The notes: generated by a model from the letters alone, not told the origin. A stretch of DNA of 64,000 nt from Candidatus Latescibacterota bacterium (GCA_965219995.1 CBDCOX010000002.1:1792001-1856000); one strand, 5' to 3'. Numbered from the stretch's first letter, positions 1 through 64,000 are shown. Program-made: numbers and translations.

Positions 1-77
1 CGGCCGACAAATGGACACTCGTATTAAGAGAATTCAAAGGTTTGGGCAAGTTTCACGGGGAACACAATGCAGCAGAT

Positions 78-857
78 TCAAACCGGATGTCTGCTCCGAT
101 GGAACGCAACGAAGAAGTCGGACACCCCGCTTACGATCATCTCCAGCATGGCCTGGCCGTCCTCGACGGTGGCTTCCGCCGGATTGTCGGTGTAACCCAC
201 GCCCGACTGCCACTCGCCGTGGACCTGGACAACGGCGCCCGAGAGACCGACGTCCAGGCCGGCGTCGTCGTGCACCTGGCCGCTCATTGCGTCCAGCGCG
301 TCCCGGTTCACCAGGTCGGGCCTGATCGCCATCATCATCGCCGCTTCGAATCGTCCCGCATGACCCGGGATAACCCGGGACGGCATCACCTCGGTAAGCG
401 CTTCACGTGCGATGTTCCAGTAATCGCCGGTTGCCACGGCAGCCGGATTGCCCAGACGGTTCACGAAGTCCTGCCCCACGAGTCCGTTCGGGTTGGAATT
501 CCCGCCGTGGCCGTTCAACACCACGAGCCGTTTGAATCCGCTCCGCACAAGGCCGTCGAGAACGTCGGTGACAGCCCGGACGAACGTGGCGGCCCTGAAA
601 GACAACACCCCCGGAAACGGATGGTGATGGTGGGAGTTGCCGAATTGCAGCGTTGGCGCCACCACGACAGGCACGTGTTCGTTTGCGCGGGCCGCGGCCT
701 GGCGCGCAACCGTCCCGCATAGAACGGTGTCCGTACACACGGGAAGGTGAGGTCCGTGCTGCTCGATGGCCGCTGTGGGAAGTACCGCAGTGGCCGAAGG
801 CGCAACCTTCCGAATCTCCTCCCGGGTCATCTCTGCAAATAGGTATGACACGTACAA
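78..857 (-). CDS. Creatininase / creatinine amidohydrolase family protein
   Basis: Motifs LPTAAIEQHGPHLPVCTD, GNSHHH, LNGHGGN, GHAGRFE. Confidence 0.9.
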   Translation of the reverse strand: MYVSYLFAEMTREEIRKVAPSATAVLPTAAIEQHGPHLPVCTDTVLCGTVARQAAARANEHVPVVVAPTLQFGNSHHHHPFPGVLSFRAATFVRAVTDVLDGLVRSGFKRLVVLNGHGGNSNPNGLVGQDFVNRLGNPAAVATGDYWNIAREALTEVMPSRVIPGHAGRFEAAMMMAIRPDLVNRDALDAMSGQVHDDAGLDVGLSGAVVQVHGEWQSGVGYTDNPAEATVEDGQAMLEMIVSGVSDFFVAFHRSRHPV

Positions 858-902
858 TCCTCCAGTCGCCGTAGCACGGTGACCAATTTGAACGACAGAA
901 AA

Positions 903-2375
903 CTACACCTCCTCGAACGGATACAGCGGCCGGCGGCGATGGCGGAACTCGAACTTGCGCATATCCGCCGCCGTTGCGCCGGGCGTGTCCACGCGTATGA
1001 GGCGCGTGCACACGGGCGCGTACGCCGCCACGGGCGAATGCACCCCCTTGGCGACGATCACGTCGAATGCGTCCGGTTGCAGATCGCAACTGGTCATCAC
1101 GCCCAGGCTTACCGGTACGACGCGACGCGACGTCAGGCTGATTGTCAGGCCCGTGTCGGTGTCCACCACCGCCGTCTGTCCCATGTCGAACGCCGTCCGC
1201 CCGCCATGGCGGATCTCGGACTCCCGAAAACGACCGCTGTAGATGCCCCGTACCGTAACCGGCAGTTCCAGAGGCGGGCCGTGCATTTCATCCGTCTTGC
1301 CACCCATCCGGAGCGTCACACGGCTACCCGCCCCCGCCTCGGCCGCCTTGGACACGGACTCGCGGTCGTACAGACATACGAATCCCCTCGAATCCGCGCG
1401 CCTGTGCAATTCGTGCGCCAGCAGGGTTCCGTCCGCGGCCGACCCGCCACCCGTATTGTCTCCCATATCCAGCAGGCAGACCGGGCCGTCGGTCGCCAGC
1501 GCCATGTCCACCGCCTGCGGGATGCCGATGAACTCACCCCTGAAGTCGCTCCGATAGGTGTGGAGATGGTCCGCGAGTTCTCCGGCAACGGTTTGCGCCA
1601 GTTCCGGATCACCATCCGTCACGGCGACCATCGCGGCGCCCACTTCCGGAACATCGGCGTAGGGGAATCCAAGCACAATGCTATTCGACAACACACCCGG
1701 CCGGTCCAGGAGTTCGTTCGCCAGTTCATACATCGGCCTGCAGGGAGCGGCGCCCGTCAATTGCCGTTCGATATTAATGGCAATCGGCGGAAACGCGGCG
1801 GCCTGGGTGGGCTTGATCTCGCGTCGAAGCGTGCGCGTCATCAGCCGCGCCGCCTGCAGACCCACCTTCTTCTGGTCGAGATGCGGATTGCTGCGATAGG
1901 CGATGGTCGCGTCGCAGGCCGCAACCATCCGCTCCGACAGATTCGCGTGTGGATCGATCGTGCAGATGATGGGCGTCTCGTCTCCAACCGTGCGCCGCAG
2001 CCGGGAAAGCCAGTATCCGTCCAGGTCCCAATAGTCCTCGCCCTCACCCACGTTCGCCCCGTGGGGCGCCACAAGCCAGCCATCCAGTCTCCCGGCGCGT
2101 TCCACCTGCTCGAACATCAATTGAATCAGCGCGTCGCATGTCTCCTTCGTAATCCGGCCGGAAGGCTCGGTACCGGCGTAAAACAGCGGTACCGGTTCGA
2201 TTCCCGACTCGGCCAGCCCGGCGAAGAATCCACTGACTTCGTTCAAGCCATCTTTGTACGCCGCGGCCACCTCTTCTCCAGTGAGGATGCCGCCGGACCT
2301 GAAATTATCCATTGTGGTGGGCGTACCGATGAATGTATTTGACTCGTGCATCAATGACAGGATACCAACGCGCAT
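903..2375 (-). CDS. M81 family metallopeptidase (MlrC-like)
   Basis: N-terminal MRVGILSLMHESNTF, PHGA, DPHAN, YRSNPHLD, DMGDNTGGG; start moved to ATG at 2375. Confidence 0.9.
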   Translation of the reverse strand: MRVGILSLMHESNTFIGTPTTMDNFRSGGILTGEEVAAAYKDGLNEVSGFFAGLAESGIEPVPLFYAGTEPSGRITKETCDALIQLMFEQVERAGRLDGWLVAPHGANVGEGEDYWDLDGYWLSRLRRTVGDETPIICTIDPHANLSERMVAACDATIAYRSNPHLDQKKVGLQAARLMTRTLRREIKPTQAAAFPPIAINIERQLTGAAPCRPMYELANELLDRPGVLSNSIVLGFPYADVPEVGAAMVAVTDGDPELAQTVAGELADHLHTYRSDFRGEFIGIPQAVDMALATDGPVCLLDMGDNTGGGSAADGTLLAHELHRRADSRGFVCLYDRESVSKAAEAGAGSRVTLRMGGKTDEMHGPPLELPVTVRGIYSGRFRESEIRHGGRTAFDMGQTAVVDTDTGLTISLTSRRVVPVSLGVMTSCDLQPDAFDVIVAKGVHSPVAAYAPVCTRLIRVDTPGATAADMRKFEFRHRRRPLYPFEEV

Positions 2376-2642
2376 CTTCAGTTTTCCCCTTGAATTCTCT
2401 GCGACGTTCGTTCCGGACCGGAGAGAGGGCGGTTCTGTCCTGGAAATCGAATTCGCAATATAGACGCTGCGGCTTTCGAAATCAAATGGTTCCATTTGCC
2501 GTTCGCGGCGCGGGTGGCGCGCCGAATCAATACACCCTTAACAGGAAAATGAATCATTCTTATGGTCTTCTGCCCTAACTGGCATTATAAACAAAAATAT
2601 AGTTTTTGTGTCTTTTAGACAAAAATAACTAATGGATTCACC

Positions 2643-2671
2643 TTGCCAATACAGGTCGAGTACTTTATATT
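2643..2671 (+). promoter_or_regulatory. Putative sigma70 promoter of the CBS-korA-korB operon
   Basis: TTGCCA-17 bp-TATATT in an AT-rich intergenic region. Confidence 0.5.
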
Positions 2672-2774
2672 AGAACCAGATAAGATAAGCCCGGCTTATT
2701 GTTGGGTGTGGAATGCAAAGGCGATGCCTGCGCCGCAGCACCCGTTTGGTGCGCATCGACTCCGGAGGAACCAG

Positions 2775-3242
2775 ATGGACCTCAAAGAGAGTATTCATAC
2801 CGCTCCGGTTACCCAGGTCGATCTTTCGTATTACGTCGAGACGGAACACGGCACGCGAGCCCGCGACGTGCTGCAAAAGATGAAAGCCAGTCATCGGAAG
2901 TGCGCACTCGTGATGGAGCACGGCCGCCTGGTCGGTATCTTCACCGAACGCGATATCATGAAAAAGGTGGCGGGTAACCCGCAAAGCAGCGATGCCCCGA
3001 TCGACGACCTGATGACACCCGATCCCGAAACAATCGACGCGGACATGAATATCCTGGACGCGACGAGGGTGATCGCCTCCAACCGCTACAGGTACATGCC
3101 GGTAACGAACAAAGAGGGCCAGGTCCTGGGGACATTGACCTATTATGCCATTATCAAATACATCTGCGATTACTTCCCGCAGGAAATCTACAACCAGCCG
3201 CCCGTGCCGGACGTGTTCGCCAAGGCCCGTGCCGGCGCCTAG
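2775..3242 (+). CDS. Stand-alone CBS-domain (Bateman pair) protein
   Basis: GRLVGIFTERDIM, LMTPDPETI, YRYMPV; GGAGG RBS before ATG 2775. Confidence 0.88.
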   Translation: MDLKESIHTAPVTQVDLSYYVETEHGTRARDVLQKMKASHRKCALVMEHGRLVGIFTERDIMKKVAGNPQSSDAPIDDLMTPDPETIDADMNILDATRVIASNRYRYMPVTNKEGQVLGTLTYYAIIKYICDYFPQEIYNQPPVPDVFAKARAGA

Positions 3243-3299
3243 CCCGAGTGATCTACTTCTCCGGATCCGCGGCCCAGATGGGCCAGGAGGTCTACACAG

Positions 3300-5174
3300 A
3301 TGGCCGAAACAGCCGTCGAGGAAATTGGCGAAGAAGCCGAATTGCTGGACGAATTGAACGAGGTAGAATCCATTGCGGTCCGATTCGCGGGCGACTCCGG
3401 CGATGGAAGCCAGTTCATTGGCGGAGAATTCGCCAACACGTCCGCCATTGTCGGCAATGACATCAGCACCATGCCGGACTTCCCCGCAGAAATCCGAGCT
3501 CCCGCGGGCACATTGCCGGGAATCAGCGGATTTCAGGTCCGCATATCCAGCGAAGACATCTACACGCCCGGAGACGAACCCCAGGTGCTCGTTGCCATGA
3601 ACCCGGCCGCGCTGAGGGCCAACCTGCAGGATCTGCCGCCGGGTGGCGTGGTCATCACCAATTCCAACAACTTCACACGAAACAACCTTCGCAAGGCCGG
3701 CTATGAGGCCGACCCGCTGGAGGACGGATCGCTGGAGGGCTATCGCGTTTGCAAGGTACCGTTGACAACGTTGCACAAGCGGGCAGTGGCCGGTGTTGAG
3801 GGTCTGTCCAACCGGCAGATCGATATGATGAAAAACTGCTTCGCCCTCGGACTTGCATACTGGATCTTCGACCGTCCGCTGGAACCGACCGTCCGCATGC
3901 TGGAGGAGAAATTCGCCAGCCGCCCGAATGTCGTTGAAGGCAACGTAACGACATTGAAGGCCGGATACAACTACGGCGAAACCACCGAACAGTTCCAGTT
4001 CAGGTACAAGATTCCCAGAGCCGTGGTCGAACCCGGCACCTATCGTGCCGTTACCGGCGCCCAGGCCACCGCGATGGGGTTTGTCACCGCGGCGCACAAG
4101 GCCGGCAAGACCCTCTTCTACGGCAGCTACCCAATCACCCCCGCCAGCGTCCTGCTGGAGGCGCTGGCCGCCCTGAAGAACTTCGACGTGCGCACATTCC
4201 AGGCCGAAGACGAAATTGCAGCCATCGGCTCCGCCATCGGTGCTGCGTTCGGCGGCGCCTTTGCCGCAACCGGCACGAGTGGCCCCGGCGTTGCGCTGAA
4301 GAGCGAAGCCATCAACCTGGCTCTTGTGCTGGAATTGCCACTGGTTGTCGCCAACTTTCAACGGGGCGGGCCCAGCACGGGGCTTCCCACGAAAACGGAA
4401 CAGTCCGACCTGCTCCAATGCATGTTCGGCCGTAATGGCGAGAGTCCGGTTCCGATTGTGGCGCCGGCAACGGCCTCGGATTGCTTCAACCTCGGCATCG
4501 AGGCCTTTCGTATCGCCGTTGAAAGCATGTCGCCTGTTTTCTTCCTGTCCGACGGCTATCTGAACAACAGTTCCGAACCCTGGAAGATCCCCGATCCCGA
4601 CGACATCGAGACCATCGCTGTCGAACACCGAACGGACCCTGAGAATTTCCAGCCGTACACGAGGAACGTGCAGACCCTTTCACGCCCCTGGGCCCTCCCG
4701 GGTACACCCGGCCTGGAACATCGAATCGGCGGGTTGGGTAAGCAGGACGGCACGGGAAACGTCTCGTACGATCCGAAAGATCACGAACACATGGTCAGGG
4801 TCCGGGCAGAAAAGGTGGCGCGAATCGCCAATCGGATTCCCAGGCAGGATGTATTCGGGCCGACGGCCGGCGATCTGCTTGTCGTCGGTTGGGGCAGTAC
4901 GTTCGGCGCCATCAGATCCGCGGTACGCCGCTCGGTCTCCAACGGCCTGTCGGTTGCCCATGCCCATATCCGATATCTGAACCCGTTTCCGGCGAATCTG
5001 GAGAGTCTGCTTCTGCGCTATCGAAAGATCCTGGTTCCCGAGATCAACGGCGGGCAGCTTTCTCTCCTGCTCAACGCCAGGTATCCTCTACGTGTCATCA
5101 GCTATCCCAAAGTCCAGGGGCAGCCGTTCAAGATCTCCGAAATCGTGGATAAGATCGACGAGTTGCTGGACTAG
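3300..5174 (+). CDS. korA: 2-oxoacid:ferredoxin oxidoreductase alpha subunit (fused gamma-alpha)
   Basis: RFAGDSGDG, FPAEIRAPAG, YPITPAS, QAEDEIAA, QRGGPSTGLPTKTEQSD. Confidence 0.93.
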   Translation: MAETAVEEIGEEAELLDELNEVESIAVRFAGDSGDGSQFIGGEFANTSAIVGNDISTMPDFPAEIRAPAGTLPGISGFQVRISSEDIYTPGDEPQVLVAMNPAALRANLQDLPPGGVVITNSNNFTRNNLRKAGYEADPLEDGSLEGYRVCKVPLTTLHKRAVAGVEGLSNRQIDMMKNCFALGLAYWIFDRPLEPTVRMLEEKFASRPNVVEGNVTTLKAGYNYGETTEQFQFRYKIPRAVVEPGTYRAVTGAQATAMGFVTAAHKAGKTLFYGSYPITPASVLLEALAALKNFDVRTFQAEDEIAAIGSAIGAAFGGAFAATGTSGPGVALKSEAINLALVLELPLVVANFQRGGPSTGLPTKTEQSDLLQCMFGRNGESPVPIVAPATASDCFNLGIEAFRIAVESMSPVFFLSDGYLNNSSEPWKIPDPDDIETIAVEHRTDPENFQPYTRNVQTLSRPWALPGTPGLEHRIGGLGKQDGTGNVSYDPKDHEHMVRVRAEKVARIANRIPRQDVFGPTAGDLLVVGWGSTFGAIRSAVRRSVSNGLSVAHAHIRYLNPFPANLESLLLRYRKILVPEINGGQLSLLLNARYPLRVISYPKVQGQPFKISEIVDKIDELLD

Positions 5175-5203
5175 ACCGTACCCCCGAATCTGGAGAACGA
5201 CCC

Positions 5204-6760
5204 ATGGCCGAAGCCACACCGGAACTTTTACAACTGACCCGCAAAGACTTCGTTTCCGACCAGGAAGTCCGCTGGTGTCCGGGATGCGGGGACTACGCCA
5301 TACTGGCGCAGATGCAGAGGGTGCTTCCCGAACTCGGTATTCCCCGGGAACAGATCGTCTTCGTCTCCGGAATCGGTTGTTCGAGCCGCTTTCCGTATTA
5401 TATGAACACCTATGGCGTACACTCCATTCACGGGCGCGCGCCGACCCTTGCCTCGGGCCTCAAGGTGGCCAATCCCGACCTGCACGTGTGGGTGATCACC
5501 GGGGACGGCGACGGCCTATCCATCGGCGGCAACCATCTGCTGCATATTCTGCGCAGGAACGTGGATGTGAACATCATTCTCTTCAACAACCGCATCTACG
5601 GCCTTACCAAGGGGCAATACTCGCCCACGTCGCTGCCGGGCCACAAGACCTATTCTTCGCCGATGGGCTCCATCGAACAGTCCTTCAACCCCATCTCCGT
5701 TGCCATAGGCGCCGAGGCCACCTTCGTCGCGCGTTCCGTCGACCGGAATACCAAGCACCTTGCGGAAATGCTCCGCCGGGCGGCCGCACACAAGGGCACG
5801 TCGTTCGTTGAGGTCTACCAGAACTGTAACATCTACAACGATGGCGCGTGGTTCCACATTACTGAAGCCGACGTCAAGGACGACAATACGTTAATTCTCG
5901 AACACGGTCAGCCGATGGTTTTCGGCAAGGCGCGGGACAAGGGCGTCCGGATGGATGATTTGCGTCCGGAAGTCGTGGCGCTGGGCAACGGCACTTCCGA
6001 AGACGACCTGCTGATGCACGACGAGTCCGCGGATCCGCCAGCGCTGGCTTACATGCTGAGCCGCATGGAATATCCGGATTATCCAGTGCCCCTGGGGGTT
6101 CTCCGCTGCGTGGAACGACCTGTTTACGAGGAGGAAATCCTCGCACAGGGTCGCGCCGCCGTCACACAGCACGGGAAAGCCGATCTGTCCACACTCTACA
6201 ATGCCGCCGATACCTGGATCGTATCGGAAGAGGACAGCGTGCCGGTCGAGCGGGACGTCGCGGAGGAAATCGAGACGGATATTCCGGATATCATTCCGGG
6301 AATCGGCGAAGAGGACCCAATAGACCCGAAGGGCGAATTCGAACGCCTCGTCATCGATCCGATCTCGACGGTGAAACTTCACACGCCGGAATTCATCGCG
6401 CCGGGGGCCTCCATGCTCGAAGCCATGCTGCTGATGGAGGAAAAGGAAGCCGGCTGCCTTCTGGTTTCAGACGACGGAGTCACCCTTCAGGGCATCCTGG
6501 CCGAAGGAGACTTCTTCGTAAAGGTCGTGGGTAACGACATCGATCTGGCAACCACGCGTGTTGAAGACGTGATGACGCCCAATCCCATAACGATGAGATT
6601 GTCGGATCCCATCGGGTACGCGTTGCATCTGATGGACCTTCACGGCTACCGGCATATCCCGGTCGTCGACCACGGCGGACGGGTCGTCAAGGTGGTGTCG
6701 TTCAGGGCGGCTCTCGAGTTCTTCACGCAACTCTACGACAACGGAGCGAACGGCGACTGA
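5204..6760 (+). CDS. korB: 2-oxoacid:ferredoxin oxidoreductase beta subunit with C-terminal CBS pair
   Basis: WCPGCGD, SGIGCSSR, GDGDGLSIGGNH (TPP site), YGLTKGQYSPT; C-terminal ~135 aa CBS pair (VMTPNPIT, YRHIPVVD). Confidence 0.9.
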   Translation: MAEATPELLQLTRKDFVSDQEVRWCPGCGDYAILAQMQRVLPELGIPREQIVFVSGIGCSSRFPYYMNTYGVHSIHGRAPTLASGLKVANPDLHVWVITGDGDGLSIGGNHLLHILRRNVDVNIILFNNRIYGLTKGQYSPTSLPGHKTYSSPMGSIEQSFNPISVAIGAEATFVARSVDRNTKHLAEMLRRAAAHKGTSFVEVYQNCNIYNDGAWFHITEADVKDDNTLILEHGQPMVFGKARDKGVRMDDLRPEVVALGNGTSEDDLLMHDESADPPALAYMLSRMEYPDYPVPLGVLRCVERPVYEEEILAQGRAAVTQHGKADLSTLYNAADTWIVSEEDSVPVERDVAEEIETDIPDIIPGIGEEDPIDPKGEFERLVIDPISTVKLHTPEFIAPGASMLEAMLLMEEKEAGCLLVSDDGVTLQGILAEGDFFVKVVGNDIDLATTRVEDVMTPNPITMRLSDPIGYALHLMDLHGYRHIPVVDHGGRVVKVVSFRAALEFFTQLYDNGANGD

Positions 6761-6786
6761 TCGTCGCACCCTGTGAATCACATTGG

Positions 6787-6820
6787 AAAGGCCCCGGACA
6801 TCCAGGTCCGGGGCCTTTAT
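6787..6820 (+). terminator. Intrinsic terminator between convergent korB and DUF309 genes, probably bidirectional
   Basis: 13 bp stem AAAGGCCCCGGAC / GTCCGGGGCCTTT. Confidence 0.75.
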
Positions 6821-6897
6821 TATTCATGGCATGTTCGGGTTCCAGTGGGACGACGACGTTTGTGAACCTGCCCCACACGGCGCCCACCCCGCCAGCT

Positions 6898-7362
6898 TCA
6901 ATCGCTTCGCGGGCGCATGTACACCACCTCCGCCACCAGGTCCTTCGGGAACTCATCCATCCTTTCCGGTCCCAGCCGCTCCACCTCCGCCAGCCCGTGT
7001 CTGATCTCGCGTTTGAGCGCGCCGACGTCCACACCCAGAAACCCCGCGGGAAACTGCTTCAGCTTGAAAAATGAATTGTTGTAGTGCTTCACCGCTCCGT
7101 GATAGATTCCTCTTTGAATCTGATGATATGCCGCTGCAAGTTGAATCAGGCCCTGAAAGAAAATGCGGCTCGGCTCGTCATGCCTCCGCCACACCTGCTC
7201 CCAGGCCTCGTGGCTCTCCCAGTGCTCCCTCTTGTTGAAGAGGCGCACGCCGTTCTCGAAGTCGGTCCAATCCTCCCGGGACATTACGGGCTCCACCACG
7301 TCCACGGGGCTGATCCGATACGCCGGCTTCATCCGTGCTGTTTTCAGGTCAGGCCTTGCCAC
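6898..7362 (-). CDS. DUF309 domain-containing protein
   Basis: GVRLFN...WESHEAWEQVW...FFQGLIQLAAA. Confidence 0.85.
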   Translation of the reverse strand: MARPDLKTARMKPAYRISPVDVVEPVMSREDWTDFENGVRLFNKREHWESHEAWEQVWRRHDEPSRIFFQGLIQLAAAYHQIQRGIYHGAVKHYNNSFFKLKQFPAGFLGVDVGALKREIRHGLAEVERLGPERMDEFPKDLVAEVVYMRPRSD

Positions 7363-7365
7363 GAT

Positions 7366-8103
7366 TCAATCTCCAGCCTGGACATCAAGCATCGTCTCCA
7401 GTGCGACAAGATGCGCCCGGACGCGCACCTCCATCGCCAGCGTGGACGGCGTCTCGGACGTAATCAGACGATCGGTATACTTCTGCTTGAACAGGACGAT
7501 TGGCACACCCCCGCCCAGGCGCCGCTTCTCCACCCGGAGGTCCGGAAAAATCACGCCGTTCCGGGCAACCTCGCCCTCAATGTTCGTTTGCGTATTCAGG
7601 GGGCAGACTTCAGATACCTTGCGGGTAATCCGCGGGCCGGCCGGCGCCCGTGCTCGAACCTGCTCGTAGAGATAGTACCCCGGACTCTCCCAATCTTCGT
7701 GAAGATCCATAATCGCCGTAAAATTCCTCCCGTGGATAAACCGCTTGATCAGGGCAATCTCGGCGACGTCGTCACGAAGAAAGGCCCAGTTGATGTCCAC
7801 ATTTTGCGCATTCGATCGTGTATTGTGAACGTATCCGTAAGGATTCAAACACGGAATCACGAAAAACCTGAATTGATTCACCCATCGCTCACAGCCCATC
7901 TCCAGAAAAGCCAGCGCTCCCTCCGCTCCGGCGGGTTCGTCGCCGTGTGTTCCGCCGTTGACGTATATCACGGGCAACGACGGATCCGAACCCGCCGACA
8001 CGCAATAGACAGGATATCCGGCAATCCGGTCCAGAACCTGAACGTGGAGACCCCGGCTCGAAAGCGATTCGGCGCGCTTGACGATCTTATTGTAGTCACG
8101 CAT
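7366..8103 (-). CDS. M14 metallocarboxypeptidase / succinylglutamate desuccinylase-aspartoacylase family protein
   Basis: GGTHGDEPAG, PCLNPYG, DINWAF, MDLHED, TSETP. Confidence 0.82.
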   Translation of the reverse strand: MRDYNKIVKRAESLSSRGLHVQVLDRIAGYPVYCVSAGSDPSLPVIYVNGGTHGDEPAGAEGALAFLEMGCERWVNQFRFFVIPCLNPYGYVHNTRSNAQNVDINWAFLRDDVAEIALIKRFIHGRNFTAIMDLHEDWESPGYYLYEQVRARAPAGPRITRKVSEVCPLNTQTNIEGEVARNGVIFPDLRVEKRRLGGGVPIVLFKQKYTDRLITSETPSTLAMEVRVRAHLVALETMLDVQAGD

Positions 8104-8159
8104 GAAGGCTTTCCATATAACCTTGACTCGTGGCGCCAGCTGAACGGATCTTCCGCGCC

Positions 8160-9479
8160 TCAGGCGAACATTTCCCTCCCGAGCGTGATTCCGTGCGCCT
8201 TTACCGGGTCTTCGATTCTACCCACCCGCATCAGTCGACGGGAAAGCTCCGATGTGAGAATCTCGCCCATCTCCCGCGTTCTCTCCGGCAATTCCCCGGC
8301 CAGATTGCGTTGCTCCCCCGGATCGCCGGTCAGATCATAAAGTTCCCGCATGGGCTTGCCGTAAAAGTCCGGCTCAAGTGCGGCAATCAGCTTCCATCCA
8401 CCCACGCGCACCGCCCATTTGGCCATCCAGGTGCATTCCTGCGTGAGCAGCAGTTCTCCGTCTCTGTCTTCCGCGCCGCCCCGGATGAGTGGGAGCACGG
8501 ACCGTCCGTCCATCCCGTGCGGAACCGGCAGACCGGCGCCATCCAGAACTGTCGGCGCAAGATCCGTGTGTTGTACCAATGACCGGATCCGGGTACTATT
8601 GAATTCACTGCCAGGCCAGCGCACAATAAGCGGTACGCGAATATCGCTCTCGTACAATCCATGGTGATCGAAGTAGATGCCGTGTTCACCCAGTTCCTCG
8701 CCGTGGTCGCTGAAAATGAACACCGCGGTGTCTTCGGCGAAACCCAACTCGTCAAGCGCTCCCAGCAACTCCCGGATTCCATCGTCCACGCACCTCACCT
8801 CGGCATCGTACTGGCTGCGCACGAATTCGATATCGGTAATCTGGTCCCCCGCCGCGTCCGGCCACTCGGACGCCATCCGCCCGAGCCAGCCGGACGTCCA
8901 CCATGTCCTCAGGGGTCGCCGGTAGAAGCCGTCGAGGCTGCCTCTGTTTTCAACCGTCGGGTCGCCGGAATAAAAGAGGTCCCGATACCGTCCGGGCGGC
9001 ATATACGGCGTGTGCGGATCCCAATAGTGGACGAAAAGAAAAAACGGCTCGTCGCCGCGGGCTCGCAGCCACTGGATGGCAAGCTCGTTAAACCGGGAAC
9101 AATCCGGAAAACTTCCCGATTCCCGCGGATTCAGACAGACGTCGAATCCTCTGGAAAACCAGGGTTTGTGATGCTCCGCCAGATTATCCACCGCAGCCGT
9201 GGCGTACCCGGACCCTTGCAGGTATTCCGGCAGAAACGGCGCATTCTCGCAGAGAGACCAGCGGCCCCTGTGCGCAACGATCCCATGCGTGGTCGGCCAC
9301 TGTCCGGTGAACATGGTCGTAAATGAAGGCTGCGTCGGAATCGAGGGCGCATAGCAGTTGTCAAATACCGCAGATTGAACTGCAACGGTGTCGATGAACG
9401 GCGTGGTGGGCCGGTCATATCCGTAGCATCCGAGTCGATCGGCTCGCAAGCTGTCGACCGCGATAATCAGAAAATTCAT
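8160..9479 (-). CDS. Sulfatase-like hydrolase (alkaline phosphatase superfamily)
   Basis: IAVDSLRAD, PTQPSFTTMFTG, HYWDPHTPY, FSDHGE, DHHGLY. Confidence 0.85.
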   Translation of the reverse strand: MNFLIIAVDSLRADRLGCYGYDRPTTPFIDTVAVQSAVFDNCYAPSIPTQPSFTTMFTGQWPTTHGIVAHRGRWSLCENAPFLPEYLQGSGYATAAVDNLAEHHKPWFSRGFDVCLNPRESGSFPDCSRFNELAIQWLRARGDEPFFLFVHYWDPHTPYMPPGRYRDLFYSGDPTVENRGSLDGFYRRPLRTWWTSGWLGRMASEWPDAAGDQITDIEFVRSQYDAEVRCVDDGIRELLGALDELGFAEDTAVFIFSDHGEELGEHGIYFDHHGLYESDIRVPLIVRWPGSEFNSTRIRSLVQHTDLAPTVLDGAGLPVPHGMDGRSVLPLIRGGAEDRDGELLLTQECTWMAKWAVRVGGWKLIAALEPDFYGKPMRELYDLTGDPGEQRNLAGELPERTREMGEILTSELSRRLMRVGRIEDPVKAHGITLGREMFA

Positions 9480-9549
9480 CCGCACACCTTCACGATAGAC
9501 CAAAACGAACGTAGCAACCCCGGGGACGATTTTTTCACTTCGCCTACCG

Positions 9550-10431
9550 TCAGTCCGCCCGAACCACCCAATCCTCGAATTCCAAGCCTTCGGACAATTG
9601 CCAGGCCGTAAGGTAAAGCGACGCGGTAAACTTCACCGCCTCCCGCGCACGTTCCATGCCGAAGGCCACCACATCGGGAACCGGCGTCCACTCGCCCTCT
9701 CCCGCGGGCGGCATTCGGTCCGCCAGGCCATACACCGCGTCGATCAACGACCTGCTGTCTTCGATCTGCACAGCAATGCCGGCCATCAGGCTGTCCAGCA
9801 CGACCGGCTCCTGACCCGACTCCAGGTCGCCGGGCGCCGGGTCAAGCCTTCGGATCAGATCGTCCACTCTGTAGTGGATTCCCTTGGATTGAAGGGAGCC
9901 GTCCGACCCGGGCCGGCCGTCGAAGTGCATTGTCACGTGCAGCGGCTGGCACAGGTCCTGGGCGTAATTGGCGATAAAACCCGCGTACATCAAACACTTC
10001 CGCCGGATATATGGGTTTGCCGGCCAGCGACGATGCTCGGCAAACGCCACCGCCAGCCTCTGCGTCCATTCCGCCACCGAATACGGCAGAAAGCCCACTT
10101 TGTCTGGCGCGATGCCCTGGCTTGCGCACAATCTAATAAACTCATTCCGATCGACCGGCAGCGTGGCGTCCTTCAGTCGTTCAGGATTAAAATAGTGTTC
10201 GGGACCTTCGGCACGGCGCAATATCGGTGTTCCGCGATTCTTGGCCAGGTCCGGGTCCCACACATAGTGGGCGATCGCGTCGCCACCCGCCAGGAAGAAG
10301 CCGGGCATCCGGTCCGGAAGCGAGGCTACGGCCGCTTTGCTCACGATACCATGCCCGCGGACCCACCAGCCGTTGGCCGGGCTGGCCTGTAAAACGATCA
10401 GAATCAGAACACCTGGCCATCTTGCCATCAC
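9550..10431 (-). CDS. Secreted S1/P1 nuclease / zinc phospholipase C-like protein
   Basis: Signal peptide then W-W-x-x-G-H; PD, EHY, DLCQPLH and GIHYRVD zinc-ligand pattern. Confidence 0.75.
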   Translation of the reverse strand: MMARWPGVLILIVLQASPANGWWVRGHGIVSKAAVASLPDRMPGFFLAGGDAIAHYVWDPDLAKNRGTPILRRAEGPEHYFNPERLKDATLPVDRNEFIRLCASQGIAPDKVGFLPYSVAEWTQRLAVAFAEHRRWPANPYIRRKCLMYAGFIANYAQDLCQPLHVTMHFDGRPGSDGSLQSKGIHYRVDDLIRRLDPAPGDLESGQEPVVLDSLMAGIAVQIEDSRSLIDAVYGLADRMPPAGEGEWTPVPDVVAFGMERAREAVKFTASLYLTAWQLSEGLEFEDWVVRAD

Positions 10432-10535
10432 ACACCCCGTTTCGCTGCTGCATCACTGCGTACGCCTTTGGCAATCAGACAATCGGACATCTGAATCCGA
10501 AGGTACATCGGCAGGGCTTCTTTGTCAACGTCAGG

Positions 10536-10571
10536 AAAAGAAGCGGAGGCCCCGTGCGAGACCTCCGCTTC
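10536..10571 (-). terminator. Intrinsic terminator after tRNA-Sec
   Basis: GAAGCGGAGG...CCTCCGCTTC followed by TTTT on the minus strand. Confidence 0.75.
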
Positions 10572-10577
10572 CGATTG

Positions 10578-10675
10578 TGGCGGGAATGTGTGGGAATCGA
10601 ACCCACCCAGCGTGTGATTAGCACGCCGCAACGGGTTTGAAGCCCGCGAGGGCCACCAGTGCCCCATCCACTCCC
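10578..10675 (-). tRNA. selC: tRNA-Sec (anticodon UCA)
   Basis: 98 nt, GGGAGTGG...GCGGGCTTCAAACCCGT, long variable arm, GGTTCGATTCC T-loop, GCCA end; directly downstream of selB. Confidence 0.96.
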
Positions 10676-10807
10676 GCACGAAAAGCAGGCTGCCGGCAGT
10701 CGCGGCATCCTGATGTGTTGTTCGTTAAAGCCGGTGCCAACAATCGAAATCCTGTCAAAGACTCCGGGGGCGCCAGGCGACTCGTTCCCGGATTCGGACG
10801 TCAGCGT

Positions 10808-12706
10808 TTACCCGGCGAGCACCCTGACGTCACCCTTCCTCACAGTGACGCCTTTATTGTCGAAATAGTTCAACAGTGGAACGGCATATTTTCGCGTGGT
10901 GTCAACCAGATCCCGAAACGCCGAAACACTCAATTCCCGGTTCCGGTGAAGGTATCCAAGGAGCTTCTGTTCGATCTCGTCCATCGTGCGCGGAGGAAAC
11001 ATCAGATTCTCGTCGAGCCTGACAATCTCCCCCATCGCCTGCATCGCGGCCGCAACAGCGTAAATTTCCCCGGCATCCTCTGTCAGATGCGCGCCGATCT
11101 CGGTCAGATCGGGCGGGGCCGCCTGCCCTGCCTGGAGAAGCTCCAGAATCTCCTGTCTGATCCGGCGCTGTTCCCCCGAAAAGCGGATCCGGTGATCGTC
11201 CATGCGCAGGAGGGGGCCCGCGGCGACCAACACTTTCTGAGCGAGCAGATGTTCGACGGCATGCTCAAACGACCATGGCGGAGGCACGGGCGCCACCCGC
11301 CGCCGAAGTTCGCTGCGCGAAACTCCCGCTTTCAGTGGATTGGACCGGTGGAAGCCAGACAACGCGTCCCCGATTAACTGCAGCAGCGAGTGCCACGAGT
11401 CCGTATGCACATAGACGTCCTCTCCCGCTCGGCGAAAGCCCAATGCTTCGCCTTCTCCCAGCAAAACCCTCAGGCGATCGCCTGTCTCGGAAAGAGAGAG
11501 ATCCAGCGCCGCCGCCAGGTCGCTTGCGGAAAGGGCCCGGAATCCCGCCGATTTGAGACGCAGGCTCATTACCCGGGTCGGATCCTCCGCCTCAAATTCG
11601 CGCAGTCTCTCCAGCGTGTCTGCACGCAAGCGGCGATGCTTCACCGGTTGCGTATCCAGCACGACACCGCCCCCGAGTGTCTGAACGGGCGAGTAACGCC
11701 GGATCACGAATCGGTCTCCCCTGGCGGCCACGCCGCGGCCTTCAAGGCGGAACTGTACCAGCTGGGACTCGCCGGGCTGCAGTTCGTCTGCTTCCAGAAG
11801 AATCACTCGCGCCAGCACGTCGCGAGGTCCGAGGTGAAGATGCACACGTGCGCGGTTTTTCAGTGTCACAGGGGCATCCTTCAGCAGCCGCAGGCGTGCG
11901 TCGAGCATATAAGTGGAACTGAAATAGCCCTGCTGCGCCAGCAGATCGCCCCGCGTCACGTGGTCCACTTCCACGTCGGCCAGATTGACCGCCGCGCGAT
12001 GGCCGACGCGGGCCGTATCCACGTCTCTGCCATGCACCTGCACGCCGCGCACCCGTACGGGCCGTTCGGCCGGCTGAAGCATCACCAGGTCTTTCACGCC
12101 TACCTGGCCGGACAGCACGGTACCGGTCACGACCGTGCCGAATCCCCGGACCGAGAAGACCCGGTCCACGGGCAGCCGGAACACCCCGCCATCCGGGCGT
12201 TCCCGAACCTTCCCGACTTCCTCCTCCAGCAATGTCCGAAGCGTATCTATCCCCTCCCCGGTCACCGCGGACACCGGCACGACCGGCGCGCCGTCCAGGA
12301 ACGTGCCTTCAAAGAGGTCGCGCAGATCCTCCTCCACCAGGTCCGCCCAATCCTTTTCCACCAGGTCCACCTTGTTGAGCGCCACGACACCCTGTCGTAC
12401 GCCCAGGAGGTTCAGGATGCCCAGATGTTCGCGTGTCTGGGGCATGGCCCCGTCGTCCGCCGCGACCACAAACAGCGCGAGGTCCACCGTACATACGCCC
12501 GTCACCATATTCTTCACGAACCGTTCGTGACCGGGCACGTCTATTATCGTGACATGATCCTTCCAGTATGCAAATCCGATATCGATCGTGACCCCGCGGT
12601 CCTTCTCTTGCGGGAGCGTATCGGTATCGATGCCCGTAAGCGCCCTGATCAGCGCGGTCTTGCCATGGTCGATATGACCTGCCGTGCCGATGATCACGTG
12701 TGACAT
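10808..12706 (-). CDS. selB: Selenocysteine-specific elongation factor
   Basis: [24 protein letters not shown]-terminal winged helix [14 protein letters not shown]. Confidence 0.97.
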
Positions 12707-14121
12707 GATACTGGCTCCGCGCCATCCCCCACCGCGCGGCGAAGCGCGGCCTCAACGTGACGCAACTCGTCTGCGGCCACCGTACGCAAATCAAGAAACA
12801 GACAATCGTCCCGCACATATCCGATGACCGGCGGGTCGTTCGCGCGCAAACGCGCCGCCAGGCCGGTTACGGAACCACCGATGCGGGTGACGCGTAGCGC
12901 CGCGCTGGGGATCTCCTCCAGCGGCATGGCGCCGCTTCCGGTCTGGGCGGCTGAATCCACCAGTTCAATTCGCAAGTCCCTCAGCTGGCCCAGCCGGGAC
13001 AGGCTCCGCCGGCCCCGACGCTTCAGCGACGCCACGGGCGCGGTCAGCATCGCAAGCGTGGGGTGCGCCCGCAGTAAATCCTTCGGGTTCAGGAAGAGTC
13101 TCAGCGTGGCGGCCAGCGCGGCGTACGTCATTTTCCCGCACCGCAGCGCCCGCATGAGCGGGTTCCCGCGGATCTTCTCAATGGCGTCTCGCCTGCCCAC
13201 CAGAATTCCCGCCTGGGGGCCCCCCAACACCTTGTCGGCGCTGAAGGTTACCACGTCGGCGCCCGCCGCGACGCTGTCCGATACCAGGGGCTCGTGGGGC
13301 AGACCGAACGCACCCATGTCCACCAGAGCCCCACCGCCCAGGTCGTGGATCACGGCCACGCCGCGCCGGGTGCCCAGCGCAACCAGGTCCGCCAGTGAAA
13401 CCGCGGCCGTAAAGCCCATGACCTTGTAATTGCTCGGGTGCACCGCCAGCATCAGACCGGCGCGATCGGTCAGGGCCGCCTCGAAGTCCCGCAGATGGGT
13501 CCGGTTTGTCGTGCCGACCTCGACCATCGCCGCGCCGCTGCGCGCCATGATTTCCGGAATGCGAAAGGAACCTCCGATTTCGATCAGCTCGCCACGCGAG
13601 ACCAGCGCTTCCTTTCCCAGGCACAGCGTATTCAGGGTCAACAATACGGCGGCGGCGTTGTTGTTGACCACGGCTGCCGCATCGGCGCCCGTCAGCGCGC
13701 ACAACAGTTCCTCAACCAGCGCGGTTCGGGACCCGCGCCTGCCGCTTTCGAGGTCCACCTCCAGATTGCTGTAGCCCGCGGCAACGCCGGCCACCGCCCG
13801 GACCGCCGCGTTCGCCAGCGGCGCGCGTCCAAGGTTCGTGTGCAGCACGATTCCCGTGGCGTTGACGACCCGCTTGAGACCGGGCGCGGTGATGCGCGCA
13901 ACGCGCAGGCCGACCTGGCGAACCACCCGCGCCAACAGCGCGTCCCGGGACTCGCCGATCGCTTCGCCGCCACGCATGGCCTCCCGGACGGCGTCGATTC
14001 CCTCGCGCACGAAACGTGCGACCAGCGGCCGTTCGCAACGTTCGCAAAGCGCACGTACGTTGGGCTCCCCCAGCACCGTGTCGACCGAAGGTATCCGTGA
14101 AAAGTCGGCCTGTTCCGTCAT
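12694..14121 (-). CDS. selA: L-seryl-tRNA(Sec) selenium transferase
   Basis: NATGIVLHTNLGRA, VVNNNAAA, SRGELIEIGGSFRIP, FSADKVLGGPQAG. Confidence 0.97.
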   Translation of the reverse strand: MTEQADFSRIPSVDTVLGEPNVRALCERCERPLVARFVREGIDAVREAMRGGEAIGESRDALLARVVRQVGLRVARITAPGLKRVVNATGIVLHTNLGRAPLANAAVRAVAGVAAGYSNLEVDLESGRRGSRTALVEELLCALTGADAAAVVNNNAAAVLLTLNTLCLGKEALVSRGELIEIGGSFRIPEIMARSGAAMVEVGTTNRTHLRDFEAALTDRAGLMLAVHPSNYKVMGFTAAVSLADLVALGTRRGVAVIHDLGGGALVDMGAFGLPHEPLVSDSVAAGADVVTFSADKVLGGPQAGILVGRRDAIEKIRGNPLMRALRCGKMTYAALAATLRLFLNPKDLLRAHPTLAMLTAPVASLKRRGRRSLSRLGQLRDLRIELVDSAAQTGSGAMPLEEIPSAALRVTRIGGSVTGLAARLRANDPPVIGYVRDDCLFLDLRTVAADELRHVEAALRRAVGDGAEPVSCHT

Positions 14122-14210
14122 GTTGCTCCCGGCAATGGGCGCGACTGACGATGCCCGTCGCGGAAAATCACTTGGGCGGAATAGATTACTGTACGCCGGG
14201 CCCGTTGATG

Positions 14211-16433
14211 TCAGGGCACGATCCTGAACGAAATGTCCTTCGAGGTGCGTTCATCCGCCAACAGGTCCGTAACGGTCACCCTGACCAGCTGCCCGCCCTC
14301 CTGAGTTTCGGTAAGGTCCAGTTCGACGTAGGCCACTTCGTCAGGCCGGCTGCCGGCCTGATCGTAAGCGATGACGACTTCCTGGTCTTTTTCAGACAGC
14401 CGGAAGACCCTGCCCAGTCCGTGCAGCACCTTCGCCGGAAGCGCTCGTTTCCGTTGCGACCGAAGCGTGTATTCGACCCGATAACGCGTCTGACCGAAAG
14501 CATCCTGCTTCAGGTTGTAGATTTCGAAATAGACAAACGCGTTCTGGTGGCTCCGAAATGCCAGGGACGACATCGGAACGACCTTGAGGCCGTTCTTCAC
14601 ATAATCTCCCGATGGCTCGTCGGTGGGTTCCGTTGCGAAGGCCAGTTCGATATCGCTGATCAGCAGTCCGGTTGGACCGTGATAGTCCTCAAGCATGACC
14701 GCCTGCTGGTAAACCTGCGACTTACCGGAAACGACGTCTCTTACCTGCAGTGCCATATGGTACGTTCCCGGCGGCAGATCCACCGGCATCACACCGGGTA
14801 TGAACGCGCCGTCCGCGACCTGCTGATCTGTGGGAGCCTTGAAGGCCATCTGGTCCACCTCCCGGTGGACTTCGTTCCACAAACTGTCGAAGACGGCCAC
14901 CCCCCGGTCGAGCAGAATCAGATCGGTTTTTTCGTCCACGTTCAACCGAACCACCTCCGATGCAGGCAGTCCGTAATAGACCTCCAGCCGCGTCCTGGAC
15001 TCCGGCCCCTTGAAGTCCGCCGGATAGTAGTAGAAGTCGATCGGCAGATCGGCAAAGTCGGGCACATAGCGCGAAGGACGCCCGGCCACGACATTCTGCA
15101 TGATCACCCCGCCCTGAAAATCGGCCAGGTGGATCCCGATATGGGGCGCCATCCGCAGCGGCAACGGGGCGTAGTCGTATCGTCGGCCCTTGAATTCCTC
15201 CGCGAAGGTGATTTCAATGCCGTCGTCTACCTGTGTATATATCCAATATTCCCATTTGGCGTTCGCTGAAACCGGAAAGATCGGCAGGCCGGGTGAAATG
15301 GCCAGGGCAATACGGGACCGGCTTACGAAGTTCACGCGCGCTTCCTGTACATCCCGGTTCCGTTCGGCCTGAATATCGTCCCACCTGCTGACGTGGTCCG
15401 GGTCCCCCAGACGGATGAAAACCTCGCCCCGCTTGTCCCAGCCGCCATCCGGCTTCGCATAGTGTTCCAGCGCGTAGGCCACCCGCCGATAATGCTCCAG
15501 CAGGCGCTCGTTTTCGGGGGTGAGGGGCGTGGGGTCTCGGCGGTTCCAGAACCGCGCCGCGAGCGCGTCCCTCTCTTCGGGGGACGCGGCCTCGTAACGC
15601 GCAAGATCCTCGTCGGCCGCCACCAGCGAAATGTCCTGAAACCTGCGCCGGTCGGCTTCCGTAAGAAACGAAAAGTAGGCATCGAACAGGGCGCTCGCCC
15701 GTTCGAAGTCCCGGTTCAAGAGGCAAATGACGGCAAGATCGCGATTGGCCGGAATCCGTGCCTCGCCGCCGGTTTTCAACACCCCGGCCAGGGTGTTGAC
15801 CGCCGCCTTGCGATCACCCAGCGAGAGCCACAGACCGGCCAGCCGGATCGCCGCCCGGGGATGCGCCGGGTTTACCTCCATCTCCCGCTGGTAGGCCGAG
15901 ATCGCCTCGTGTCGCTTACCGTCGCTTTCCAGCAGCAGTCCCACCTGAAAATGCGCGTCCGGAAATCCGGCATCGATTTCAATCACTCTCTCAAACGCTT
16001 CCCTCGCCCGGCGCCGCCGGGTTTCCAGGTAGACACTCGCCAGGTTGTACTGCGCCTCGGCCATGTCCGGGTCGGCATTCAGAGCCCTCCTGAAATACGT
16101 CCTGGCGCGCCTGAATCCCTGCTTCGAAGCCATGTACGCCAATCCCAACCCGTTGTACCCGGCTGCCTTCGCGCCCTTCTTTATGGCCTTCCTGAACGCC
16201 TCTTTGGCAGCTTTCAGATTGCCGGCATCCAGGTAGGCCACACCGAGAAGGACGTGATCCCCGGCTGTTGCCGCTCCCGCGTCGATCACCCGCTTCAGGG
16301 CGGCAATGTCAGGTTCCGGACGGCCCCGGTCAACGCCTGCATCCGACGCGGTCCGACTCGAATCCGCCGGCGTCGCTGCCGCCGCCCATGCGGACGCCAC
16401 AATCGAAACAGAAAGGGCGATCATCCATGCCAT
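14211..16433 (-). CDS. Secreted TPR + GWxTD-domain protein
   Basis: Signal peptide at 16433; TPR repeats; FWNRRDPTP..NERLLEHYRRV..GWDKRGEVFIRLGDPD; C-terminal Ig-like domain. Confidence 0.82.
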   Translation of the reverse strand: MAWMIALSVSIVASAWAAAATPADSSRTASDAGVDRGRPEPDIAALKRVIDAGAATAGDHVLLGVAYLDAGNLKAAKEAFRKAIKKGAKAAGYNGLGLAYMASKQGFRRARTYFRRALNADPDMAEAQYNLASVYLETRRRRAREAFERVIEIDAGFPDAHFQVGLLLESDGKRHEAISAYQREMEVNPAHPRAAIRLAGLWLSLGDRKAAVNTLAGVLKTGGEARIPANRDLAVICLLNRDFERASALFDAYFSFLTEADRRRFQDISLVAADEDLARYEAASPEERDALAARFWNRRDPTPLTPENERLLEHYRRVAYALEHYAKPDGGWDKRGEVFIRLGDPDHVSRWDDIQAERNRDVQEARVNFVSRSRIALAISPGLPIFPVSANAKWEYWIYTQVDDGIEITFAEEFKGRRYDYAPLPLRMAPHIGIHLADFQGGVIMQNVVAGRPSRYVPDFADLPIDFYYYPADFKGPESRTRLEVYYGLPASEVVRLNVDEKTDLILLDRGVAVFDSLWNEVHREVDQMAFKAPTDQQVADGAFIPGVMPVDLPPGTYHMALQVRDVVSGKSQVYQQAVMLEDYHGPTGLLISDIELAFATEPTDEPSGDYVKNGLKVVPMSSLAFRSHQNAFVYFEIYNLKQDAFGQTRYRVEYTLRSQRKRALPAKVLHGLGRVFRLSEKDQEVVIAYDQAGSRPDEVAYVELDLTETQEGGQLVRVTVTDLLADERTSKDISFRIVP

Positions 16434-16513
16434 GGTCGATCTTTCCGGGAAGGTTAGTACTACCGTTTCACTCGGAAAATCTATCGAATATACTCCCTGC
16501 GCGCAAAGGATTT

Positions 16514-16808
16514 CTAGTGTTCTGTCCCGGAAATAAGTTGCCTGAATTCGGCCGCGGGAAAGCAGCAATTCTCTAACGGCGGTGAGACGGGAGAGGTGAG
16601 ACGGGAGATGATGTGAGTGCCTTATGGTTTTGGTTGTCGTTACGACAAAGGTCAGAGAGACTGGCACGGTAAATGCGGAAATACTGCGGCAAGAGTCATC
16701 CTCTACCGTCTCACGTCTAACGTCTTACCGAAGTCAGTAGATCACAACGCAGCGAGACGGGATGAATCGGCGGATGAATGGTGAGGTATTTTTGGGACAG
16801 GACACGAG
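16514..16808. mobile_element. MITE-like non-autonomous element
   Basis: Imperfect terminal inverted repeats TGTTCTGTCCCGGAAATA (16518-16535) and TATTTTTGGGACAGGACA (16787-16804), flanked by CTAG and CGAG; right 61 bp recur at 32906-32966. Confidence 0.6.
16571..16730. repeat. Structured hairpin repeat, copy A
   Basis: CTAACGGCGGTGAGACG..TGAGTGCC-41 nt-GGCACGG..TCTACCGTCTCACG; homologous to copies at 24.2-25.0 kb. Confidence 0.8.
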
Positions 16809-16866
16809 GCTTGCCGCACGAGCCGGGAGTCGGGTCGCGGTGACGGGCAATCGGGACGCTTCGGCA

Positions 16867-16895
16867 TTGACAACGCACAGGGGCAGGTTTATCTT
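16867..16895 (+). promoter_or_regulatory. Putative sigma70 promoter of galU
   Basis: TTGACA-17 bp-TATCTT, 32 bp upstream of the ATG. Confidence 0.6.
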
Positions 16896-16926
16896 TCGGC
16901 CGGGTCATTCCTGAGAAGGATCCACT

Positions 16927-17853
16927 ATGCCCATCCGAAAAGTCGTCATCCCGGTCGCCGGACTCGGCACCCGTCTATTGCCCACGACGAGAGCCCTGCC
17001 AAAAGAGATGCTGCCCGTTGGCAAATACCCCGCCATACAGCATGTCGTCGAGGAGATGGCGGCCGCCAATCTGACGAAGTGTCTCTTCATTACCTCTCAC
17101 AGCAAGACGATAATCGAAAACCAGTTCGACAACAACATCGACAACTCCTCGCAGCCGGAACAGAACCACAGTTCGATCGACCCGGGGCAATTCGATTACA
17201 GCCGGCGGGGGATCGAGTTTTTCTATACCCGGCAGCAGGCGCTGCCCCCCACGGCCAGACCTCGCGGCACCGGTGCGGCGATACTCGCTGCTGAGAGTTT
17301 CGTTGAAAAAGAGCATTTCGCGGTTGCCTACGGCGATACGATCATCAATACCAGACATACACCGAATTTTCTGGCACGGATGATCGAATCTCATCTCAGA
17401 CACGGTTCCGCGTGTACCGTGGGCGTCCGTCCCGTCTCGTCCGATATGGTCGGGCATTACGGTATTGTCAAGCCCGATCCTGCAGACGATCTGAACGCGG
17501 ACAGCTTTTCCATCCGAGACCTCGTGGAGAAACCAGACGTGGGCGAAGCGCCAAGCCTGATGGCCGTAAGCGCCCGATATGTCTTCAGCCCCGACATATT
17601 CGATGAAATCCGCGGACTTACCGAGGCCTCCGGCGGCGAGCTCGGCGTTACGGATGCCATTCGCGGCCTGATCAGGCGAGGCCGGCCGGTCAGATGCGTA
17701 CGTCTGCTGCCGGACGAAACGAGGTACGACATCGGAAGCCACGAGAGTTACTACCGGGCGTTTATCGACTTTGCCCTTCAGGATCCCCAATGTGGTGACC
17801 GAATTAGGGAATATCTCGAAGCCTGCGTAAAGCACGGGAGAAAACGTCCCTGA
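16927..17853 (+). CDS. galU: UTP--glucose-1-phosphate uridylyltransferase
   Basis: KVVIPVAGLGTRLLP, PKEMLPV, LVEKP, RYDIG. Confidence 0.85.
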   Translation: MPIRKVVIPVAGLGTRLLPTTRALPKEMLPVGKYPAIQHVVEEMAAANLTKCLFITSHSKTIIENQFDNNIDNSSQPEQNHSSIDPGQFDYSRRGIEFFYTRQQALPPTARPRGTGAAILAAESFVEKEHFAVAYGDTIINTRHTPNFLARMIESHLRHGSACTVGVRPVSSDMVGHYGIVKPDPADDLNADSFSIRDLVEKPDVGEAPSLMAVSARYVFSPDIFDEIRGLTEASGGELGVTDAIRGLIRRGRPVRCVRLLPDETRYDIGSHESYYRAFIDFALQDPQCGDRIREYLEACVKHGRKRP

Positions 17854-17891
17854 TCCGACGGCAAGCCGGCGATGAAGTCCCGCGCCCGGGC

Positions 17892-17929
17892 AAAAAAAGC
17901 CCTTCGGAGCACAGAGATCCGAAGGGCTT
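17892..17929 (-). terminator. Intrinsic terminator between convergent genes
   Basis: AAGCCCTTCGGA / TCCGAAGGGCTT stem with T7 tail on the minus strand. Confidence 0.75.
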
Positions 17930-18042
17930 AACCAATCGCAGGACTGGATATTTATGGCGTCCGGAACGGATTCACACAACCGCCCGGGGGCACGGGTTCC
18001 GATCCCTCTTCCCGCACGTCCTCCTCTCCCCGAAATCCCTAT

Positions 18043-18498
18043 TCAACGCCTGTCGTCATCGTCAGTGACGAGTTTCTCGCCGTCGAATATCAACTTGCCC
18101 TTTTCGTAGATGCAGCCGGTCTCCTCCACCAGTTCGTATTTCATCAGCTGTCCGAGAGACATGTGGTTGAAGACCTCTTTCGGGTCTTTGTATTTTTCAA
18201 TCAGTTTTTCGATTGGACCTTCGAATTGGATGGCTCTGCGAACGGGCCGTTCTTTTTCGCGACGTTCCCGCTCCTCCCTGGTGAGAATAGGTAGCCGCTC
18301 GGCCGCCGGGCCGAGCCTGCTGGTATACTCCTGCCGTTGGCGAAACCGGTCGTGCCGCTTTTCGAGTTCCGACTTGTCCCCCACGTTGTCGTAATATTCC
18401 GAAACCTCGTCGGCCTTTTCCCTGAACCGCTTCTGTTCCTGATCTTTCAGTTCGTCGTTTCCCATTTTCCTCATAATATCCTTAACCGACTTGCTCAT
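18043..18498 (-). CDS. Hypothetical charged protein (151 aa)
   Basis: GGAGG RBS, own promoter and terminator, natural amino-acid composition; no family recognised. Confidence 0.7.
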   Translation of the reverse strand: MSKSVKDIMRKMGNDELKDQEQKRFREKADEVSEYYDNVGDKSELEKRHDRFRQRQEYTSRLGPAAERLPILTREERERREKERPVRRAIQFEGPIEKLIEKYKDPKEVFNHMSLGQLMKYELVEETGCIYEKGKLIFDGEKLVTDDDDRR

Positions 18499-18588
18499 TC
18501 AAACGCCTCCAGATCGTTGGGATGCCCGATCCCGCAAACGCGTTAGTTGCGGCGCGACAGGCCGTTGCAATGCAAATCCACAACAAAA

Positions 18589-18617
18589 AACATACATCGC
18601 CACCTGGGTTTTGTCAA
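18589..18617 (-). promoter_or_regulatory. Putative sigma70 promoter of the 151 aa gene
   Basis: TTGACA-17 bp-TATGTT on the minus strand. Confidence 0.55.
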
Positions 18618-18660
18618 CGGCAAAATTGGCGATGCGATCCACCCGCAATCCCGAAAAACG

Positions 18661-18689
18661 TTGACTCCCGCATGCTCCCGGCGTAGTTT
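18661..18689 (+). promoter_or_regulatory. Putative sigma70 promoter of mazG
   Basis: TTGACT-17 bp-TAGTTT. Confidence 0.5.
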
Positions 18690-18795
18690 GTCGTTTTGAG
18701 CCGACCCGTCCCGACGCCGCAGGCCGATTTGTCGGGATTCGCGAACTCCAGCTTCCCGCGCGCCGTCCCTCCGCCGCCTCTTCGAGGACGCCAGG

Positions 18796-19602
18796 ATGTC
18801 CGAAATCGATCGCCTCGTCGATATTATGGAACGGCTCCGCGGCCCGGACGGTTGCCCCTGGGACCGTGAGCAGACGCACCAGAGCCTGAAGCCCTACTTG
18901 ATCGAAGAGGCCTACGAAGCCCTGGATGCCATCGACAGGGAAGACGACGAAGGTCTGAGGGACGAACTTGGCGACGTCCTCCTCCAAATCGTCTTCCACG
19001 CGCAACTGGCCCGGGAGAACGCCAGGTTCACGCTGGACGACGTGGCAGCGGCCACGACTGAGAAGCTCATTCGCAGACACCCGCATGTCTTCGGGAACGC
19101 CACCGCGAACACACCGGGACAGGTCGTCGAAAACTGGGAAGCCATCAAGTCGAGGGAAAAGCGGGGAAAGGGACTGAATCCTTCCATCCTCGGCGGCATA
19201 CCCCGGCAACTTCCCGCACTGCTCAGAGCACGGCGGATCCAGGAGCGGGCGGCCCGCTCCGGCTTCGACTGGACAAATACCGACGAGGTCGTCGACAAAG
19301 TGCGCGAGGAAGTGGATGAATTCCTCGAAGCGTGGCGAGGCGCCGACCGGCAGGGCGTGGAAGAAGAGATCGGCGACCTGCTTTTCTCTCTGGTCAACCT
19401 CGCCAGGTTCCTGAAGGTCTGTCCCGAAGACGCGCTTCGGAAGACGATCGGGAAATTCGAAAGTCGTTTTCGCTATATAGAACGAGAACTCGGCAAACAG
19501 GGCAAGGACCCGCAGGGCGCCAGCCTGGAAGAAATGGACAGGTTATGGGAAGCATCCAAGAAAACGGCGTCGAACGAAACCGCGGCCAATTCGGAACCAT
19601 GA
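18796..19602 (+). CDS. mazG: Nucleoside triphosphate pyrophosphohydrolase MazG
   Basis: LRGPDGCPWDREQT, EEAYE, ELGDVLLQ, KLIRRHPHVF, EEIGDLLFSLVN. Confidence 0.95.
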   Translation: MSEIDRLVDIMERLRGPDGCPWDREQTHQSLKPYLIEEAYEALDAIDREDDEGLRDELGDVLLQIVFHAQLARENARFTLDDVAAATTEKLIRRHPHVFGNATANTPGQVVENWEAIKSREKRGKGLNPSILGGIPRQLPALLRARRIQERAARSGFDWTNTDEVVDKVREEVDEFLEAWRGADRQGVEEEIGDLLFSLVNLARFLKVCPEDALRKTIGKFESRFRYIERELGKQGKDPQGASLEEMDRLWEASKKTASNETAANSEP

Positions 19603-19609
19603 CCCGTCC

Positions 19610-20599
19610 TTACGGATTCCGACCGGTCTCAACCCCCGCCACGCGTTCATACACCTGCACCGCGGCCATCAGATCCTGAATCGCCATTCCCGTGAAATAG
19701 GCAATCGCACCCCCGCCGCGACGGTCTTCCAGGCGGCCCAGCGCCGCGTCTCCAATCGTCCGGGGGCGTCCCGCACCGTCCGCGGCGAACCGGTCCCCGC
19801 CCAATCCGGCCAGCAGGAAGTCTCCCGATTTCAGGACCTGCTCCGGGTGATCCGCAACCACCTCCCGGCTGCGCAACAGCCCGGCGTCCAGTTGAGCCGT
19901 CCTCGGATCGCCCGCAATGACGGACAGATGTACCCTGTCTGCAACGTCTCTCCGCCCCAGAATCGGCCGGGGCGTGGGAACCGCCGTCAGAACGGCGTCT
20001 GCGCCGCTCAGGCAGTCGCTGATCCCGTTCGCGGCCCGCACGGTTGCATTCACCCCGGGTTGCAGGGAGGCGACAAACGCCTCGACGTTGGCGGGACTTC
20101 TGCTGGTCGCCCTGATTTCCCGCGGCTCAAGGGCGGCGTCGGCGCACAGGGCAAGCGCCCGGGCAATGCGACCGGTGCCTACAATCGCCAGCACCTCTGC
20201 GCTGGCGGCAAGATAGCGGACGCCCAGCGCGCCCGCAGCGCCCGTCCGCATATTGGTCAGATATTCCGCATCCAGTACGGCGCCCCGGCCCGTCGCGGCT
20301 TCTTCCAGTTCGATCACGGCGGTGCGCCCCGCAAGCCTCCCTGAAGACACGTCCGACCGCTCCACAATCACCTTCCTCGCGCGGTACCGCCCCGGCCACT
20401 CCGCGGGCATCTCCAGGCGAAACAGATCCGCGCCTTCCGTCCTTCGCACGTCTTCCCGTCGCGGCGGATTCAGCACCTCTCCCGACCCGTAGAGACGAAA
20501 CGCCCGGTCGCAGCTCTCGACAACGTCCTCAACGGACAGAATACCCGCTATTTCGGCATCTGAAATCTCCAATTTTTCTTCCAAGAGTCCGCCCTCCAT
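19610..20599 (-). CDS. Ornithine cyclodeaminase / mu-crystallin family protein (divergent)
   Basis: LTNMRTGAAG, IVGTGRIA Rossmann motif, TGMAIQDL. Confidence 0.8.
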   Translation of the reverse strand: MEGGLLEEKLEISDAEIAGILSVEDVVESCDRAFRLYGSGEVLNPPRREDVRRTEGADLFRLEMPAEWPGRYRARKVIVERSDVSSGRLAGRTAVIELEEAATGRGAVLDAEYLTNMRTGAAGALGVRYLAASAEVLAIVGTGRIARALALCADAALEPREIRATSRSPANVEAFVASLQPGVNATVRAANGISDCLSGADAVLTAVPTPRPILGRRDVADRVHLSVIAGDPRTAQLDAGLLRSREVVADHPEQVLKSGDFLLAGLGGDRFAADGAGRPRTIGDAALGRLEDRRGGGAIAYFTGMAIQDLMAAVQVYERVAGVETGRNP

Positions 20600-20800
20600 T
20601 GTGTGTGCCGGTATAGGGAACCCGTGCCCATTAACGTACGCGACCAGCGGCCATTAATGAAGCAAAAAAGTCGCCCAAGCCGCGAGATCCCGATCCGCTT
20701 CAAGCGCGGAAATTCGACTTGACGGGCTCTTACTCAGGCACAATATTGAAGATCCGTTTCCACGACATTCGACCCTCAAGGACCCGAAGCGAGGCATCTC

Positions 20801-21967
20801 ATGAAAATCACGGACGTCGAAACCTTCATTGCCGGCAACCCCTGGAAGAACTGGCTCTTTACCCGAGTACACACGGACGAGGGTGTTTACGGCGTCGGCG
20901 AGGGCACGGTCAACTTCATGGCCCGAACCGTCGAATCCGCCATTCACGAACTCAGACCGCAGTGGGAGGGTCAGGATCCGTTCCAGCCCGAACGGATTCT
21001 TCAGCGGATGTTCCGGGACGTGTACACCGACGGCGGCCAGATCCATAAACACGCGGCGGCGGCCATCGAAGTCGCATGCTGGGACATCATGGGCAAGTGC
21101 CTGAACAAACCCGTCTATCAACTGCTTGGCGGTCAGATGCGCGACAGGATCAGGGCCTACGCGAACGGCTGGTATCGCGGCCCACGGACGCCGGAGAATT
21201 TTCACGAGAAGGCGCAGGACGTGGTTCGCCGTGGGTATACGGCACTTAAGTTCGACCCGTTCGGGTCCGCCTACCAGATTACGGATCTGGATGACGAGGC
21301 GCTGGCCGTCGACATCATCGCGGCGGTGCGCGACGCCGTGGGACCCGGCGTGGACGTTCTCGTGGAAGGGCATTGCCGTTTCAGCACGTCCACCGCCCTC
21401 AAATTCGCCCGCAAGATGGAGCCGTACAATCCCACCTGGTTTGAGGAACCGACGCCTCACCACAAGATCGACGCCCTGACCCAGGTTGCGAGAGAATCGC
21501 CGGTACCCATCGCCACTGGGGAAAGCCTGCATACGAAATACCAATTCGCCGAACTGCTGAAACACGACGTCGTACACATCCTGCAGCCGGAACCACTGGC
21601 CTGCGGCGGTCTGTGGTCAACCCGCATGATATGCGATATGGTCGACGCGCACTACGGCGTGGTTGCGCCGCACGACGCGCAGGGCCCGGTCTGTACCGCC
21701 ATCTGCCTCCAACTGGCAGCCTGTACCCCCAATCATTTCATACAGGAGACCTTCGACGAATTCAACGTGGCGTGGGAACGAGACCTGGTTACGGGCGAAA
21801 GCTACGACGTCGTCGACGGCTGGTTCAGCGTGCCAACCGCACCCGGCCTGGGCATCGATCTCAACGTCGATGAGATTCGCAAACATCCCTATTCCGTGAA
21901 CAACCATCTGCCGCTCTTCAGGGACGGCTGGGAACGCCGTGTTTCCCAGGAGGAAGTGACGTCATGA
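20801..21967 (+). CDS. Mandelate racemase/muconate lactonizing enolase family (galactonate dehydratase-like)
   Basis: WDIMGK...PVYQLLGG, YANGW, KFDPF, EGH, WFEEP, ATGE. Confidence 0.88.
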   Translation: MKITDVETFIAGNPWKNWLFTRVHTDEGVYGVGEGTVNFMARTVESAIHELRPQWEGQDPFQPERILQRMFRDVYTDGGQIHKHAAAAIEVACWDIMGKCLNKPVYQLLGGQMRDRIRAYANGWYRGPRTPENFHEKAQDVVRRGYTALKFDPFGSAYQITDLDDEALAVDIIAAVRDAVGPGVDVLVEGHCRFSTSTALKFARKMEPYNPTWFEEPTPHHKIDALTQVARESPVPIATGESLHTKYQFAELLKHDVVHILQPEPLACGGLWSTRMICDMVDAHYGVVAPHDAQGPVCTAICLQLAACTPNHFIQETFDEFNVAWERDLVTGESYDVVDGWFSVPTAPGLGIDLNVDEIRKHPYSVNNHLPLFRDGWERRVSQEEVTS

Positions 21968-23334
21968 ACGTCGTCTTCATCGTACTCGACAGCTTCCGTC
22001 AGGATCACGTAAGCCTGTATCATCGCGGCGTTGCGCCTTTTTCAGGCGTCGACGCCTGCAACACGCCCAATATCGACGAATTCGCGCGGGAATCGGTGGT
22101 GTTCGAAAACGCGTATCCGGAAGCCCTGCCCACCATTCCGATTCGCTGCCAGCTGATGACCGGGCAGCGCACGCTGCACAACCGCGGCTGGCAACCACTC
22201 ACCCCGGAAGACGTGCACGTCGCCCAGATCCTCTCCGGGGAGGACTACGTCTGCGGCCTCGTCACGGATACGTACCACTATCGCGCACCCGGGATGAATT
22301 ACCACCGGAACTTCGCCTCGTACGACTGGATCCGTGGCCAGGAATACGATCCCTGGATCTCAGCGCCGACCCGTCGCAATATCGAGGACTACGTCAATGG
22401 AAACTACCCCGATACCTGGCGCCGGCGCATCTCGCAGTTCCTGGCCAATACCGACGGCTTCCACTCGGCCGAAGACGAATTTGCGTGGAAAGTGGTCGAC
22501 AGCGCCGTCGACTGGCTCGACGCCAACCGGTCGCACGGGAACGTGATGCTCTGGGTGGATTCGTTCGACCCCCACGAACCCTGGAATCCGGTGCCGGAAT
22601 TCGACACCTACACCGATCCCGCCTATCGGGGGCCCCGGCTCATTATGCCTATGGGCGGACCATCCGAAGACTGGGCATCTTCCGACGAGATCTCCCAGAT
22701 ACAGGGTCTCTACGCGGGCGAATGCGCCTTTGTGGACCACTGCCTCGGGCGGCTCTTCGAGGCCCTGAGAAACCTTGGATATTACGACGACAGCGTCATA
22801 TTTCTGCTGGCCGACCACGGACATCCTTTGAACGACCACGGGAAGTTCCTGAAGGGCGCGGACCGGATGTACAGCGAATTGCTCAAGGTCCCGTTCATGG
22901 TCAGATTGCCGGGAGGGAGACACGGGGGTCGACGGACGCCCGCGATCGTACAGTACCAGGACGTGCTGCCCACCCTCCTCGACGCGCTCGGCCTGCACGG
23001 CAACAACGACGCGATGGCGGGCCGCAGCTTCATGCCCGTGCTCACCGGAGACGCGGACGAACACCGGCGGGCGATGATCACCGGTTACCACGGCGGAATC
23101 GACCGCTGCACCCGCGACGAGACCTGGAGTTATATCCAGCGCCCTGCGGGCGAACCCGACGAACTGTACCATCTTCCGGACGACCCGAAGGAAGAAGACA
23201 ACCTCATCGACGATCATCCCAACGAGGCTCTGCGCCTGGCGGGCGCGTTCGGAAAGGCGTTCAAGCGCACGTCCTCGAACGTGGTCAAAGGGGTACAGGG
23301 GGAATATGAGATGGCCTCGTCGAGCATCGAATGA
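21964..23334 (+). CDS. Sulfatase-like hydrolase
   Basis: IVLDSFRQDH, PTIPIRCQLMTG, DSFDPHEPW, ADHGH; ATGA overlap with the enolase gene. Confidence 0.85.
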   Translation: MNVVFIVLDSFRQDHVSLYHRGVAPFSGVDACNTPNIDEFARESVVFENAYPEALPTIPIRCQLMTGQRTLHNRGWQPLTPEDVHVAQILSGEDYVCGLVTDTYHYRAPGMNYHRNFASYDWIRGQEYDPWISAPTRRNIEDYVNGNYPDTWRRRISQFLANTDGFHSAEDEFAWKVVDSAVDWLDANRSHGNVMLWVDSFDPHEPWNPVPEFDTYTDPAYRGPRLIMPMGGPSEDWASSDEISQIQGLYAGECAFVDHCLGRLFEALRNLGYYDDSVIFLLADHGHPLNDHGKFLKGADRMYSELLKVPFMVRLPGGRHGGRRTPAIVQYQDVLPTLLDALGLHGNNDAMAGRSFMPVLTGDADEHRRAMITGYHGGIDRCTRDETWSYIQRPAGEPDELYHLPDDPKEEDNLIDDHPNEALRLAGAFGKAFKRTSSNVVKGVQGEYEMASSSIE

Positions 23335-23449
23335 AGCGAGACCCCGGAGTCCATGCCCGAGCCGGTGACCTGATGTCGCCGAAATGTCCCCAAAGGCGCC
23401 GCGCCCGAGGTCACCGGTCGATTTTTTCACGACAGATAAAGGAGACCCC

Positions 23450-24190
23450 GTGAAGAATCCCGTGAAAGCGAAACTCATGAGGGGCGAGTTGTCTCTCGGC
23501 GGTTGGCTGAATCTGGGTTCCCCGCTGGCCGCGGAACTCATGGCCGCCGCCGGTTACGAGTGGCTGGCTATTGACGCGGAACACTCGCCGTTTGACATCC
23601 CCCTGATCGCGGATACGTTCCGGGCCGTCGAAGCCCGGGGCGCCGTGCCCTTCGTCCGCGCCTGGGACCACGATCCCGTATCCCTTGCCCGCATCCTGGA
23701 CGCCGGCGCCTACGGCATCATCGTGCCCCACGTCAGCACGCCCCGCCAGGCGGAAGCACTGGTGCAGGCCATGCGCTATCCGCCGGAGGGCGCCCGCTCC
23801 GCCGGTACGGGCAGGGTGGCGGTCTATGGCGACGAATATCGACGGAACGCCAACGATGCGGTGATGATCGTACCCCAGATTGAAGATATGGAGGGAATCA
23901 ACAACACGGAAGCCATCATGTGCGTGGAGGGCATCGACGCGGGTTTCCTCGGACCCGGCGACCTTGCCCTTTCCATGGGCGTGAATCGAGGCCACCCGGA
24001 CCACGAGAAGGCCATCCAGACGTTCGCGTCGGGATGCAGGAACGCCGGCAAACCCTATGGGATGCCCGAGCGCGACCTGGACATCGTCAGGAAACGCATA
24101 CGGGAGGGGTTCACGTTCATGGACGTCGCCAGCGACCTGCGAACCCTCGAAGCCGGCGTGCATCAGGCGCTGGCCGAACTCAGGAGATGA
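23450..24190 (+). CDS. HpcH/HpaI class II aldolase
   Basis: WLAIDAEHS, ILDAGAYGIIVPHV, YPPEGAR, PQIE, FLGPGDL; GTG start after AAGGAG. Confidence 0.88.
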   Translation: MKNPVKAKLMRGELSLGGWLNLGSPLAAELMAAAGYEWLAIDAEHSPFDIPLIADTFRAVEARGAVPFVRAWDHDPVSLARILDAGAYGIIVPHVSTPRQAEALVQAMRYPPEGARSAGTGRVAVYGDEYRRNANDAVMIVPQIEDMEGINNTEAIMCVEGIDAGFLGPGDLALSMGVNRGHPDHEKAIQTFASGCRNAGKPYGMPERDLDIVRKRIREGFTFMDVASDLRTLEAGVHQALAELRR

Positions 24191-24207
24191 CAGCTCCGAG
24201 GGCGGCG

Positions 24208-24427
24208 GCTTGAAGCAAGAACGAAAATCATCATTAAAGGTCAAATTCAACGTCCACATCTCCCCAAATCCCCTAAAGGCGGGGAGACGTGAGACGTGAG
24301 ATGACATGAGTGCCCTACGGTTTTTCTCGTCGTTACCATATTCGGTAAAGAAACAGGCACGGTTAGCGTGAAAACACCGTGGTGACGTTATCATCTACCG
24401 TCTACCGTCTCACGTCTCACCGGTTTT
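24208..24427. repeat. Structured hairpin repeat, copy B, with 5' leader
   Basis: GCTTGAAGCAAGA..CCCTAAAGGCGG GAGACGTGAGACGTGAG..ATGAGTGCC-41 nt-GGCACGG..CGTCTCACGTCTCACCG. Confidence 0.8.
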
Positions 24428-24652
24428 ACAATAGTCGCCGCTGGGCGCGGGGCCTGCCATATGCACAGCGCGAACCCCCTCGCAGGATGCACGTAGCCCT
24501 CTGCCCTGACACCCTCGATGGCACATCAAACCCCGTTGCTGGACGGATCAGCGCGCTCTGCTCCGGTAGTCCTCCGGTCAGGATATCCCTTCGTAGTCCG
24601 ATTGGCGTCTGGATGATGAGAGCATCCGTTGGCAATCAGATCTCAGCCGTCA

Positions 24653-25038
24653 GCTTGAAGCAAGATCGAAAATCAACGTCAGATCCAACATCTACATCTG
24701 CCCAAATTCCCTAAAGGCGGTGAGAGGGGAGACGGGAGACGTTAGAAGACATGAGTGCCCGCTAGTTTTCCTGGCCGTAACGAAGAGGGCGAAAAATCCG
24801 GCACGGGAAACCTCGAAACACTGTTGTGTCAATCTCAAGATCAAGGCCACATGATCTAATATGGCGTTCCGGCGCTATCCCTTTTTGACTTCGCGCCGCG
24901 TTAGGTGACAAGGTCTTTCGTCTATCGTCTCACGGCTTTTGTCGCCTGCCCCGTGCGGTTTCATTTCTTGCCGGAGGCATAAGAGAGAAACCAATCGGGC
25001 AAGGATGTCATCTACCGTCTACCGTCTCACCGCCTTTG
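24653..25038. repeat. Structured hairpin repeat, copy C plus partial copy D
   Basis: Same leader and core as copy B; perfect 13 bp inverted repeat AAAGGCGGTGAGA (24713-24725) / TCTCACCGCCTTT (25025-25037). Confidence 0.75.
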
Positions 25039-25154
25039 TATAGATTCAGCGTCCAGGTCTTCCGGAGCTCAATGACCACAAATCGGCAGGCAGAACAGGC
25101 GAACGGCCTGTATTTTTTCGTCCCGTTCCGAATGGAATAATTTTAAAGTATATA

Positions 25155-25183
25155 TTGACAAACAATCTATTTATATGTATATT
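25155..25183 (+). promoter_or_regulatory. Sigma70 promoter in a very AT-rich tract upstream of the DUF2089 operon
   Basis: TTGACA-17 bp-TATATT. Confidence 0.65.
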
Positions 25184-25223
25184 ATTTATATAACTATTAA
25201 TAATATTAAATAGAGAATACATA

Positions 25224-25508
25224 ATGTCAAAAAACACGTTGCCGATACAGTGCCCCAGCTGCGATCGTGATTTGCACGTTGTCCGGCTCGGATGCGATCA
25301 TTGCGGTACCGCCGTGGAGGGCTGCTTCGCGCTCCCGGTCCTGACGCGCCTGGATCCCGGTGACCGTCTGCTGATCCTGAATCTGGTCAAGGCAAGCGGA
25401 AACCTCAAAGATCTGGTCCGGCTCTACGGCGTCTCCTATCCGACCGTTCGCAACCGCCTCGACGCGCTGATCGAGAAGATCAACAAGATAGAAGCCGGCA
25501 AGGGGTAG
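25224..25508 (+). CDS. DUF2089 family protein (zinc ribbon + HTH)
   Basis: CPSC...LGCDHCGTAVEG, SGNLKDL...VSYPTVRNRLD. Confidence 0.9.
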   Translation: MSKNTLPIQCPSCDRDLHVVRLGCDHCGTAVEGCFALPVLTRLDPGDRLLILNLVKASGNLKDLVRLYGVSYPTVRNRLDALIEKINKIEAGKG

Positions 25509-25530
25509 TGTCCATTGCAGGGAGGTCGGA

Positions 25531-26199
25531 ATGGAGAACTCGGAAGGCAAAGCCCGGAATGACCTGAAGACATGGTTGTTCAACCCCTTTCACTACGTCG
25601 CCGGAGGCACGGCTCTGGGCATCGGGCTTGGGGTGATGCTGGTCGCCAGCCTCGTTGGCGCGGCCACGAATTACCACTTCGACGGTGTCATAGACCTGCA
25701 TTCGGGCCCTGCGGCGCCGGCGTGGGTATTCGTCTCCGAAAACCTGATCAACTGGCTTGTCATGGGAATTCTGCTCTATTGCGCGGGGCGGCTGATATCG
25801 AAGAGCCGCATCCGCCCGCTGGACGTCTTCGGCACCCAGGCAATGGCGCGGGTACCGATGGCGATTACCCTGTTTTGCGTGCTCCTCCCGGGCTTCCAGC
25901 GGGTTACGGACCACCTCGCCGGACAGTTGCAGCAGGGCCCCGGCCGGTTCCGGTCCGACCCCTCCGGGAGCGCGCTATCGTCCTTCACGCAGGTCGCATC
26001 GCTCGACCTCGCTGTTTTCGTCGTGGGCGTCATTCTGGCGCTGTTTCTGCTGATCTGGATGGTCCTGCTGATGTACCGCGCGTTCGCGGTTGCCTGCAAC
26101 GTGAGCGGCGGCAAGGCCATCGGCCTTTTCGTGGGCGCCATCCTGATTGGAGAAGCCCTGTCCAAACTGCTCATCGGCGCTCTCCTGTCCGAAATATGA
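25531..26199 (+). CDS. Integral membrane protein (Yip1-like)
   Basis: WLFNPFHYVAG, about 5 hydrophobic segments, GGAGG RBS. Confidence 0.7.
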   Translation: MENSEGKARNDLKTWLFNPFHYVAGGTALGIGLGVMLVASLVGAATNYHFDGVIDLHSGPAAPAWVFVSENLINWLVMGILLYCAGRLISKSRIRPLDVFGTQAMARVPMAITLFCVLLPGFQRVTDHLAGQLQQGPGRFRSDPSGSALSSFTQVASLDLAVFVVGVILALFLLIWMVLLMYRAFAVACNVSGGKAIGLFVGAILIGEALSKLLIGALLSEI

Positions 26200-26296
26200 A
26201 ACTCGCCGTTCCAGAAACCCGGTACGGCGAGCCCTTGCGCCCATCACTATGTACCCGCCGGATGGCCCCTCAGTTGGCCATCCAATACTCCATGCG

Positions 26297-27508
26297 TCAG
26301 AACATATTCCCTTCCGCGCGACTGCTCCCGCCACGTATCACAACAGGTTCCCGCATCCCCACGCACATGTTCCCGATCGCCAGATTGTAATCGCTGGCTC
26401 CACTTTCCACGATGCCGTCGGTCTGCGTGGGTTCCGCCTGATCGTCTGCACAACGATTGCCCTGCACAATCGTCCGCTCCAGGTCGTGAAGCCGGATCCC
26501 GGGCCAGCGACCGGACGCCTCCTGCGAATTGCTCAGAAGCAGGTTTCCGGAAACCACCTGCTCCTCGCCCCGGTTGGCGTCGATTCCGCAACGCCCGTTG
26601 TACGCGCAGACATTGTCGCTGATCACGTTATGATGGTCGCCGCCGTTCGCCACCCCGCCGATCCCGTTCTGAAGGTTCTTTGAAAACACGCTGTCACTGC
26701 ATACCGTATGGTGCACGCGGGCGCAGAAGAAAAAGCCGTCGCCGCCGTTGCCTTCCGCGATGTTGTGCGACCAGACGCTCGCGCGGAGCGCCGTACCGGG
26801 GTGAAATCCGTGTCCGCGGCAGCCGTGGGCCTGGCACTGCATCACCTGGACGTCGCTGCCGCGCTGAATACCGATCCCGTCGCTCGGCCAGCCCGAAACC
26901 GTGCAGTTCACCACCCGCACCCGCCGGCATGCCACCAGATGGACCGCGGCATAGGTGAAATCCCACCACGGCCCCCGGTAATTCTCCGGACCTCGTATGG
27001 TGAGGTCCCGAATCTCGATATCCCGCTCATCCAGCGCGTGGACCGCCGGGAACAGCCGGACGGCCCGCGCGTTATCCGACGTGTTCAACGCCCGTTCCAG
27101 CGGCACGCTCAGCCGCACCCGAGACCCGTTTCGCGCCTGAACGACGCCGTGCGTACCGTGCCAGCCATATTGCCGATCGTCGCAAATTCCAACGGCGTCG
27201 CCCACCTCGAATGGCGGAAGCGCGCTGCATTCGACCTCGTGATCGCCCTCGCGCGCGTCTTTGTTCAGGGCAACGGATTCCGGTGGACGGATCGCCAGAA
27301 CGGTCGCCGGGCCGTCGCCGACGAGACTCACGCATCGGGGCACAACCACGGACTGCCGCAGGAGATAGGTGCCCGCCGGAACGCGGACCCGTCCTCCCGC
27401 CGGCGACAGAGAAGCGATCGCCTCGGCAATCCCCGCCGTCGGGGATTCCGGATCGTAAAAATCCGCAGCATTGACTTCGGACTGCCGTGCCGGCGACCCC
27501 GACATCAC
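26297..27508 (-). CDS. Right-handed parallel beta-helix (pectin lyase-like) protein
   Basis: GGRVRVPAGTY and repeated N-x-x-x-G-I / SDNVC / SGN / QGN coils. Confidence 0.8.
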   Translation of the reverse strand: MMSGSPARQSEVNAADFYDPESPTAGIAEAIASLSPAGGRVRVPAGTYLLRQSVVVPRCVSLVGDGPATVLAIRPPESVALNKDAREGDHEVECSALPPFEVGDAVGICDDRQYGWHGTHGVVQARNGSRVRLSVPLERALNTSDNARAVRLFPAVHALDERDIEIRDLTIRGPENYRGPWWDFTYAAVHLVACRRVRVVNCTVSGWPSDGIGIQRGSDVQVMQCQAHGCRGHGFHPGTALRASVWSHNIAEGNGGDGFFFCARVHHTVCSDSVFSKNLQNGIGGVANGGDHHNVISDNVCAYNGRCGIDANRGEEQVVSGNLLLSNSQEASGRWPGIRLHDLERTIVQGNRCADDQAEPTQTDGIVESGASDYNLAIGNMCVGMREPVVIRGGSSRAEGNMF

Positions 27509-27545
27509 ACGCTCCCCGCAATACAGGCGACCCGCGCCGCGACGG

Positions 27546-28274
27546 CTACGCCGCCGGCGGTTCCAGAAATACCGTCACGCCCATATCGGCGAATTTCGAC
27601 CGCTCTTCCGCCGATCCGATCCGGTGGCACACGGCCGCGCCGGTACCCTGGAGGGACTTCGCCACGTAGGCCACGGCGTCATCCACCGACTTCAGCGCGT
27701 GATTGGGGTGCGCCCTCAGGTTGAACGTCAGATCGGTGGGTCCGAACGAGAGGCAATCCACCCCGGGCCGGGCCAGAAAATGCGCCCGGGTCGCGGCCTC
27801 TACCGATTCGATCTGCAGCCACAACACCCCGTATGCGTTCCACCAGTCCGCATATTCGAAGGGATCGGAGATCGCCGAAGCCCCACGCCGGGAACGGCCG
27901 CCGATGCTCCGGATCCCCGCCTGCGGAAAATAGAACGCGTTGACCGCCTCAATCGCGGTCTCATCCGTCTCCGTCTGAGGGACCTCCACGCCGCACGGCC
28001 CGAGATCCAGGTAATTCCCGATCAGGTACGCGTTCCTGGTGTGTTTGATGCGAAACTGGACGAACACGTCCAGTTCCTCCGCGATTCCGCAGAATTCCTC
28101 AAGCCGCTCTTCGTTAAGCGCCGAATGCTGGCTGTCGGCGGATACGAAGTCGTACGGACCGCTATCCATCACCTGCAGGAATCGCTCCCGCGTGGCGTCC
28201 AGAGGCAGCATCGTGCCCACAATCTGCTCGCCATCGCGTATCCGTTTCTTCAGGCCAATGGCATTTTCGAACAT
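27546..28274 (-). CDS. HpcH/HpaI aldolase/citrate lyase family protein
   Basis: YLDLGP..VPQTE, YFPQAGIRS, LQIES, FGPTDL. Confidence 0.8.
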   Translation of the reverse strand: MFENAIGLKKRIRDGEQIVGTMLPLDATRERFLQVMDSGPYDFVSADSQHSALNEERLEEFCGIAEELDVFVQFRIKHTRNAYLIGNYLDLGPCGVEVPQTETDETAIEAVNAFYFPQAGIRSIGGRSRRGASAISDPFEYADWWNAYGVLWLQIESVEAATRAHFLARPGVDCLSFGPTDLTFNLRAHPNHALKSVDDAVAYVAKSLQGTGAAVCHRIGSAEERSKFADMGVTVFLEPPAA

Positions 28275-28340
28275 AGGTCCCTCCACGTGCGCCTGGAGTC
28301 GCGCTTCAGAGTACAAGTTCGGCAAAACGTACGGGATTTC

Positions 28341-29597
28341 TCACCTTGCATTTCCGGGCGTCAAATCATCGGCATGTTCTCTCACCTTTTCGAACGCCAG
28401 GCAGATCTCGTTCATCCTTTTCTCGGGTGCAAGCAAAACCCGCTGGGACAGCCAGATCCGGTCTGAGCAGGCCTTCTCCGCGTTCGGCAGATGCATGCTC
28501 CGGTAATCCGGCGCGTCATCCGCCACGGTCCAGGGGAAGGGCCTGTACGAACCGGCCATCCAGTCGGTCTGAAAGACGGGGTTCCGGTATACCGGCTCGG
28601 CATAGCCTCCGCTGGCGGGCACCCCTTCGGCCCGGAGCGCCTGCAGGAACCGCTCCCTGGATACGCCTGGGAATTTGTCCGGCGCGTACCGGGCGCTGTA
28701 GACGTGCCAGCTCGCCCGGGTTGCTTCAGCCAGCCGCCTGACCGGCTCGATTCCCTCGACCCGCGACAGCGTTCGACTCAGCATGGCTGCATTCTGCTCG
28801 CGGATTTCCGTCTGTTGTCGGAGCCTCTTCAGCTGGCACAGCAGAATCGCAGCCGTGAAGTCGGTCATGCGATGGTTGCCTCCCCAGCGGACCCGTTCCG
28901 GCGCCCGATCGAACCGGGAACGCCCCGAATTGATTACGCACCCCATCCGGTCGGCGACCTCTTCGTCGTTCGTCAGCGCGATACCACCCTCTCCGGAGGT
29001 CATATTCTTGCTCTGTTGAAAACTGAATCCCGACGCCAGACCCCAGCTGCCCAGGCCCTTTTCCATATACGCCGCCCCCCAGCCGTGGCAGGCGTCTTCC
29101 AGAACGACCAGATTGTGCCGGTCCGCGATGGTCCGGATGCGCGCCATATCGCATGCCAGCCCGCCGAAGTGCACGACCATGACCGCCTTCGTCCGGGGCG
29201 TGATGGCAGACTCGATCGCATCGGGGTCGATATTGTCGGTATCCGGCGCGATGTCCGCGAAGGTCACGGTCGCACCGGCAGCCAGAATGCCCATACACGT
29301 GCCGTGAAACGTGAACGGACTGGTGATCACCTCGTCGCCCACCCCGATCTCCGCGCCCCGGCATGCGGCCTCCAGCGCGTTCGTGCCCCCGCTGCATACC
29401 AGTCCGTACCTGGCGTCCTGAAAGCGGGCGAACGCTTCTTCCAGTTCCCGGCACTTCGGACCGGAGTTCCAGTTCCGGCCGCGCAATACGTCCAGCAGCA
29501 TGGCCTCTTCGGTCGCGTCGAATTGCGGCCAGGGTTCCGCGACTTCACCAGTGACTGCGGGCTCTCCACCCAACAATGCAAGCCGGCCGGACATCAT
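28341..29597 (-). CDS. DegT/DnrJ/EryC1/StrS PLP aminotransferase
   Basis: GDEVITSPFTF, VHFGG, EDACH, FSFQQSKNMTSGEGG. Confidence 0.92.
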   Translation of the reverse strand: MMSGRLALLGGEPAVTGEVAEPWPQFDATEEAMLLDVLRGRNWNSGPKCRELEEAFARFQDARYGLVCSGGTNALEAACRGAEIGVGDEVITSPFTFHGTCMGILAAGATVTFADIAPDTDNIDPDAIESAITPRTKAVMVVHFGGLACDMARIRTIADRHNLVVLEDACHGWGAAYMEKGLGSWGLASGFSFQQSKNMTSGEGGIALTNDEEVADRMGCVINSGRSRFDRAPERVRWGGNHRMTDFTAAILLCQLKRLRQQTEIREQNAAMLSRTLSRVEGIEPVRRLAEATRASWHVYSARYAPDKFPGVSRERFLQALRAEGVPASGGYAEPVYRNPVFQTDWMAGSYRPFPWTVADDAPDYRSMHLPNAEKACSDRIWLSQRVLLAPEKRMNEICLAFEKVREHADDLTPGNAR

Positions 29598-29698
29598 GCG
29601 CCTTTCAGATGGGAGAATTCGACGTTGCATGCCGGACAAAGCGGAAGTACATTTCCGAATCCGGGAACAGCGATTCAACTTGCGAACGGAGTCAAGTG

Positions 29699-30322
29699 AT
29701 GAGAGTCCAGATCAGCAGCCGGTCCACGCCGTACGAATACCACTCGCCAAACGGGCATGTACTCTTCAGCATGGAAGAAGCCGTACTTTCATACGAGCGC
29801 TTCGACGGCCGGATGAGCCCTCCGGTCAAACGCGCGAACTTCAACCGGAGCGACAGCGTTTCGGTCCTGCTCTACGCGTGGGAGACCGACGAAATCGTCC
29901 TCGTCGAGCAATTCCGTTACCCCGCGCACGCAAGATGTCCCGAATCGGAACGGGGTGGCAAAGGCTGGATCCTGGAAACCGTTGCCGGCATCAAGGATGC
30001 CCGCGGGCCAGACGTGGCCAGACGCGAACTGCTCGAAGAAACAGGATTCGCGCTCACCGGCGATCTCGAGCACCTCACCACGGCTTACGTCAGCCCGGGC
30101 GGCACCTCCGAACGCGTCGAACTCTATCTTGCCCGCGTAAGCAAACCGGACGGCATCCGGAAGCAAGCGGGGCTTGAATCCGAAGCCGAAGACATCCGCC
30201 CGCACACCATCCCCTTCGAAGAGGCCCTTCGCATGGTCGCGGACGGACGCATCGCGGACCTGAAGACGATTGTCTCGCTCTACATGCTCAAAGAGCGGTT
30301 GGACGGCAACCGGGAAACTTAG
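29699..30322 (+). CDS. NUDIX hydrolase (ADP-ribose / GDP-mannose pyrophosphatase-like)
   Basis: LVEQFRYP, ETVAG...ARRELLEETG Nudix box, SPGG. Confidence 0.88.
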   Translation: MRVQISSRSTPYEYHSPNGHVLFSMEEAVLSYERFDGRMSPPVKRANFNRSDSVSVLLYAWETDEIVLVEQFRYPAHARCPESERGGKGWILETVAGIKDARGPDVARRELLEETGFALTGDLEHLTTAYVSPGGTSERVELYLARVSKPDGIRKQAGLESEAEDIRPHTIPFEEALRMVADGRIADLKTIVSLYMLKERLDGNRET

Positions 30323-30346
30323 GTAGCTGCCTTAAAACCCTCCGCG

Positions 30347-31774
30347 TCACAGCAGCCGCCCCTTCCGCATCCGGCCTGCCTCGGGGTACCGTTCGGCCAA
30401 CGCAGCCACGGCGCTTGCGAATCCCGCGGCCTGTTCCTCCGCCTGCCCAACGAAGCGACCGGTCTCACTCAGGATCTCCCCGATCTCCCGTGCGGAAAGC
30501 GGGATTCGAAAGTCATCTCCCAACCGCTGTGCAAGGTCGTTTTTCTCCCGACCCTCCTCGCGCATTTCCAGCGCTACGGCCACCGCGTGCTCCTTCAGGG
30601 CTTCGTGGACTCCTTCGCGTCCGGCGCCCCGCTGGACGGAAGCCATCAGCAACGTGGTCGTGGCCAGGAACGGCATATACCGGGTCAGTTCATTCCGTAT
30701 GACCGCCTCATACACGCCCATTTCGTCCAGCACGTGCAGCGTGGTCTCCAGCATGCCGTCAAACGCGAAAATGGCATCGGGCAACGCCACGCGCCGCACG
30801 ACCGAGCAGGACACGTCGCCTTCGAACCACTGGTCGCCGACCAGTCCGCCGGCCATATGGACGTATCCGCCCAGCAGCACCTGAAACCCGTTGATCCGCT
30901 CGGCGCTGCGGGTATTCATCTTGTGGGGCATGGCGGACGACCCCACCTGGCCTTTCGCGAAGCCCTCGGTCGCGATCTCGGCGCCCGCCATCAATCGCAG
31001 CGTGCGCGAGAGATTCGCGATACCCCCGCCCATCTGGTAGAGGCAACTGATTGCTTCGAAATCCAGACCCCGGGGATAGATCTGTCCCACCGCATTCAAC
31101 TCACGGCCGAACCCCAGATGCTCGCGGACCTCCTCCTGGAGGGCTTTCAGCTTCTCATGGTCGCCGTCTACGAGCGTCAGCTGGTCCAGGGACGTCCCCA
31201 CCGCGCCCTTCAGCCCCCGAAGCGGATAATTCTCCACGAGATGCTCGAATCGCCGGAACGCGTGCAGCATTTCCTCGCCGAACATGGCGAATCGCTTACC
31301 CACTGTTGTCGGCTGCGCCGCCGCATGGTGGGTGCGGCCTACGATGGGCATCGCCTTCCATTCCTGCACGCGCCCGCCCAGGCGCAACAGCACCGCGACG
31401 TACTTGGACGCCAGGTACCGCAGTGAGCGCAGCACCTGAAACTGTTCCACGTTGTCCGTCAGGTCGCGGCTGGTCATGCCCTTGTGGACGTGTTCGTGCC
31501 CGGCCAGTTCACAGAATTCCTCGATGCGCGCCTTGACGTCGTGCCGCGTCCGGACTTCCCGGCGTTGTATCGAGGCCAGGTCCACCTGGTCCGCAACCCC
31601 CTCATAGGCGCGAATTGCCTCCTCCGGCACGTCCAGTCCCAGTTTTCGCTGGGCCCGCATCACCGCGATCCAGAACCGCCGCTCCAGAACGACTCGACCC
31701 TCTTCAGACCAGATCCCCCTGATTTCCGAACTCGCGTACCGCCCGGCCAGGACGTTGGGTATACTTTCCGTCAT
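30347..31774 (-). CDS. purB: Adenylosuccinate lyase
   Basis: RYAS, TRHDVKA, HKGMTSRD, GSSAMPHKMN signature. Confidence 0.95.
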   Translation of the reverse strand: MTESIPNVLAGRYASSEIRGIWSEEGRVVLERRFWIAVMRAQRKLGLDVPEEAIRAYEGVADQVDLASIQRREVRTRHDVKARIEEFCELAGHEHVHKGMTSRDLTDNVEQFQVLRSLRYLASKYVAVLLRLGGRVQEWKAMPIVGRTHHAAAQPTTVGKRFAMFGEEMLHAFRRFEHLVENYPLRGLKGAVGTSLDQLTLVDGDHEKLKALQEEVREHLGFGRELNAVGQIYPRGLDFEAISCLYQMGGGIANLSRTLRLMAGAEIATEGFAKGQVGSSAMPHKMNTRSAERINGFQVLLGGYVHMAGGLVGDQWFEGDVSCSVVRRVALPDAIFAFDGMLETTLHVLDEMGVYEAVIRNELTRYMPFLATTTLLMASVQRGAGREGVHEALKEHAVAVALEMREEGREKNDLAQRLGDDFRIPLSAREIGEILSETGRFVGQAEEQAAGFASAVAALAERYPEAGRMRKGRLL

Positions 31775-31809
31775 GGTTTCGTCCGCCTTCGTTTCCCGGC
31801 GTTCCCCGG

Positions 31810-32865
31810 CTATGACTCGATTGCTTCGGTGCGAACCGGACGGGCCGGATCCAGCGCCATCATCTCCTTCGCGTACGCGAACAGCGCCGGCGTGCCGCCG
31901 GTATGCACAAACACGACCGTCTGCTCCGGCCCCCATCGGCCCTCACGTATATGCCGGACCATCGCCCCGAAGGCCTTGCCGGTATACACAGGATCCAGGA
32001 CCAGCGCTTCCGTACGGGCTGCGAGTACAACCGCCTCCCGGCTCGCCTCGGTCAATGTTCCGTATGCCTCGCCCGCAAAGGACCCGTAGGTCTCGAAGTC
32101 GCCTCCGGAAAAAGACAGGTCCAGGGAGAGCATCCCGGCCACCTCGTTTGCAACGCGGGCGAGGTTGGCCGCGTCTTCTTCGTCATCCTGGGGGCTCGGA
32201 CTGATCCCCACGACACGGACCGGGTCCGCCAGCGCCCGTGCGCCCACGACCAGCCCCACGTGCGTATGCACCCCCGAGCACACGTAAAGGCCGTCCGGGC
32301 GGATGTCACGTTCCCGCAACTGTTCCCACAGTTCCAGAAAACCGTCGACGTAGGAAATGCTTCGCAGGTAATACCCGTCCGTGCTGGTATTGTAGACCCT
32401 GAGACCGTCCGCCTCCAGGCGGTCGATGACCCGCTCCTTCTCATCGGGACTGTCTACGAGGTGAACCTCGGCGCCGAACAGGTGATCCAGGAGCAGGTTC
32501 CCGTTCACGGGACGGGAGTGTGCGTCCTTCCGTCCGACCATGACGGCTTTAAGCCCGAATCGCGCCGCCATCGCCGCGGTAAGGCGGGACTGATTCGACT
32601 GGGACGCCGCCCCGTGCAGCAAAACGTCGTATCCTTCCCGGATTGCCGGCGCCACCGAATATTCGAACTCCCGTACCTTATTGCCGCCGAAGGCCATGCC
32701 GGTCTGGTCCTCCCGCTTGACCCAGATGCGGGGACCTCCCAGCTTCTCCGAGAGCCTGGGACATTCCAGGAGCGGTGTGGGCAGGTCCGCCAGGGACAGA
32801 CGGGAAAAACGCGCCAGCCGTTTCTTCAACGCGCAGGCCGTAACCACGGGTTTCACGGCCGCCAT
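31810..32865 (-). CDS. D-cysteine desulfhydrase / ACC deaminase family PLP enzyme
   Basis: PTPL, WVKRED..FGGNKVR, QSN, LDPVYTGKA, FVHTGG. Confidence 0.88.
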   Translation of the reverse strand: MAAVKPVVTACALKKRLARFSRLSLADLPTPLLECPRLSEKLGGPRIWVKREDQTGMAFGGNKVREFEYSVAPAIREGYDVLLHGAASQSNQSRLTAAMAARFGLKAVMVGRKDAHSRPVNGNLLLDHLFGAEVHLVDSPDEKERVIDRLEADGLRVYNTSTDGYYLRSISYVDGFLELWEQLRERDIRPDGLYVCSGVHTHVGLVVGARALADPVRVVGISPSPQDDEEDAANLARVANEVAGMLSLDLSFSGGDFETYGSFAGEAYGTLTEASREAVVLAARTEALVLDPVYTGKAFGAMVRHIREGRWGPEQTVVFVHTGGTPALFAYAKEMMALDPARPVRTEAIES

Positions 32866-32905
32866 ACGAGCACCTTTCCTTCGCTGCTTCCAGGGCTTGA
32901 CACCA

Positions 32906-32966
32906 GTGTCCTGTCCCGAAAACACCTCACCATTCTTCCGCCGATTCATCCCGTCTCGCAGCGTTG
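32906..32966. repeat. Inverted copy of the right 61 bp of the MITE-like element
   Basis: 57/61 identity to 16745-16805 by manual alignment. Confidence 0.85.
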
Positions 32967-32978
32967 CCACGCAAACGA

Positions 32979-33007
32979 AATATAGTTTTCCGGAACTTCA
33001 GATGCAA
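32979..33007 (-). promoter_or_regulatory. Putative sigma70 promoter of the desulfhydrase-purB unit
   Basis: TTGCAT-17 bp-TATATT on the minus strand. Confidence 0.5.
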
Positions 33008-33030
33008 TGACTATCCCCGAGCAGCCATGC

Positions 33031-33059
33031 AAAACCCCGCCGGCGAAGCGCCGGCGGGG
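33031..33059 (-). terminator. Intrinsic terminator after arsC
   Basis: CCCCGCCGGCG / CGCCGGCGGGG stem plus TTTT on the minus strand. Confidence 0.75.
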
Positions 33060-33100
33060 CCGAAACCCGATACTCAGGGAGCGGGTTCCATCAGCGCCCG

Positions 33101-33451
33101 TCAAAGAATCTCCAGCACGTTCTCGGGCGGGCGGCCCAGTCTTGCCCGGCTTCCACTGACGACGATCGGCCTCTCGATCAGGATGGGCTGTCTCGTCATC
33201 GCGCGGATCAGCGCCATGCGATCGTCCGCCTTTTCTTCGAGGCGAAGCTCGCCGGTTTCATCTTCACCGGTCCGGACAAGATCCATGGGTCGGATGCCGA
33301 GCATGTCCAATATCCGGGAAAGCGTCTGCTCGTCCGGGGGCGTTTTCAGATACTCGACGATTCTCGGCTCGACACCGCGCTCCCTCAACAGTTTCAACGT
33401 CTGCCTGCTTTTGCTGCAAGCCGGATTGTGGTAGATGACGACTTCGCTCAC
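33101..33451 (-). CDS. arsC: Arsenate reductase (glutaredoxin-type ArsC family)
   Basis: IYHNPACSKSR, EYLKTPP, PILIERPIV, GRPPENV. Confidence 0.9.
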   Translation of the reverse strand: MSEVVIYHNPACSKSRQTLKLLRERGVEPRIVEYLKTPPDEQTLSRILDMLGIRPMDLVRTGEDETGELRLEEKADDRMALIRAMTRQPILIERPIVVSGSRARLGRPPENVLEIL

Positions 33452-33478
33452 GAAAGCCTCCTTGCATTCATTGCCCAA

Positions 33479-35182
33479 TCAGGGTATCACCGGCAGAACC
33501 ACCCGGGACGGCCGGCCCGCGTCGTGGAAGATTCTCTGATGCGCCGTCTGCAGATCCGTGTCACGGTAATCGTCGCCGCCGGTATTGTGGTTCCTGTCGA
33601 AGTTCGGAAAATCGCTGCTGGAAACGTCCAGCCGGATGAGATGCCCCTTTCTGAAGAGATTGCTTGTGGGATTCACCCGGATGGTGTATTCGTAGACCCG
33701 GTCCGGCTCAATCAGCGACGGATTATCGAAAGAATCCCGATACCGCGCACGAACAATGCCGTGACACAATTCCTGGGCAAATCCGTTGGGCCATACGTCG
33801 ATCAGCTTGGCGACGAAATCGGTATCGCGCGCGGATGAGGACGCGAAAAGACGTACTTCCACCGGCCCGGTCACTTCAATCGGCGCATCCAGCGGCGGCG
33901 TCATATACACCATCACGTCGCGTCGGCCGTCGAGGGCACGCTGGTCCATGGGTGCGTGTTGCCCGCCCGGGGTGTAGAGCGTCATTACCGGATCTCTCGG
34001 ATCGTACACGTACGCATCCGGAGTCTCCTCGCCCGGCGCTTCCGGAGACAGACGTCCTACGCCCGCAGGCAAGTCCGCGTGGCCCGAACTGTGCAGATAG
34101 TACGTCGTATAGAGCGTACGCTGCAGCGGCCACTCGCGTTCTCCCCGCCAGGTATTGGCCCCCATGACGAAAAGATGCAGCGGGGGCCAGTCCGAAGCCT
34201 CGCCCGGTTCCCCTTTCAGCCAGCGCGAGAACCATGCATCCGCGATTTCGTAAAAGTCCCGCACGGCTTCCGGTCCGAAATCCAACTCACCCACATGCCG
34301 GTCCAGGTCCAGGAGCGTGTGGGTCCACGGACCGACGATCATGTGTTGATTCTGCCGGGCGCGCGGACTCCCTCCGTTTTCCCGCATGCCCGTAAAGTGC
34401 TTGAATATGCCGATCTGCTGATCATACCACCCCGCCGTACCCAGCACGGGGACCTCCACGTTCGCGTGTTTGTCCTGGAAACGGAAGTGGTCCGTGGCAT
34501 GGTCTTCGAGCCACCGCTTCCAATGTCTGCCCATCCCCGGCATCACATCCTCGGGGATATCCATCAGCGGCAGATACCAGAGCCATTTGCTCCGGTCCCG
34601 GTCCTGCCACAGCCGCGACGCGTCGTCCTTTGCCCTTTCCTTCCAGGGGTGCCCGGTTCGCCGGGCAGTGTCTACCGACAGGTTGTTAATGGTCCAATCC
34701 ATCACCCGTCCGAGGCGGAGCACGCCGCTCAACTCCCTGTCCAGAAGGTTCGCGGCAATCCCGCCCGCAAGCATGGCCACCAGATTGGGCGGCCGCGTGT
34801 GCGCGAGTTCCCACTGCGTCCACCCGTCGTACGAATTTCCGAATGTACCCACCCTGCCGTCGGACCATGGCAGTGCGGCCGCCCAAGCCACCGTATCGTA
34901 GCCGTCCTCAGAATCGCGGTGATCAGCGCTGTAGAACCCGGGCTGAAACTCTCCGTCCGATGCGTACCGCCCGCGAACGTCCTGAATGACCACGACGTAT
35001 CCCCGCTCGGCCATTTTCGGGCCAATCTCAAGCTGCTTCTCTCCCCCCTTGTCGTATGGCGTCCGGCAAAGCAATACCGGAAACTTGCCCCGTATATCAG
35101 GCCGGTAGACGTCCCCGCGCAGCAACGTACCGTCACGCATTACGGCCTGAAGATCCCTTTCCTTCACCGTACGGTAAGGCAT
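33479..35182 (-). CDS. CocE/NonD family serine hydrolase
   Basis: MRDGTLL, RTPY, QDVRGRYASDG, GNSYDG nucleophile, GWYD, GPWTH. Confidence 0.92.
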   Translation of the reverse strand: MPYRTVKERDLQAVMRDGTLLRGDVYRPDIRGKFPVLLCRTPYDKGGEKQLEIGPKMAERGYVVVIQDVRGRYASDGEFQPGFYSADHRDSEDGYDTVAWAAALPWSDGRVGTFGNSYDGWTQWELAHTRPPNLVAMLAGGIAANLLDRELSGVLRLGRVMDWTINNLSVDTARRTGHPWKERAKDDASRLWQDRDRSKWLWYLPLMDIPEDVMPGMGRHWKRWLEDHATDHFRFQDKHANVEVPVLGTAGWYDQQIGIFKHFTGMRENGGSPRARQNQHMIVGPWTHTLLDLDRHVGELDFGPEAVRDFYEIADAWFSRWLKGEPGEASDWPPLHLFVMGANTWRGEREWPLQRTLYTTYYLHSSGHADLPAGVGRLSPEAPGEETPDAYVYDPRDPVMTLYTPGGQHAPMDQRALDGRRDVMVYMTPPLDAPIEVTGPVEVRLFASSSARDTDFVAKLIDVWPNGFAQELCHGIVRARYRDSFDNPSLIEPDRVYEYTIRVNPTSNLFRKGHLIRLDVSSSDFPNFDRNHNTGGDDYRDTDLQTAHQRIFHDAGRPSRVVLPVIP

Positions 35183-35252
35183 TCGCGTGTTCCCGTTCCC
35201 CGGTTCGAATGACTCGACGGTTCACGCCGGAGACCCCCTCGCGGGGCGGCAA

Positions 35253-37055
35253 TCAGTTCAATGACCAGACCAGCACGGTGGTATCCGCGGAACCGGTCAA
35301 CAACCGCAGCCCGTCCGGACTCGCCGTCAGTGCATGTACAGCCCCCTCATGCCCCGTGAACTCGGCCGGGGGAGCCGTGGATCCCGGATCCCAGACAATC
35401 ACCCTGCCATCCTGCCCCGCCAGACAAATCGACCCCGTGTCGGGAAGATAAAGGATATCCTCAACGCCGTCACCATGCGCGTACGAGCGCACCTCCCGCC
35501 CTTCCTGCAAGTCCCATTCAACCACCCACCCGTCACGGCCCGCGGAGATCACATGGCCATCCGGTCCAAAGGCCACGGACTGTACCCAGCCGCGGTGGGC
35601 GGTCGCCGTCGCGTTCAACTCTCCGGTCGCCAGATGCCAGAGCCTCACGGTGCCGTCCCGACCACCGCTCACGAGTTGCCGGGCATCCGCCGAGACCCCC
35701 AGCGCCAGTACGCCGCCCAGATGCGCTTCCAGCTTGCGTACGGCCCGTCCTGTAACGGCATCCCACACCCGGACCGACCCATCGTCGGCGGCGCTTACGA
35801 TTTCCCCGGCGCTCGCAAAGGCCACCGCCCGTACATATCCGCGGTGCCCTTCCAACGCGCGCACTTCCTTGCCGCTCGCGCTGTCCAGGACCCGTACGCT
35901 GCCGTCCTTGCATCCCGCCGCAACCAGCGCGCCGTCGGGAGAAACCGCCAGCGCGTGGACCTCTCCGCCCGGGCACCCCACCGTTTGTGTTGTCGTCCAT
36001 CCCCCCGTTTCCCACCACCGGATGGTCTTGTCCGACGATCCTGAAATCGCATGGGATCCATCGGGAGTAACGACGAGTGCCCGAACACCCGCCATGTGCC
36101 TTTCCCACTTCAGACGAGGCAGCCCCGTCTCCGCGCTGGTCTCCGCCAGCAGCCCGTCACTGCCGTGGGACAGCACCCAGTCTCCATCGGGCGAAACCCG
36201 GATTCGGTTTACATGGTTCTGATGCGGGTACCATCGCCTCCGAACCGCGGCCGCATGACGGTCCCACAGCCGGATCGACCCGTCCCTGGATCCTGTCAGA
36301 ACCTGCCGGTCGTCCCGGGCGTATGCCACGGACGGCACCGCGTGCCCCAGGTGCCCCGTATAGGTCTCCAGGCGTTCGTAATCGTACAGGCGCCACTCGT
36401 TCGACATGTGGCGCGTGCCCACCAGAAGCCGCTCTCCGTCCGCGGACAGGCACATATCGTAGCAGACGTAATCCTCGACGAAGACCTTCAGCCGGGCGCC
36501 GGTCGCCAGGTCGAAGTGGTAGACATTATTGCCGGGCTGATGGGCGACCAGCGCCGTCCGGCCATCCGGGCCGTACAGGCAGAGATCGAAGCGCTCACCG
36601 GCATCTGAAATCGCTATGCGCCGCCGGCCGGTCTTCCGGTCCCACTCCTCCACGGCGCCCGTCTTCTGGTCAAGCGTGAGCACCCGGTCCTCGTCAGGCG
36701 AATAGCGCAGGGAGACGAGCGACGTGCGTCCCGTGTCAAAGCGAACCGATTCCCGTGTTCTTTCGGCCAGGTTCCACTCACTTATCACGCCCGCTTCGTC
36801 CGCGAACAACGCCCTTGACACGTCGCGGTTCCATGCCGCGGCCGTGAGACGATGCTCCGAAACCTGTTGCCGTGCAATGCAGTTGCCCTGTATCAGATCC
36901 CATATGCAAAGGCATGCCCCCGAAAGCACGAACGCGTTCATGCCGTCGGCGGAGTAGAACATATCGGTGACCGACCCGCGCATCCGGCGGGTGCCGAGGC
37001 GCTGAACCGCGCGATCCGGCAGGGGATCGCCGAGATGGTCCTTAAGACCGTTCAT
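35253..37055 (-). CDS. WD40 repeat protein (probably two propellers)
   Basis: Many GH...SPDG...SGS.D.T(V/I)R.WD repeats. Confidence 0.9.
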   Translation of the reverse strand: MNGLKDHLGDPLPDRAVQRLGTRRMRGSVTDMFYSADGMNAFVLSGACLCIWDLIQGNCIARQQVSEHRLTAAAWNRDVSRALFADEAGVISEWNLAERTRESVRFDTGRTSLVSLRYSPDEDRVLTLDQKTGAVEEWDRKTGRRRIAISDAGERFDLCLYGPDGRTALVAHQPGNNVYHFDLATGARLKVFVEDYVCYDMCLSADGERLLVGTRHMSNEWRLYDYERLETYTGHLGHAVPSVAYARDDRQVLTGSRDGSIRLWDRHAAAVRRRWYPHQNHVNRIRVSPDGDWVLSHGSDGLLAETSAETGLPRLKWERHMAGVRALVVTPDGSHAISGSSDKTIRWWETGGWTTTQTVGCPGGEVHALAVSPDGALVAAGCKDGSVRVLDSASGKEVRALEGHRGYVRAVAFASAGEIVSAADDGSVRVWDAVTGRAVRKLEAHLGGVLALGVSADARQLVSGGRDGTVRLWHLATGELNATATAHRGWVQSVAFGPDGHVISAGRDGWVVEWDLQEGREVRSYAHGDGVEDILYLPDTGSICLAGQDGRVIVWDPGSTAPPAEFTGHEGAVHALTASPDGLRLLTGSADTTVLVWSLN

Positions 37056-38089
37056 GACTCGACCCTCTGATTCTCGACCAGTTGACCCTCAGGCCCCAGC
37101 AGATTCTGGTACGCCCGCGTATTTCCGCCGGCCCGCACGACGTTTTCGGGCAGGGGGCTGAGGCAACGGTTATGGTGAATGCGGGCATCCTGGCACGGCG
37201 CACCCCGAATCACCACGCTGCGTACGTGCTGTGCGATAAACGTGTTGTGATGGATGTCCATCCAGTCTCCTGAGATCTCGGTCGCGTCTCCCCGATCCTG
37301 CCCGCCGTGCATGTCGAACAGGTGACCGTTGGCATGATCCAGACAGATATTGTAACGGGCCTCGTAGCCGGAACCGGGCGTTCCGCTTGACGCGACATGG
37401 TGTCTGCACCAGTCAAACAGATTCGCCTCGACCAGGACGGTAGCGCCGTTGATGCTGACGCCGTAGCCCAGGCCGCCTTTCTGATTGTGGTGGATGAAGT
37501 TGTGGTGCACGTATCCCCTGGTCGCACCGTCGTCGAACCGGGTGGCTGCCACGCTGAAGCCACGGATCTCGCAATTGTCGATCTCCAGCGCGAAGTGGGA
37601 GGTGAGAATTCCGTTGGATGTATGCGCCGCCCGGTCGCGGTGGGGGTAGGGTCCCCGAAAACGCAGCCCCGTTACACGAATGCAATCCCCTTCCGTCCGC
37701 AAGAGAAAGGGCGTATCCGGCGCGTTTGAATAGACCAGACCTCCCGCCGAGCCGTCCGTGCCGCGGTCACCGGTCAGCGTCACCGCTTCCGGAATCCCGA
37801 GACCCGGCCGCCCGCTCATGTCGATCCGGACGTCAGCCGGTACGAAGACCACGTCGCCCGCCGTAGCTTCTTCAAGCGCCAGCGCCAGTTCTTCGTAACT
37901 GCGGACGGAACGGTCGCGGGTCTTGACGACGTCCGCGTAGCCATCGCCTCCGCCTATCGGATTCCCCGTGGGGTTGCATTCCGCACCGAATGTCTCCGCC
38001 GCCCGGCCCTCCCGGTTTTCTTCGTCCGCCCAACGCGCCGTACGTGCCGTGAGTATCCCCCCGCCCGACCTTCGTTCGATCAAAACCAC
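37052..38089 (-). CDS. Right-handed parallel beta-helix protein
   Basis: HHNFIHHN, GLGYGV, EANLFD..RH, FDMHG, IHHNTF; GTG start after GGAGGT. Confidence 0.75.
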   Translation of the reverse strand: MVLIERRSGGGILTARTARWADEENREGRAAETFGAECNPTGNPIGGGDGYADVVKTRDRSVRSYEELALALEEATAGDVVFVPADVRIDMSGRPGLGIPEAVTLTGDRGTDGSAGGLVYSNAPDTPFLLRTEGDCIRVTGLRFRGPYPHRDRAAHTSNGILTSHFALEIDNCEIRGFSVAATRFDDGATRGYVHHNFIHHNQKGGLGYGVSINGATVLVEANLFDWCRHHVASSGTPGSGYEARYNICLDHANGHLFDMHGGQDRGDATEISGDWMDIHHNTFIAQHVRSVVIRGAPCQDARIHHNRCLSPLPENVVRAGGNTRAYQNLLGPEGQLVENQRVES

Positions 38090-38140
38090 TGAAACACCTC
38101 CCGTCTTCAACGGTACAGGACATTCTTTGGGACAGGACAC

Positions 38141-39322
38141 TTAGTCCGACACCCCGCAAAAATCCATCGCCATCAGCGCATAGACCCTTGCGGCTGCCTC
38201 GATGCGGGCCACCGACACCCACTCGTTGTCGGAATGGGCCGTCTCGTTCGACGGACCGTAGTAAAAGGTGGGCACCCCGGTCTCGTTCATATAGATATTG
38301 GCATCGCCCACCAGCCGTCTTCCCACGTACCTGACGTCCGCGCCAACCACCTCCCGGTGGGCCGCGGCCGCAGCCTGAACCGCAGGGTCGTCCCGCGGTG
38401 TCTCGAATGGCTCCCGCTGCAGCGCCATGTCGACGGAAAGCTCCATTTCGCCGGCCCTGGCAAAAGGCTCAGCCATCGATTCCAGTTCGATCAGTACCGA
38501 AGATTTGGTCTTGCCCGGCAGCCACCGCCGCGTCCCGGTAAGCACGCACCGGCCCGGCGTCCGGTTGAAGTAGTCGCCGGCCCGAACGATGCCCAGATCG
38601 ATCCGCTCCGGTCCGGCCAGCGGATGCACGTCGCCGGCATCCAGCTCCCGCTGCCTCTCGGTAATTCTCCGGATCAGGTCTCCCACGTGGCGGATGGGGT
38701 TTTCAGGAAACGACACGTAATTCGTATGCGTGCCGCCGCGTTCGGATGTCAGCGTGATCGTGAACACCATCGACCCCATGCTCATCACCCAGAGTTCGTC
38801 ACCGCCCTCTACGATGAGAATACGGTCGCATTTCAGCCGTCCGCCGTTCACGTCCGCCACGAGCGCCAGCGGGCCGTCTTTCTCGGCTTCAGGTTCCTCG
38901 TGGCCGACCACACCGGTGACGATCAGATCGCCTTTGAGACGCACCCCCGAATCCTGAAACGCCTTTGCCGCACCCAGCATCGCAGCCACGCCGCCCTTCA
39001 TATCCGTCGTGCCACGACCGAAGATTCGATCGCCGTCCCGGCGCACGGGGGTGCAGTCGCCGATAGGAATCGTATCCAGGTGCCCATTCAGCAGCAACGC
39101 GGGGCCGTCGTTGGTACCCCCGATTCCGGCGTACAGATTTCTCCGTCCCGGCGTCACTTCGTGCGCGTCCACGTCCAGCCCCAGATCGGCCAGTTGCGCC
39201 TCGAAACACGCACAGACTTCGGCTTCCTCGCCGGTGACGCTGGGAATCTCGACAAGGCTGAGTGCCTGTTCGGCCATCCATTCCACGTCGATCGCATTCA
39301 GAACCGCCTCGCGCGCGCCCAT
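38141..39322 (-). CDS. M20 family peptidase / ArgE-DapE deacylase
   Basis: LLNGHLDT, GRGTTDMKGG, GHEE, AHSDNE. Confidence 0.88.
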   Translation of the reverse strand: MGAREAVLNAIDVEWMAEQALSLVEIPSVTGEEAEVCACFEAQLADLGLDVDAHEVTPGRRNLYAGIGGTNDGPALLLNGHLDTIPIGDCTPVRRDGDRIFGRGTTDMKGGVAAMLGAAKAFQDSGVRLKGDLIVTGVVGHEEPEAEKDGPLALVADVNGGRLKCDRILIVEGGDELWVMSMGSMVFTITLTSERGGTHTNYVSFPENPIRHVGDLIRRITERQRELDAGDVHPLAGPERIDLGIVRAGDYFNRTPGRCVLTGTRRWLPGKTKSSVLIELESMAEPFARAGEMELSVDMALQREPFETPRDDPAVQAAAAAHREVVGADVRYVGRRLVGDANIYMNETGVPTFYYGPSNETAHSDNEWVSVARIEAAARVYALMAMDFCGVSD

Positions 39323-39323
39323 T

Positions 39324-40055
39324 TCAGACCTCGCCGCAGGCACGGACGAACGCGTCCGAGGTGGATGTATAGCCGACATTCGCTTCGATGAACCGGATCC
39401 CGAATAGGCCGGCCAGCCCCTCTGCCTCGGTCTCGGGGTATTCCAGGGTACTGCAACAGTCCCGAAGCACGATCACGCGGTAATTCCGGTACATCGCCTC
39501 GGTGACCGTCGTCCCCAGGCAGATCCGCGTGTCGAATCCCACCGTCACCAGGTTGTAGATCCCCAGGCTGCGAAGCAGCGAATCCAGGTGGGTCTCGAAG
39601 AATCCGCTGTACATCTGTTTCTTTACGAGGTAATCTCCGGCTTCCGGAGCGATCACATCCGAAAACGCAAGGATATCATTCGGTTCCGGCCACGCCTCCA
39701 GAACATCCACACCGCAGGTCCGGATGGACATATTGCGCCACTCCGTCCGTTCGTTGGTCGAGGGCGCCAGGTAATTCGTGACGTAGACGACGGGCAGTCC
39801 GAGGCGTTTTGCGGCGTCTTTGGCGGGACGGATGTGATTCACCACGATCTCGCGGTTTTTTATCACGGCGGCGCGATACAGCTCCGGTACGTCTCCCACG
39901 TCGTGGTCGGGGTCATAGCCCTTTCCGTAGACGTCCACCAGAAAAAACGCCGTTTTGTCCAGACCCAGTTCAAGTTCCTCCTCGGCATGTCCCAGATGGC
40001 GGCCGGGCGGGTGCTGCCGGTAGTACCTGCCTCTCAGGCGAATCTCTTTCGACAT
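39324..40055 (-). CDS. Isochorismatase / cysteine hydrolase family
   Basis: FLVDV, KKQMYSGFFET, GFDTRICL (Asp-Lys-Cys triad). Confidence 0.85.
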   Translation of the reverse strand: MSKEIRLRGRYYRQHPPGRHLGHAEEELELGLDKTAFFLVDVYGKGYDPDHDVGDVPELYRAAVIKNREIVVNHIRPAKDAAKRLGLPVVYVTNYLAPSTNERTEWRNMSIRTCGVDVLEAWPEPNDILAFSDVIAPEAGDYLVKKQMYSGFFETHLDSLLRSLGIYNLVTVGFDTRICLGTTVTEAMYRNYRVIVLRDCCSTLEYPETEAEGLAGLFGIRFIEANVGYTSTSDAFVRACGEV

Positions 40056-40070
40056 CGGAGCCTCCAGCAA

Positions 40071-41054
40071 TCAATGGGTCTCCACCGTTACCGGAGCCTT
40101 GCGTTCCAGTGACCTGTAGGCCGCCTCGGAAAGCCGTGCGACCTGCAGGGCAAAGTCCGGAACTTCATATCCCACTCCGCCGCTCCGGATCCAGTCGAAG
40201 AACGCCGCGTCGGGCGTGGTCTCGTGAATCCGGTCGGGAATCGTCATGGGTTCGTCGTTCACCAGCACCGCCTTTACGTTCCACTTGTAGAGGTGGAAGA
40301 CGATGCATCCGTCCGCGCCATGGATGGCAATGCGCTCGTCGTGCTCCCTGGCATTGCCGAACGTGCTGATGGTGCCCACGGCCCCGCCGTCAAACCGCAC
40401 GTTCAGTACGGCGTTGACGTCCACGTCCAATCCCCCGCAGTCCATAAACGCGGAGACTTCCACCGGCGCCAGCCCGGTAATCCACAGCGTTGACGCAACC
40501 AGGTGGCTGCCCGTATCCATGAACATACCGCCACCGGAAAGTTCCGGGTCCAGACGCCAGCCCTTCACGCCCCCCCAATTCTGCGTCACGTAGGAAACAA
40601 CCCCGCGCAACTCCCCGATGTGTCCACCGCGCACCAGTTCCCGTGCGTACACGTGCGGGGAGAAGTAGTTCCGCTGGTAGCTCACCTGCAGAAACCGCTC
40701 CTTCTCCGCCGCCAGATCAATCAGCGCCCGCGTATGCGCCGAAGACACCGTCAGCGGCTTTTCCACCAGTACGTGCAATCCGGCTTCAAGCCCGAGCCTC
40801 GCCTGTTCGTAGTGCATCGAATGCGGCGAACTGATGAAAATCGCGTCGAGCGCCTCCTCCTGAATCATGCGACGATAGTCCTCGTAACAGGGGACCTCGC
40901 GTCCGTATCGATCCATCAGCAGCCGGGCTTGTTCCGATACCGGTTCCGCCACGCAAACCAGCGTCACATCCTGCTCTGCCTGAATCCGCGGCACGTGCGC
41001 GCCGCGCATATTGCCGCCGCAGCCGATGAGACCCAGACGAATCGCTTCAGCCAT
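40071..41054 (-). CDS. Gfo/Idh/MocA oxidoreductase
   Basis: GLIGCGG, ISSPHSMH, HVLVEKP, GGGMFMDTGSH. Confidence 0.9.
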   Translation of the reverse strand: MAEAIRLGLIGCGGNMRGAHVPRIQAEQDVTLVCVAEPVSEQARLLMDRYGREVPCYEDYRRMIQEEALDAIFISSPHSMHYEQARLGLEAGLHVLVEKPLTVSSAHTRALIDLAAEKERFLQVSYQRNYFSPHVYARELVRGGHIGELRGVVSYVTQNWGGVKGWRLDPELSGGGMFMDTGSHLVASTLWITGLAPVEVSAFMDCGGLDVDVNAVLNVRFDGGAVGTISTFGNAREHDERIAIHGADGCIVFHLYKWNVKAVLVNDEPMTIPDRIHETTPDAAFFDWIRSGGVGYEVPDFALQVARLSEAAYRSLERKAPVTVETH

Positions 41055-41916
41055 TCCTCCCTCCTTTGGTTTCATTGTTGTCGCCGCCTGTTGCGCCCAG
41101 ACAACCTCTGACGTACTCCAGATTTCTGAGACTGTTCGCTGCCAGCCCGACAAACGCCGGATCGGCCACCTCGAATGCATCCGGACTGATGTCCAGGTGT
41201 GTTTCCACCACGACAAAGCCCTCGTACCCGTCGGCGCGGAGGGCATTCAACTGCCCCGGCCAGTCCACGACGCCCTCCTCCGCCAGACACCAGCCGCCCG
41301 TGTCCGGATCGAAATTCTTTACGTGTACATGGGAAACAAGGTCTTTCAGGTCCGTATATTCGCCAGGGTAGGGCGATGCGGAACCTGCCCGTGCGGAATT
41401 GCCGGGGTCCCAGCAAAGCGAGATACGGTCTTCGCCCACCTGTCGAATGAGCGTCGCCGCCTCGGCGCCGGTTGCCCCCCAGCAGACCGCCTCGTTCTCC
41501 AGCGCCAGACGACATCCCTCCCTCTCCGCGACGTCCGCCATCTGTCCCAGCCGGTCCACAATCGCCGCCGGAGGTCGCGGCGCATCCGTCCGCTCGAAGG
41601 CGAAACAGGACACCCGATCGGTACCCAATCGTCGAGCCCATTCGCACGCCCGGGGCAGGGAGTTCTCCAGCTGCTCATCGACGCCAGGGTCGTCCAGCGA
41701 TCCCTTGAAGAACCCCGGAGATACCCCCGATATTCCCAGACCCGAATCCAGAATCCGTGCGTTGAAGTCTGCCAGCTCGTCGTCGGTAACGGCAGGAAAC
41801 CGGCCGGCCGCAAGCTGCCGCAACTCCACGTGCGAGACCCCCCACTCTGCCGCGAGGGATATCGCGCGGACCGGGTCGTTTCGATCGATTTCATCCGCAA
41901 AAATCGAGATTTGCAC
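41047..41916 (-). CDS. Sugar phosphate isomerase/epimerase (xylose-isomerase-like TIM barrel)
   Basis: FADEI, LALENE, WDPGN, HVHVK, VETH. Confidence 0.85.
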   Translation of the reverse strand: MQISIFADEIDRNDPVRAISLAAEWGVSHVELRQLAAGRFPAVTDDELADFNARILDSGLGISGVSPGFFKGSLDDPGVDEQLENSLPRACEWARRLGTDRVSCFAFERTDAPRPPAAIVDRLGQMADVAEREGCRLALENEAVCWGATGAEAATLIRQVGEDRISLCWDPGNSARAGSASPYPGEYTDLKDLVSHVHVKNFDPDTGGWCLAEEGVVDWPGQLNALRADGYEGFVVVETHLDISPDAFEVADPAFVGLAANSLRNLEYVRGCLGATGGDNNETKGGRNG

Positions 41917-41975
41917 TTTATGCTCCCTGGCGCCCACAGACGCGGTACCGGATCCGTTGAATAACAGCGATCACT

Positions 41976-42767
41976 TCACGAGTCCTGCGATTCCATGGCG
42001 CGCAACCCCGCGATCATCTCCGCCGAAGTGATCGAGTACTTTCCGAACATTTCCAGAAACAGGATCGCACCGCGGGTCTGCCACAACCCATCCTGCGTTT
42101 CGAACGACTCCATGCCCGTCCCGCAGTCCCGCAGGATGATGACCTCGTACCCGCGTTTGCTCATTTCGACCGTGCCGTAGTCCCTCAACAGAATACACGC
42201 GTTGGTATTGAACCCCAGAAAGAACAGAAACAGGATCCCCTCGCGCTTGCAATACCGGTGCAATTCCTCCCCGTTGTAGATGACAACCTCGCCATCTTCC
42301 ACGTGCACCAACGGATGCATCCGCCGCCTGGAACGCATTTCGACGATTTCCGGCTCTCTCGGTTCCTCGGGCCTGGCAAAGGCGGCATAAGCGCCGGTCT
42401 TGGACCTGAACTCCCGGGGCGGCCATGTTTCACCCGTACCGGTCGACTCCGACGGATCGTCGATCATTTTCACCCAGGCCGGATGATGTTCGGCCAGGCC
42501 CGGCGCAGGCGCGTGGATCAGCCGCATTCCGGCGCTGCGGCAGGCCTCGAGCAGCGGCACGATACGCGCTTCGATAATCGCGTCCGCGCGATCCGCCGGC
42601 TCTTTCAGGTAATGCTCCTCCCACACGTCCACCAGCACCAGCGCCGAATGAGAAAGCGGCACGCGCCAGTCCAAATGGTCGTAGTCCGTGTTCTTTTCCT
42701 CCCAGGGCACGCCGGGGTCCACGTGCCACCGGTAATACCGGGGCCTGATTTGCAGTTCCTTTTCCAT
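41976..42767 (-). CDS. Isochorismatase-like cysteine hydrolase
   Basis: ALVLVDVW, LIHAP, GFNTNACI, ILRDC. Confidence 0.78.
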   Translation of the reverse strand: MEKELQIRPRYYRWHVDPGVPWEEKNTDYDHLDWRVPLSHSALVLVDVWEEHYLKEPADRADAIIEARIVPLLEACRSAGMRLIHAPAPGLAEHHPAWVKMIDDPSESTGTGETWPPREFRSKTGAYAAFARPEEPREPEIVEMRSRRRMHPLVHVEDGEVVIYNGEELHRYCKREGILFLFFLGFNTNACILLRDYGTVEMSKRGYEVIILRDCGTGMESFETQDGLWQTRGAILFLEMFGKYSITSAEMIAGLRAMESQDS

Positions 42768-42848
42768 AATTGCTCCACGGTGAAAGGACGCCGGAGAACG
42801 CGGCATCTCTCGTCTTCCTTACCAGTCGCCTGAAATTGTCTCCTGAAG

Positions 42849-43652
42849 TTACATGTCCGCCGTAAGCGTCAGGGTGTCTTTGCCTTCCAGACCGGCAACC
42901 ACCGGAAACGTCATTCGGGGAGGACCCGTCTTGCCCGGCACATACCGCACCGACGGCGGGAAATAGGCATACAGCGCGGTGTGGCGCGGAAACGGCGACG
43001 AATTCGGACCGGACCCATGAACCGTCAACGAGTGAAACAACACGGCATCGCCCGCGGCCAGCGGAACGTCGGTTTTTTCGGACAGATCCACGTCATCCCG
43101 ATCCGTCAGCGCCTCGTCCTGGCGGCGTGCGATCCGTCCCCAGGACAGAAGCCCCCACCTGTGGCTGCCGGGAAGGACCTGGATGCACCCGTTTTGCGGG
43201 CTGGCATCGGTCAGCGCAATGCTGACTGTGACCAGTGCCGGGGGTTTCATCGGCCAGTACGCGGAATCCTGGTGCAACCCATGCGACGACCCATGAAACG
43301 CCGGCTTCAGCATCAGCGTACCGCGGAACAGGAGCAGGTCGGGACCCAAAAGAGATCCGACGAGGCGAATGAGCCGCGGATGTGCGGCCAGATTTCTGAA
43401 GACCTCCGAAAAGTCCCGCGTTTGCTCGATCTTGCGCAGGACCGGCAAGCCCTTCCGTACGGCCGTATCCGCATAGGGCTCAAGTTGAAAGTGACGCGCC
43501 CCCGGATCGCCGCGGTCCTGCAGATCGACCGCCACTCGATGAAGGCGCTCGACCTCCCGCTCACACGAGGCCACCTCTTCGGCGGAAAGCAACGCCCTCG
43601 CCACGAGATAGCCGTCTTCTTCGAATCGGGTCTTCAGTGCATCCGGATCCAT
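42849..43652 (-). CDS. Phytanoyl-CoA dioxygenase (PhyH) family Fe(II)/2OG enzyme
   Basis: FEEDGYLV, HQD, NGCIQVLPGSH, FHSLTVHGSGPN.S...R. Confidence 0.9.
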   Translation of the reverse strand: MDPDALKTRFEEDGYLVARALLSAEEVASCEREVERLHRVAVDLQDRGDPGARHFQLEPYADTAVRKGLPVLRKIEQTRDFSEVFRNLAAHPRLIRLVGSLLGPDLLLFRGTLMLKPAFHGSSHGLHQDSAYWPMKPPALVTVSIALTDASPQNGCIQVLPGSHRWGLLSWGRIARRQDEALTDRDDVDLSEKTDVPLAAGDAVLFHSLTVHGSGPNSSPFPRHTALYAYFPPSVRYVPGKTGPPRMTFPVVAGLEGKDTLTLTADM

Positions 43653-43693
43653 CTTTACCCCGCGCAATTGGGGTTGTGGACTGCGTTAGCAAA

Positions 43694-43722
43694 ACCGTAC
43701 AAAACGAAACCGCCTCTGTCAA
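43694..43722 (-). promoter_or_regulatory. Putative sigma70 promoter of the PhyH-led operon
   Basis: TTGACA-17 bp-TACGGT on the minus strand. Confidence 0.5.
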
Positions 43723-43766
43723 ACACAAAACCATGAGGCGGTCGGAACGACGTGGTTGCAAAATGC

Positions 43767-45953
43767 TTACTTCGGATTCAGGGCAAGCCAGGATCTCAAT
43801 GCCGGCGCCTGCGGATGGTTCGGCGCAAGGTCCAGGACTCTTCTGAAGCAGGTGCGGGTTTTCTCTGCATCCCCCAACGTGTGATAGACAACCCCCAGGT
43901 TGTAATACCCCTCCGCGTAGCCGGGGTCCAGAGCCACGGCTTGCTCATAGGCCGATATCGCCCGTTGATAGTCCCCAAGGCCGTGGTACGCGTTTCCGAG
44001 ATTCGAGTGCGCCCTGGAATAATCCGGCTTCAGCGCAATCGCTTTTCGATAGGCGCCCACGGCTGCGTCGAACCGTCCCGTTCTGTAATATAAGTCGCCT
44101 AAGTTGTAAAGGGCTGCCACGAACTGCGGATTCAATCGAATCGCCGTTTCAAAACGCCCCGCCGCTTGTTCGTATTCTCTCAGGCCGAACCAGGCGTTGC
44201 CTGCCTGAAAGTGGGCTTCAGCGAAGTCCGGCTTCAGCGAAATCACCCTCTCGAAGTTGGCGATTGCCCGATTGTAGTTTCCGGTATCGAAGTGCAGGTT
44301 ACCCAGGTTGAAATATGCTTCCACGAAGTCGGGCTTCAGCTTTATCACCTTTTGAAAATATGCTGCGGCACGATCGTACCGTTTCATGTCGTAATACAGA
44401 TTGCCAAGATTGTAATAGCCACCGGAAAACTTCGGATCGACTTCAACAACCTTTTCGTACGCCCGGACCGCCTGCGCGTTCCTGCCGCGGTCCCTGTGAT
44501 AGACCGCGAGCGTTTCCCATCCGTGTGACCTGGCGTGCGCCGAAAGGAATTCACCCTCCAGTTGCCCGGAATAGCGGGCTTCCGCGGAGGAGACATTTGC
44601 GTTCGTGCCAATCCAGAACAGCGTGTGCAGAGCCGCGGCCGAACAGATCAGCACGGCGGTGTTGGGGGAAACGAGCCGATTTCGAATGTTCCTGACAACG
44701 GTAATCGCCGCCCAGAGCGTAAGGGGCAGCGCGGCAAAGGCGAATACATCCCAGTCCCGGAAAGCGCCGAGTTCGGGGTTGGCGACAACGGTAAACAGGA
44801 CCGGAAACAGCGCGGCAACCAGAACGAACTGCCGATCGGAACCCCGCATCCAACCCGTGTTCCGGCAAAGAAGCAAAACCATAAGAAATGCCGGCGCAAC
44901 GAGGACATATTGATTTACGAAGTCTGACAGCTTGCCGATTGAGAACAACCTGTAGTGCTGTTTGGGGCCGGGTACCGCAAACAGGTTCAGAATATAGAAC
45001 CCCTGTCGTTTCTGCAGATACGCGATCAGGTCAAATTGGATCAACAGAAGCGCGCCAAAGAAGACGATTCCGCTTAACAGGATGGCGAGCGCCGCATTCG
45101 CGGCCGACCGGCCGCGCGTTGCCGAACCGGAGGTCCCGCCCGCCCGGGCTCTGAGTATTGCCAACGCCAGAAGCGAGGGCGCGAGCGTCATCATCGTAAT
45201 GTGGAGCGCCATCAGCGAGCCAAGCAATGCCGCGGGCGCCCACAACGCCACCCGGCCTTCGATCGCCCGGATGCCCAGGAGCAGATAAAGCAGCATAAAC
45301 GGGAACAGAAACGCGTAATTCTCGACGTACCCGAAAAAGAGCTGCATGTACCCGGCGCCGAGCAGCAGAGCCATGATCAGAAATCGCTCGAGGACGTCCT
45401 TTCCCAGGGTCCGCGCGGCATACCTGACAGCAACCAGGTACAGGACTCCGGACGCGCAGCTGAATATCCGATACGTGGTCTCGGCGGAGTCCCAGATCGA
45501 CGCGCCTGCCCTATGGAGTCCACGGATGATCCAGAACGTCAGCGGCGCACGGTCCGTTCTCGGGACATCCGACCAGAAATCATCCAATTCGCGCATCAGC
45601 ATGATCCCGTCGCCGAGTAGATGCACGGCGGAACGCATGCCCCAGAAAACCAGAAGACCACCGAACAGCAGGAGACCCCAGGACAGTGCGGCTCGCCGGA
45701 AGCCTGCACCCTTGCCGCAGGACCGGGCGAACGCCGACGTCCAATGCCCCAGACGGTTCCGGGTGGCAAGGAAAAGCAAGGCCACGCTCAACAGAACGAA
45801 TCCCGTCCGAGGCCCGACACCCTGGAACCGAAGAAAGTCCGCACCCCAGACCGGCACGGGCTGCCAGTAGGCGAACACCATATGCAAGCCCAGGAAGAGG
45901 CCGGCCACAACGATGGGCTTACCGGATTCCATTCGGGCAGCTTTGCGTCGCAT
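43767..45953 (-). CDS. Polytopic membrane protein (GT-C-like) with C-terminal TPR repeats
   Basis: About 11 TM segments, LLGDG loop motif, about 7 TPRs (AYFNLG, AHSNLGNAY). Confidence 0.75.
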   Translation of the reverse strand: MRRKAARMESGKPIVVAGLFLGLHMVFAYWQPVPVWGADFLRFQGVGPRTGFVLLSVALLFLATRNRLGHWTSAFARSCGKGAGFRRAALSWGLLLFGGLLVFWGMRSAVHLLGDGIMLMRELDDFWSDVPRTDRAPLTFWIIRGLHRAGASIWDSAETTYRIFSCASGVLYLVAVRYAARTLGKDVLERFLIMALLLGAGYMQLFFGYVENYAFLFPFMLLYLLLGIRAIEGRVALWAPAALLGSLMALHITMMTLAPSLLALAILRARAGGTSGSATRGRSAANAALAILLSGIVFFGALLLIQFDLIAYLQKRQGFYILNLFAVPGPKQHYRLFSIGKLSDFVNQYVLVAPAFLMVLLLCRNTGWMRGSDRQFVLVAALFPVLFTVVANPELGAFRDWDVFAFAALPLTLWAAITVVRNIRNRLVSPNTAVLICSAAALHTLFWIGTNANVSSAEARYSGQLEGEFLSAHARSHGWETLAVYHRDRGRNAQAVRAYEKVVEVDPKFSGGYYNLGNLYYDMKRYDRAAAYFQKVIKLKPDFVEAYFNLGNLHFDTGNYNRAIANFERVISLKPDFAEAHFQAGNAWFGLREYEQAAGRFETAIRLNPQFVAALYNLGDLYYRTGRFDAAVGAYRKAIALKPDYSRAHSNLGNAYHGLGDYQRAISAYEQAVALDPGYAEGYYNLGVVYHTLGDAEKTRTCFRRVLDLAPNHPQAPALRSWLALNPK

Positions 45954-46007
45954 ATCCGTCCATTCTCAATTCGGAGGCCGATTCATTCCTCCAACCATCT
46001 GCACTGG

Positions 46008-48557
46008 TCAGTCGCGATCGGATTCGCCCGGGCCAATCCGGGAAATCCGCCGCACGAACCACGGACCGATCAATACCGCCGCGGCGGCCAGCAACAACAC
46101 GACGTCGACAATCAGCAATGAGAATCGCAGCGGCGACAGCCTTGGCTCCAGTACGATCCGGCTCTCGCCAGGACCGAGTTTCAGCGCCACGAAGTGGCCG
46201 GCTGTCGTGAGCGGCCGCGCGTCCCCTCCGTTCACGGTAACCCGCTGGTAGGGATACGCCGTGTATGCCAGCCGCGCAAAACAGGCCGCACTGGCATGTA
46301 CGACCAGTTCGACCCGCTGATTCCAGACCCGATGGGCGAGTACCTTCACCCGTGGCGACGTACCCAGGTCTTCCGCAGGGTGTGCGCCGGCGAGAAGAAT
46401 CTGCCTGCACGTTCGGTTCCGCATATCGACGTCCATCGCCCGCAGCAGCTTCACGAAGTCGCCAAGTGCACGGGTCTGCATCCTGCGCGCTTCACGTTCA
46501 TCGACGTCCGAGCCGGACCGGGCACGCGCCCTGTCCAACTCCCGGACGGGATAGGACCATCCCGAAATCTTCGACGACACCACAACAGGACTGGCTTCAG
46601 GAAATTCCCTGTGGAAGATCCGGTCCTGCTCCGAATCGGAATACAGCAGGTGGCGGGTGTTCATGAGGAAGAGCCCAACGCGGATCAGGTCGAACCCCGG
46701 CATTTCGTTCAGGTCTGCATTCTCTTCCAGACGCTGCAGCGACAGGTGAAGCACATCCTGGAAACGCCGGACAAAGGCCGGCACAGACAGTGGGTACTGC
46801 GTGAATGTATCCAGAGGTGTCGCGAGGCCCGTCTGAAGGGCCAGCCAGGGAATGATGAAGTGGTAATAGATCTTATTCGTCGTATGGAACAGCCGGTAAC
46901 CGGGAAGCTGCCCGTCCCCATAGGCTGCAAGCTCTTCCCGGAACCGTTTGTAAACGGGACGATGCTGCAAGGGCAGCGGCTTCACAAGCGGCCAGGCGTT
47001 CGGGTCCCGCCGCAGGTCCTGCAAGGCGCGCGGGCCGATGTTCGACGCCGCGCCAGGGGCCCGGTACGGCTGCTGAAAGGTGGTCGGCCCCAGGTCCGCC
47101 AGGATCACCACGAGAATTGCCACGAAGACCCCGACGGGGCGTTTCCGTCCTGAAGCGCGCCCGGCGGCAAACAACCCCACGAGCACGGCGACGAAGAACA
47201 CCACAAACAGCAGGTACCGGGAGGCGTTCATCGCCTGCACCACCCCCACGGACTCGAGTACGGGCCAGCGGTACCCGAAGACCAGCAAAAGCGAACCGGC
47301 CAGGCAAAGGCCAACCGGAAGTCCGGCTGCGCGCACTCCCACGCGTTCGCTCCGGACAATCCGTACCAGCGCCCACAACGCAATCGCGACCAGGCTTATC
47401 CCGAGATACCCGCCATACCAGTGTTCCTGGGCCTGAAACAGCCGGAACCGGTAGTTGGACCAGAACAACAGATGCCGCCAGGTGGGCACAGGGAAATCGG
47501 ACATGTAGAACCCGGCATGAAGTCCAGTCAGTCCCCGTTCCAGGTACATTGGCACCGTTAAATAAGCCCCCAGCAACACGCCTCCCCCGAAAAGCAGCAG
47601 ACCGTGTCGAATCGAGAACGGCGTGTCTTCGCGACGGGTCATTCGGCACCTGGCGATCGCATACACCCCGAGAAACGCCGTTGCCCAGAAGCCGTAACCC
47701 GGATGGGTAACATGCAGACAGCCCAGTGCAAGGCCGCCGCCGACGCCCTGGGCCAGCCGGTTTGGATGACTTCGCAGTCCCTCCCAGAAGTAGAACGGCA
47801 ATGGCAGCAGGGCATAGAACAGCGAGAGCGGCAACCTGCCCATAATGAGGACCTGCTGCGTATGCCAGAAACTCAACACATACGCAAGCGCAGCCGCGAA
47901 ACCGGCCGGGCGCGACCCGGTCAGCCGCCGGACGAAGAGGTACGCGCCGAGCCCGGACAGGACGTGGGTGGCCCCGAGCACGAACTTGATCGACGAAAAC
48001 GGCGACTGGAAGGCCAGATTCACCAGCCCGACCAGGTAGTAGAACAGGAAGCCGTAAAACTGAAGGTAGGGCGTGCCGTTACAGAAGTAATGGGTCCAGA
48101 CGGGGACCTCGCCGTGCGACATTGACGTTGCCGCCAGCCATGCGTAGGTCACATGCAGATAGGTGTCGGCGCCATGGGCGAATTCCCCTTCAGCAAAATA
48201 AAAGCGAACCAGAATCAGGCTCCCCGCAACGAGGAGCAGGACCGTTCGCTTTTCACTTGCAAAGATATGGTCGAAAAAAACCGAAAGCCGCCGCTTGCGC
48301 CACTCCAGGAAAACCAGCAGCGATCCCACCGCAAGGATCAGAAACAGCATCGACACATCGATCGCGTTGAACTTCACAAACCGCGAAACGACAGCGAGAA
48401 ATCCCTGAAGACTCTGATACCTGAGGCCCGGTCGAAGAACGCCGAATTTATCCAGTGTCAAATACTGAAATATAATCAGCAGCCCCGCCAGCAACGCCAG
48501 CAGGGCCGACACGTCCACGGGCCATCCGGTGTTTTTGCGTCCCTCAGGCCGTTTCAA
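46008..48557 (-). CDS. Polytopic membrane protein, PTPS-related / YfhO-like GT-C glycosyltransferase
   Basis: GADTYLH, PVWTHYFCNGTPYLQFYG, many TMs, C-terminal YfhO-like AYPYQRVTVNG domain. Confidence 0.7.
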   Translation of the reverse strand: MKRPEGRKNTGWPVDVSALLALLAGLLIIFQYLTLDKFGVLRPGLRYQSLQGFLAVVSRFVKFNAIDVSMLFLILAVGSLLVFLEWRKRRLSVFFDHIFASEKRTVLLLVAGSLILVRFYFAEGEFAHGADTYLHVTYAWLAATSMSHGEVPVWTHYFCNGTPYLQFYGFLFYYLVGLVNLAFQSPFSSIKFVLGATHVLSGLGAYLFVRRLTGSRPAGFAAALAYVLSFWHTQQVLIMGRLPLSLFYALLPLPFYFWEGLRSHPNRLAQGVGGGLALGCLHVTHPGYGFWATAFLGVYAIARCRMTRREDTPFSIRHGLLLFGGGVLLGAYLTVPMYLERGLTGLHAGFYMSDFPVPTWRHLLFWSNYRFRLFQAQEHWYGGYLGISLVAIALWALVRIVRSERVGVRAAGLPVGLCLAGSLLLVFGYRWPVLESVGVVQAMNASRYLLFVVFFVAVLVGLFAAGRASGRKRPVGVFVAILVVILADLGPTTFQQPYRAPGAASNIGPRALQDLRRDPNAWPLVKPLPLQHRPVYKRFREELAAYGDGQLPGYRLFHTTNKIYYHFIIPWLALQTGLATPLDTFTQYPLSVPAFVRRFQDVLHLSLQRLEENADLNEMPGFDLIRVGLFLMNTRHLLYSDSEQDRIFHREFPEASPVVVSSKISGWSYPVRELDRARARSGSDVDEREARRMQTRALGDFVKLLRAMDVDMRNRTCRQILLAGAHPAEDLGTSPRVKVLAHRVWNQRVELVVHASAACFARLAYTAYPYQRVTVNGGDARPLTTAGHFVALKLGPGESRIVLEPRLSPLRFSLLIVDVVLLLAAAAVLIGPWFVRRISRIGPGESDRD

Positions 48558-48629
48558 ATCGTACTCCGCGTTTGTCCGCCGAGGTGAGTGGAGAACGTAA
48601 CCGGTGTTCGCCGCCTCACGACCTGGTCA

Positions 48630-49268
48630 TCATTCGAAAGATATCCCAACCCGGGCAGGGAAGAGTTGCGTACTTCCCCGCTCTCCAGTTGTAAACCCGA
48701 TCTCAAACCGCCCTTCGACAAAGAGATGCACCCGGTCCGTAAGCCGGATGTCGATGCCGGCGCCGGCGTTTATCGCAAACCCGGTCCCGGACTGCCCGTC
48801 GACGTGAATCTCAACGCCGCCGATTTCGGTACCCTGTATATCCGCTTCCGAATACGACAACAACCCCAGTCCGGCAACCGCATAGGGCACCGCCCGAACA
48901 TCCAGATCGTCCGAATCGATTGTCTTGGTGTATTTCATACTGGCGAATGCGCTGAAGAGATGTTTCTGCCCGCCGCTCGTGCTGATCAGCACCTCGAGTG
49001 CTTCGTTCTCCGCCTTGAATTTGCCCTCATCCAGTGAGAAACGTGCGTATCCCAGACGGCCCTGGACGGCCATGCTGGGGTGAATGAAAACCTCCGCTCC
49101 CGCGCCCACGCCGATGCCGGGATACCAGAATTCCGAGACGGAAATCGATGCGGGAGCGGCGATTCCCGCCGTTACGAAATAGATCGGCTTCCGCTGCGCC
49201 GTCGCGTCGCCCGCCAACCCGCCGGACAACAATTGTACTGCGACAAAAACAGGCAACACTCTCATCAT
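48630..49268 (-). CDS. Outer membrane beta-barrel protein (OmpA/porin-like)
   Basis: Signal peptide, VPYAVAGLG, NAGAGIDI, C-terminal GISFE; AAGGAGG RBS. Confidence 0.8.
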   Translation of the reverse strand: MMRVLPVFVAVQLLSGGLAGDATAQRKPIYFVTAGIAAPASISVSEFWYPGIGVGAGAEVFIHPSMAVQGRLGYARFSLDEGKFKAENEALEVLISTSGGQKHLFSAFASMKYTKTIDSDDLDVRAVPYAVAGLGLLSYSEADIQGTEIGGVEIHVDGQSGTGFAINAGAGIDIRLTDRVHLFVEGRFEIGFTTGERGSTQLFPARVGISFE

Positions 49269-49299
49269 GGAAGTCCTCCTTGTCTCGGTAGCCGTCCGC

Positions 49300-50640
49300 C
49301 TACCGTCCAACCGCTTCCTGCAGCCTGCGCCATCCCTGCAGAATGGATGGGACCATCTGTACGGGTTGTCCGGCTTTACAGAACACGGCCCACAGCACGT
49401 CCCACACCTGCGGATGCCACTGGCACAGATCGATCCAGTCCGCACACGGCGTGCTTTCGCCTTCCTTCCGGTCCACGCGTCCGCCGATGACCGGATCATC
49501 CAGCGACCCGTTCCACATCTGATCCAGCAGGGTATGCGCGAACCGCCTCATATCGGCGTTGTTGAATACCACGCCGCGCCGGCAGGCATCGACGGCGAAT
49601 CCGATATCGATCCGCCCGTGGCTGGTATCTTCAATGGCGCTGTGCCCGTGGGCGCCGGCCTCGAACCAGTCCCAATAATACCAGGTATAGGCCCTGCCCG
49701 TCTTCCACAGGTGCCGCTTGAAATTCTTCGCCATCCGCCGCGCACGGTCTGCAAACAGCGGTTTCCGCGATACGCTCTGAAGCGACAGGTACGCCCGGGC
49801 CAGCGAGAGATATTGATTGTGCGGCATAATCCGGTTCGGAAACCGTTCCGTCATCCAGGGAGAAAACCGGTACCCGCCGGACGCGGGAGTTGAATCCACC
49901 CAGTCCCGCTCGTGCTTGTCGGCGATCTGCTTCCCGATAAAACGCAGGTACGCTCTCGCGCTGTCTCCGAATTCCGCCTTCAGCTCCGCATCCTTCAGGG
50001 CGTGCTCGACAAAGCGGCTCACGGGATGCAGAAACATCCCCTGGTGGACAATATACTCCAGCGGCTCGCCGGCGAAAACCTGGACCCAGAACCGATCTCC
50101 AGCGCGCGCCGCGCCCCGGATGCTGATCTTGAACGGCGCAAAACCGTCCAGCGTCGATCCTGGCCGAAACCGGCCGCCGGCCAACTCCCGCCGCGTTCCG
50201 TATTCCTGCACGGCGTACCGCCGCCCGGGGAGAATCTCCACCACGCGAAGCGTGTCCCGCGCCATATCCCCGCCCCGGATCACCCACACCCGTTCCTCCT
50301 CGGGCGTGATGCGCGCCGTACCCCGGTTGTGCATCGAGCCCGTTCTCACCAGCGCCACCGAGTAGGTCGGCGTGACCCAGGTCGCAACCCCGTCCGCAAA
50401 GTGGTCCTGCCTCGTGGCAATCATCCTGTCGAAGTGGCCCACGATCCTTTCCAGCCATCCTCCATCCCGTGTTGATTCGTAGAGCTTTACGTACGCATCC
50501 AGGAATCCGCTTTCACCCCACCCGAGGACCCCGGAGTCCGGGTTATCGGACTGGCCCTTGCCCTGGTTGTGCGATCGGTCATAGGCGGCGTATCGCTCGA
50601 CCAGTTCGTCGCGATCAAATGGAGCCGCGCACCCGGTCAT
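49300..50640 (-). CDS. Hypothetical protein, probable alpha/alpha toroid (six-hairpin glycosidase-like)
   Basis: Trp-rich helical hairpins (LGWGES..YVKLYE, PHNQ, YTWYYW, EDTSHG). Confidence 0.55.
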   Translation of the reverse strand: MTGCAAPFDRDELVERYAAYDRSHNQGKGQSDNPDSGVLGWGESGFLDAYVKLYESTRDGGWLERIVGHFDRMIATRQDHFADGVATWVTPTYSVALVRTGSMHNRGTARITPEEERVWVIRGGDMARDTLRVVEILPGRRYAVQEYGTRRELAGGRFRPGSTLDGFAPFKISIRGAARAGDRFWVQVFAGEPLEYIVHQGMFLHPVSRFVEHALKDAELKAEFGDSARAYLRFIGKQIADKHERDWVDSTPASGGYRFSPWMTERFPNRIMPHNQYLSLARAYLSLQSVSRKPLFADRARRMAKNFKRHLWKTGRAYTWYYWDWFEAGAHGHSAIEDTSHGRIDIGFAVDACRRGVVFNNADMRRFAHTLLDQMWNGSLDDPVIGGRVDRKEGESTPCADWIDLCQWHPQVWDVLWAVFCKAGQPVQMVPSILQGWRRLQEAVGR

Positions 50641-50893
50641 AACAAACCTCCAGCCTTTCGGACAGAAAAAAAGCCCGCCAACCGCCTTCGGCCGCCGGGC
50701 CCGTCATTGATAAACACAAGCAAGGACAGCGGTCAGTCCGCCCACCATCCGCAGGTTCGGGAGTCCGGTTGGGAAGGCGGGCGCTGAATGCTGATCACCG
50801 AGTGCTCACATTGAATTCGCGGACGCGCTACACCCATCGTCCCATACAAATATCAGCACTTTCAAGGTCGCCTCAGCCAGCCCTGAAAGCTAT

Positions 50894-53800
50894 CTACTGA
50901 ACGTAGAATCCGGTCTGTCTGTTCGAAGTCAGACCGCTGTTCAGGTCGGTGACGTCGATTTCGAGTATATACTGCCCCGGCCTGGTCGACTGCAGATCCA
51001 GCTCCATGTATATTTCTTCCGACTCCGAGTTTCCGATCTGCTCGTAGCCCACCGCAAGTTCCTGTTTTCTGCCGGTGAATACACGCACCAACTGGGAGAT
51101 GACCCCACTGGCCGAGCGCCCCTGGACGCCCTTGGGCCGAATGGTATACTCCACCTTGTACCGGGTCTGTCCGAATGCGTCTTTCTTCAGGCGGTAAATT
51201 TCATAGTAGACAAAGACACCCTGGTCCCGCCCGAAGGTGCGGGTGGGAATTGGAATGACGCGGAGACCGCCCTTTCTGAATTTCCCCGGTTTGTCGGACT
51301 CGACAACCGAATGGGCCAATTGCAACTCGCTCAGCTGCAGGAAGTTCCTGTCGTAGTTGTCAATCACGACTTCCTGACGGTACCGGCCCTGCCGTCCGGA
51401 CAACCTGTCCCTGACCTGCACCTCCATCCGGTAGGTGCCGGGAGGTACGCCCAGATCCACCAGATCGGGCACAAAGCCGCCGCGCGCGCCGGTCAGGTCA
51501 CCGCCCCCGCTGAATTCCAGATTGCCCTGCCGGCGGTACACCGCGCCGTTGCGCGGGTTGTTCAGCGCCACGGATCGTTGCAGAAACATCTCGGTTGCGT
51601 CCCGATCGGGCAGATACTTGCCTAACTTATACGGCGCCCCGAAATAGACCTCCAGCATCGACCCGAGTCCACGATCATCCTCCCGGAAGTTGGCCAGATC
51701 GTAATAGAATTCCAGCGGCAATTTTTCTTCAGGCGGCTTGTAGTAGTCCGGCGTTACCCGGGCCGCCTGCTGGGCCACGAACCGCGGATTGAACTGGTTG
51801 AACTTGGTCAACTGCTGCATGGGGATGCGCACGTCCATCGGCGGCGGCGCGTACTCGAACTCGCCGCGCATGTGTTCATCGGTAAACGTGATTTCGATGC
51901 CCCCGTTCACATCGGTATAAACCCAGACCTCCCAGGGGACCATCGACGCGTCGTCCTGTGAAGATACGGCCTTGAATGCAAAATCGTTGGGTGACTCGCC
52001 CACCGCCAGAGCGCCGTCGTTCATCTGGACGTTTTCGAACCGGAGCAATTCCAGAGACGCATCCGAGACTTCGTTGTCTGACGTAATTCCCGATTCGAAG
52101 GTGATCCCCGTCCGCTGCGCCTGGCTTCCGGCTACCACCCGTGAGGCTTCCGTGTTGCGCCCGGCAATGCTGAGATCCTCCACCTGCCGGCCGGCGGCGA
52201 AGCCGTCGCCCAGATTCGCGCCGCCGCTGAGATTGGATTTCAGGCTGCGCACCGCGTACACGGGCCCGCCCATGAACGTCATCTGGAGGGCAGCCTGCCC
52301 GTACATCTGCCGGGCAATGCGCTCACGGACCCGCTGCACTTTCAGGCTCTGGTTGTAATTCTTCATATCCGAGGTGGACCGGTAGTCGGGTTCCCCGAAT
52401 CGAATATAGACCTCACCCCGCCGGTCCCAGGGCTGCTTGCCCGACGAATAAGCCCCCAGCGCGTACCAGACCCGCCGGTAGTGTTCCAGCAGGCGTTCGT
52501 TGATCGCCGTCGTCAGGTCCGGGTCATGAGCCGTCCAGAACCGTTTGACCAGTTCGACGCGCGCCTGGCCGTCGGCCATGTCGTACGCACTGCGCTCCTC
52601 CGAAGACATCAGAAGTACAGGATCGCGGTACAGCGCCTGCTCTTCCGCCGTCGCCGCTTGCAGGTACTCCCTGAAATAACGGTCTGCCCATTCGAGCCGT
52701 CCCAGCCCCACGCACGCCTGTGCCAGCACGGCCATCACGCCCGTTTCGTCCGGATGTTGCCGGACATAGTCAGTCAGCAGGTCCACGATCCGTTCGTAGT
52801 TCCGGGACCGGAGGTACACCGCGGCCAGCCGCTGGCGGCCCTTGGGATCTTCGGGTTTGAGCGTCATGTATCGCGCGTAAAGCAAGGCCGCCCGCTCGAA
52901 ATCCTCCTCGTGCACCTCGTACCACTCTCCCAGAAGCAGATAGGCGGGCGCATACGTAGGATCTATGTCGAGCACCTTCTCAATATCGTACCTCGCGTCG
53001 TGTTCCTTCAGCCTGCGCCTCAGCCTCGCGATATTGTAACGCGCTTCCAGGTAGTCGCGGTTGTATTGTAGAGCCTTCGTGTAGTACCGGATGGCGTCGT
53101 ACCGGGCTTTGGGCCGCCTTTCGAACACCTGACCGAGTCCGTTGTACGCTTCCGCCAACCTGTGGTCCAGTCGAACCGCACGTTCGAAAGAACGCAGCGC
53201 GGCGTCCGGATTCTTCGACTTCAAATAGGCATAACCCAGCAGGCAATGCCCGCGTGCGGACTTCGGCGCCATCAGCGTGACCACCCTCAGAACAGGCACG
53301 GCCGCCTTCGCGTCGACCTCCAGCACTCGCGCACCCACGTCCAGCAACGAATCCACCAGCGTCCGACCCGCCGCCCGGTCCATGACCTCGAAACCGTCCC
53401 CGCGGGGAACCAGTTCCAGCAGCCGCCCACGATGATAGGGACTGATCACCATCCCCTCTCCGTCAGCAGCCCCCGACCGGTAGAAATAACTGATCGGGCT
53501 CTTCTTTCGATCTTCGGGCGACCTGAACAACCGGTCGAGAATCCGCTCCTCCGAGTCGTCCAGCCCGCCGGCCCGGGCCGAGCCCTTCAACACCTGCAGG
53601 TTGGCAGGCTGTCTGCCGTCGTTGCGCCGGCGGAATTCAAGAATCATATCCCCGATCGCGGACAGGTTCTCCCTGCCGACCCATCGCGCCCCCTGGTCGC
53701 CCGCCATCCGCGACCTGCCCGCCAGCAGCTTCGCGTATGCCATGGCGGGCTTGGAATAGAGGAGGTGATCTCGAGCCAATGATTCGAACTGCTGAGCCGC

Positions 53801-54352
53801 ATCGCGATAAAAAAGCTGCGCGTGGCGGAATTCCCACTGACGGAGCGCTCCGTACGCCAGCTTTACCGTCATCATCGCCTTCTCTACGCCCGCGAGCGAA
53901 CGGTTGGGCCCGTTGCGCGGCCCCCCGTTCTGCGCGGAAACCCACTCGACGTCCAGGCGTTCGAGTTCAATCTCCCCCGGACGTCGCACAACCGTGCCGT
54001 TTACCATCACCTCCCAGACCTGGCTCTCCACCATCGGCACCGCCGCCTGCCCCATCCCGGAGAGACGATAGTCCCGTAGCGGACGGTCCTTGTAGAACAC
54101 CCGCCGGCCGTCCGCGGATCTGCCCAGTTGCCCGGGGCGGCCCGGGAAGGCGCCCAGCCTGTGTTCGATCCCGCTTGCGTCCACCGACCACACTTCCGTC
54201 AAAGCCGCCTGCCCGTTTTCGTAGGAAGCGGTCCAGACCCGCTGGCCGTTGGACTCCGCGGCGACCGGAAGCGCCGTCCCCGCCACCAATCCGCAGGCGG
54301 AGAGCAGACCAAACGCAAGGTGACCGAAGGATATTTTACCTGAACCAGGCAC
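50894..54352 (-). CDS. Large secreted TPR + GWxTD-domain protein
   Basis: GTG start after GGAGG; signal peptide; TPRs; FWTAHDPD..NERLLEHYRRV..PWDRRGEVYIRFGEPD; paralogue of 14211-16433. Confidence 0.82.
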   Translation of the reverse strand: MPGSGKISFGHLAFGLLSACGLVAGTALPVAAESNGQRVWTASYENGQAALTEVWSVDASGIEHRLGAFPGRPGQLGRSADGRRVFYKDRPLRDYRLSGMGQAAVPMVESQVWEVMVNGTVVRRPGEIELERLDVEWVSAQNGGPRNGPNRSLAGVEKAMMTVKLAYGALRQWEFRHAQLFYRDAAQQFESLARDHLLYSKPAMAYAKLLAGRSRMAGDQGARWVGRENLSAIGDMILEFRRRNDGRQPANLQVLKGSARAGGLDDSEERILDRLFRSPEDRKKSPISYFYRSGAADGEGMVISPYHRGRLLELVPRGDGFEVMDRAAGRTLVDSLLDVGARVLEVDAKAAVPVLRVVTLMAPKSARGHCLLGYAYLKSKNPDAALRSFERAVRLDHRLAEAYNGLGQVFERRPKARYDAIRYYTKALQYNRDYLEARYNIARLRRRLKEHDARYDIEKVLDIDPTYAPAYLLLGEWYEVHEEDFERAALLYARYMTLKPEDPKGRQRLAAVYLRSRNYERIVDLLTDYVRQHPDETGVMAVLAQACVGLGRLEWADRYFREYLQAATAEEQALYRDPVLLMSSEERSAYDMADGQARVELVKRFWTAHDPDLTTAINERLLEHYRRVWYALGAYSSGKQPWDRRGEVYIRFGEPDYRSTSDMKNYNQSLKVQRVRERIARQMYGQAALQMTFMGGPVYAVRSLKSNLSGGANLGDGFAAGRQVEDLSIAGRNTEASRVVAGSQAQRTGITFESGITSDNEVSDASLELLRFENVQMNDGALAVGESPNDFAFKAVSSQDDASMVPWEVWVYTDVNGGIEITFTDEHMRGEFEYAPPPMDVRIPMQQLTKFNQFNPRFVAQQAARVTPDYYKPPEEKLPLEFYYDLANFREDDRGLGSMLEVYFGAPYKLGKYLPDRDATEMFLQRSVALNNPRNGAVYRRQGNLEFSGGGDLTGARGGFVPDLVDLGVPPGTYRMEVQVRDRLSGRQGRYRQEVVIDNYDRNFLQLSELQLAHSVVESDKPGKFRKGGLRVIPIPTRTFGRDQGVFVYYEIYRLKKDAFGQTRYKVEYTIRPKGVQGRSASGVISQLVRVFTGRKQELAVGYEQIGNSESEEIYMELDLQSTRPGQYILEIDVTDLNSGLTSNRQTGFYVQ

Positions 54353-54419
54353 GTACAGCTCCTCCCCGAGAATTCGGGGCCTGACGCGACGCGAGAACCT
54401 ACCCGGTATCAACCTCGAT

Positions 54420-54552
54420 GCGAAATACGATAACCGAAAAACCGGCCACAAAAAGCACAACTGAAAAAGACAAGAAACTACGAAACACGCGAATAACACG
54501 AAAAATAAAGGGCTGGATCAATTGCCACAAAAGGCACAAAAACACAAAAGGA
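54420..54552. repeat. Degenerate A-rich 9-10-mer tandem repeats
   Basis: CCACAAAAAGCACAA, CTACGAAACACGCGAATAACACGAAAA, GCCACAAAAGGCACAAAAACACAAAA. Confidence 0.65.
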
Positions 54553-54713
54553 GACGACTTCTGAAACCGGCCAGCGGCCTTAATAAAACACTGCGTACAC
54601 GGTGGTTCCGAGCAAGAGCCGTCTCTGGAATAGTGCGAATGGATATTACTAAAGAATAACGAATCAGGAAGAAAAATCAAAGCTGATTCTGTTACGCACG
54701 CCGTGATTCGCCT

Positions 54714-56687
54714 TCATTCCGACAGCAAACGAATCCGGCGGCGGGCTTCGGCCGAAACCTGCGAATCACCTTGCCACCGTTTCAGGAACTCCCGATAGGC
54801 GGCGACCGCATCCCCCGACCTGCCCTGTCTCTCCAGCACCTGGCCCAGATTGAAAAACGCCCTCGCGTCTCCCAGCGACGCGGACTTGCGATACGCCTGC
54901 GCCGCTTCTTCGGGCCGACCCGTGTTCTCCAACGCCACGCCGAGATTGAAGTGGGTTTCCTCATCATCCGGCAGCAAAACCGCTGCCTGCCTGAACCCTT
55001 CCACGGCCATCGCCGGCTCCCCGGCCCGCATGGCAGTCACACCCAGATTCATCCAGGCCTCGGCATATTGCGGGTCCAGACCTACGGCTTGCCGGTATGC
55101 GTCGGCCGCCTGCGCAAACGCCCCCTTCACGCCGTACGCATTGCCCAGGTTGTTGTAGGTCATCGCTTCTTCGCGTATCGACAGCGCCCGTTGAAAAGCG
55201 AGAATTGCCCGGTCCATCAACCCGCGCTCGGCAAACACCTGCCCTACCGCCTGGTGCATTTTCGCGCTCTCGGGATATGCCCGTACCGCACTCGAAAACA
55301 GGCTGAATTCGTCCTTCCAGTCCCGGTTTCGAACCATTGTGCGTGCGGCGTACCCCACCACCACAAGAGTAACCGAGATGACGACGCTGAAGCCGTACCG
55401 CCTGAACAACCGGTCGACCCCGACCCCTGCCAGTGCGAACACGCCGAGGACCGGGATATAGAGAAACCGTTCCTGCACCATTGAATTCAGAAGCAACACG
55501 GTCTGCGACACCCCGGCATACGGCACCCAAAAGAGCGCGCCACAAAAAAACAGCCGCGGACATCTTGCGAGCGATCGTATCCACAGGCACAGCCCGCCCA
55601 GACCCGCCACCACACCGGCGATCACTCCGGGTTCGAGAAAGGACAACGAAACCGGAATCGCATTGTACGAGTAATCCACCGACAGCCGCCACGGAAATAC
55701 CAGAAGGGAAACATAGTGCCAGAGAATCTTCCCGGCGGTCAGCAACCGCACTTCCAGTGAGGCCCCGTAGAGGGGATTTACCAGTTCGGTCATCCCACCG
55801 GGCGAAAAGCCAAGCCCCGCGGCCGTGTTGCGCACGACCAGACAGATCGCGAATACGCCCACAAAGCCCAGCCACCACGACCATCTTGTCCGTACCACGC
55901 CCGCAACCCGGCGCAGAACCTCGGCCCATCCGGGTCTGCCGGCCGACCAGGATAAAGCGGTCTCAGGCGCACCTTCCCGAAGCTTCGTTCCGCGCTCCCC
56001 ACTCTGAAACGCATCGCCCCCTCCAATCCCCATCCCCGATGCCAGGTCGTATACGACAACGAGGCCCATCAACGCGAGGGCGCTCTCCTTGCTGATCAGA
56101 CCGCAGAAGAAGGCGACAAGCGAGAGCGCATAGGCCCCCCGTGAACGGGAGGGATGCATATACGCCGCCATACCCGCCAGCAAGAATGCGCCGGCCAGCA
56201 GGTCGGACCGTCCAAAGGTCACACCCGCCGCCACTTCCGAGTGGATCGGATGTACCGCAAATAACAGGCCCGCAACGCCCGCAGCGAACCGGCTCAGACC
56301 GGCGCGCCTGCACAACCGCCACGCCAGCAGGCTGCAACACACGTGAAGAAGCACATTGGTCAGGTGATATCGAAACGGCCGAATGCCGCCCAGCGCGTCC
56401 AACAGAAACGTCAACACGGTCAGGGGCCGGTAATGACCGGTTTGGTTTCCGGGGTAACCCGCCCAATAGTGGGTTGTAAACACGCTGCCAAAATCCAGTC
56501 GCTCCACGAGCCAGCTCCGTACGATCAGGAATTGGTCGTCGTAAACCAGCCCGTTGCCCAGCGCATTCGCATAGACCATAAACGCGGCGATTCCCACCAG
56601 AGCCGGCCACGTGTATGTACCAGTCGGACCAGGGCCTTCGGGCGAGGGAGCCCGCTTCTTGCGCCCTCGGAAGATACGTTTCGCCAT
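54714..56687 (-). CDS. TMTC-like membrane protein (putative protein O-mannosyltransferase, DUF1736 + TPR)
   Basis: YDD loop motif, HYRPL, LFAVHPIHSE, GRSDLL, SKES, PWRLSVDYS, ERFLY, RNRDW then TPRs. Confidence 0.85.
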   Translation of the reverse strand: MAKRIFRGRKKRAPSPEGPGPTGTYTWPALVGIAAFMVYANALGNGLVYDDQFLIVRSWLVERLDFGSVFTTHYWAGYPGNQTGHYRPLTVLTFLLDALGGIRPFRYHLTNVLLHVCCSLLAWRLCRRAGLSRFAAGVAGLLFAVHPIHSEVAAGVTFGRSDLLAGAFLLAGMAAYMHPSRSRGAYALSLVAFFCGLISKESALALMGLVVVYDLASGMGIGGGDAFQSGERGTKLREGAPETALSWSAGRPGWAEVLRRVAGVVRTRWSWWLGFVGVFAICLVVRNTAAGLGFSPGGMTELVNPLYGASLEVRLLTAGKILWHYVSLLVFPWRLSVDYSYNAIPVSLSFLEPGVIAGVVAGLGGLCLWIRSLARCPRLFFCGALFWVPYAGVSQTVLLLNSMVQERFLYIPVLGVFALAGVGVDRLFRRYGFSVVISVTLVVVGYAARTMVRNRDWKDEFSLFSSAVRAYPESAKMHQAVGQVFAERGLMDRAILAFQRALSIREEAMTYNNLGNAYGVKGAFAQAADAYRQAVGLDPQYAEAWMNLGVTAMRAGEPAMAVEGFRQAAVLLPDDEETHFNLGVALENTGRPEEAAQAYRKSASLGDARAFFNLGQVLERQGRSGDAVAAYREFLKRWQGDSQVSAEARRRIRLLSE

Positions 56688-56819
56688 ACCTGCGGCTACC
56701 CGAAAAGAAACGGGCGGCGTCCGGACTCACAGTCCCGGGCGCCGCCCGTCGGTTCATACGCCGACAAAGCGCCGGATTTCATCAGGTTCCAATCAATCCC
56801 GCCGCTTTGCAGATGCGAC

Positions 56820-57812
56820 TTAGAACGTACCTCCGACAGAAACGCGGATCGGCGGATCGAACATGACAACACCGTCGTTCTGCTGCAGGAGCGAAACCGC
56901 CACGTCCGCCGTGATGGTACGGCCCCCGAAGGTCTGTTTCAGGCCCGCGCCCACGGCAATGCTCTCGAGGTCGTAGTTCCACTTCCAGCCGGCCCGCAAC
57001 GCGAGCGCGTTCTGCAGCCACAACTCCGCGCCGAAATGCCAGCGCTGCTCGAAGTCTACGAAAAACGCGCTCTCCACGGATGCCGTAAGGTAGGACGGAT
57101 CGCCCTTTTCACCGTAGACTTCCGCGGCAACGCCGATATTATAGACAAGCGGCAACAGGTACGCACGGTCGCCCGACTTCCGGTCAGGCCCGAAATTCCT
57201 GAACGCCATAGCGATGCGCAGGCTTCGGAAACCCGTGTAGAAGAAGCTGCCCACGTCCACCGTAAAGCCCGTGGTCTTCACCGTGTAGAGCTTCTCCTGA
57301 ACGTAGTTCGCCTTCGCGCTGAACGAGAACTTGTCCGTGAACTTGATCGCATAGAGCAGACCGACGGAGATATTATGTACGATCACGTCCTGGCCGGTCC
57401 CGTTCGGCTGATAGATCGTGGTCTCCTTCGACGGCTTCGGGTTGTGCGAGGTTACCGCAATACCGAGCACCTCGCCCCGGGCCGATCGCGTGTTCCACAC
57501 GGCGGCAGCCGAATACAGCTGGGTGTCGAGAAGAAACCGCGTCCAGTTCGCCTGGTAGGCCACGCGCTCCACGTGCACGAGCCCGGACCCGTTCCAGAAG
57601 ATCGCATTGATATCGTCGGCTACCGCGGTAAACGCGTCGCCCATGGCCACGGCCCGGGCGCCCTGGCCGATCTTCAGGAACTGCATCCCGGAAATGTTAA
57701 CTTTTTTGACACCATACTCTCCGGTCACCCCACCCCACTTCACGGCCAATGCCGGCGAAGCGGCAAGCAGCAGGGCCAAGACCGACGTAATGATTACCAT
57801 ACTTCTTTTCAC
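56820..57812 (-). CDS. PorV/PorQ family outer membrane barrel (T9SS shuttle-like)
   Basis: QFLKIGQGARAVAMGDAFTAVADDINAIFWN signature, terminal Phe. Confidence 0.85.
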   Translation of the reverse strand: MKRSMVIITSVLALLLAASPALAVKWGGVTGEYGVKKVNISGMQFLKIGQGARAVAMGDAFTAVADDINAIFWNGSGLVHVERVAYQANWTRFLLDTQLYSAAAVWNTRSARGEVLGIAVTSHNPKPSKETTIYQPNGTGQDVIVHNISVGLLYAIKFTDKFSFSAKANYVQEKLYTVKTTGFTVDVGSFFYTGFRSLRIAMAFRNFGPDRKSGDRAYLLPLVYNIGVAAEVYGEKGDPSYLTASVESAFFVDFEQRWHFGAELWLQNALALRAGWKWNYDLESIAVGAGLKQTFGGRTITADVAVSLLQQNDGVVMFDPPIRVSVGGTF

Positions 57813-57840
57813 GTCATTTCCTCCTTGTTTTGTGCGCCCG

Positions 57841-60318
57841 CTACTTGATCAGCACGAAGCTGCCTCGTCGGGTCTCTCCGCCGGATACGACAACGAAATA
57901 ATACAGACCGGTCTGCACCTCGCCGGCGATATTGAACGAGATCTGACGAAACTCGGTCTCACCCTTGGAGAGCGGAGTCCGGTCCGTTGTTTCCACGCGG
58001 TCGCCGGAGGCCGAGTAAATGTGAATGATGGCGTCGGAAGTCAGGCCCACGACGCGAAGGTTGCGGGAGTTGGGATACTGGTGAACGCCGTCCACGTAAT
58101 ATGGATTCGGTACGATGAGCACCTCTTCCGGGAGGCTGGACAACAGGGCCTGGAAGGGTTTGCGGTTGTCGCCGTCGTACGTCCTTGCCGTCGACGGCCC
58201 CCAGCCGCTTTCATACCCCCTCCGGATATTGGCCTGCACGCGGTCGCTGGGGATATCGTCGATGGTCATCCCGCTGTTCCACGTGTAGGACTCCACGCCG
58301 CTCGCGTACGGTCGTGCGGAATAGAAGTAGGAAAAGCCGGCGGTGGTCTCAAGGTCTTCGTATTCATACACGCCGTCGGCATTGATGCCCCATTCACCGC
58401 GGGGCAGACCCGCCGGACTGACCGAAGACCCGCTGGACCCGTTCTCGATGATTCCATACAGCTCCCAGGGTCCCCAGGAGAACCACTCCGACTTGTACAG
58501 GCGGACGCCCAATATATCCTGTTCACCTGTATACGGATTGACGGCGGACTCGGACTCCCTGCCCCACCGGATCAACTGCTTGGCCTTGGTGGAAGAGGTG
58601 AGATTGTCAGCCGAAATATACGCTTCCGTGGGCGAGACCGGCACCTGGTAGTTGTTGTCGTAGACCCAGTGGGCCAGCTTCAGATTCTCCAGGGCTGCCT
58701 CTTCACCCTTCGTCTTTATCTTCGCAATCTTGTTCTCCGGGGTGTCACTCGACCGGTCCCACTTGATCAGCCCGATGTCCTGCTCGTTGGCGGGAATCGG
58801 TTCCAGCAGCGACGGGTGACCTGCGCCCCAGGAAAACACGAGCTTGACCGATTCGCCCGCGCCCACGTTGTACGGTCCGTAAACCGTCATGTCGTGGAAT
58901 ACCTTGCGCGTGGAAATGTCGCCCTCGTCCGGATTGGCCTGGTAACCGCCGGTCGTTATGACGCTGGCGAGTTGCGCGGCGCTGTGCGTGGTGTACGTGG
59001 GGTCGTCGAAATCACCCGTGGAACGGGCCAGCCACCACTGGAACGAACGCGGCTGTTTGTCTTCGCCGGGCTGTACGTATTTGCCCCGGTCCGCCTCGTT
59101 GAAGGAAAACTTCGGGTCGTCCGGGTTGTCCGCATAGGCGATGGGCGCCATGAAATAGGTGCTTGGCGCTCTCGGCTGGCCTTCGGTCTGCAGGATATTG
59201 TAGTTGGAAGGCACGATCGCCTTGAAGAACGGATCGCCGGTATCGTCGTGCGAGGAAAACGGATTGTCGGAGTCCCTGCGGATGACCGCGCGCATGTCCT
59301 CGCCCGCGAACGCGCCGTTCGCGGAGAAGGCATTCGGATATCCGTCGGCCTCGGTATACCACATCGTGTCGTCCATGCCGCGGGCATTGGAAGCGTAGAA
59401 GTTCCAACCGAACTCCTCGAGAATGCCCATCGCCGTCATCGCGGCCACGTTCTTGAACGCGATGTAGAGGTTGTTGATTGGACCCGGCGCTTCACCGACG
59501 CCGTCACCGTCGAAGTCGCCGGTGTTCGTGAAGGTGAGGTCCACGATGTAGAAGTCATCGAAATCCGGATTGGACCAGCTGTACACGCGCCGCTGGGCAA
59601 GAATCCCGTTCTGCTTGTCGATCCACTGGGCGATGATGGTCTCTTCCGGAATGGTCACGTCGACCAGGTTGTGCGCCCCCAGGTTGAAGTTGGCGATGTG
59701 CGCCGGCGGGGTGGATACCGGGTCCCAGTTAGCGCCGTAGATGCTGCCCGGGTCGTCGGCGGTGACACCCGGCCAGTAATTGGACAGCGAGCCGCCCGCG
59801 CCCTGTTCGCCCGGTGAGATCGCGCTGTTCGGCAACTCGGCCAACTGATTCAATGGATTGGGCTGTCCCCAGTTCTCTTCCGGATTTCCCACCGGATCGT
59901 AGGGGAACGCCTGGTTGTGTTCCACGATCTGCAGGTTTTCGCGGGGACCGGTTACCGTTACGGTACCCTTGTCGGCGTTCAGGATCCAGATGCCTTCGCC
60001 GCCCGATACCTTGTAGTCGTTGTACATCTGGGACTTCTGGTTGGACGTGAACTGCGACAGCACCGCGCCGAACGAACCCGGCCCGTTGCCGTTCCAGGGA
60101 TAGGCGTTGCGCCTGTAGCCGCGCCCCCACTCCTGGTTGCCGCCCATACCCCCGATGTTGTTGTAGCTGTTGGAGATCAACGACCTCAGGTTATACCTGC
60201 TGGATATGTTGTCGGGAGTGGCCTGCGCATCGACCGGGACCGGCTGAAAGACAATCACAGCCAGTGCAAGGCAGCAGACGGCAACCAACCCCTTTGTAAT
60301 GAAATTCAGACGTTTCAT
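57841..60318 (-). CDS. Secreted protein with T9SS type A-like C-terminal sorting domain
   Basis: Signal peptide; C-terminus VLIVPNPY...IHIYSASGDRV...TGLYYFVV...GSFVLIK. Confidence 0.75.
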   Translation of the reverse strand: MKRLNFITKGLVAVCCLALAVIVFQPVPVDAQATPDNISSRYNLRSLISNSYNNIGGMGGNQEWGRGYRRNAYPWNGNGPGSFGAVLSQFTSNQKSQMYNDYKVSGGEGIWILNADKGTVTVTGPRENLQIVEHNQAFPYDPVGNPEENWGQPNPLNQLAELPNSAISPGEQGAGGSLSNYWPGVTADDPGSIYGANWDPVSTPPAHIANFNLGAHNLVDVTIPEETIIAQWIDKQNGILAQRRVYSWSNPDFDDFYIVDLTFTNTGDFDGDGVGEAPGPINNLYIAFKNVAAMTAMGILEEFGWNFYASNARGMDDTMWYTEADGYPNAFSANGAFAGEDMRAVIRRDSDNPFSSHDDTGDPFFKAIVPSNYNILQTEGQPRAPSTYFMAPIAYADNPDDPKFSFNEADRGKYVQPGEDKQPRSFQWWLARSTGDFDDPTYTTHSAAQLASVITTGGYQANPDEGDISTRKVFHDMTVYGPYNVGAGESVKLVFSWGAGHPSLLEPIPANEQDIGLIKWDRSSDTPENKIAKIKTKGEEAALENLKLAHWVYDNNYQVPVSPTEAYISADNLTSSTKAKQLIRWGRESESAVNPYTGEQDILGVRLYKSEWFSWGPWELYGIIENGSSGSSVSPAGLPRGEWGINADGVYEYEDLETTAGFSYFYSARPYASGVESYTWNSGMTIDDIPSDRVQANIRRGYESGWGPSTARTYDGDNRKPFQALLSSLPEEVLIVPNPYYVDGVHQYPNSRNLRVVGLTSDAIIHIYSASGDRVETTDRTPLSKGETEFRQISFNIAGEVQTGLYYFVVVSGGETRRGSFVLIK

Positions 60319-60395
60319 ATCCTTCTCCGCCTCCATTCGAAAGCAATTCGGAGCAGGCGCGCCGGCAGCGTTGTCGCTGCCGGCGCACCAATTTC

Positions 60396-63300
60396 TCACC
60401 AGTTAACGCGCAGCCCGAACTGGGCGAGACGCGGCGAATGCGCGTACGAACGATCCCGGCTGTCGCCGTAATTCAGATAGTTCTTGTCGTCCGGCGTCGG
60501 TCCGTCCAGTCCGATATACGACCAGAGGTTCCTGTTGCTCGGGCTGGTGCGGTCCTTCTGGTTGAAAACGTTCCGGACGTCCGCGAACAGCGTGGGCTGA
60601 ACCCGGCCGGTCACATTGAAGGTCTTCTCAATGGCGAGGTCGGTACGCGAATCCAACGCGAGATCGCGATAGTACCGGTTGCCGCCTTCAGGCGGGGCGT
60701 AGTTGAAGATTCCGCCCGTCTGGATCCGGGAGGTGACGTTCAGCCGGAGATTCTTGAGAACGGTGCCGACAAACGAATGGCCGAACTCGAAATCGTCCGG
60801 GAACGACGCCAGGAGCGAGAAACTCCCGAAGTTCCGGCGGTCGCCGCTTTTGGGTCGGAAGAACAGCGTGGTATAGCTGCCCGAGTTGATCTGCACCGAA
60901 CAGTTCGGGCCGCAGTTCCCCAAAGCGGGATTGTCAACCGGCCGGAGGCCGTCCCACACGCCGGTACCCAACTGGCCGCCCTTGGCCCGCGCACCGTTTG
61001 TGAAATTCTGACCCTGCTGCGCGTATTTGACCAGGTCGTCTCCGGTCAGCCGGCGAGGGGCCTCGCTGCCGTCCGGAAGCGCATCCCAGTAAATCCAGAA
61101 ATTGGGAACGGTAATGCCGCGGTCCGTAAACGCGTTGGTTGTGGCCAGGTGCACGACGGTGGCCGAGTCCATGTAGACGTTGCGGATCACATTGCCGAGC
61201 TTGCCCGTGGTGATCTGCGACCACTGGTAGTTGTAGGCAACGTTGAACGAGAAGTTGTGCGAGAAGGACTTGCGGATGGACATCTCGACGCCCCGGGTGT
61301 CGCCGTACGCGCCGTTGTCCAGCGTCCGCGAATAGGGAATCCAGAAGTCCCTGGGGCCGACCCACGTCTCATTCGGATACGACGTGAAATGGTCCACCTC
61401 GCTCTTGTAATACGCGGTTAACGTGGCGGTGTAGTCGCTCACGAAGTTCCAGTCCGCGCCCACCTCGAAGGCCGTGGTTTTGGCCGGTTGCAGCAGGTGC
61501 AGACCGTTCTGTCCGGAGTACGTCGTGCGGAAATTGTTCAACCGCTCGGTTGCGTCGATCCGGCCGTTCTCGTTGACGTCGCGGTCGCCCGCGTCGCCGG
61601 AGGTCCAGTAGTCTTCCCCGAAATAGTACCAGAGGTCCGCCCACTGGAGGAATACGCCCGTGGAGAACCGCATCTGCGACCGCTCCGTGATGGGGTGCGA
61701 GACGCCGATCCGGGGGCTGAACTTCACGTGCCAGGGCGCGTCGGTGACCCACAGGGAGCCTTCCTGATACGCCCAATCGCGCGCACGCGTATAGTAGCGG
61801 AACATGGAACTGCCCCGGTACGCGCCGAAAGTCAGCTGGCGGGAGTTGGGATTGAACGTGTCGAGGCGGATGCCCAGGTTCACGATCATCCCCTGGAACT
61901 CCATTTTGTCCTGAATATAGGCGTTGAGGAAGAAGGGCTTGACTTTCTCGCCAATCTGGCCTTCGTCCATGATCACCCGCAGGTTCCGGGCGGCCGGGGT
62001 CGTATCGTAGCGCAGAATCATGGTGATGGCGCTGGTCTGATACTCGACGCCTGCCTTGACGAAGTTCCCCTTGGTGATCTGCGAGGACAGGTCGACCTTG
62101 GCGCCGATGCGCTGCCGGTCATACTGGCCGTACCGGGCGGCCTGGCGGCCGATGGCGAACCAGCCCGCCTGGTCGCGGAAGATTTCTCCGGTGACCTCAT
62201 GAGTGCCGCTGAGGGTGTCCATCTTTGAGCGGGAATGCGAGACACGCACTTCGTAGAACGTCCTCGGGGACAGCGTGTGCGTGAACACCGCGTACTGCAA
62301 TTCTTCGCTGAGGTCGTGCAGTCCCGCGGCGGACCACTTCTCCGGCAGGAACAGGTTTTGGCCGGAACCGCGCACCATCGCGCCGCCGCCGGAGCCGTGA
62401 CGCCCGCCGAAGAGGTCCGGATTGCCGTTCGAATACCAGTCCCAACCCAGGTACATCCCACCGACTTTCAGCTTGAGATTGGCCGTCGGCTTGATGGTAA
62501 GACTTCCCGATACGTTGATCGCGCCCGGGTCGTCCTGGAAGCTCCCCCGGTCATTATAAAACCCGTGCCGCTCCGCGCGCGGCGAAGAGGCGGCATAATG
62601 GTCTTTCTTGACCGTAGCCACGAACGACGCCCTGTCTCCGATGGGGCCCGACAGGTTGCCCTCGACGCCGAAACCGACCCATTCCGTGTAGTTCGTCCGG
62701 ACGTGGACCAGCTCGCCGGCGATTTCCTCGAAAACCGGGTTGTTGATCTTGCCGGAGAGATCCGGATACTTCTCATTCGCCCAGATGGGATTGTCCCACT
62801 GCACCTTGTCCTGGTGCTGCGGCGAATCGTACACGTTCTCGCCCCAGTGCTTCTTGCCGGCGGGCTCGTAACGGAACTCGCCCCATCCGTTCACCTCGCC
62901 GCCGCCTTCCTTGGTGATGATCTGGACCACGCCGCCCTGGGCATTGCCGTATTCGGCGGGGGTGACGCCCGTGAGCACGGACAGTTCCTGGATGGCGCCG
63001 CGGTTGACGCTGCGATAGCGCCCGCCGCGACCGCGTCCGTCGTTGTGGTTCATCCGCACGCCGTCGACCACGTATGCGACGTCGCTGGCGTACCAGCCGG
63101 CGTCGACGTACGCGCCGCGAATCCGGTTGGACCCGTCAACCGCCACGCCCGGCTGCAACTGCAGCAGTTCGGACGTCCGGCGGGCCGACGCCAGGTTGCG
63201 CTCGGTCTCTTCGAGAGAAACCGTGTACTTGCTGGTGGTCTTGTCCGGCTCGACCAGGGGTCGTCCGGCCGTTACCACCAACTCGCCCAGTTCGAGTGCG

Positions 63301-63629
63301 GTCTCTTTGAGGTTGAAGTTGATGGTCGTGGTGTGGTCGGAACTGACCTCCACGCCCGTCTGGGACACCGTCTCGTACCCGATCAGGGACGCCGAGAGGG
63401 TGTAGACGCCCGGCGAAATATTGATGATGACGTAGTACCCGTCGGCATCGGCCGTGGAACCCAGGTTCAGTTCCTTGATCACGACGTTGGCGCCCGGCAT
63501 GACTTCGCCTGCCTGGTCGCGCACGACGCCGTTGATTTTGCCGGTGACGCCCGCCTGCAGGTCGCCCGTAACGAAGCAAACGGCCGCGACCGCGACTGCG
63601 ACTCCGAAAAACAGAAGCTTACGCTTCAT
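60396..63629 (-). CDS. TonB-dependent receptor with N-terminal carboxypeptidase-regulatory-like domain
   Basis: AGVTGKINGVV, GANV, plug YVVDG..IQELSVLTG..AEYGNAQGGVVQIITKEG, SPRIGVSHPIT, terminal RVNW. Confidence 0.92.
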   Translation of the reverse strand: MKRKLLFFGVAVAVAAVCFVTGDLQAGVTGKINGVVRDQAGEVMPGANVVIKELNLGSTADADGYYVIINISPGVYTLSASLIGYETVSQTGVEVSSDHTTTINFNLKETALELGELVVTAGRPLVEPDKTTSKYTVSLEETERNLASARRTSELLQLQPGVAVDGSNRIRGAYVDAGWYASDVAYVVDGVRMNHNDGRGRGGRYRSVNRGAIQELSVLTGVTPAEYGNAQGGVVQIITKEGGGEVNGWGEFRYEPAGKKHWGENVYDSPQHQDKVQWDNPIWANEKYPDLSGKINNPVFEEIAGELVHVRTNYTEWVGFGVEGNLSGPIGDRASFVATVKKDHYAASSPRAERHGFYNDRGSFQDDPGAINVSGSLTIKPTANLKLKVGGMYLGWDWYSNGNPDLFGGRHGSGGGAMVRGSGQNLFLPEKWSAAGLHDLSEELQYAVFTHTLSPRTFYEVRVSHSRSKMDTLSGTHEVTGEIFRDQAGWFAIGRQAARYGQYDRQRIGAKVDLSSQITKGNFVKAGVEYQTSAITMILRYDTTPAARNLRVIMDEGQIGEKVKPFFLNAYIQDKMEFQGMIVNLGIRLDTFNPNSRQLTFGAYRGSSMFRYYTRARDWAYQEGSLWVTDAPWHVKFSPRIGVSHPITERSQMRFSTGVFLQWADLWYYFGEDYWTSGDAGDRDVNENGRIDATERLNNFRTTYSGQNGLHLLQPAKTTAFEVGADWNFVSDYTATLTAYYKSEVDHFTSYPNETWVGPRDFWIPYSRTLDNGAYGDTRGVEMSIRKSFSHNFSFNVAYNYQWSQITTGKLGNVIRNVYMDSATVVHLATTNAFTDRGITVPNFWIYWDALPDGSEAPRRLTGDDLVKYAQQGQNFTNGARAKGGQLGTGVWDGLRPVDNPALGNCGPNCSVQINSGSYTTLFFRPKSGDRRNFGSFSLLASFPDDFEFGHSFVGTVLKNLRLNVTSRIQTGGIFNYAPPEGGNRYYRDLALDSRTDLAIEKTFNVTGRVQPTLFADVRNVFNQKDRTSPSNRNLWSYIGLDGPTPDDKNYLNYGDSRDRSYAHSPRLAQFGLRVNW

Positions 63630-63672
63630 TGTGAACCCTCCTTCAATGAGTTGTTACCCCGGCTGCGGCGGA

Positions 63673-64000
63673 TTACCGCCAGAAGTAAAACTTCATCTGC
63701 GCGCCGATATCGACCATGTGAATCGGCCGTACTTTCTCCAGACCATAGAAGAGCATATTACGCAGTTCGCCCACCACGAAATTATAGCGGGCGCGCAGGT
63801 CTATGGCCAGGTTCTGGGTGACAAAACCCTCGACGCCCACACCTGCATTGGCGCCAATGGTGTAGCGCTGATCGATCTGGTCTTCCATGACGAAGTCCAG
63901 GTCGATCGGGTCGTTCGTCTGGCGGGAATAAACCAGATTGCTGTTGATCGCGTAATAACGATAGAGGCCGCCGCCGACCAGGATATAATACCGATAATCC
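63673..64000 (-). CDS. Outer membrane beta-barrel protein, 5'-truncated by the window edge
   Basis: Frame open to the window end (DYRYYILVGGGLY...GANAGVGVE...MKFYFWR). Confidence 0.7.
   Translation of the reverse strand, partial: DYRYYILVGGGLYRYYAINSNLVYSRQTNDPIDLDFVMEDQIDQRYTIGANAGVGVEGFVTQNLAIDLRARYNFVVGELRNMLFYGLEKVRPIHMVDIGAQMKFYFWR

Follow-up and report, generated by a model that had tools for sequence, protein, structure and literature searches.

An 825-aa secreted protein ending in a T9SS-type C-terminal domain (CTD) and a PorV/PorQ-family outer-membrane barrel are encoded side by side, next to a TonB-type transporter, in the stretch analysed here (the window, 64,000 nt from a Candidatus Latescibacterota bacterium). 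That the two form a cognate pair is well supported, because synteny, the CTD of the family, a model of the complex and a second subfamily with its own barrel all point to it. Tentatively, and with rather less than even confidence, the 825-aa protein is read as a T9SS-exported, barrel-docked capture partner for the adjacent transporter. Gene content, synteny, family-level CTD homology, the status of the barrel as a paralogue and a predicted CTD-barrel interface were all computed. The features concerned are as follows.

63673..63999 (-): small outer-membrane beta-barrel protein, C-terminal 108 aa in the window, running off its edge
60396..63629 (-): TonB-dependent-transporter-like protein, 1077 aa, Oar/SusC-type architecture
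63273..63536 (-): CarbopepD_reg-like N-terminal extension of the transporter, residues 32-119 (PF13715, PF13620)
63267..63293 (-): TonB-box-like motif ELGELVVTA, residues 113-121, with conserved positions
62928..63239 (-): Plug domain, residues 131-234 (PF07715, 36.3 bits, cut-off 23.9)
57841..60318 (-), stop included: predicted Sec-exported protein, 825 aa, FCB-wide family P0001 (from sequence and family)
60220..60318 (-): predicted signal peptide, residues 1-33, ending ..VDAQA (read from sequence)
58294..58596 (-): Fn3-like domain, about residues 575-675 (A2 profile against 3mpc)
57844..58122 (-): T9SS-type CTD, residues 733-825, about 93 aa, nearest to PorZ and PorU CTDs
56820..57812 (-): PorV/PorQ-family (FadL-like) outer-membrane barrel, 330 aa (NF033709)
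54714..56687 (-): multi-pass membrane protein with TMTC/PMT-like segment and C-terminal TPRs, 657 aa, conserved neighbour
50894..54499 (-): TPR and GWxTD-domain protein, 1201 aa as listed, conserved neighbour

The initial annotation had described a tightly linked run of outer-membrane barrel, TonB-dependent receptor, secreted protein and PorV-family barrel, and had staked its proposal on conservation of the last three. The run was present as described, with all four genes (small outer-membrane barrel, 1077-aa transporter, 825-aa protein, 330-aa barrel) on the (-) strand, separated in that order by gaps of 43, 77 and 28 nt, and with GC3 values of 0.80-0.84, like other real genes in the window. 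Promoter-like and terminator-like sites within 50000-64000 were about as many as chance predicts (5 where 3.8 are expected and 12 where 11.7 are expected, respectively). The order was kept in 4/4 related Latescibacterota loci (L001-L004), despite only 44-50% identity between the 825-aa protein and its counterparts, and the gap between the transporter and 825-aa genes was 75-126 nt across the window and all four loci; chance adjacency was therefore rejected, and the triad proved to be conserved. Consecutive NCBI accessions extend the linkage to further MAGs, for transporter and middle (825-aa-type) protein in two records and for transporter and small outer-membrane protein in one, and in a Handelsmanbacteria MAG A3F84_25275 adjoins A3F84_25280 by locus tag, which was counted as synteny support. 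Orthologues of the small outer-membrane protein (237-238 aa, 60-63% identity) lie upstream of the transporter in 4/4 loci; the part in the window matched OMP_myx_plus weakly, and against OMP_b-brl (cut-off 28.7) the orthologues at L001:761-1477 and L003:4930-5643 scored 29.4 and 19.4 bits. The host lineage is uncultured, belongs to the FCB superphylum and is labelled Latescibacterota or Gemmatimonadota depending on the source.

The 330-aa barrel scored 134.4 bits against the PorV_fam model NF033709 (cut-off 90; residues 41-294 on model positions 2-298 of 326) and stayed below the cut-offs of the PorV equivalog NF033710 (43.5 bits, cut-off 250), the PorQ equivalog NF033711 (58.6 bits, cut-off 220) and Pfam PorV (15.1 against 27); it matched PorV in the PDB (6h3i_F) at E 0.0071. 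Its orthologues were 69% identical in 4/4 loci, and 274 relatives were found which, where named, are called 'PorV/PorQ family protein'. Single genomes carry at least two barrel paralogues, which are about 50% identical. By these scores a paralogue distinct from PorV proper and from PorQ proper is supported, in agreement with the private PorV paralogue first suggested.

For the 825-aa protein, MKRL was taken as the start, giving a coding span of 57844-60318 without the stop. A hydrophobic N-terminus and an AQA-type site are kept across members of P0001, an unnamed family with 2785 representatives at 50% identity; a lipoprotein reading was rejected because the cysteines of the signal peptide vary across the family. 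At default thresholds neither Pfam nor NCBIfam gave a match to the protein, and its body matched no recognised binding or catalytic family in Pfam, NCBIfam or Foldseek. The AF2 model is beta-rich (pLDDT 66.6, pTM 0.76), and the best Foldseek matches in the PDB, beta-sandwich domains of GH94/GH116 enzymes, were dismissed as a clue to function at TM 0.15-0.17. The A2 profile, built from the family, matched the Fn3-like protein 3mpc (E 6.3e-6), and the fn3 model matched 3/66 members. Across the 66 members no invariant catalytic-type residue was found in the body, which fits binding rather than catalysis, and the N-terminal ~75 residues are highly conserved yet unmodelled.

Taken alone, the window copy missed every CTD cut-off (TIGR04183, 17.3 bits against 23, E 0.0034 over the last 120 aa; FlgD_ig, 18.8 bits against 27) and gave no match to PF18962. 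At the level of the family, the profile matched the PorZ CTD (PDB 5m11 residues 665-758, E 1.3e-4), and matches were obtained with the PorZ model in 28/66 members, TIGR04183 in 23/66 (E<=0.01), the PorU model in 14/66 and, weakly, the CHU_C (type B) model in 8/66. Among 15 members scanned singly, the PorZ matches (9) and PorU matches (5) all fell in the CTD ends of the models, and five members passed the TIGR04183 cut-off. The full-length PorZ model NF052228, which has a beta-propeller body and a cut-off of 260 bits, gave no match to the window protein and 18-38 bits for family members, at model positions 654-757 (of 757) only. Of the type A CTD-like end originally described, to be checked by CTD HMMs, the T9SS-type character is thus supported at profile level for the family, and the window copy by itself did not pass. 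With about 93 aa, the CTD has a length consistent with the uncleaved class, CTDs of 96 (PorZ) and 108 (PorU) residues being set against 67-88 for cleaved CTDs in the available portion of PMC11285876. Apart from the five orthologues, the window and four loci contained no copy that an HMM of the CTD could detect. Canonical type A CTD cargo occurs in the lineage (L002:4063-4836, Por_Secre_tail 33.4, cut-off 27), and none of the T9SS core (SprA/Sov, PorU, GldK/L/M/N) was found among the 44 window ORFs or 14 locus ORFs.

When the CTD of the 825-aa protein was modelled on the adjacent barrel, ipSAE values of 0.89, 0.90 and 0.89 were obtained (best control 0.05; the mark used for complexes was reached by 116/157 solved complexes and 2/215 mismatched pairs). 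Runs had at least 82% of contacts in common, with partner pLDDT of at least 72, and the predicted interface joins CTD residues 732-825 to barrel residues 40-48 and loops. The model agrees with the earlier suggestion that the barrel holds the CTD protein, though its high score may reflect likeness only, since PorV-cargo complexes have already been solved (6h3i, 8gl* entries).

Searching for homologues with the 66-member alignment gave 30 matches, all from the close clade and none from distant members, and co-location of paralogues was therefore taken from equal-sized contigs in cluster listings, not from coordinates. By this measure a P0037-type subfamily, 31% identical to the 825-aa protein, adjoins its own barrel paralogue (P0297 type): 7/15 listed contigs, matched by equal size, are common to the two clusters, and one contig of 2477 nt holds a 334-aa P0037-type fragment and a 313-aa P0297-type barrel. 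Two middle-protein paralogues, 38% identical, were assigned to a contig of 6,338,376 nt, and two barrel paralogues to each of the contigs of 10,277,987 and 7,108,786 nt. Linkage to the transporter was seen only within one clade, and the distant 31%-identical subfamily shows just the pair of barrel and CTD protein.

The transporter consists of a signal peptide, an N-terminal extension, a Plug and a long C-terminal region; its orthologues are 55-59% identical in 4/4 loci, and close relatives are named 'TonB-dependent receptor' or 'carboxypeptidase-like regulatory domain-containing protein' at NCBI. The extension scored 69.3 bits against CarbopepD_reg PF13715 (cut-off 32.2) and 67.9 bits against PF13620 (residues 32-108), and the A4 profile of the transporter matched the N-domain of a SusC homologue (PDB 9hfj, E 6e-5) and the plugs of PqqU (9c4o, E 1.4e-5) and YncD (6v81, E 1.7e-5). 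The Plug is that of a TonB-dependent transporter, and ELGELVVTA, a putative TonB box by the consensus, has E113, L114, E116, V119 and A121 invariant in 4/4 orthologues. Over the last ~840 residues no Pfam barrel model was matched even at E<=10 in 4/4 orthologues, no PDB match was found past residue 244, and the AF2 model from a 4-sequence alignment had a pLDDT of 28; the C-terminal W is invariant. SusC/RagA (TIGR04056) gave 79.6 bits against a cut-off of 368, over residues 31-243 only, and by this profile the transporter is placed outside the SusC family.

SusD caps SusC-type transporters, and lids of the SusD type are mostly a trait of Bacteroidota. In the arrangement proposed here, an ~800-aa beta-rich protein would be exported by Sec and, by virtue of the long PorZ/PorU-type CTD at its end, carried over the outer membrane by the T9SS. 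Its uncleaved CTD would stay docked on the dedicated barrel encoded 28 nt downstream, by analogy with PorZ on PorQ, and so keep the protein on the cell surface. The pair would be co-transcribed with the Oar/SusC-architecture transporter, and the 825-aa protein would contact the transporter and most likely act as its surface ligand-capture partner, doing SusD's job with neither the SusD fold nor a lipid anchor; uptake through the transporter as the role of the pair, with import as its purpose, is suggested solely by synteny. Absence of a SusD lipoprotein, as initially noted, was borne out, in that no SusD-family match occurred among the 44 window ORFs scanned (7 + 37), which sets the locus apart from the SusCD type. 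SusCD/RagAB likewise have a CarbopepD_reg-extended transporter gene adjoining that of a large partner, here putatively surface-exposed as well, from a multicopy family; here, in contrast, the transporter falls short of the SusC/RagA model (79.6/368, N-terminus only), the candidate partner is beta-rich with no SusD fold, and the proposed anchor is a CTD on a barrel instead of the lipid of SusCD.

An unlikely though serious alternative is that barrel and CTD protein form a self-contained surface display (adhesin, coat or envelope component) with no part in import, the transporter being merely co-regulated. The P0037-type pair recurs with no evidence of a transporter, and the body is Fn3-containing, beta-rich and devoid of conserved catalytic residues, both of which favour display. 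A FadL-like barrel with a surface protein in a non-transport role is known in BamG-BamH of the Bacteroidota BAM, where, in the accessible text of PMC12578637, a 14-stranded FadL homologue binds the surface protein via extracellular loops; that pair differs in being part of BAM and having no CTD, whereas the barrel here passes PorV_fam. The surroundings, with outer-membrane barrels among them, are also of envelope type. The 657-aa neighbour (TMTC_DUF1736 27.0 bits, and many TPR families) follows the barrel in L001 (start only), L003 and L004, and the GWxTD protein (TIGR04514 48.7 bits, cut-off 28; the word GWxTD gave no match in the literature search) recurs downstream at 45-49% identity in 3/3 loci reaching that far; membership of either in the module is uncertain. 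L003:14402-15820 encodes a methyltransferase-GT2 protein, and the conserved block holds no catabolic enzyme and no inner-membrane transporter. These neighbours point to assembly of the envelope no less than to uptake of nutrients. What speaks against display without import is that transporter and 825-aa protein stay adjacent in the window and 4/4 loci although the latter has diverged to 44-50% identity, and that genes farther off vary more, the one for the 657-aa GT-C/TPR protein being missing in L002.

Export of the 825-aa protein by the transporter, as by Oar for PopC, with the PorV-like barrel then holding it, is improbable. The cargo bears a T9SS-type CTD and canonical type A CTD proteins occur in the lineage, both of which point to the T9SS; PopC is not known to carry a T9SS-type CTD, and just one exporting TonB-dependent transporter is known. 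The supposed cargo gene does lie directly after the transporter, whose barrel region, of unusual length, found no match among barrel models. Oar, a TonB-dependent transporter required for PopC secretion in Myxococcus xanthus, has CarboxypepD_reg and a Plug with TonB box, and by the definition in the available text of PMC6434023 (a CarboxypepD_reg extension before the Plug) the transporter here falls in the Oar subclass, a likeness of architecture; the same text describes no PorV-like barrel or CTD for the Oar system. The extension is, however, just as characteristic of SusC and other importers (the 9hfj match), and the architecture, being common to SusC-type importers, therefore gives no indication of transport direction.

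That the pair is the lineage's housekeeping T9SS attachment complex, a PorQ/PorZ equivalent for all cargo, is very improbable: the CTD resembles PorZ/PorU oftener than generic type A (28/66 vs 23/66), the barrel scores slightly higher on PorQ than on PorV (58.6 vs 43.5 bits) and PorZ retains its CTD to bind PorQ (PMC10202324, in part), but only the CTD, at model positions 654-757 of 757, is PorZ-like, scores stay far below the 260-bit cut-off with no PorZ body recognised, and two middle-protein and two or more barrel paralogues per genome are unlike a single-copy machine part.

For the preferred reading, a capture partner docked on its own barrel, the private PorV is less new than first thought, since cognate barrel-cargo pairs (PorQ-PorZ, PorV-PorU, PorP/SprF with type B cargo) and the use of PorV-like barrels of PorP/SprF-like type for specific substrates are described in the portions available of the review PMC10202324. 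In the T9SS attachment complex of Porphyromonas gingivalis, PorQ-PorZ and PorV-PorU likewise combine a FadL-like barrel with a longer-than-usual CTD that stays uncleaved, as proposed here (sections of PMC10202324 and PMC11285876), and it is precisely the PorZ and PorU CTDs that the CTD of the 825-aa family matches. They differ in that the body here has no relation to either PorZ or PorU, the two genes lie side by side, with several paralogous pairs per genome and a linked TonB-type transporter, and the lineage lies outside Bacteroidota. In P. gingivalis, the PorQ-PorZ and PorV-PorU genes are presumably not adjacent. PorP/SprF with type B CTD cargo (e.g. SprF with SprB) also provide a dedicated barrel per CTD cargo, as covered in part of PMC10202324; the barrel here, in contrast, is of the PorV/PorQ family and the CTD type A/PorZ-like. 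The literature search returned no description of a set of transporter, CTD protein and PorV-like barrel.

It is conceivable, if doubtful, that in FCB bacteria outside Bacteroidota TonB-dependent transporters are paired more generally with a T9SS-exported protein on a private PorV/PorQ barrel, in several modules per genome and in a SusCD-like role, with the N-terminal ~75 residues engaging the transporter. In environmental FCB bacteria, TonB-dependent transporters serve as major gates for nutrients, and a barrel-docked protein beside one could represent a new means of equipping them. If a T9SS-exported, barrel-docked protein does serve in a SusD-like role, two outer-membrane systems studied separately so far would be joined, a large unnamed family (2785 representatives at 50% identity) would gain a function, and there would be a reason for the several PorV/PorQ paralogues kept per genome. 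On a minimal reading, the PorQ-PorZ principle would reach past the secretion machine and past Bacteroidota, and cognate barrels holding uncleaved-CTD proteins would be a general surface-display device.

Four genes, all on the minus strand, occupy positions 56820-64000 of the window, with intergenic gaps of 43, 77 and 28 nt across the run and a third-position GC of 0.80-0.84, like that of other real genes of the window. These genes and others named in the text are as follows.

Features of the window
63673-63999, minus strand, small outer-membrane barrel (last 108 codons only)
60396-63629, minus strand, transporter-like protein, 1077 aa
57844-60318, minus strand, 825-aa protein with MKRL start and plain signal peptide
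56820-57812, minus strand, barrel, 330 aa
54714-56687, minus strand, multi-pass membrane protein with TMTC/PMT-like segment and TPRs, downstream of the 330-aa barrel
50894-54499, minus strand, TPR and GWxTD-domain protein, downstream of the multi-pass membrane protein gene
within 43767-50640, 728-aa TPR protein
within 43767-50640, 849-aa membrane protein with PTPS_related domain
within 43767-50640, 289-aa OMP_b-brl protein
within 43767-50640, 446-aa protein with no family match
10578-10675, tRNA-Sec (anticodon TCA)
10808-12706, selB
12694-14121, selA

A Pfam scan of 37 further window ORFs returned peptidases, sulfatases, selA, selB and other metabolic genes, and among these ORFs no SusD family member and no T9SS core component. 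The downstream interval 43767-50640 holds more envelope-type genes. Elsewhere in the window, tRNA-Sec adjoins selB and selA in a compact selenocysteine-incorporation locus (10578-14121), and a 600-aa protein with strong WD40 repeats (PF00400, 220 bits) is encoded at 35253-37055.

Related loci were collected by a genome scan, which gave four Latescibacterota loci (L001-L004). Small barrel, transporter, 825-aa protein and 330-aa barrel occurred in the same order in 4/4 loci, at identities to the window of 60-63%, 55-59%, 44-50% and 69%, respectively; the GWxTD protein lay further downstream in all three loci reaching that far, and the multi-pass membrane protein gene was present in three loci and missing from L002. 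Transporter and 825-aa protein carried consecutive NCBI accession numbers in two MAG records, as did transporter and small barrel in one, and the 825-aa protein and 330-aa barrel had adjacent locus tags in a Handelsmanbacteria MAG. Equal-sized contigs (one of 3864 nt) tied 6 of the 28 clusters of the 825-aa protein to barrel clusters. The shared order and the consecutive accessions establish that the tightly linked run described in the initial annotation is real and kept. NCBI records disagree on near-identical proteins, some labelling them Gemmatimonadota or Gemmatimonadetes and others Latescibacterota, the label that the four locus titles also carry; the phylum label of the lineage is therefore inconsistent.

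The 330-aa barrel scored 134.4 bits against NCBIfam PorV_fam (cut-off 90) and fell below the equivalog cut-offs for PorV (43.5/250) and PorQ (58.6/220), a combination that, as judged from these models, places it in a third branch of the PorV/PorQ family and fits its initial description as a PorV paralogue. Flavobacterium PorV in the PDB was matched only at E 0.0071. A word-limited search returned 274 relatives, called 'PorV/PorQ family protein' where sources name them.

The 825-aa protein had been said to end in a type A CTD-like domain (CTD, T9SS-type C-terminal domain); judged by CTD HMMs, as the initial annotation proposed, the window copy fails and its family does not. Alone, the protein had no family match, and its last 120 residues scored 17.3 bits for TIGR04183 (cut-off 23) and 18.8 bits for FlgD_ig (cut-off 27). 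A family profile built from 21 close relatives matched 2785 representatives at E<=1e-3, 884 at <=1e-10 and 79 at <=1e-30. Among 66 aligned family members, 28 matched the PorZ model, 23 TIGR04183 and 14 the PorU sortase model; when 15 members were scanned singly, all PorZ matches (9) and all PorU matches (5) lay in the CTD end of the models, five members passed the TIGR04183 cut-off and four matched nothing. The 66-member profile matched the PorZ CTD in PDB 5m11 (residues 665-758, E 1.3e-4) and also an Fn3-like domain ahead of the CTD. According to passages of two papers (PMC11285876, PMC10202324), PorZ and PorU are the T9SS proteins with uncleaved CTDs, which are longer, at 96 and 108 residues versus 67-88, and provide the docking to PorQ and PorV; the CTD of the 825-aa protein has ~93 residues.

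The body of this protein (residues ~100-730) was beta-rich (AF2 pLDDT 66.6, pTM 0.76) with weak structural matches only (TM 0.15-0.17), and no catalytic-type residue was invariant across the 66 members, whose alignment is very gappy. Look-alikes by features were unnamed clusters, commonest in Gemmatimonadota, Ignavibacteriota, Fidelibacterota and Bacteroidota. Within the close family, residues ~31-105 (window 60004-60228) rank with the best-conserved segments, many of their alignment columns being invariant or nearly so; yet they were modelled at a pLDDT of 33-41 and may fold only against a partner.

For co-folding, the 330-aa barrel (37-row alignment) was combined with residues 556-825 of the 825-aa protein (21-row alignment). 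Scores were 0.89, 0.90 and 0.89 (best control 0.05), a mark attained by 116/157 solved complexes and 2/215 mismatched pairs, with at least 82% of contacts common to the runs and a partner pLDDT of at least 72. The predicted interface joined CTD residues 732-825 and residues 659-662 to several barrel loops and to residues 40-48 of the barrel. The PDB already contains PorV complexes (6h3i and 8gl* entries), so the score would indicate likeness to a known binding mode rather than proof for the window copy.

Beyond the clade, co-locations were inferred from equal-sized contigs, not read from coordinates. A distant subfamily (P0037 type), whose identity to the window 825-aa protein is just 31%, and a barrel paralogue cluster 46% identical to the window barrel (P0297 type) had 7 of 15 listed contig sizes in common, including a 2477-nt contig with a 334-aa fragment of the former and a 313-aa barrel of the latter. 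Two paralogues of the 825-aa protein, 38% identical to each other, fell on one 6,338,376-nt contig, two barrel paralogues on each of the 10,277,987-nt and 7,108,786-nt contigs, and the orthologous transporter and small barrel together with the paralogous pair (P0037 and P0297 types) on a 5,561,361-nt contig.

The transporter carried an N-terminal CarbopepD_reg extension (69.3 bits), a Plug match (36.3 bits, cut-off 23.9) and between them a conserved ELGELVVTA stretch, which, going by the consensus, is a putative TonB box; its C-terminal end had an invariant tryptophan in the orthologue alignment. In the PDB, a four-orthologue profile matched the PqqU and YncD plugs and a SusC-homologue N-domain, with no match past residue 244; no Pfam barrel model matched the remaining ~840 residues of any of the four orthologues, even at E<=10. 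For the N-terminal third, the name 'TonB-dependent transporter' thus has good grounds; for the barrel it is a presumption. From sequence, the post-Plug region (residues ~245-1077, window 60396-62900) would be a barrel of unusual divergence or unusual size; an AF2 model from a shallow alignment reached a pLDDT of 28. The SusC/RagA model gave 79.6 bits against a cut-off of 368, at the N-terminus only, so the transporter is not a member of that family. In its domain layout it belongs with the 'Oar subclass' (PMC6434023), a layout also common to SusC-type importers. In locus L003 the transporter has an in-frame stop (L003:8807-8809, YTY*GVDG) at a position that is tyrosine in L004 (YTYYGVDG), 38 codons ahead of the conserved C-terminus; either the assembly is wrong at this site or the gene has acquired a nonsense mutation.

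What is best supported is a core of two cognate partners, in which the CTD protein would probably be kept on its own PorV/PorQ-type barrel; the PorQ-PorZ and PorV-PorU pairs follow the same principle, as does PorP/SprF with its type B cargo. Only in L002, a 257-aa protein (L002:4063-4836) lies directly upstream of the small barrel, and it ends in a canonical type A CTD (Por_Secre_tail 33.4 bits, cut-off 27; FlgD_ig 41.9 bits). Such cargo in the lineage makes T9SS export of the 825-aa protein plausible.

With the transporter, this pair would act as a SusCD-like importer. The support for this step is transporter adjacency, kept in one clade, and the multi-copy character of the families. That whole model is tentative, at somewhat under an even chance; the transporter link is so far one of synteny only. 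A display pair unrelated to import, placed in an envelope locus, is a less likely reading. Oar-type export by the transporter is improbable. A housekeeping PorQ/PorZ equivalent is the least probable, being weakened by paralogy and by the confinement of PorZ similarity to the CTD.

A full-text literature search found no published description of a transporter, CTD-protein and PorV-like-barrel set; a 2015 Latescibacteria paper (PMC4454575) brings up proteins with a Plug domain solely as presumed receptors for B12 and iron, and lacks the terms 'type IX' and 'Por secretion'. The pair and the FCB-wide family of the 825-aa protein are real, large and uncharacterised.
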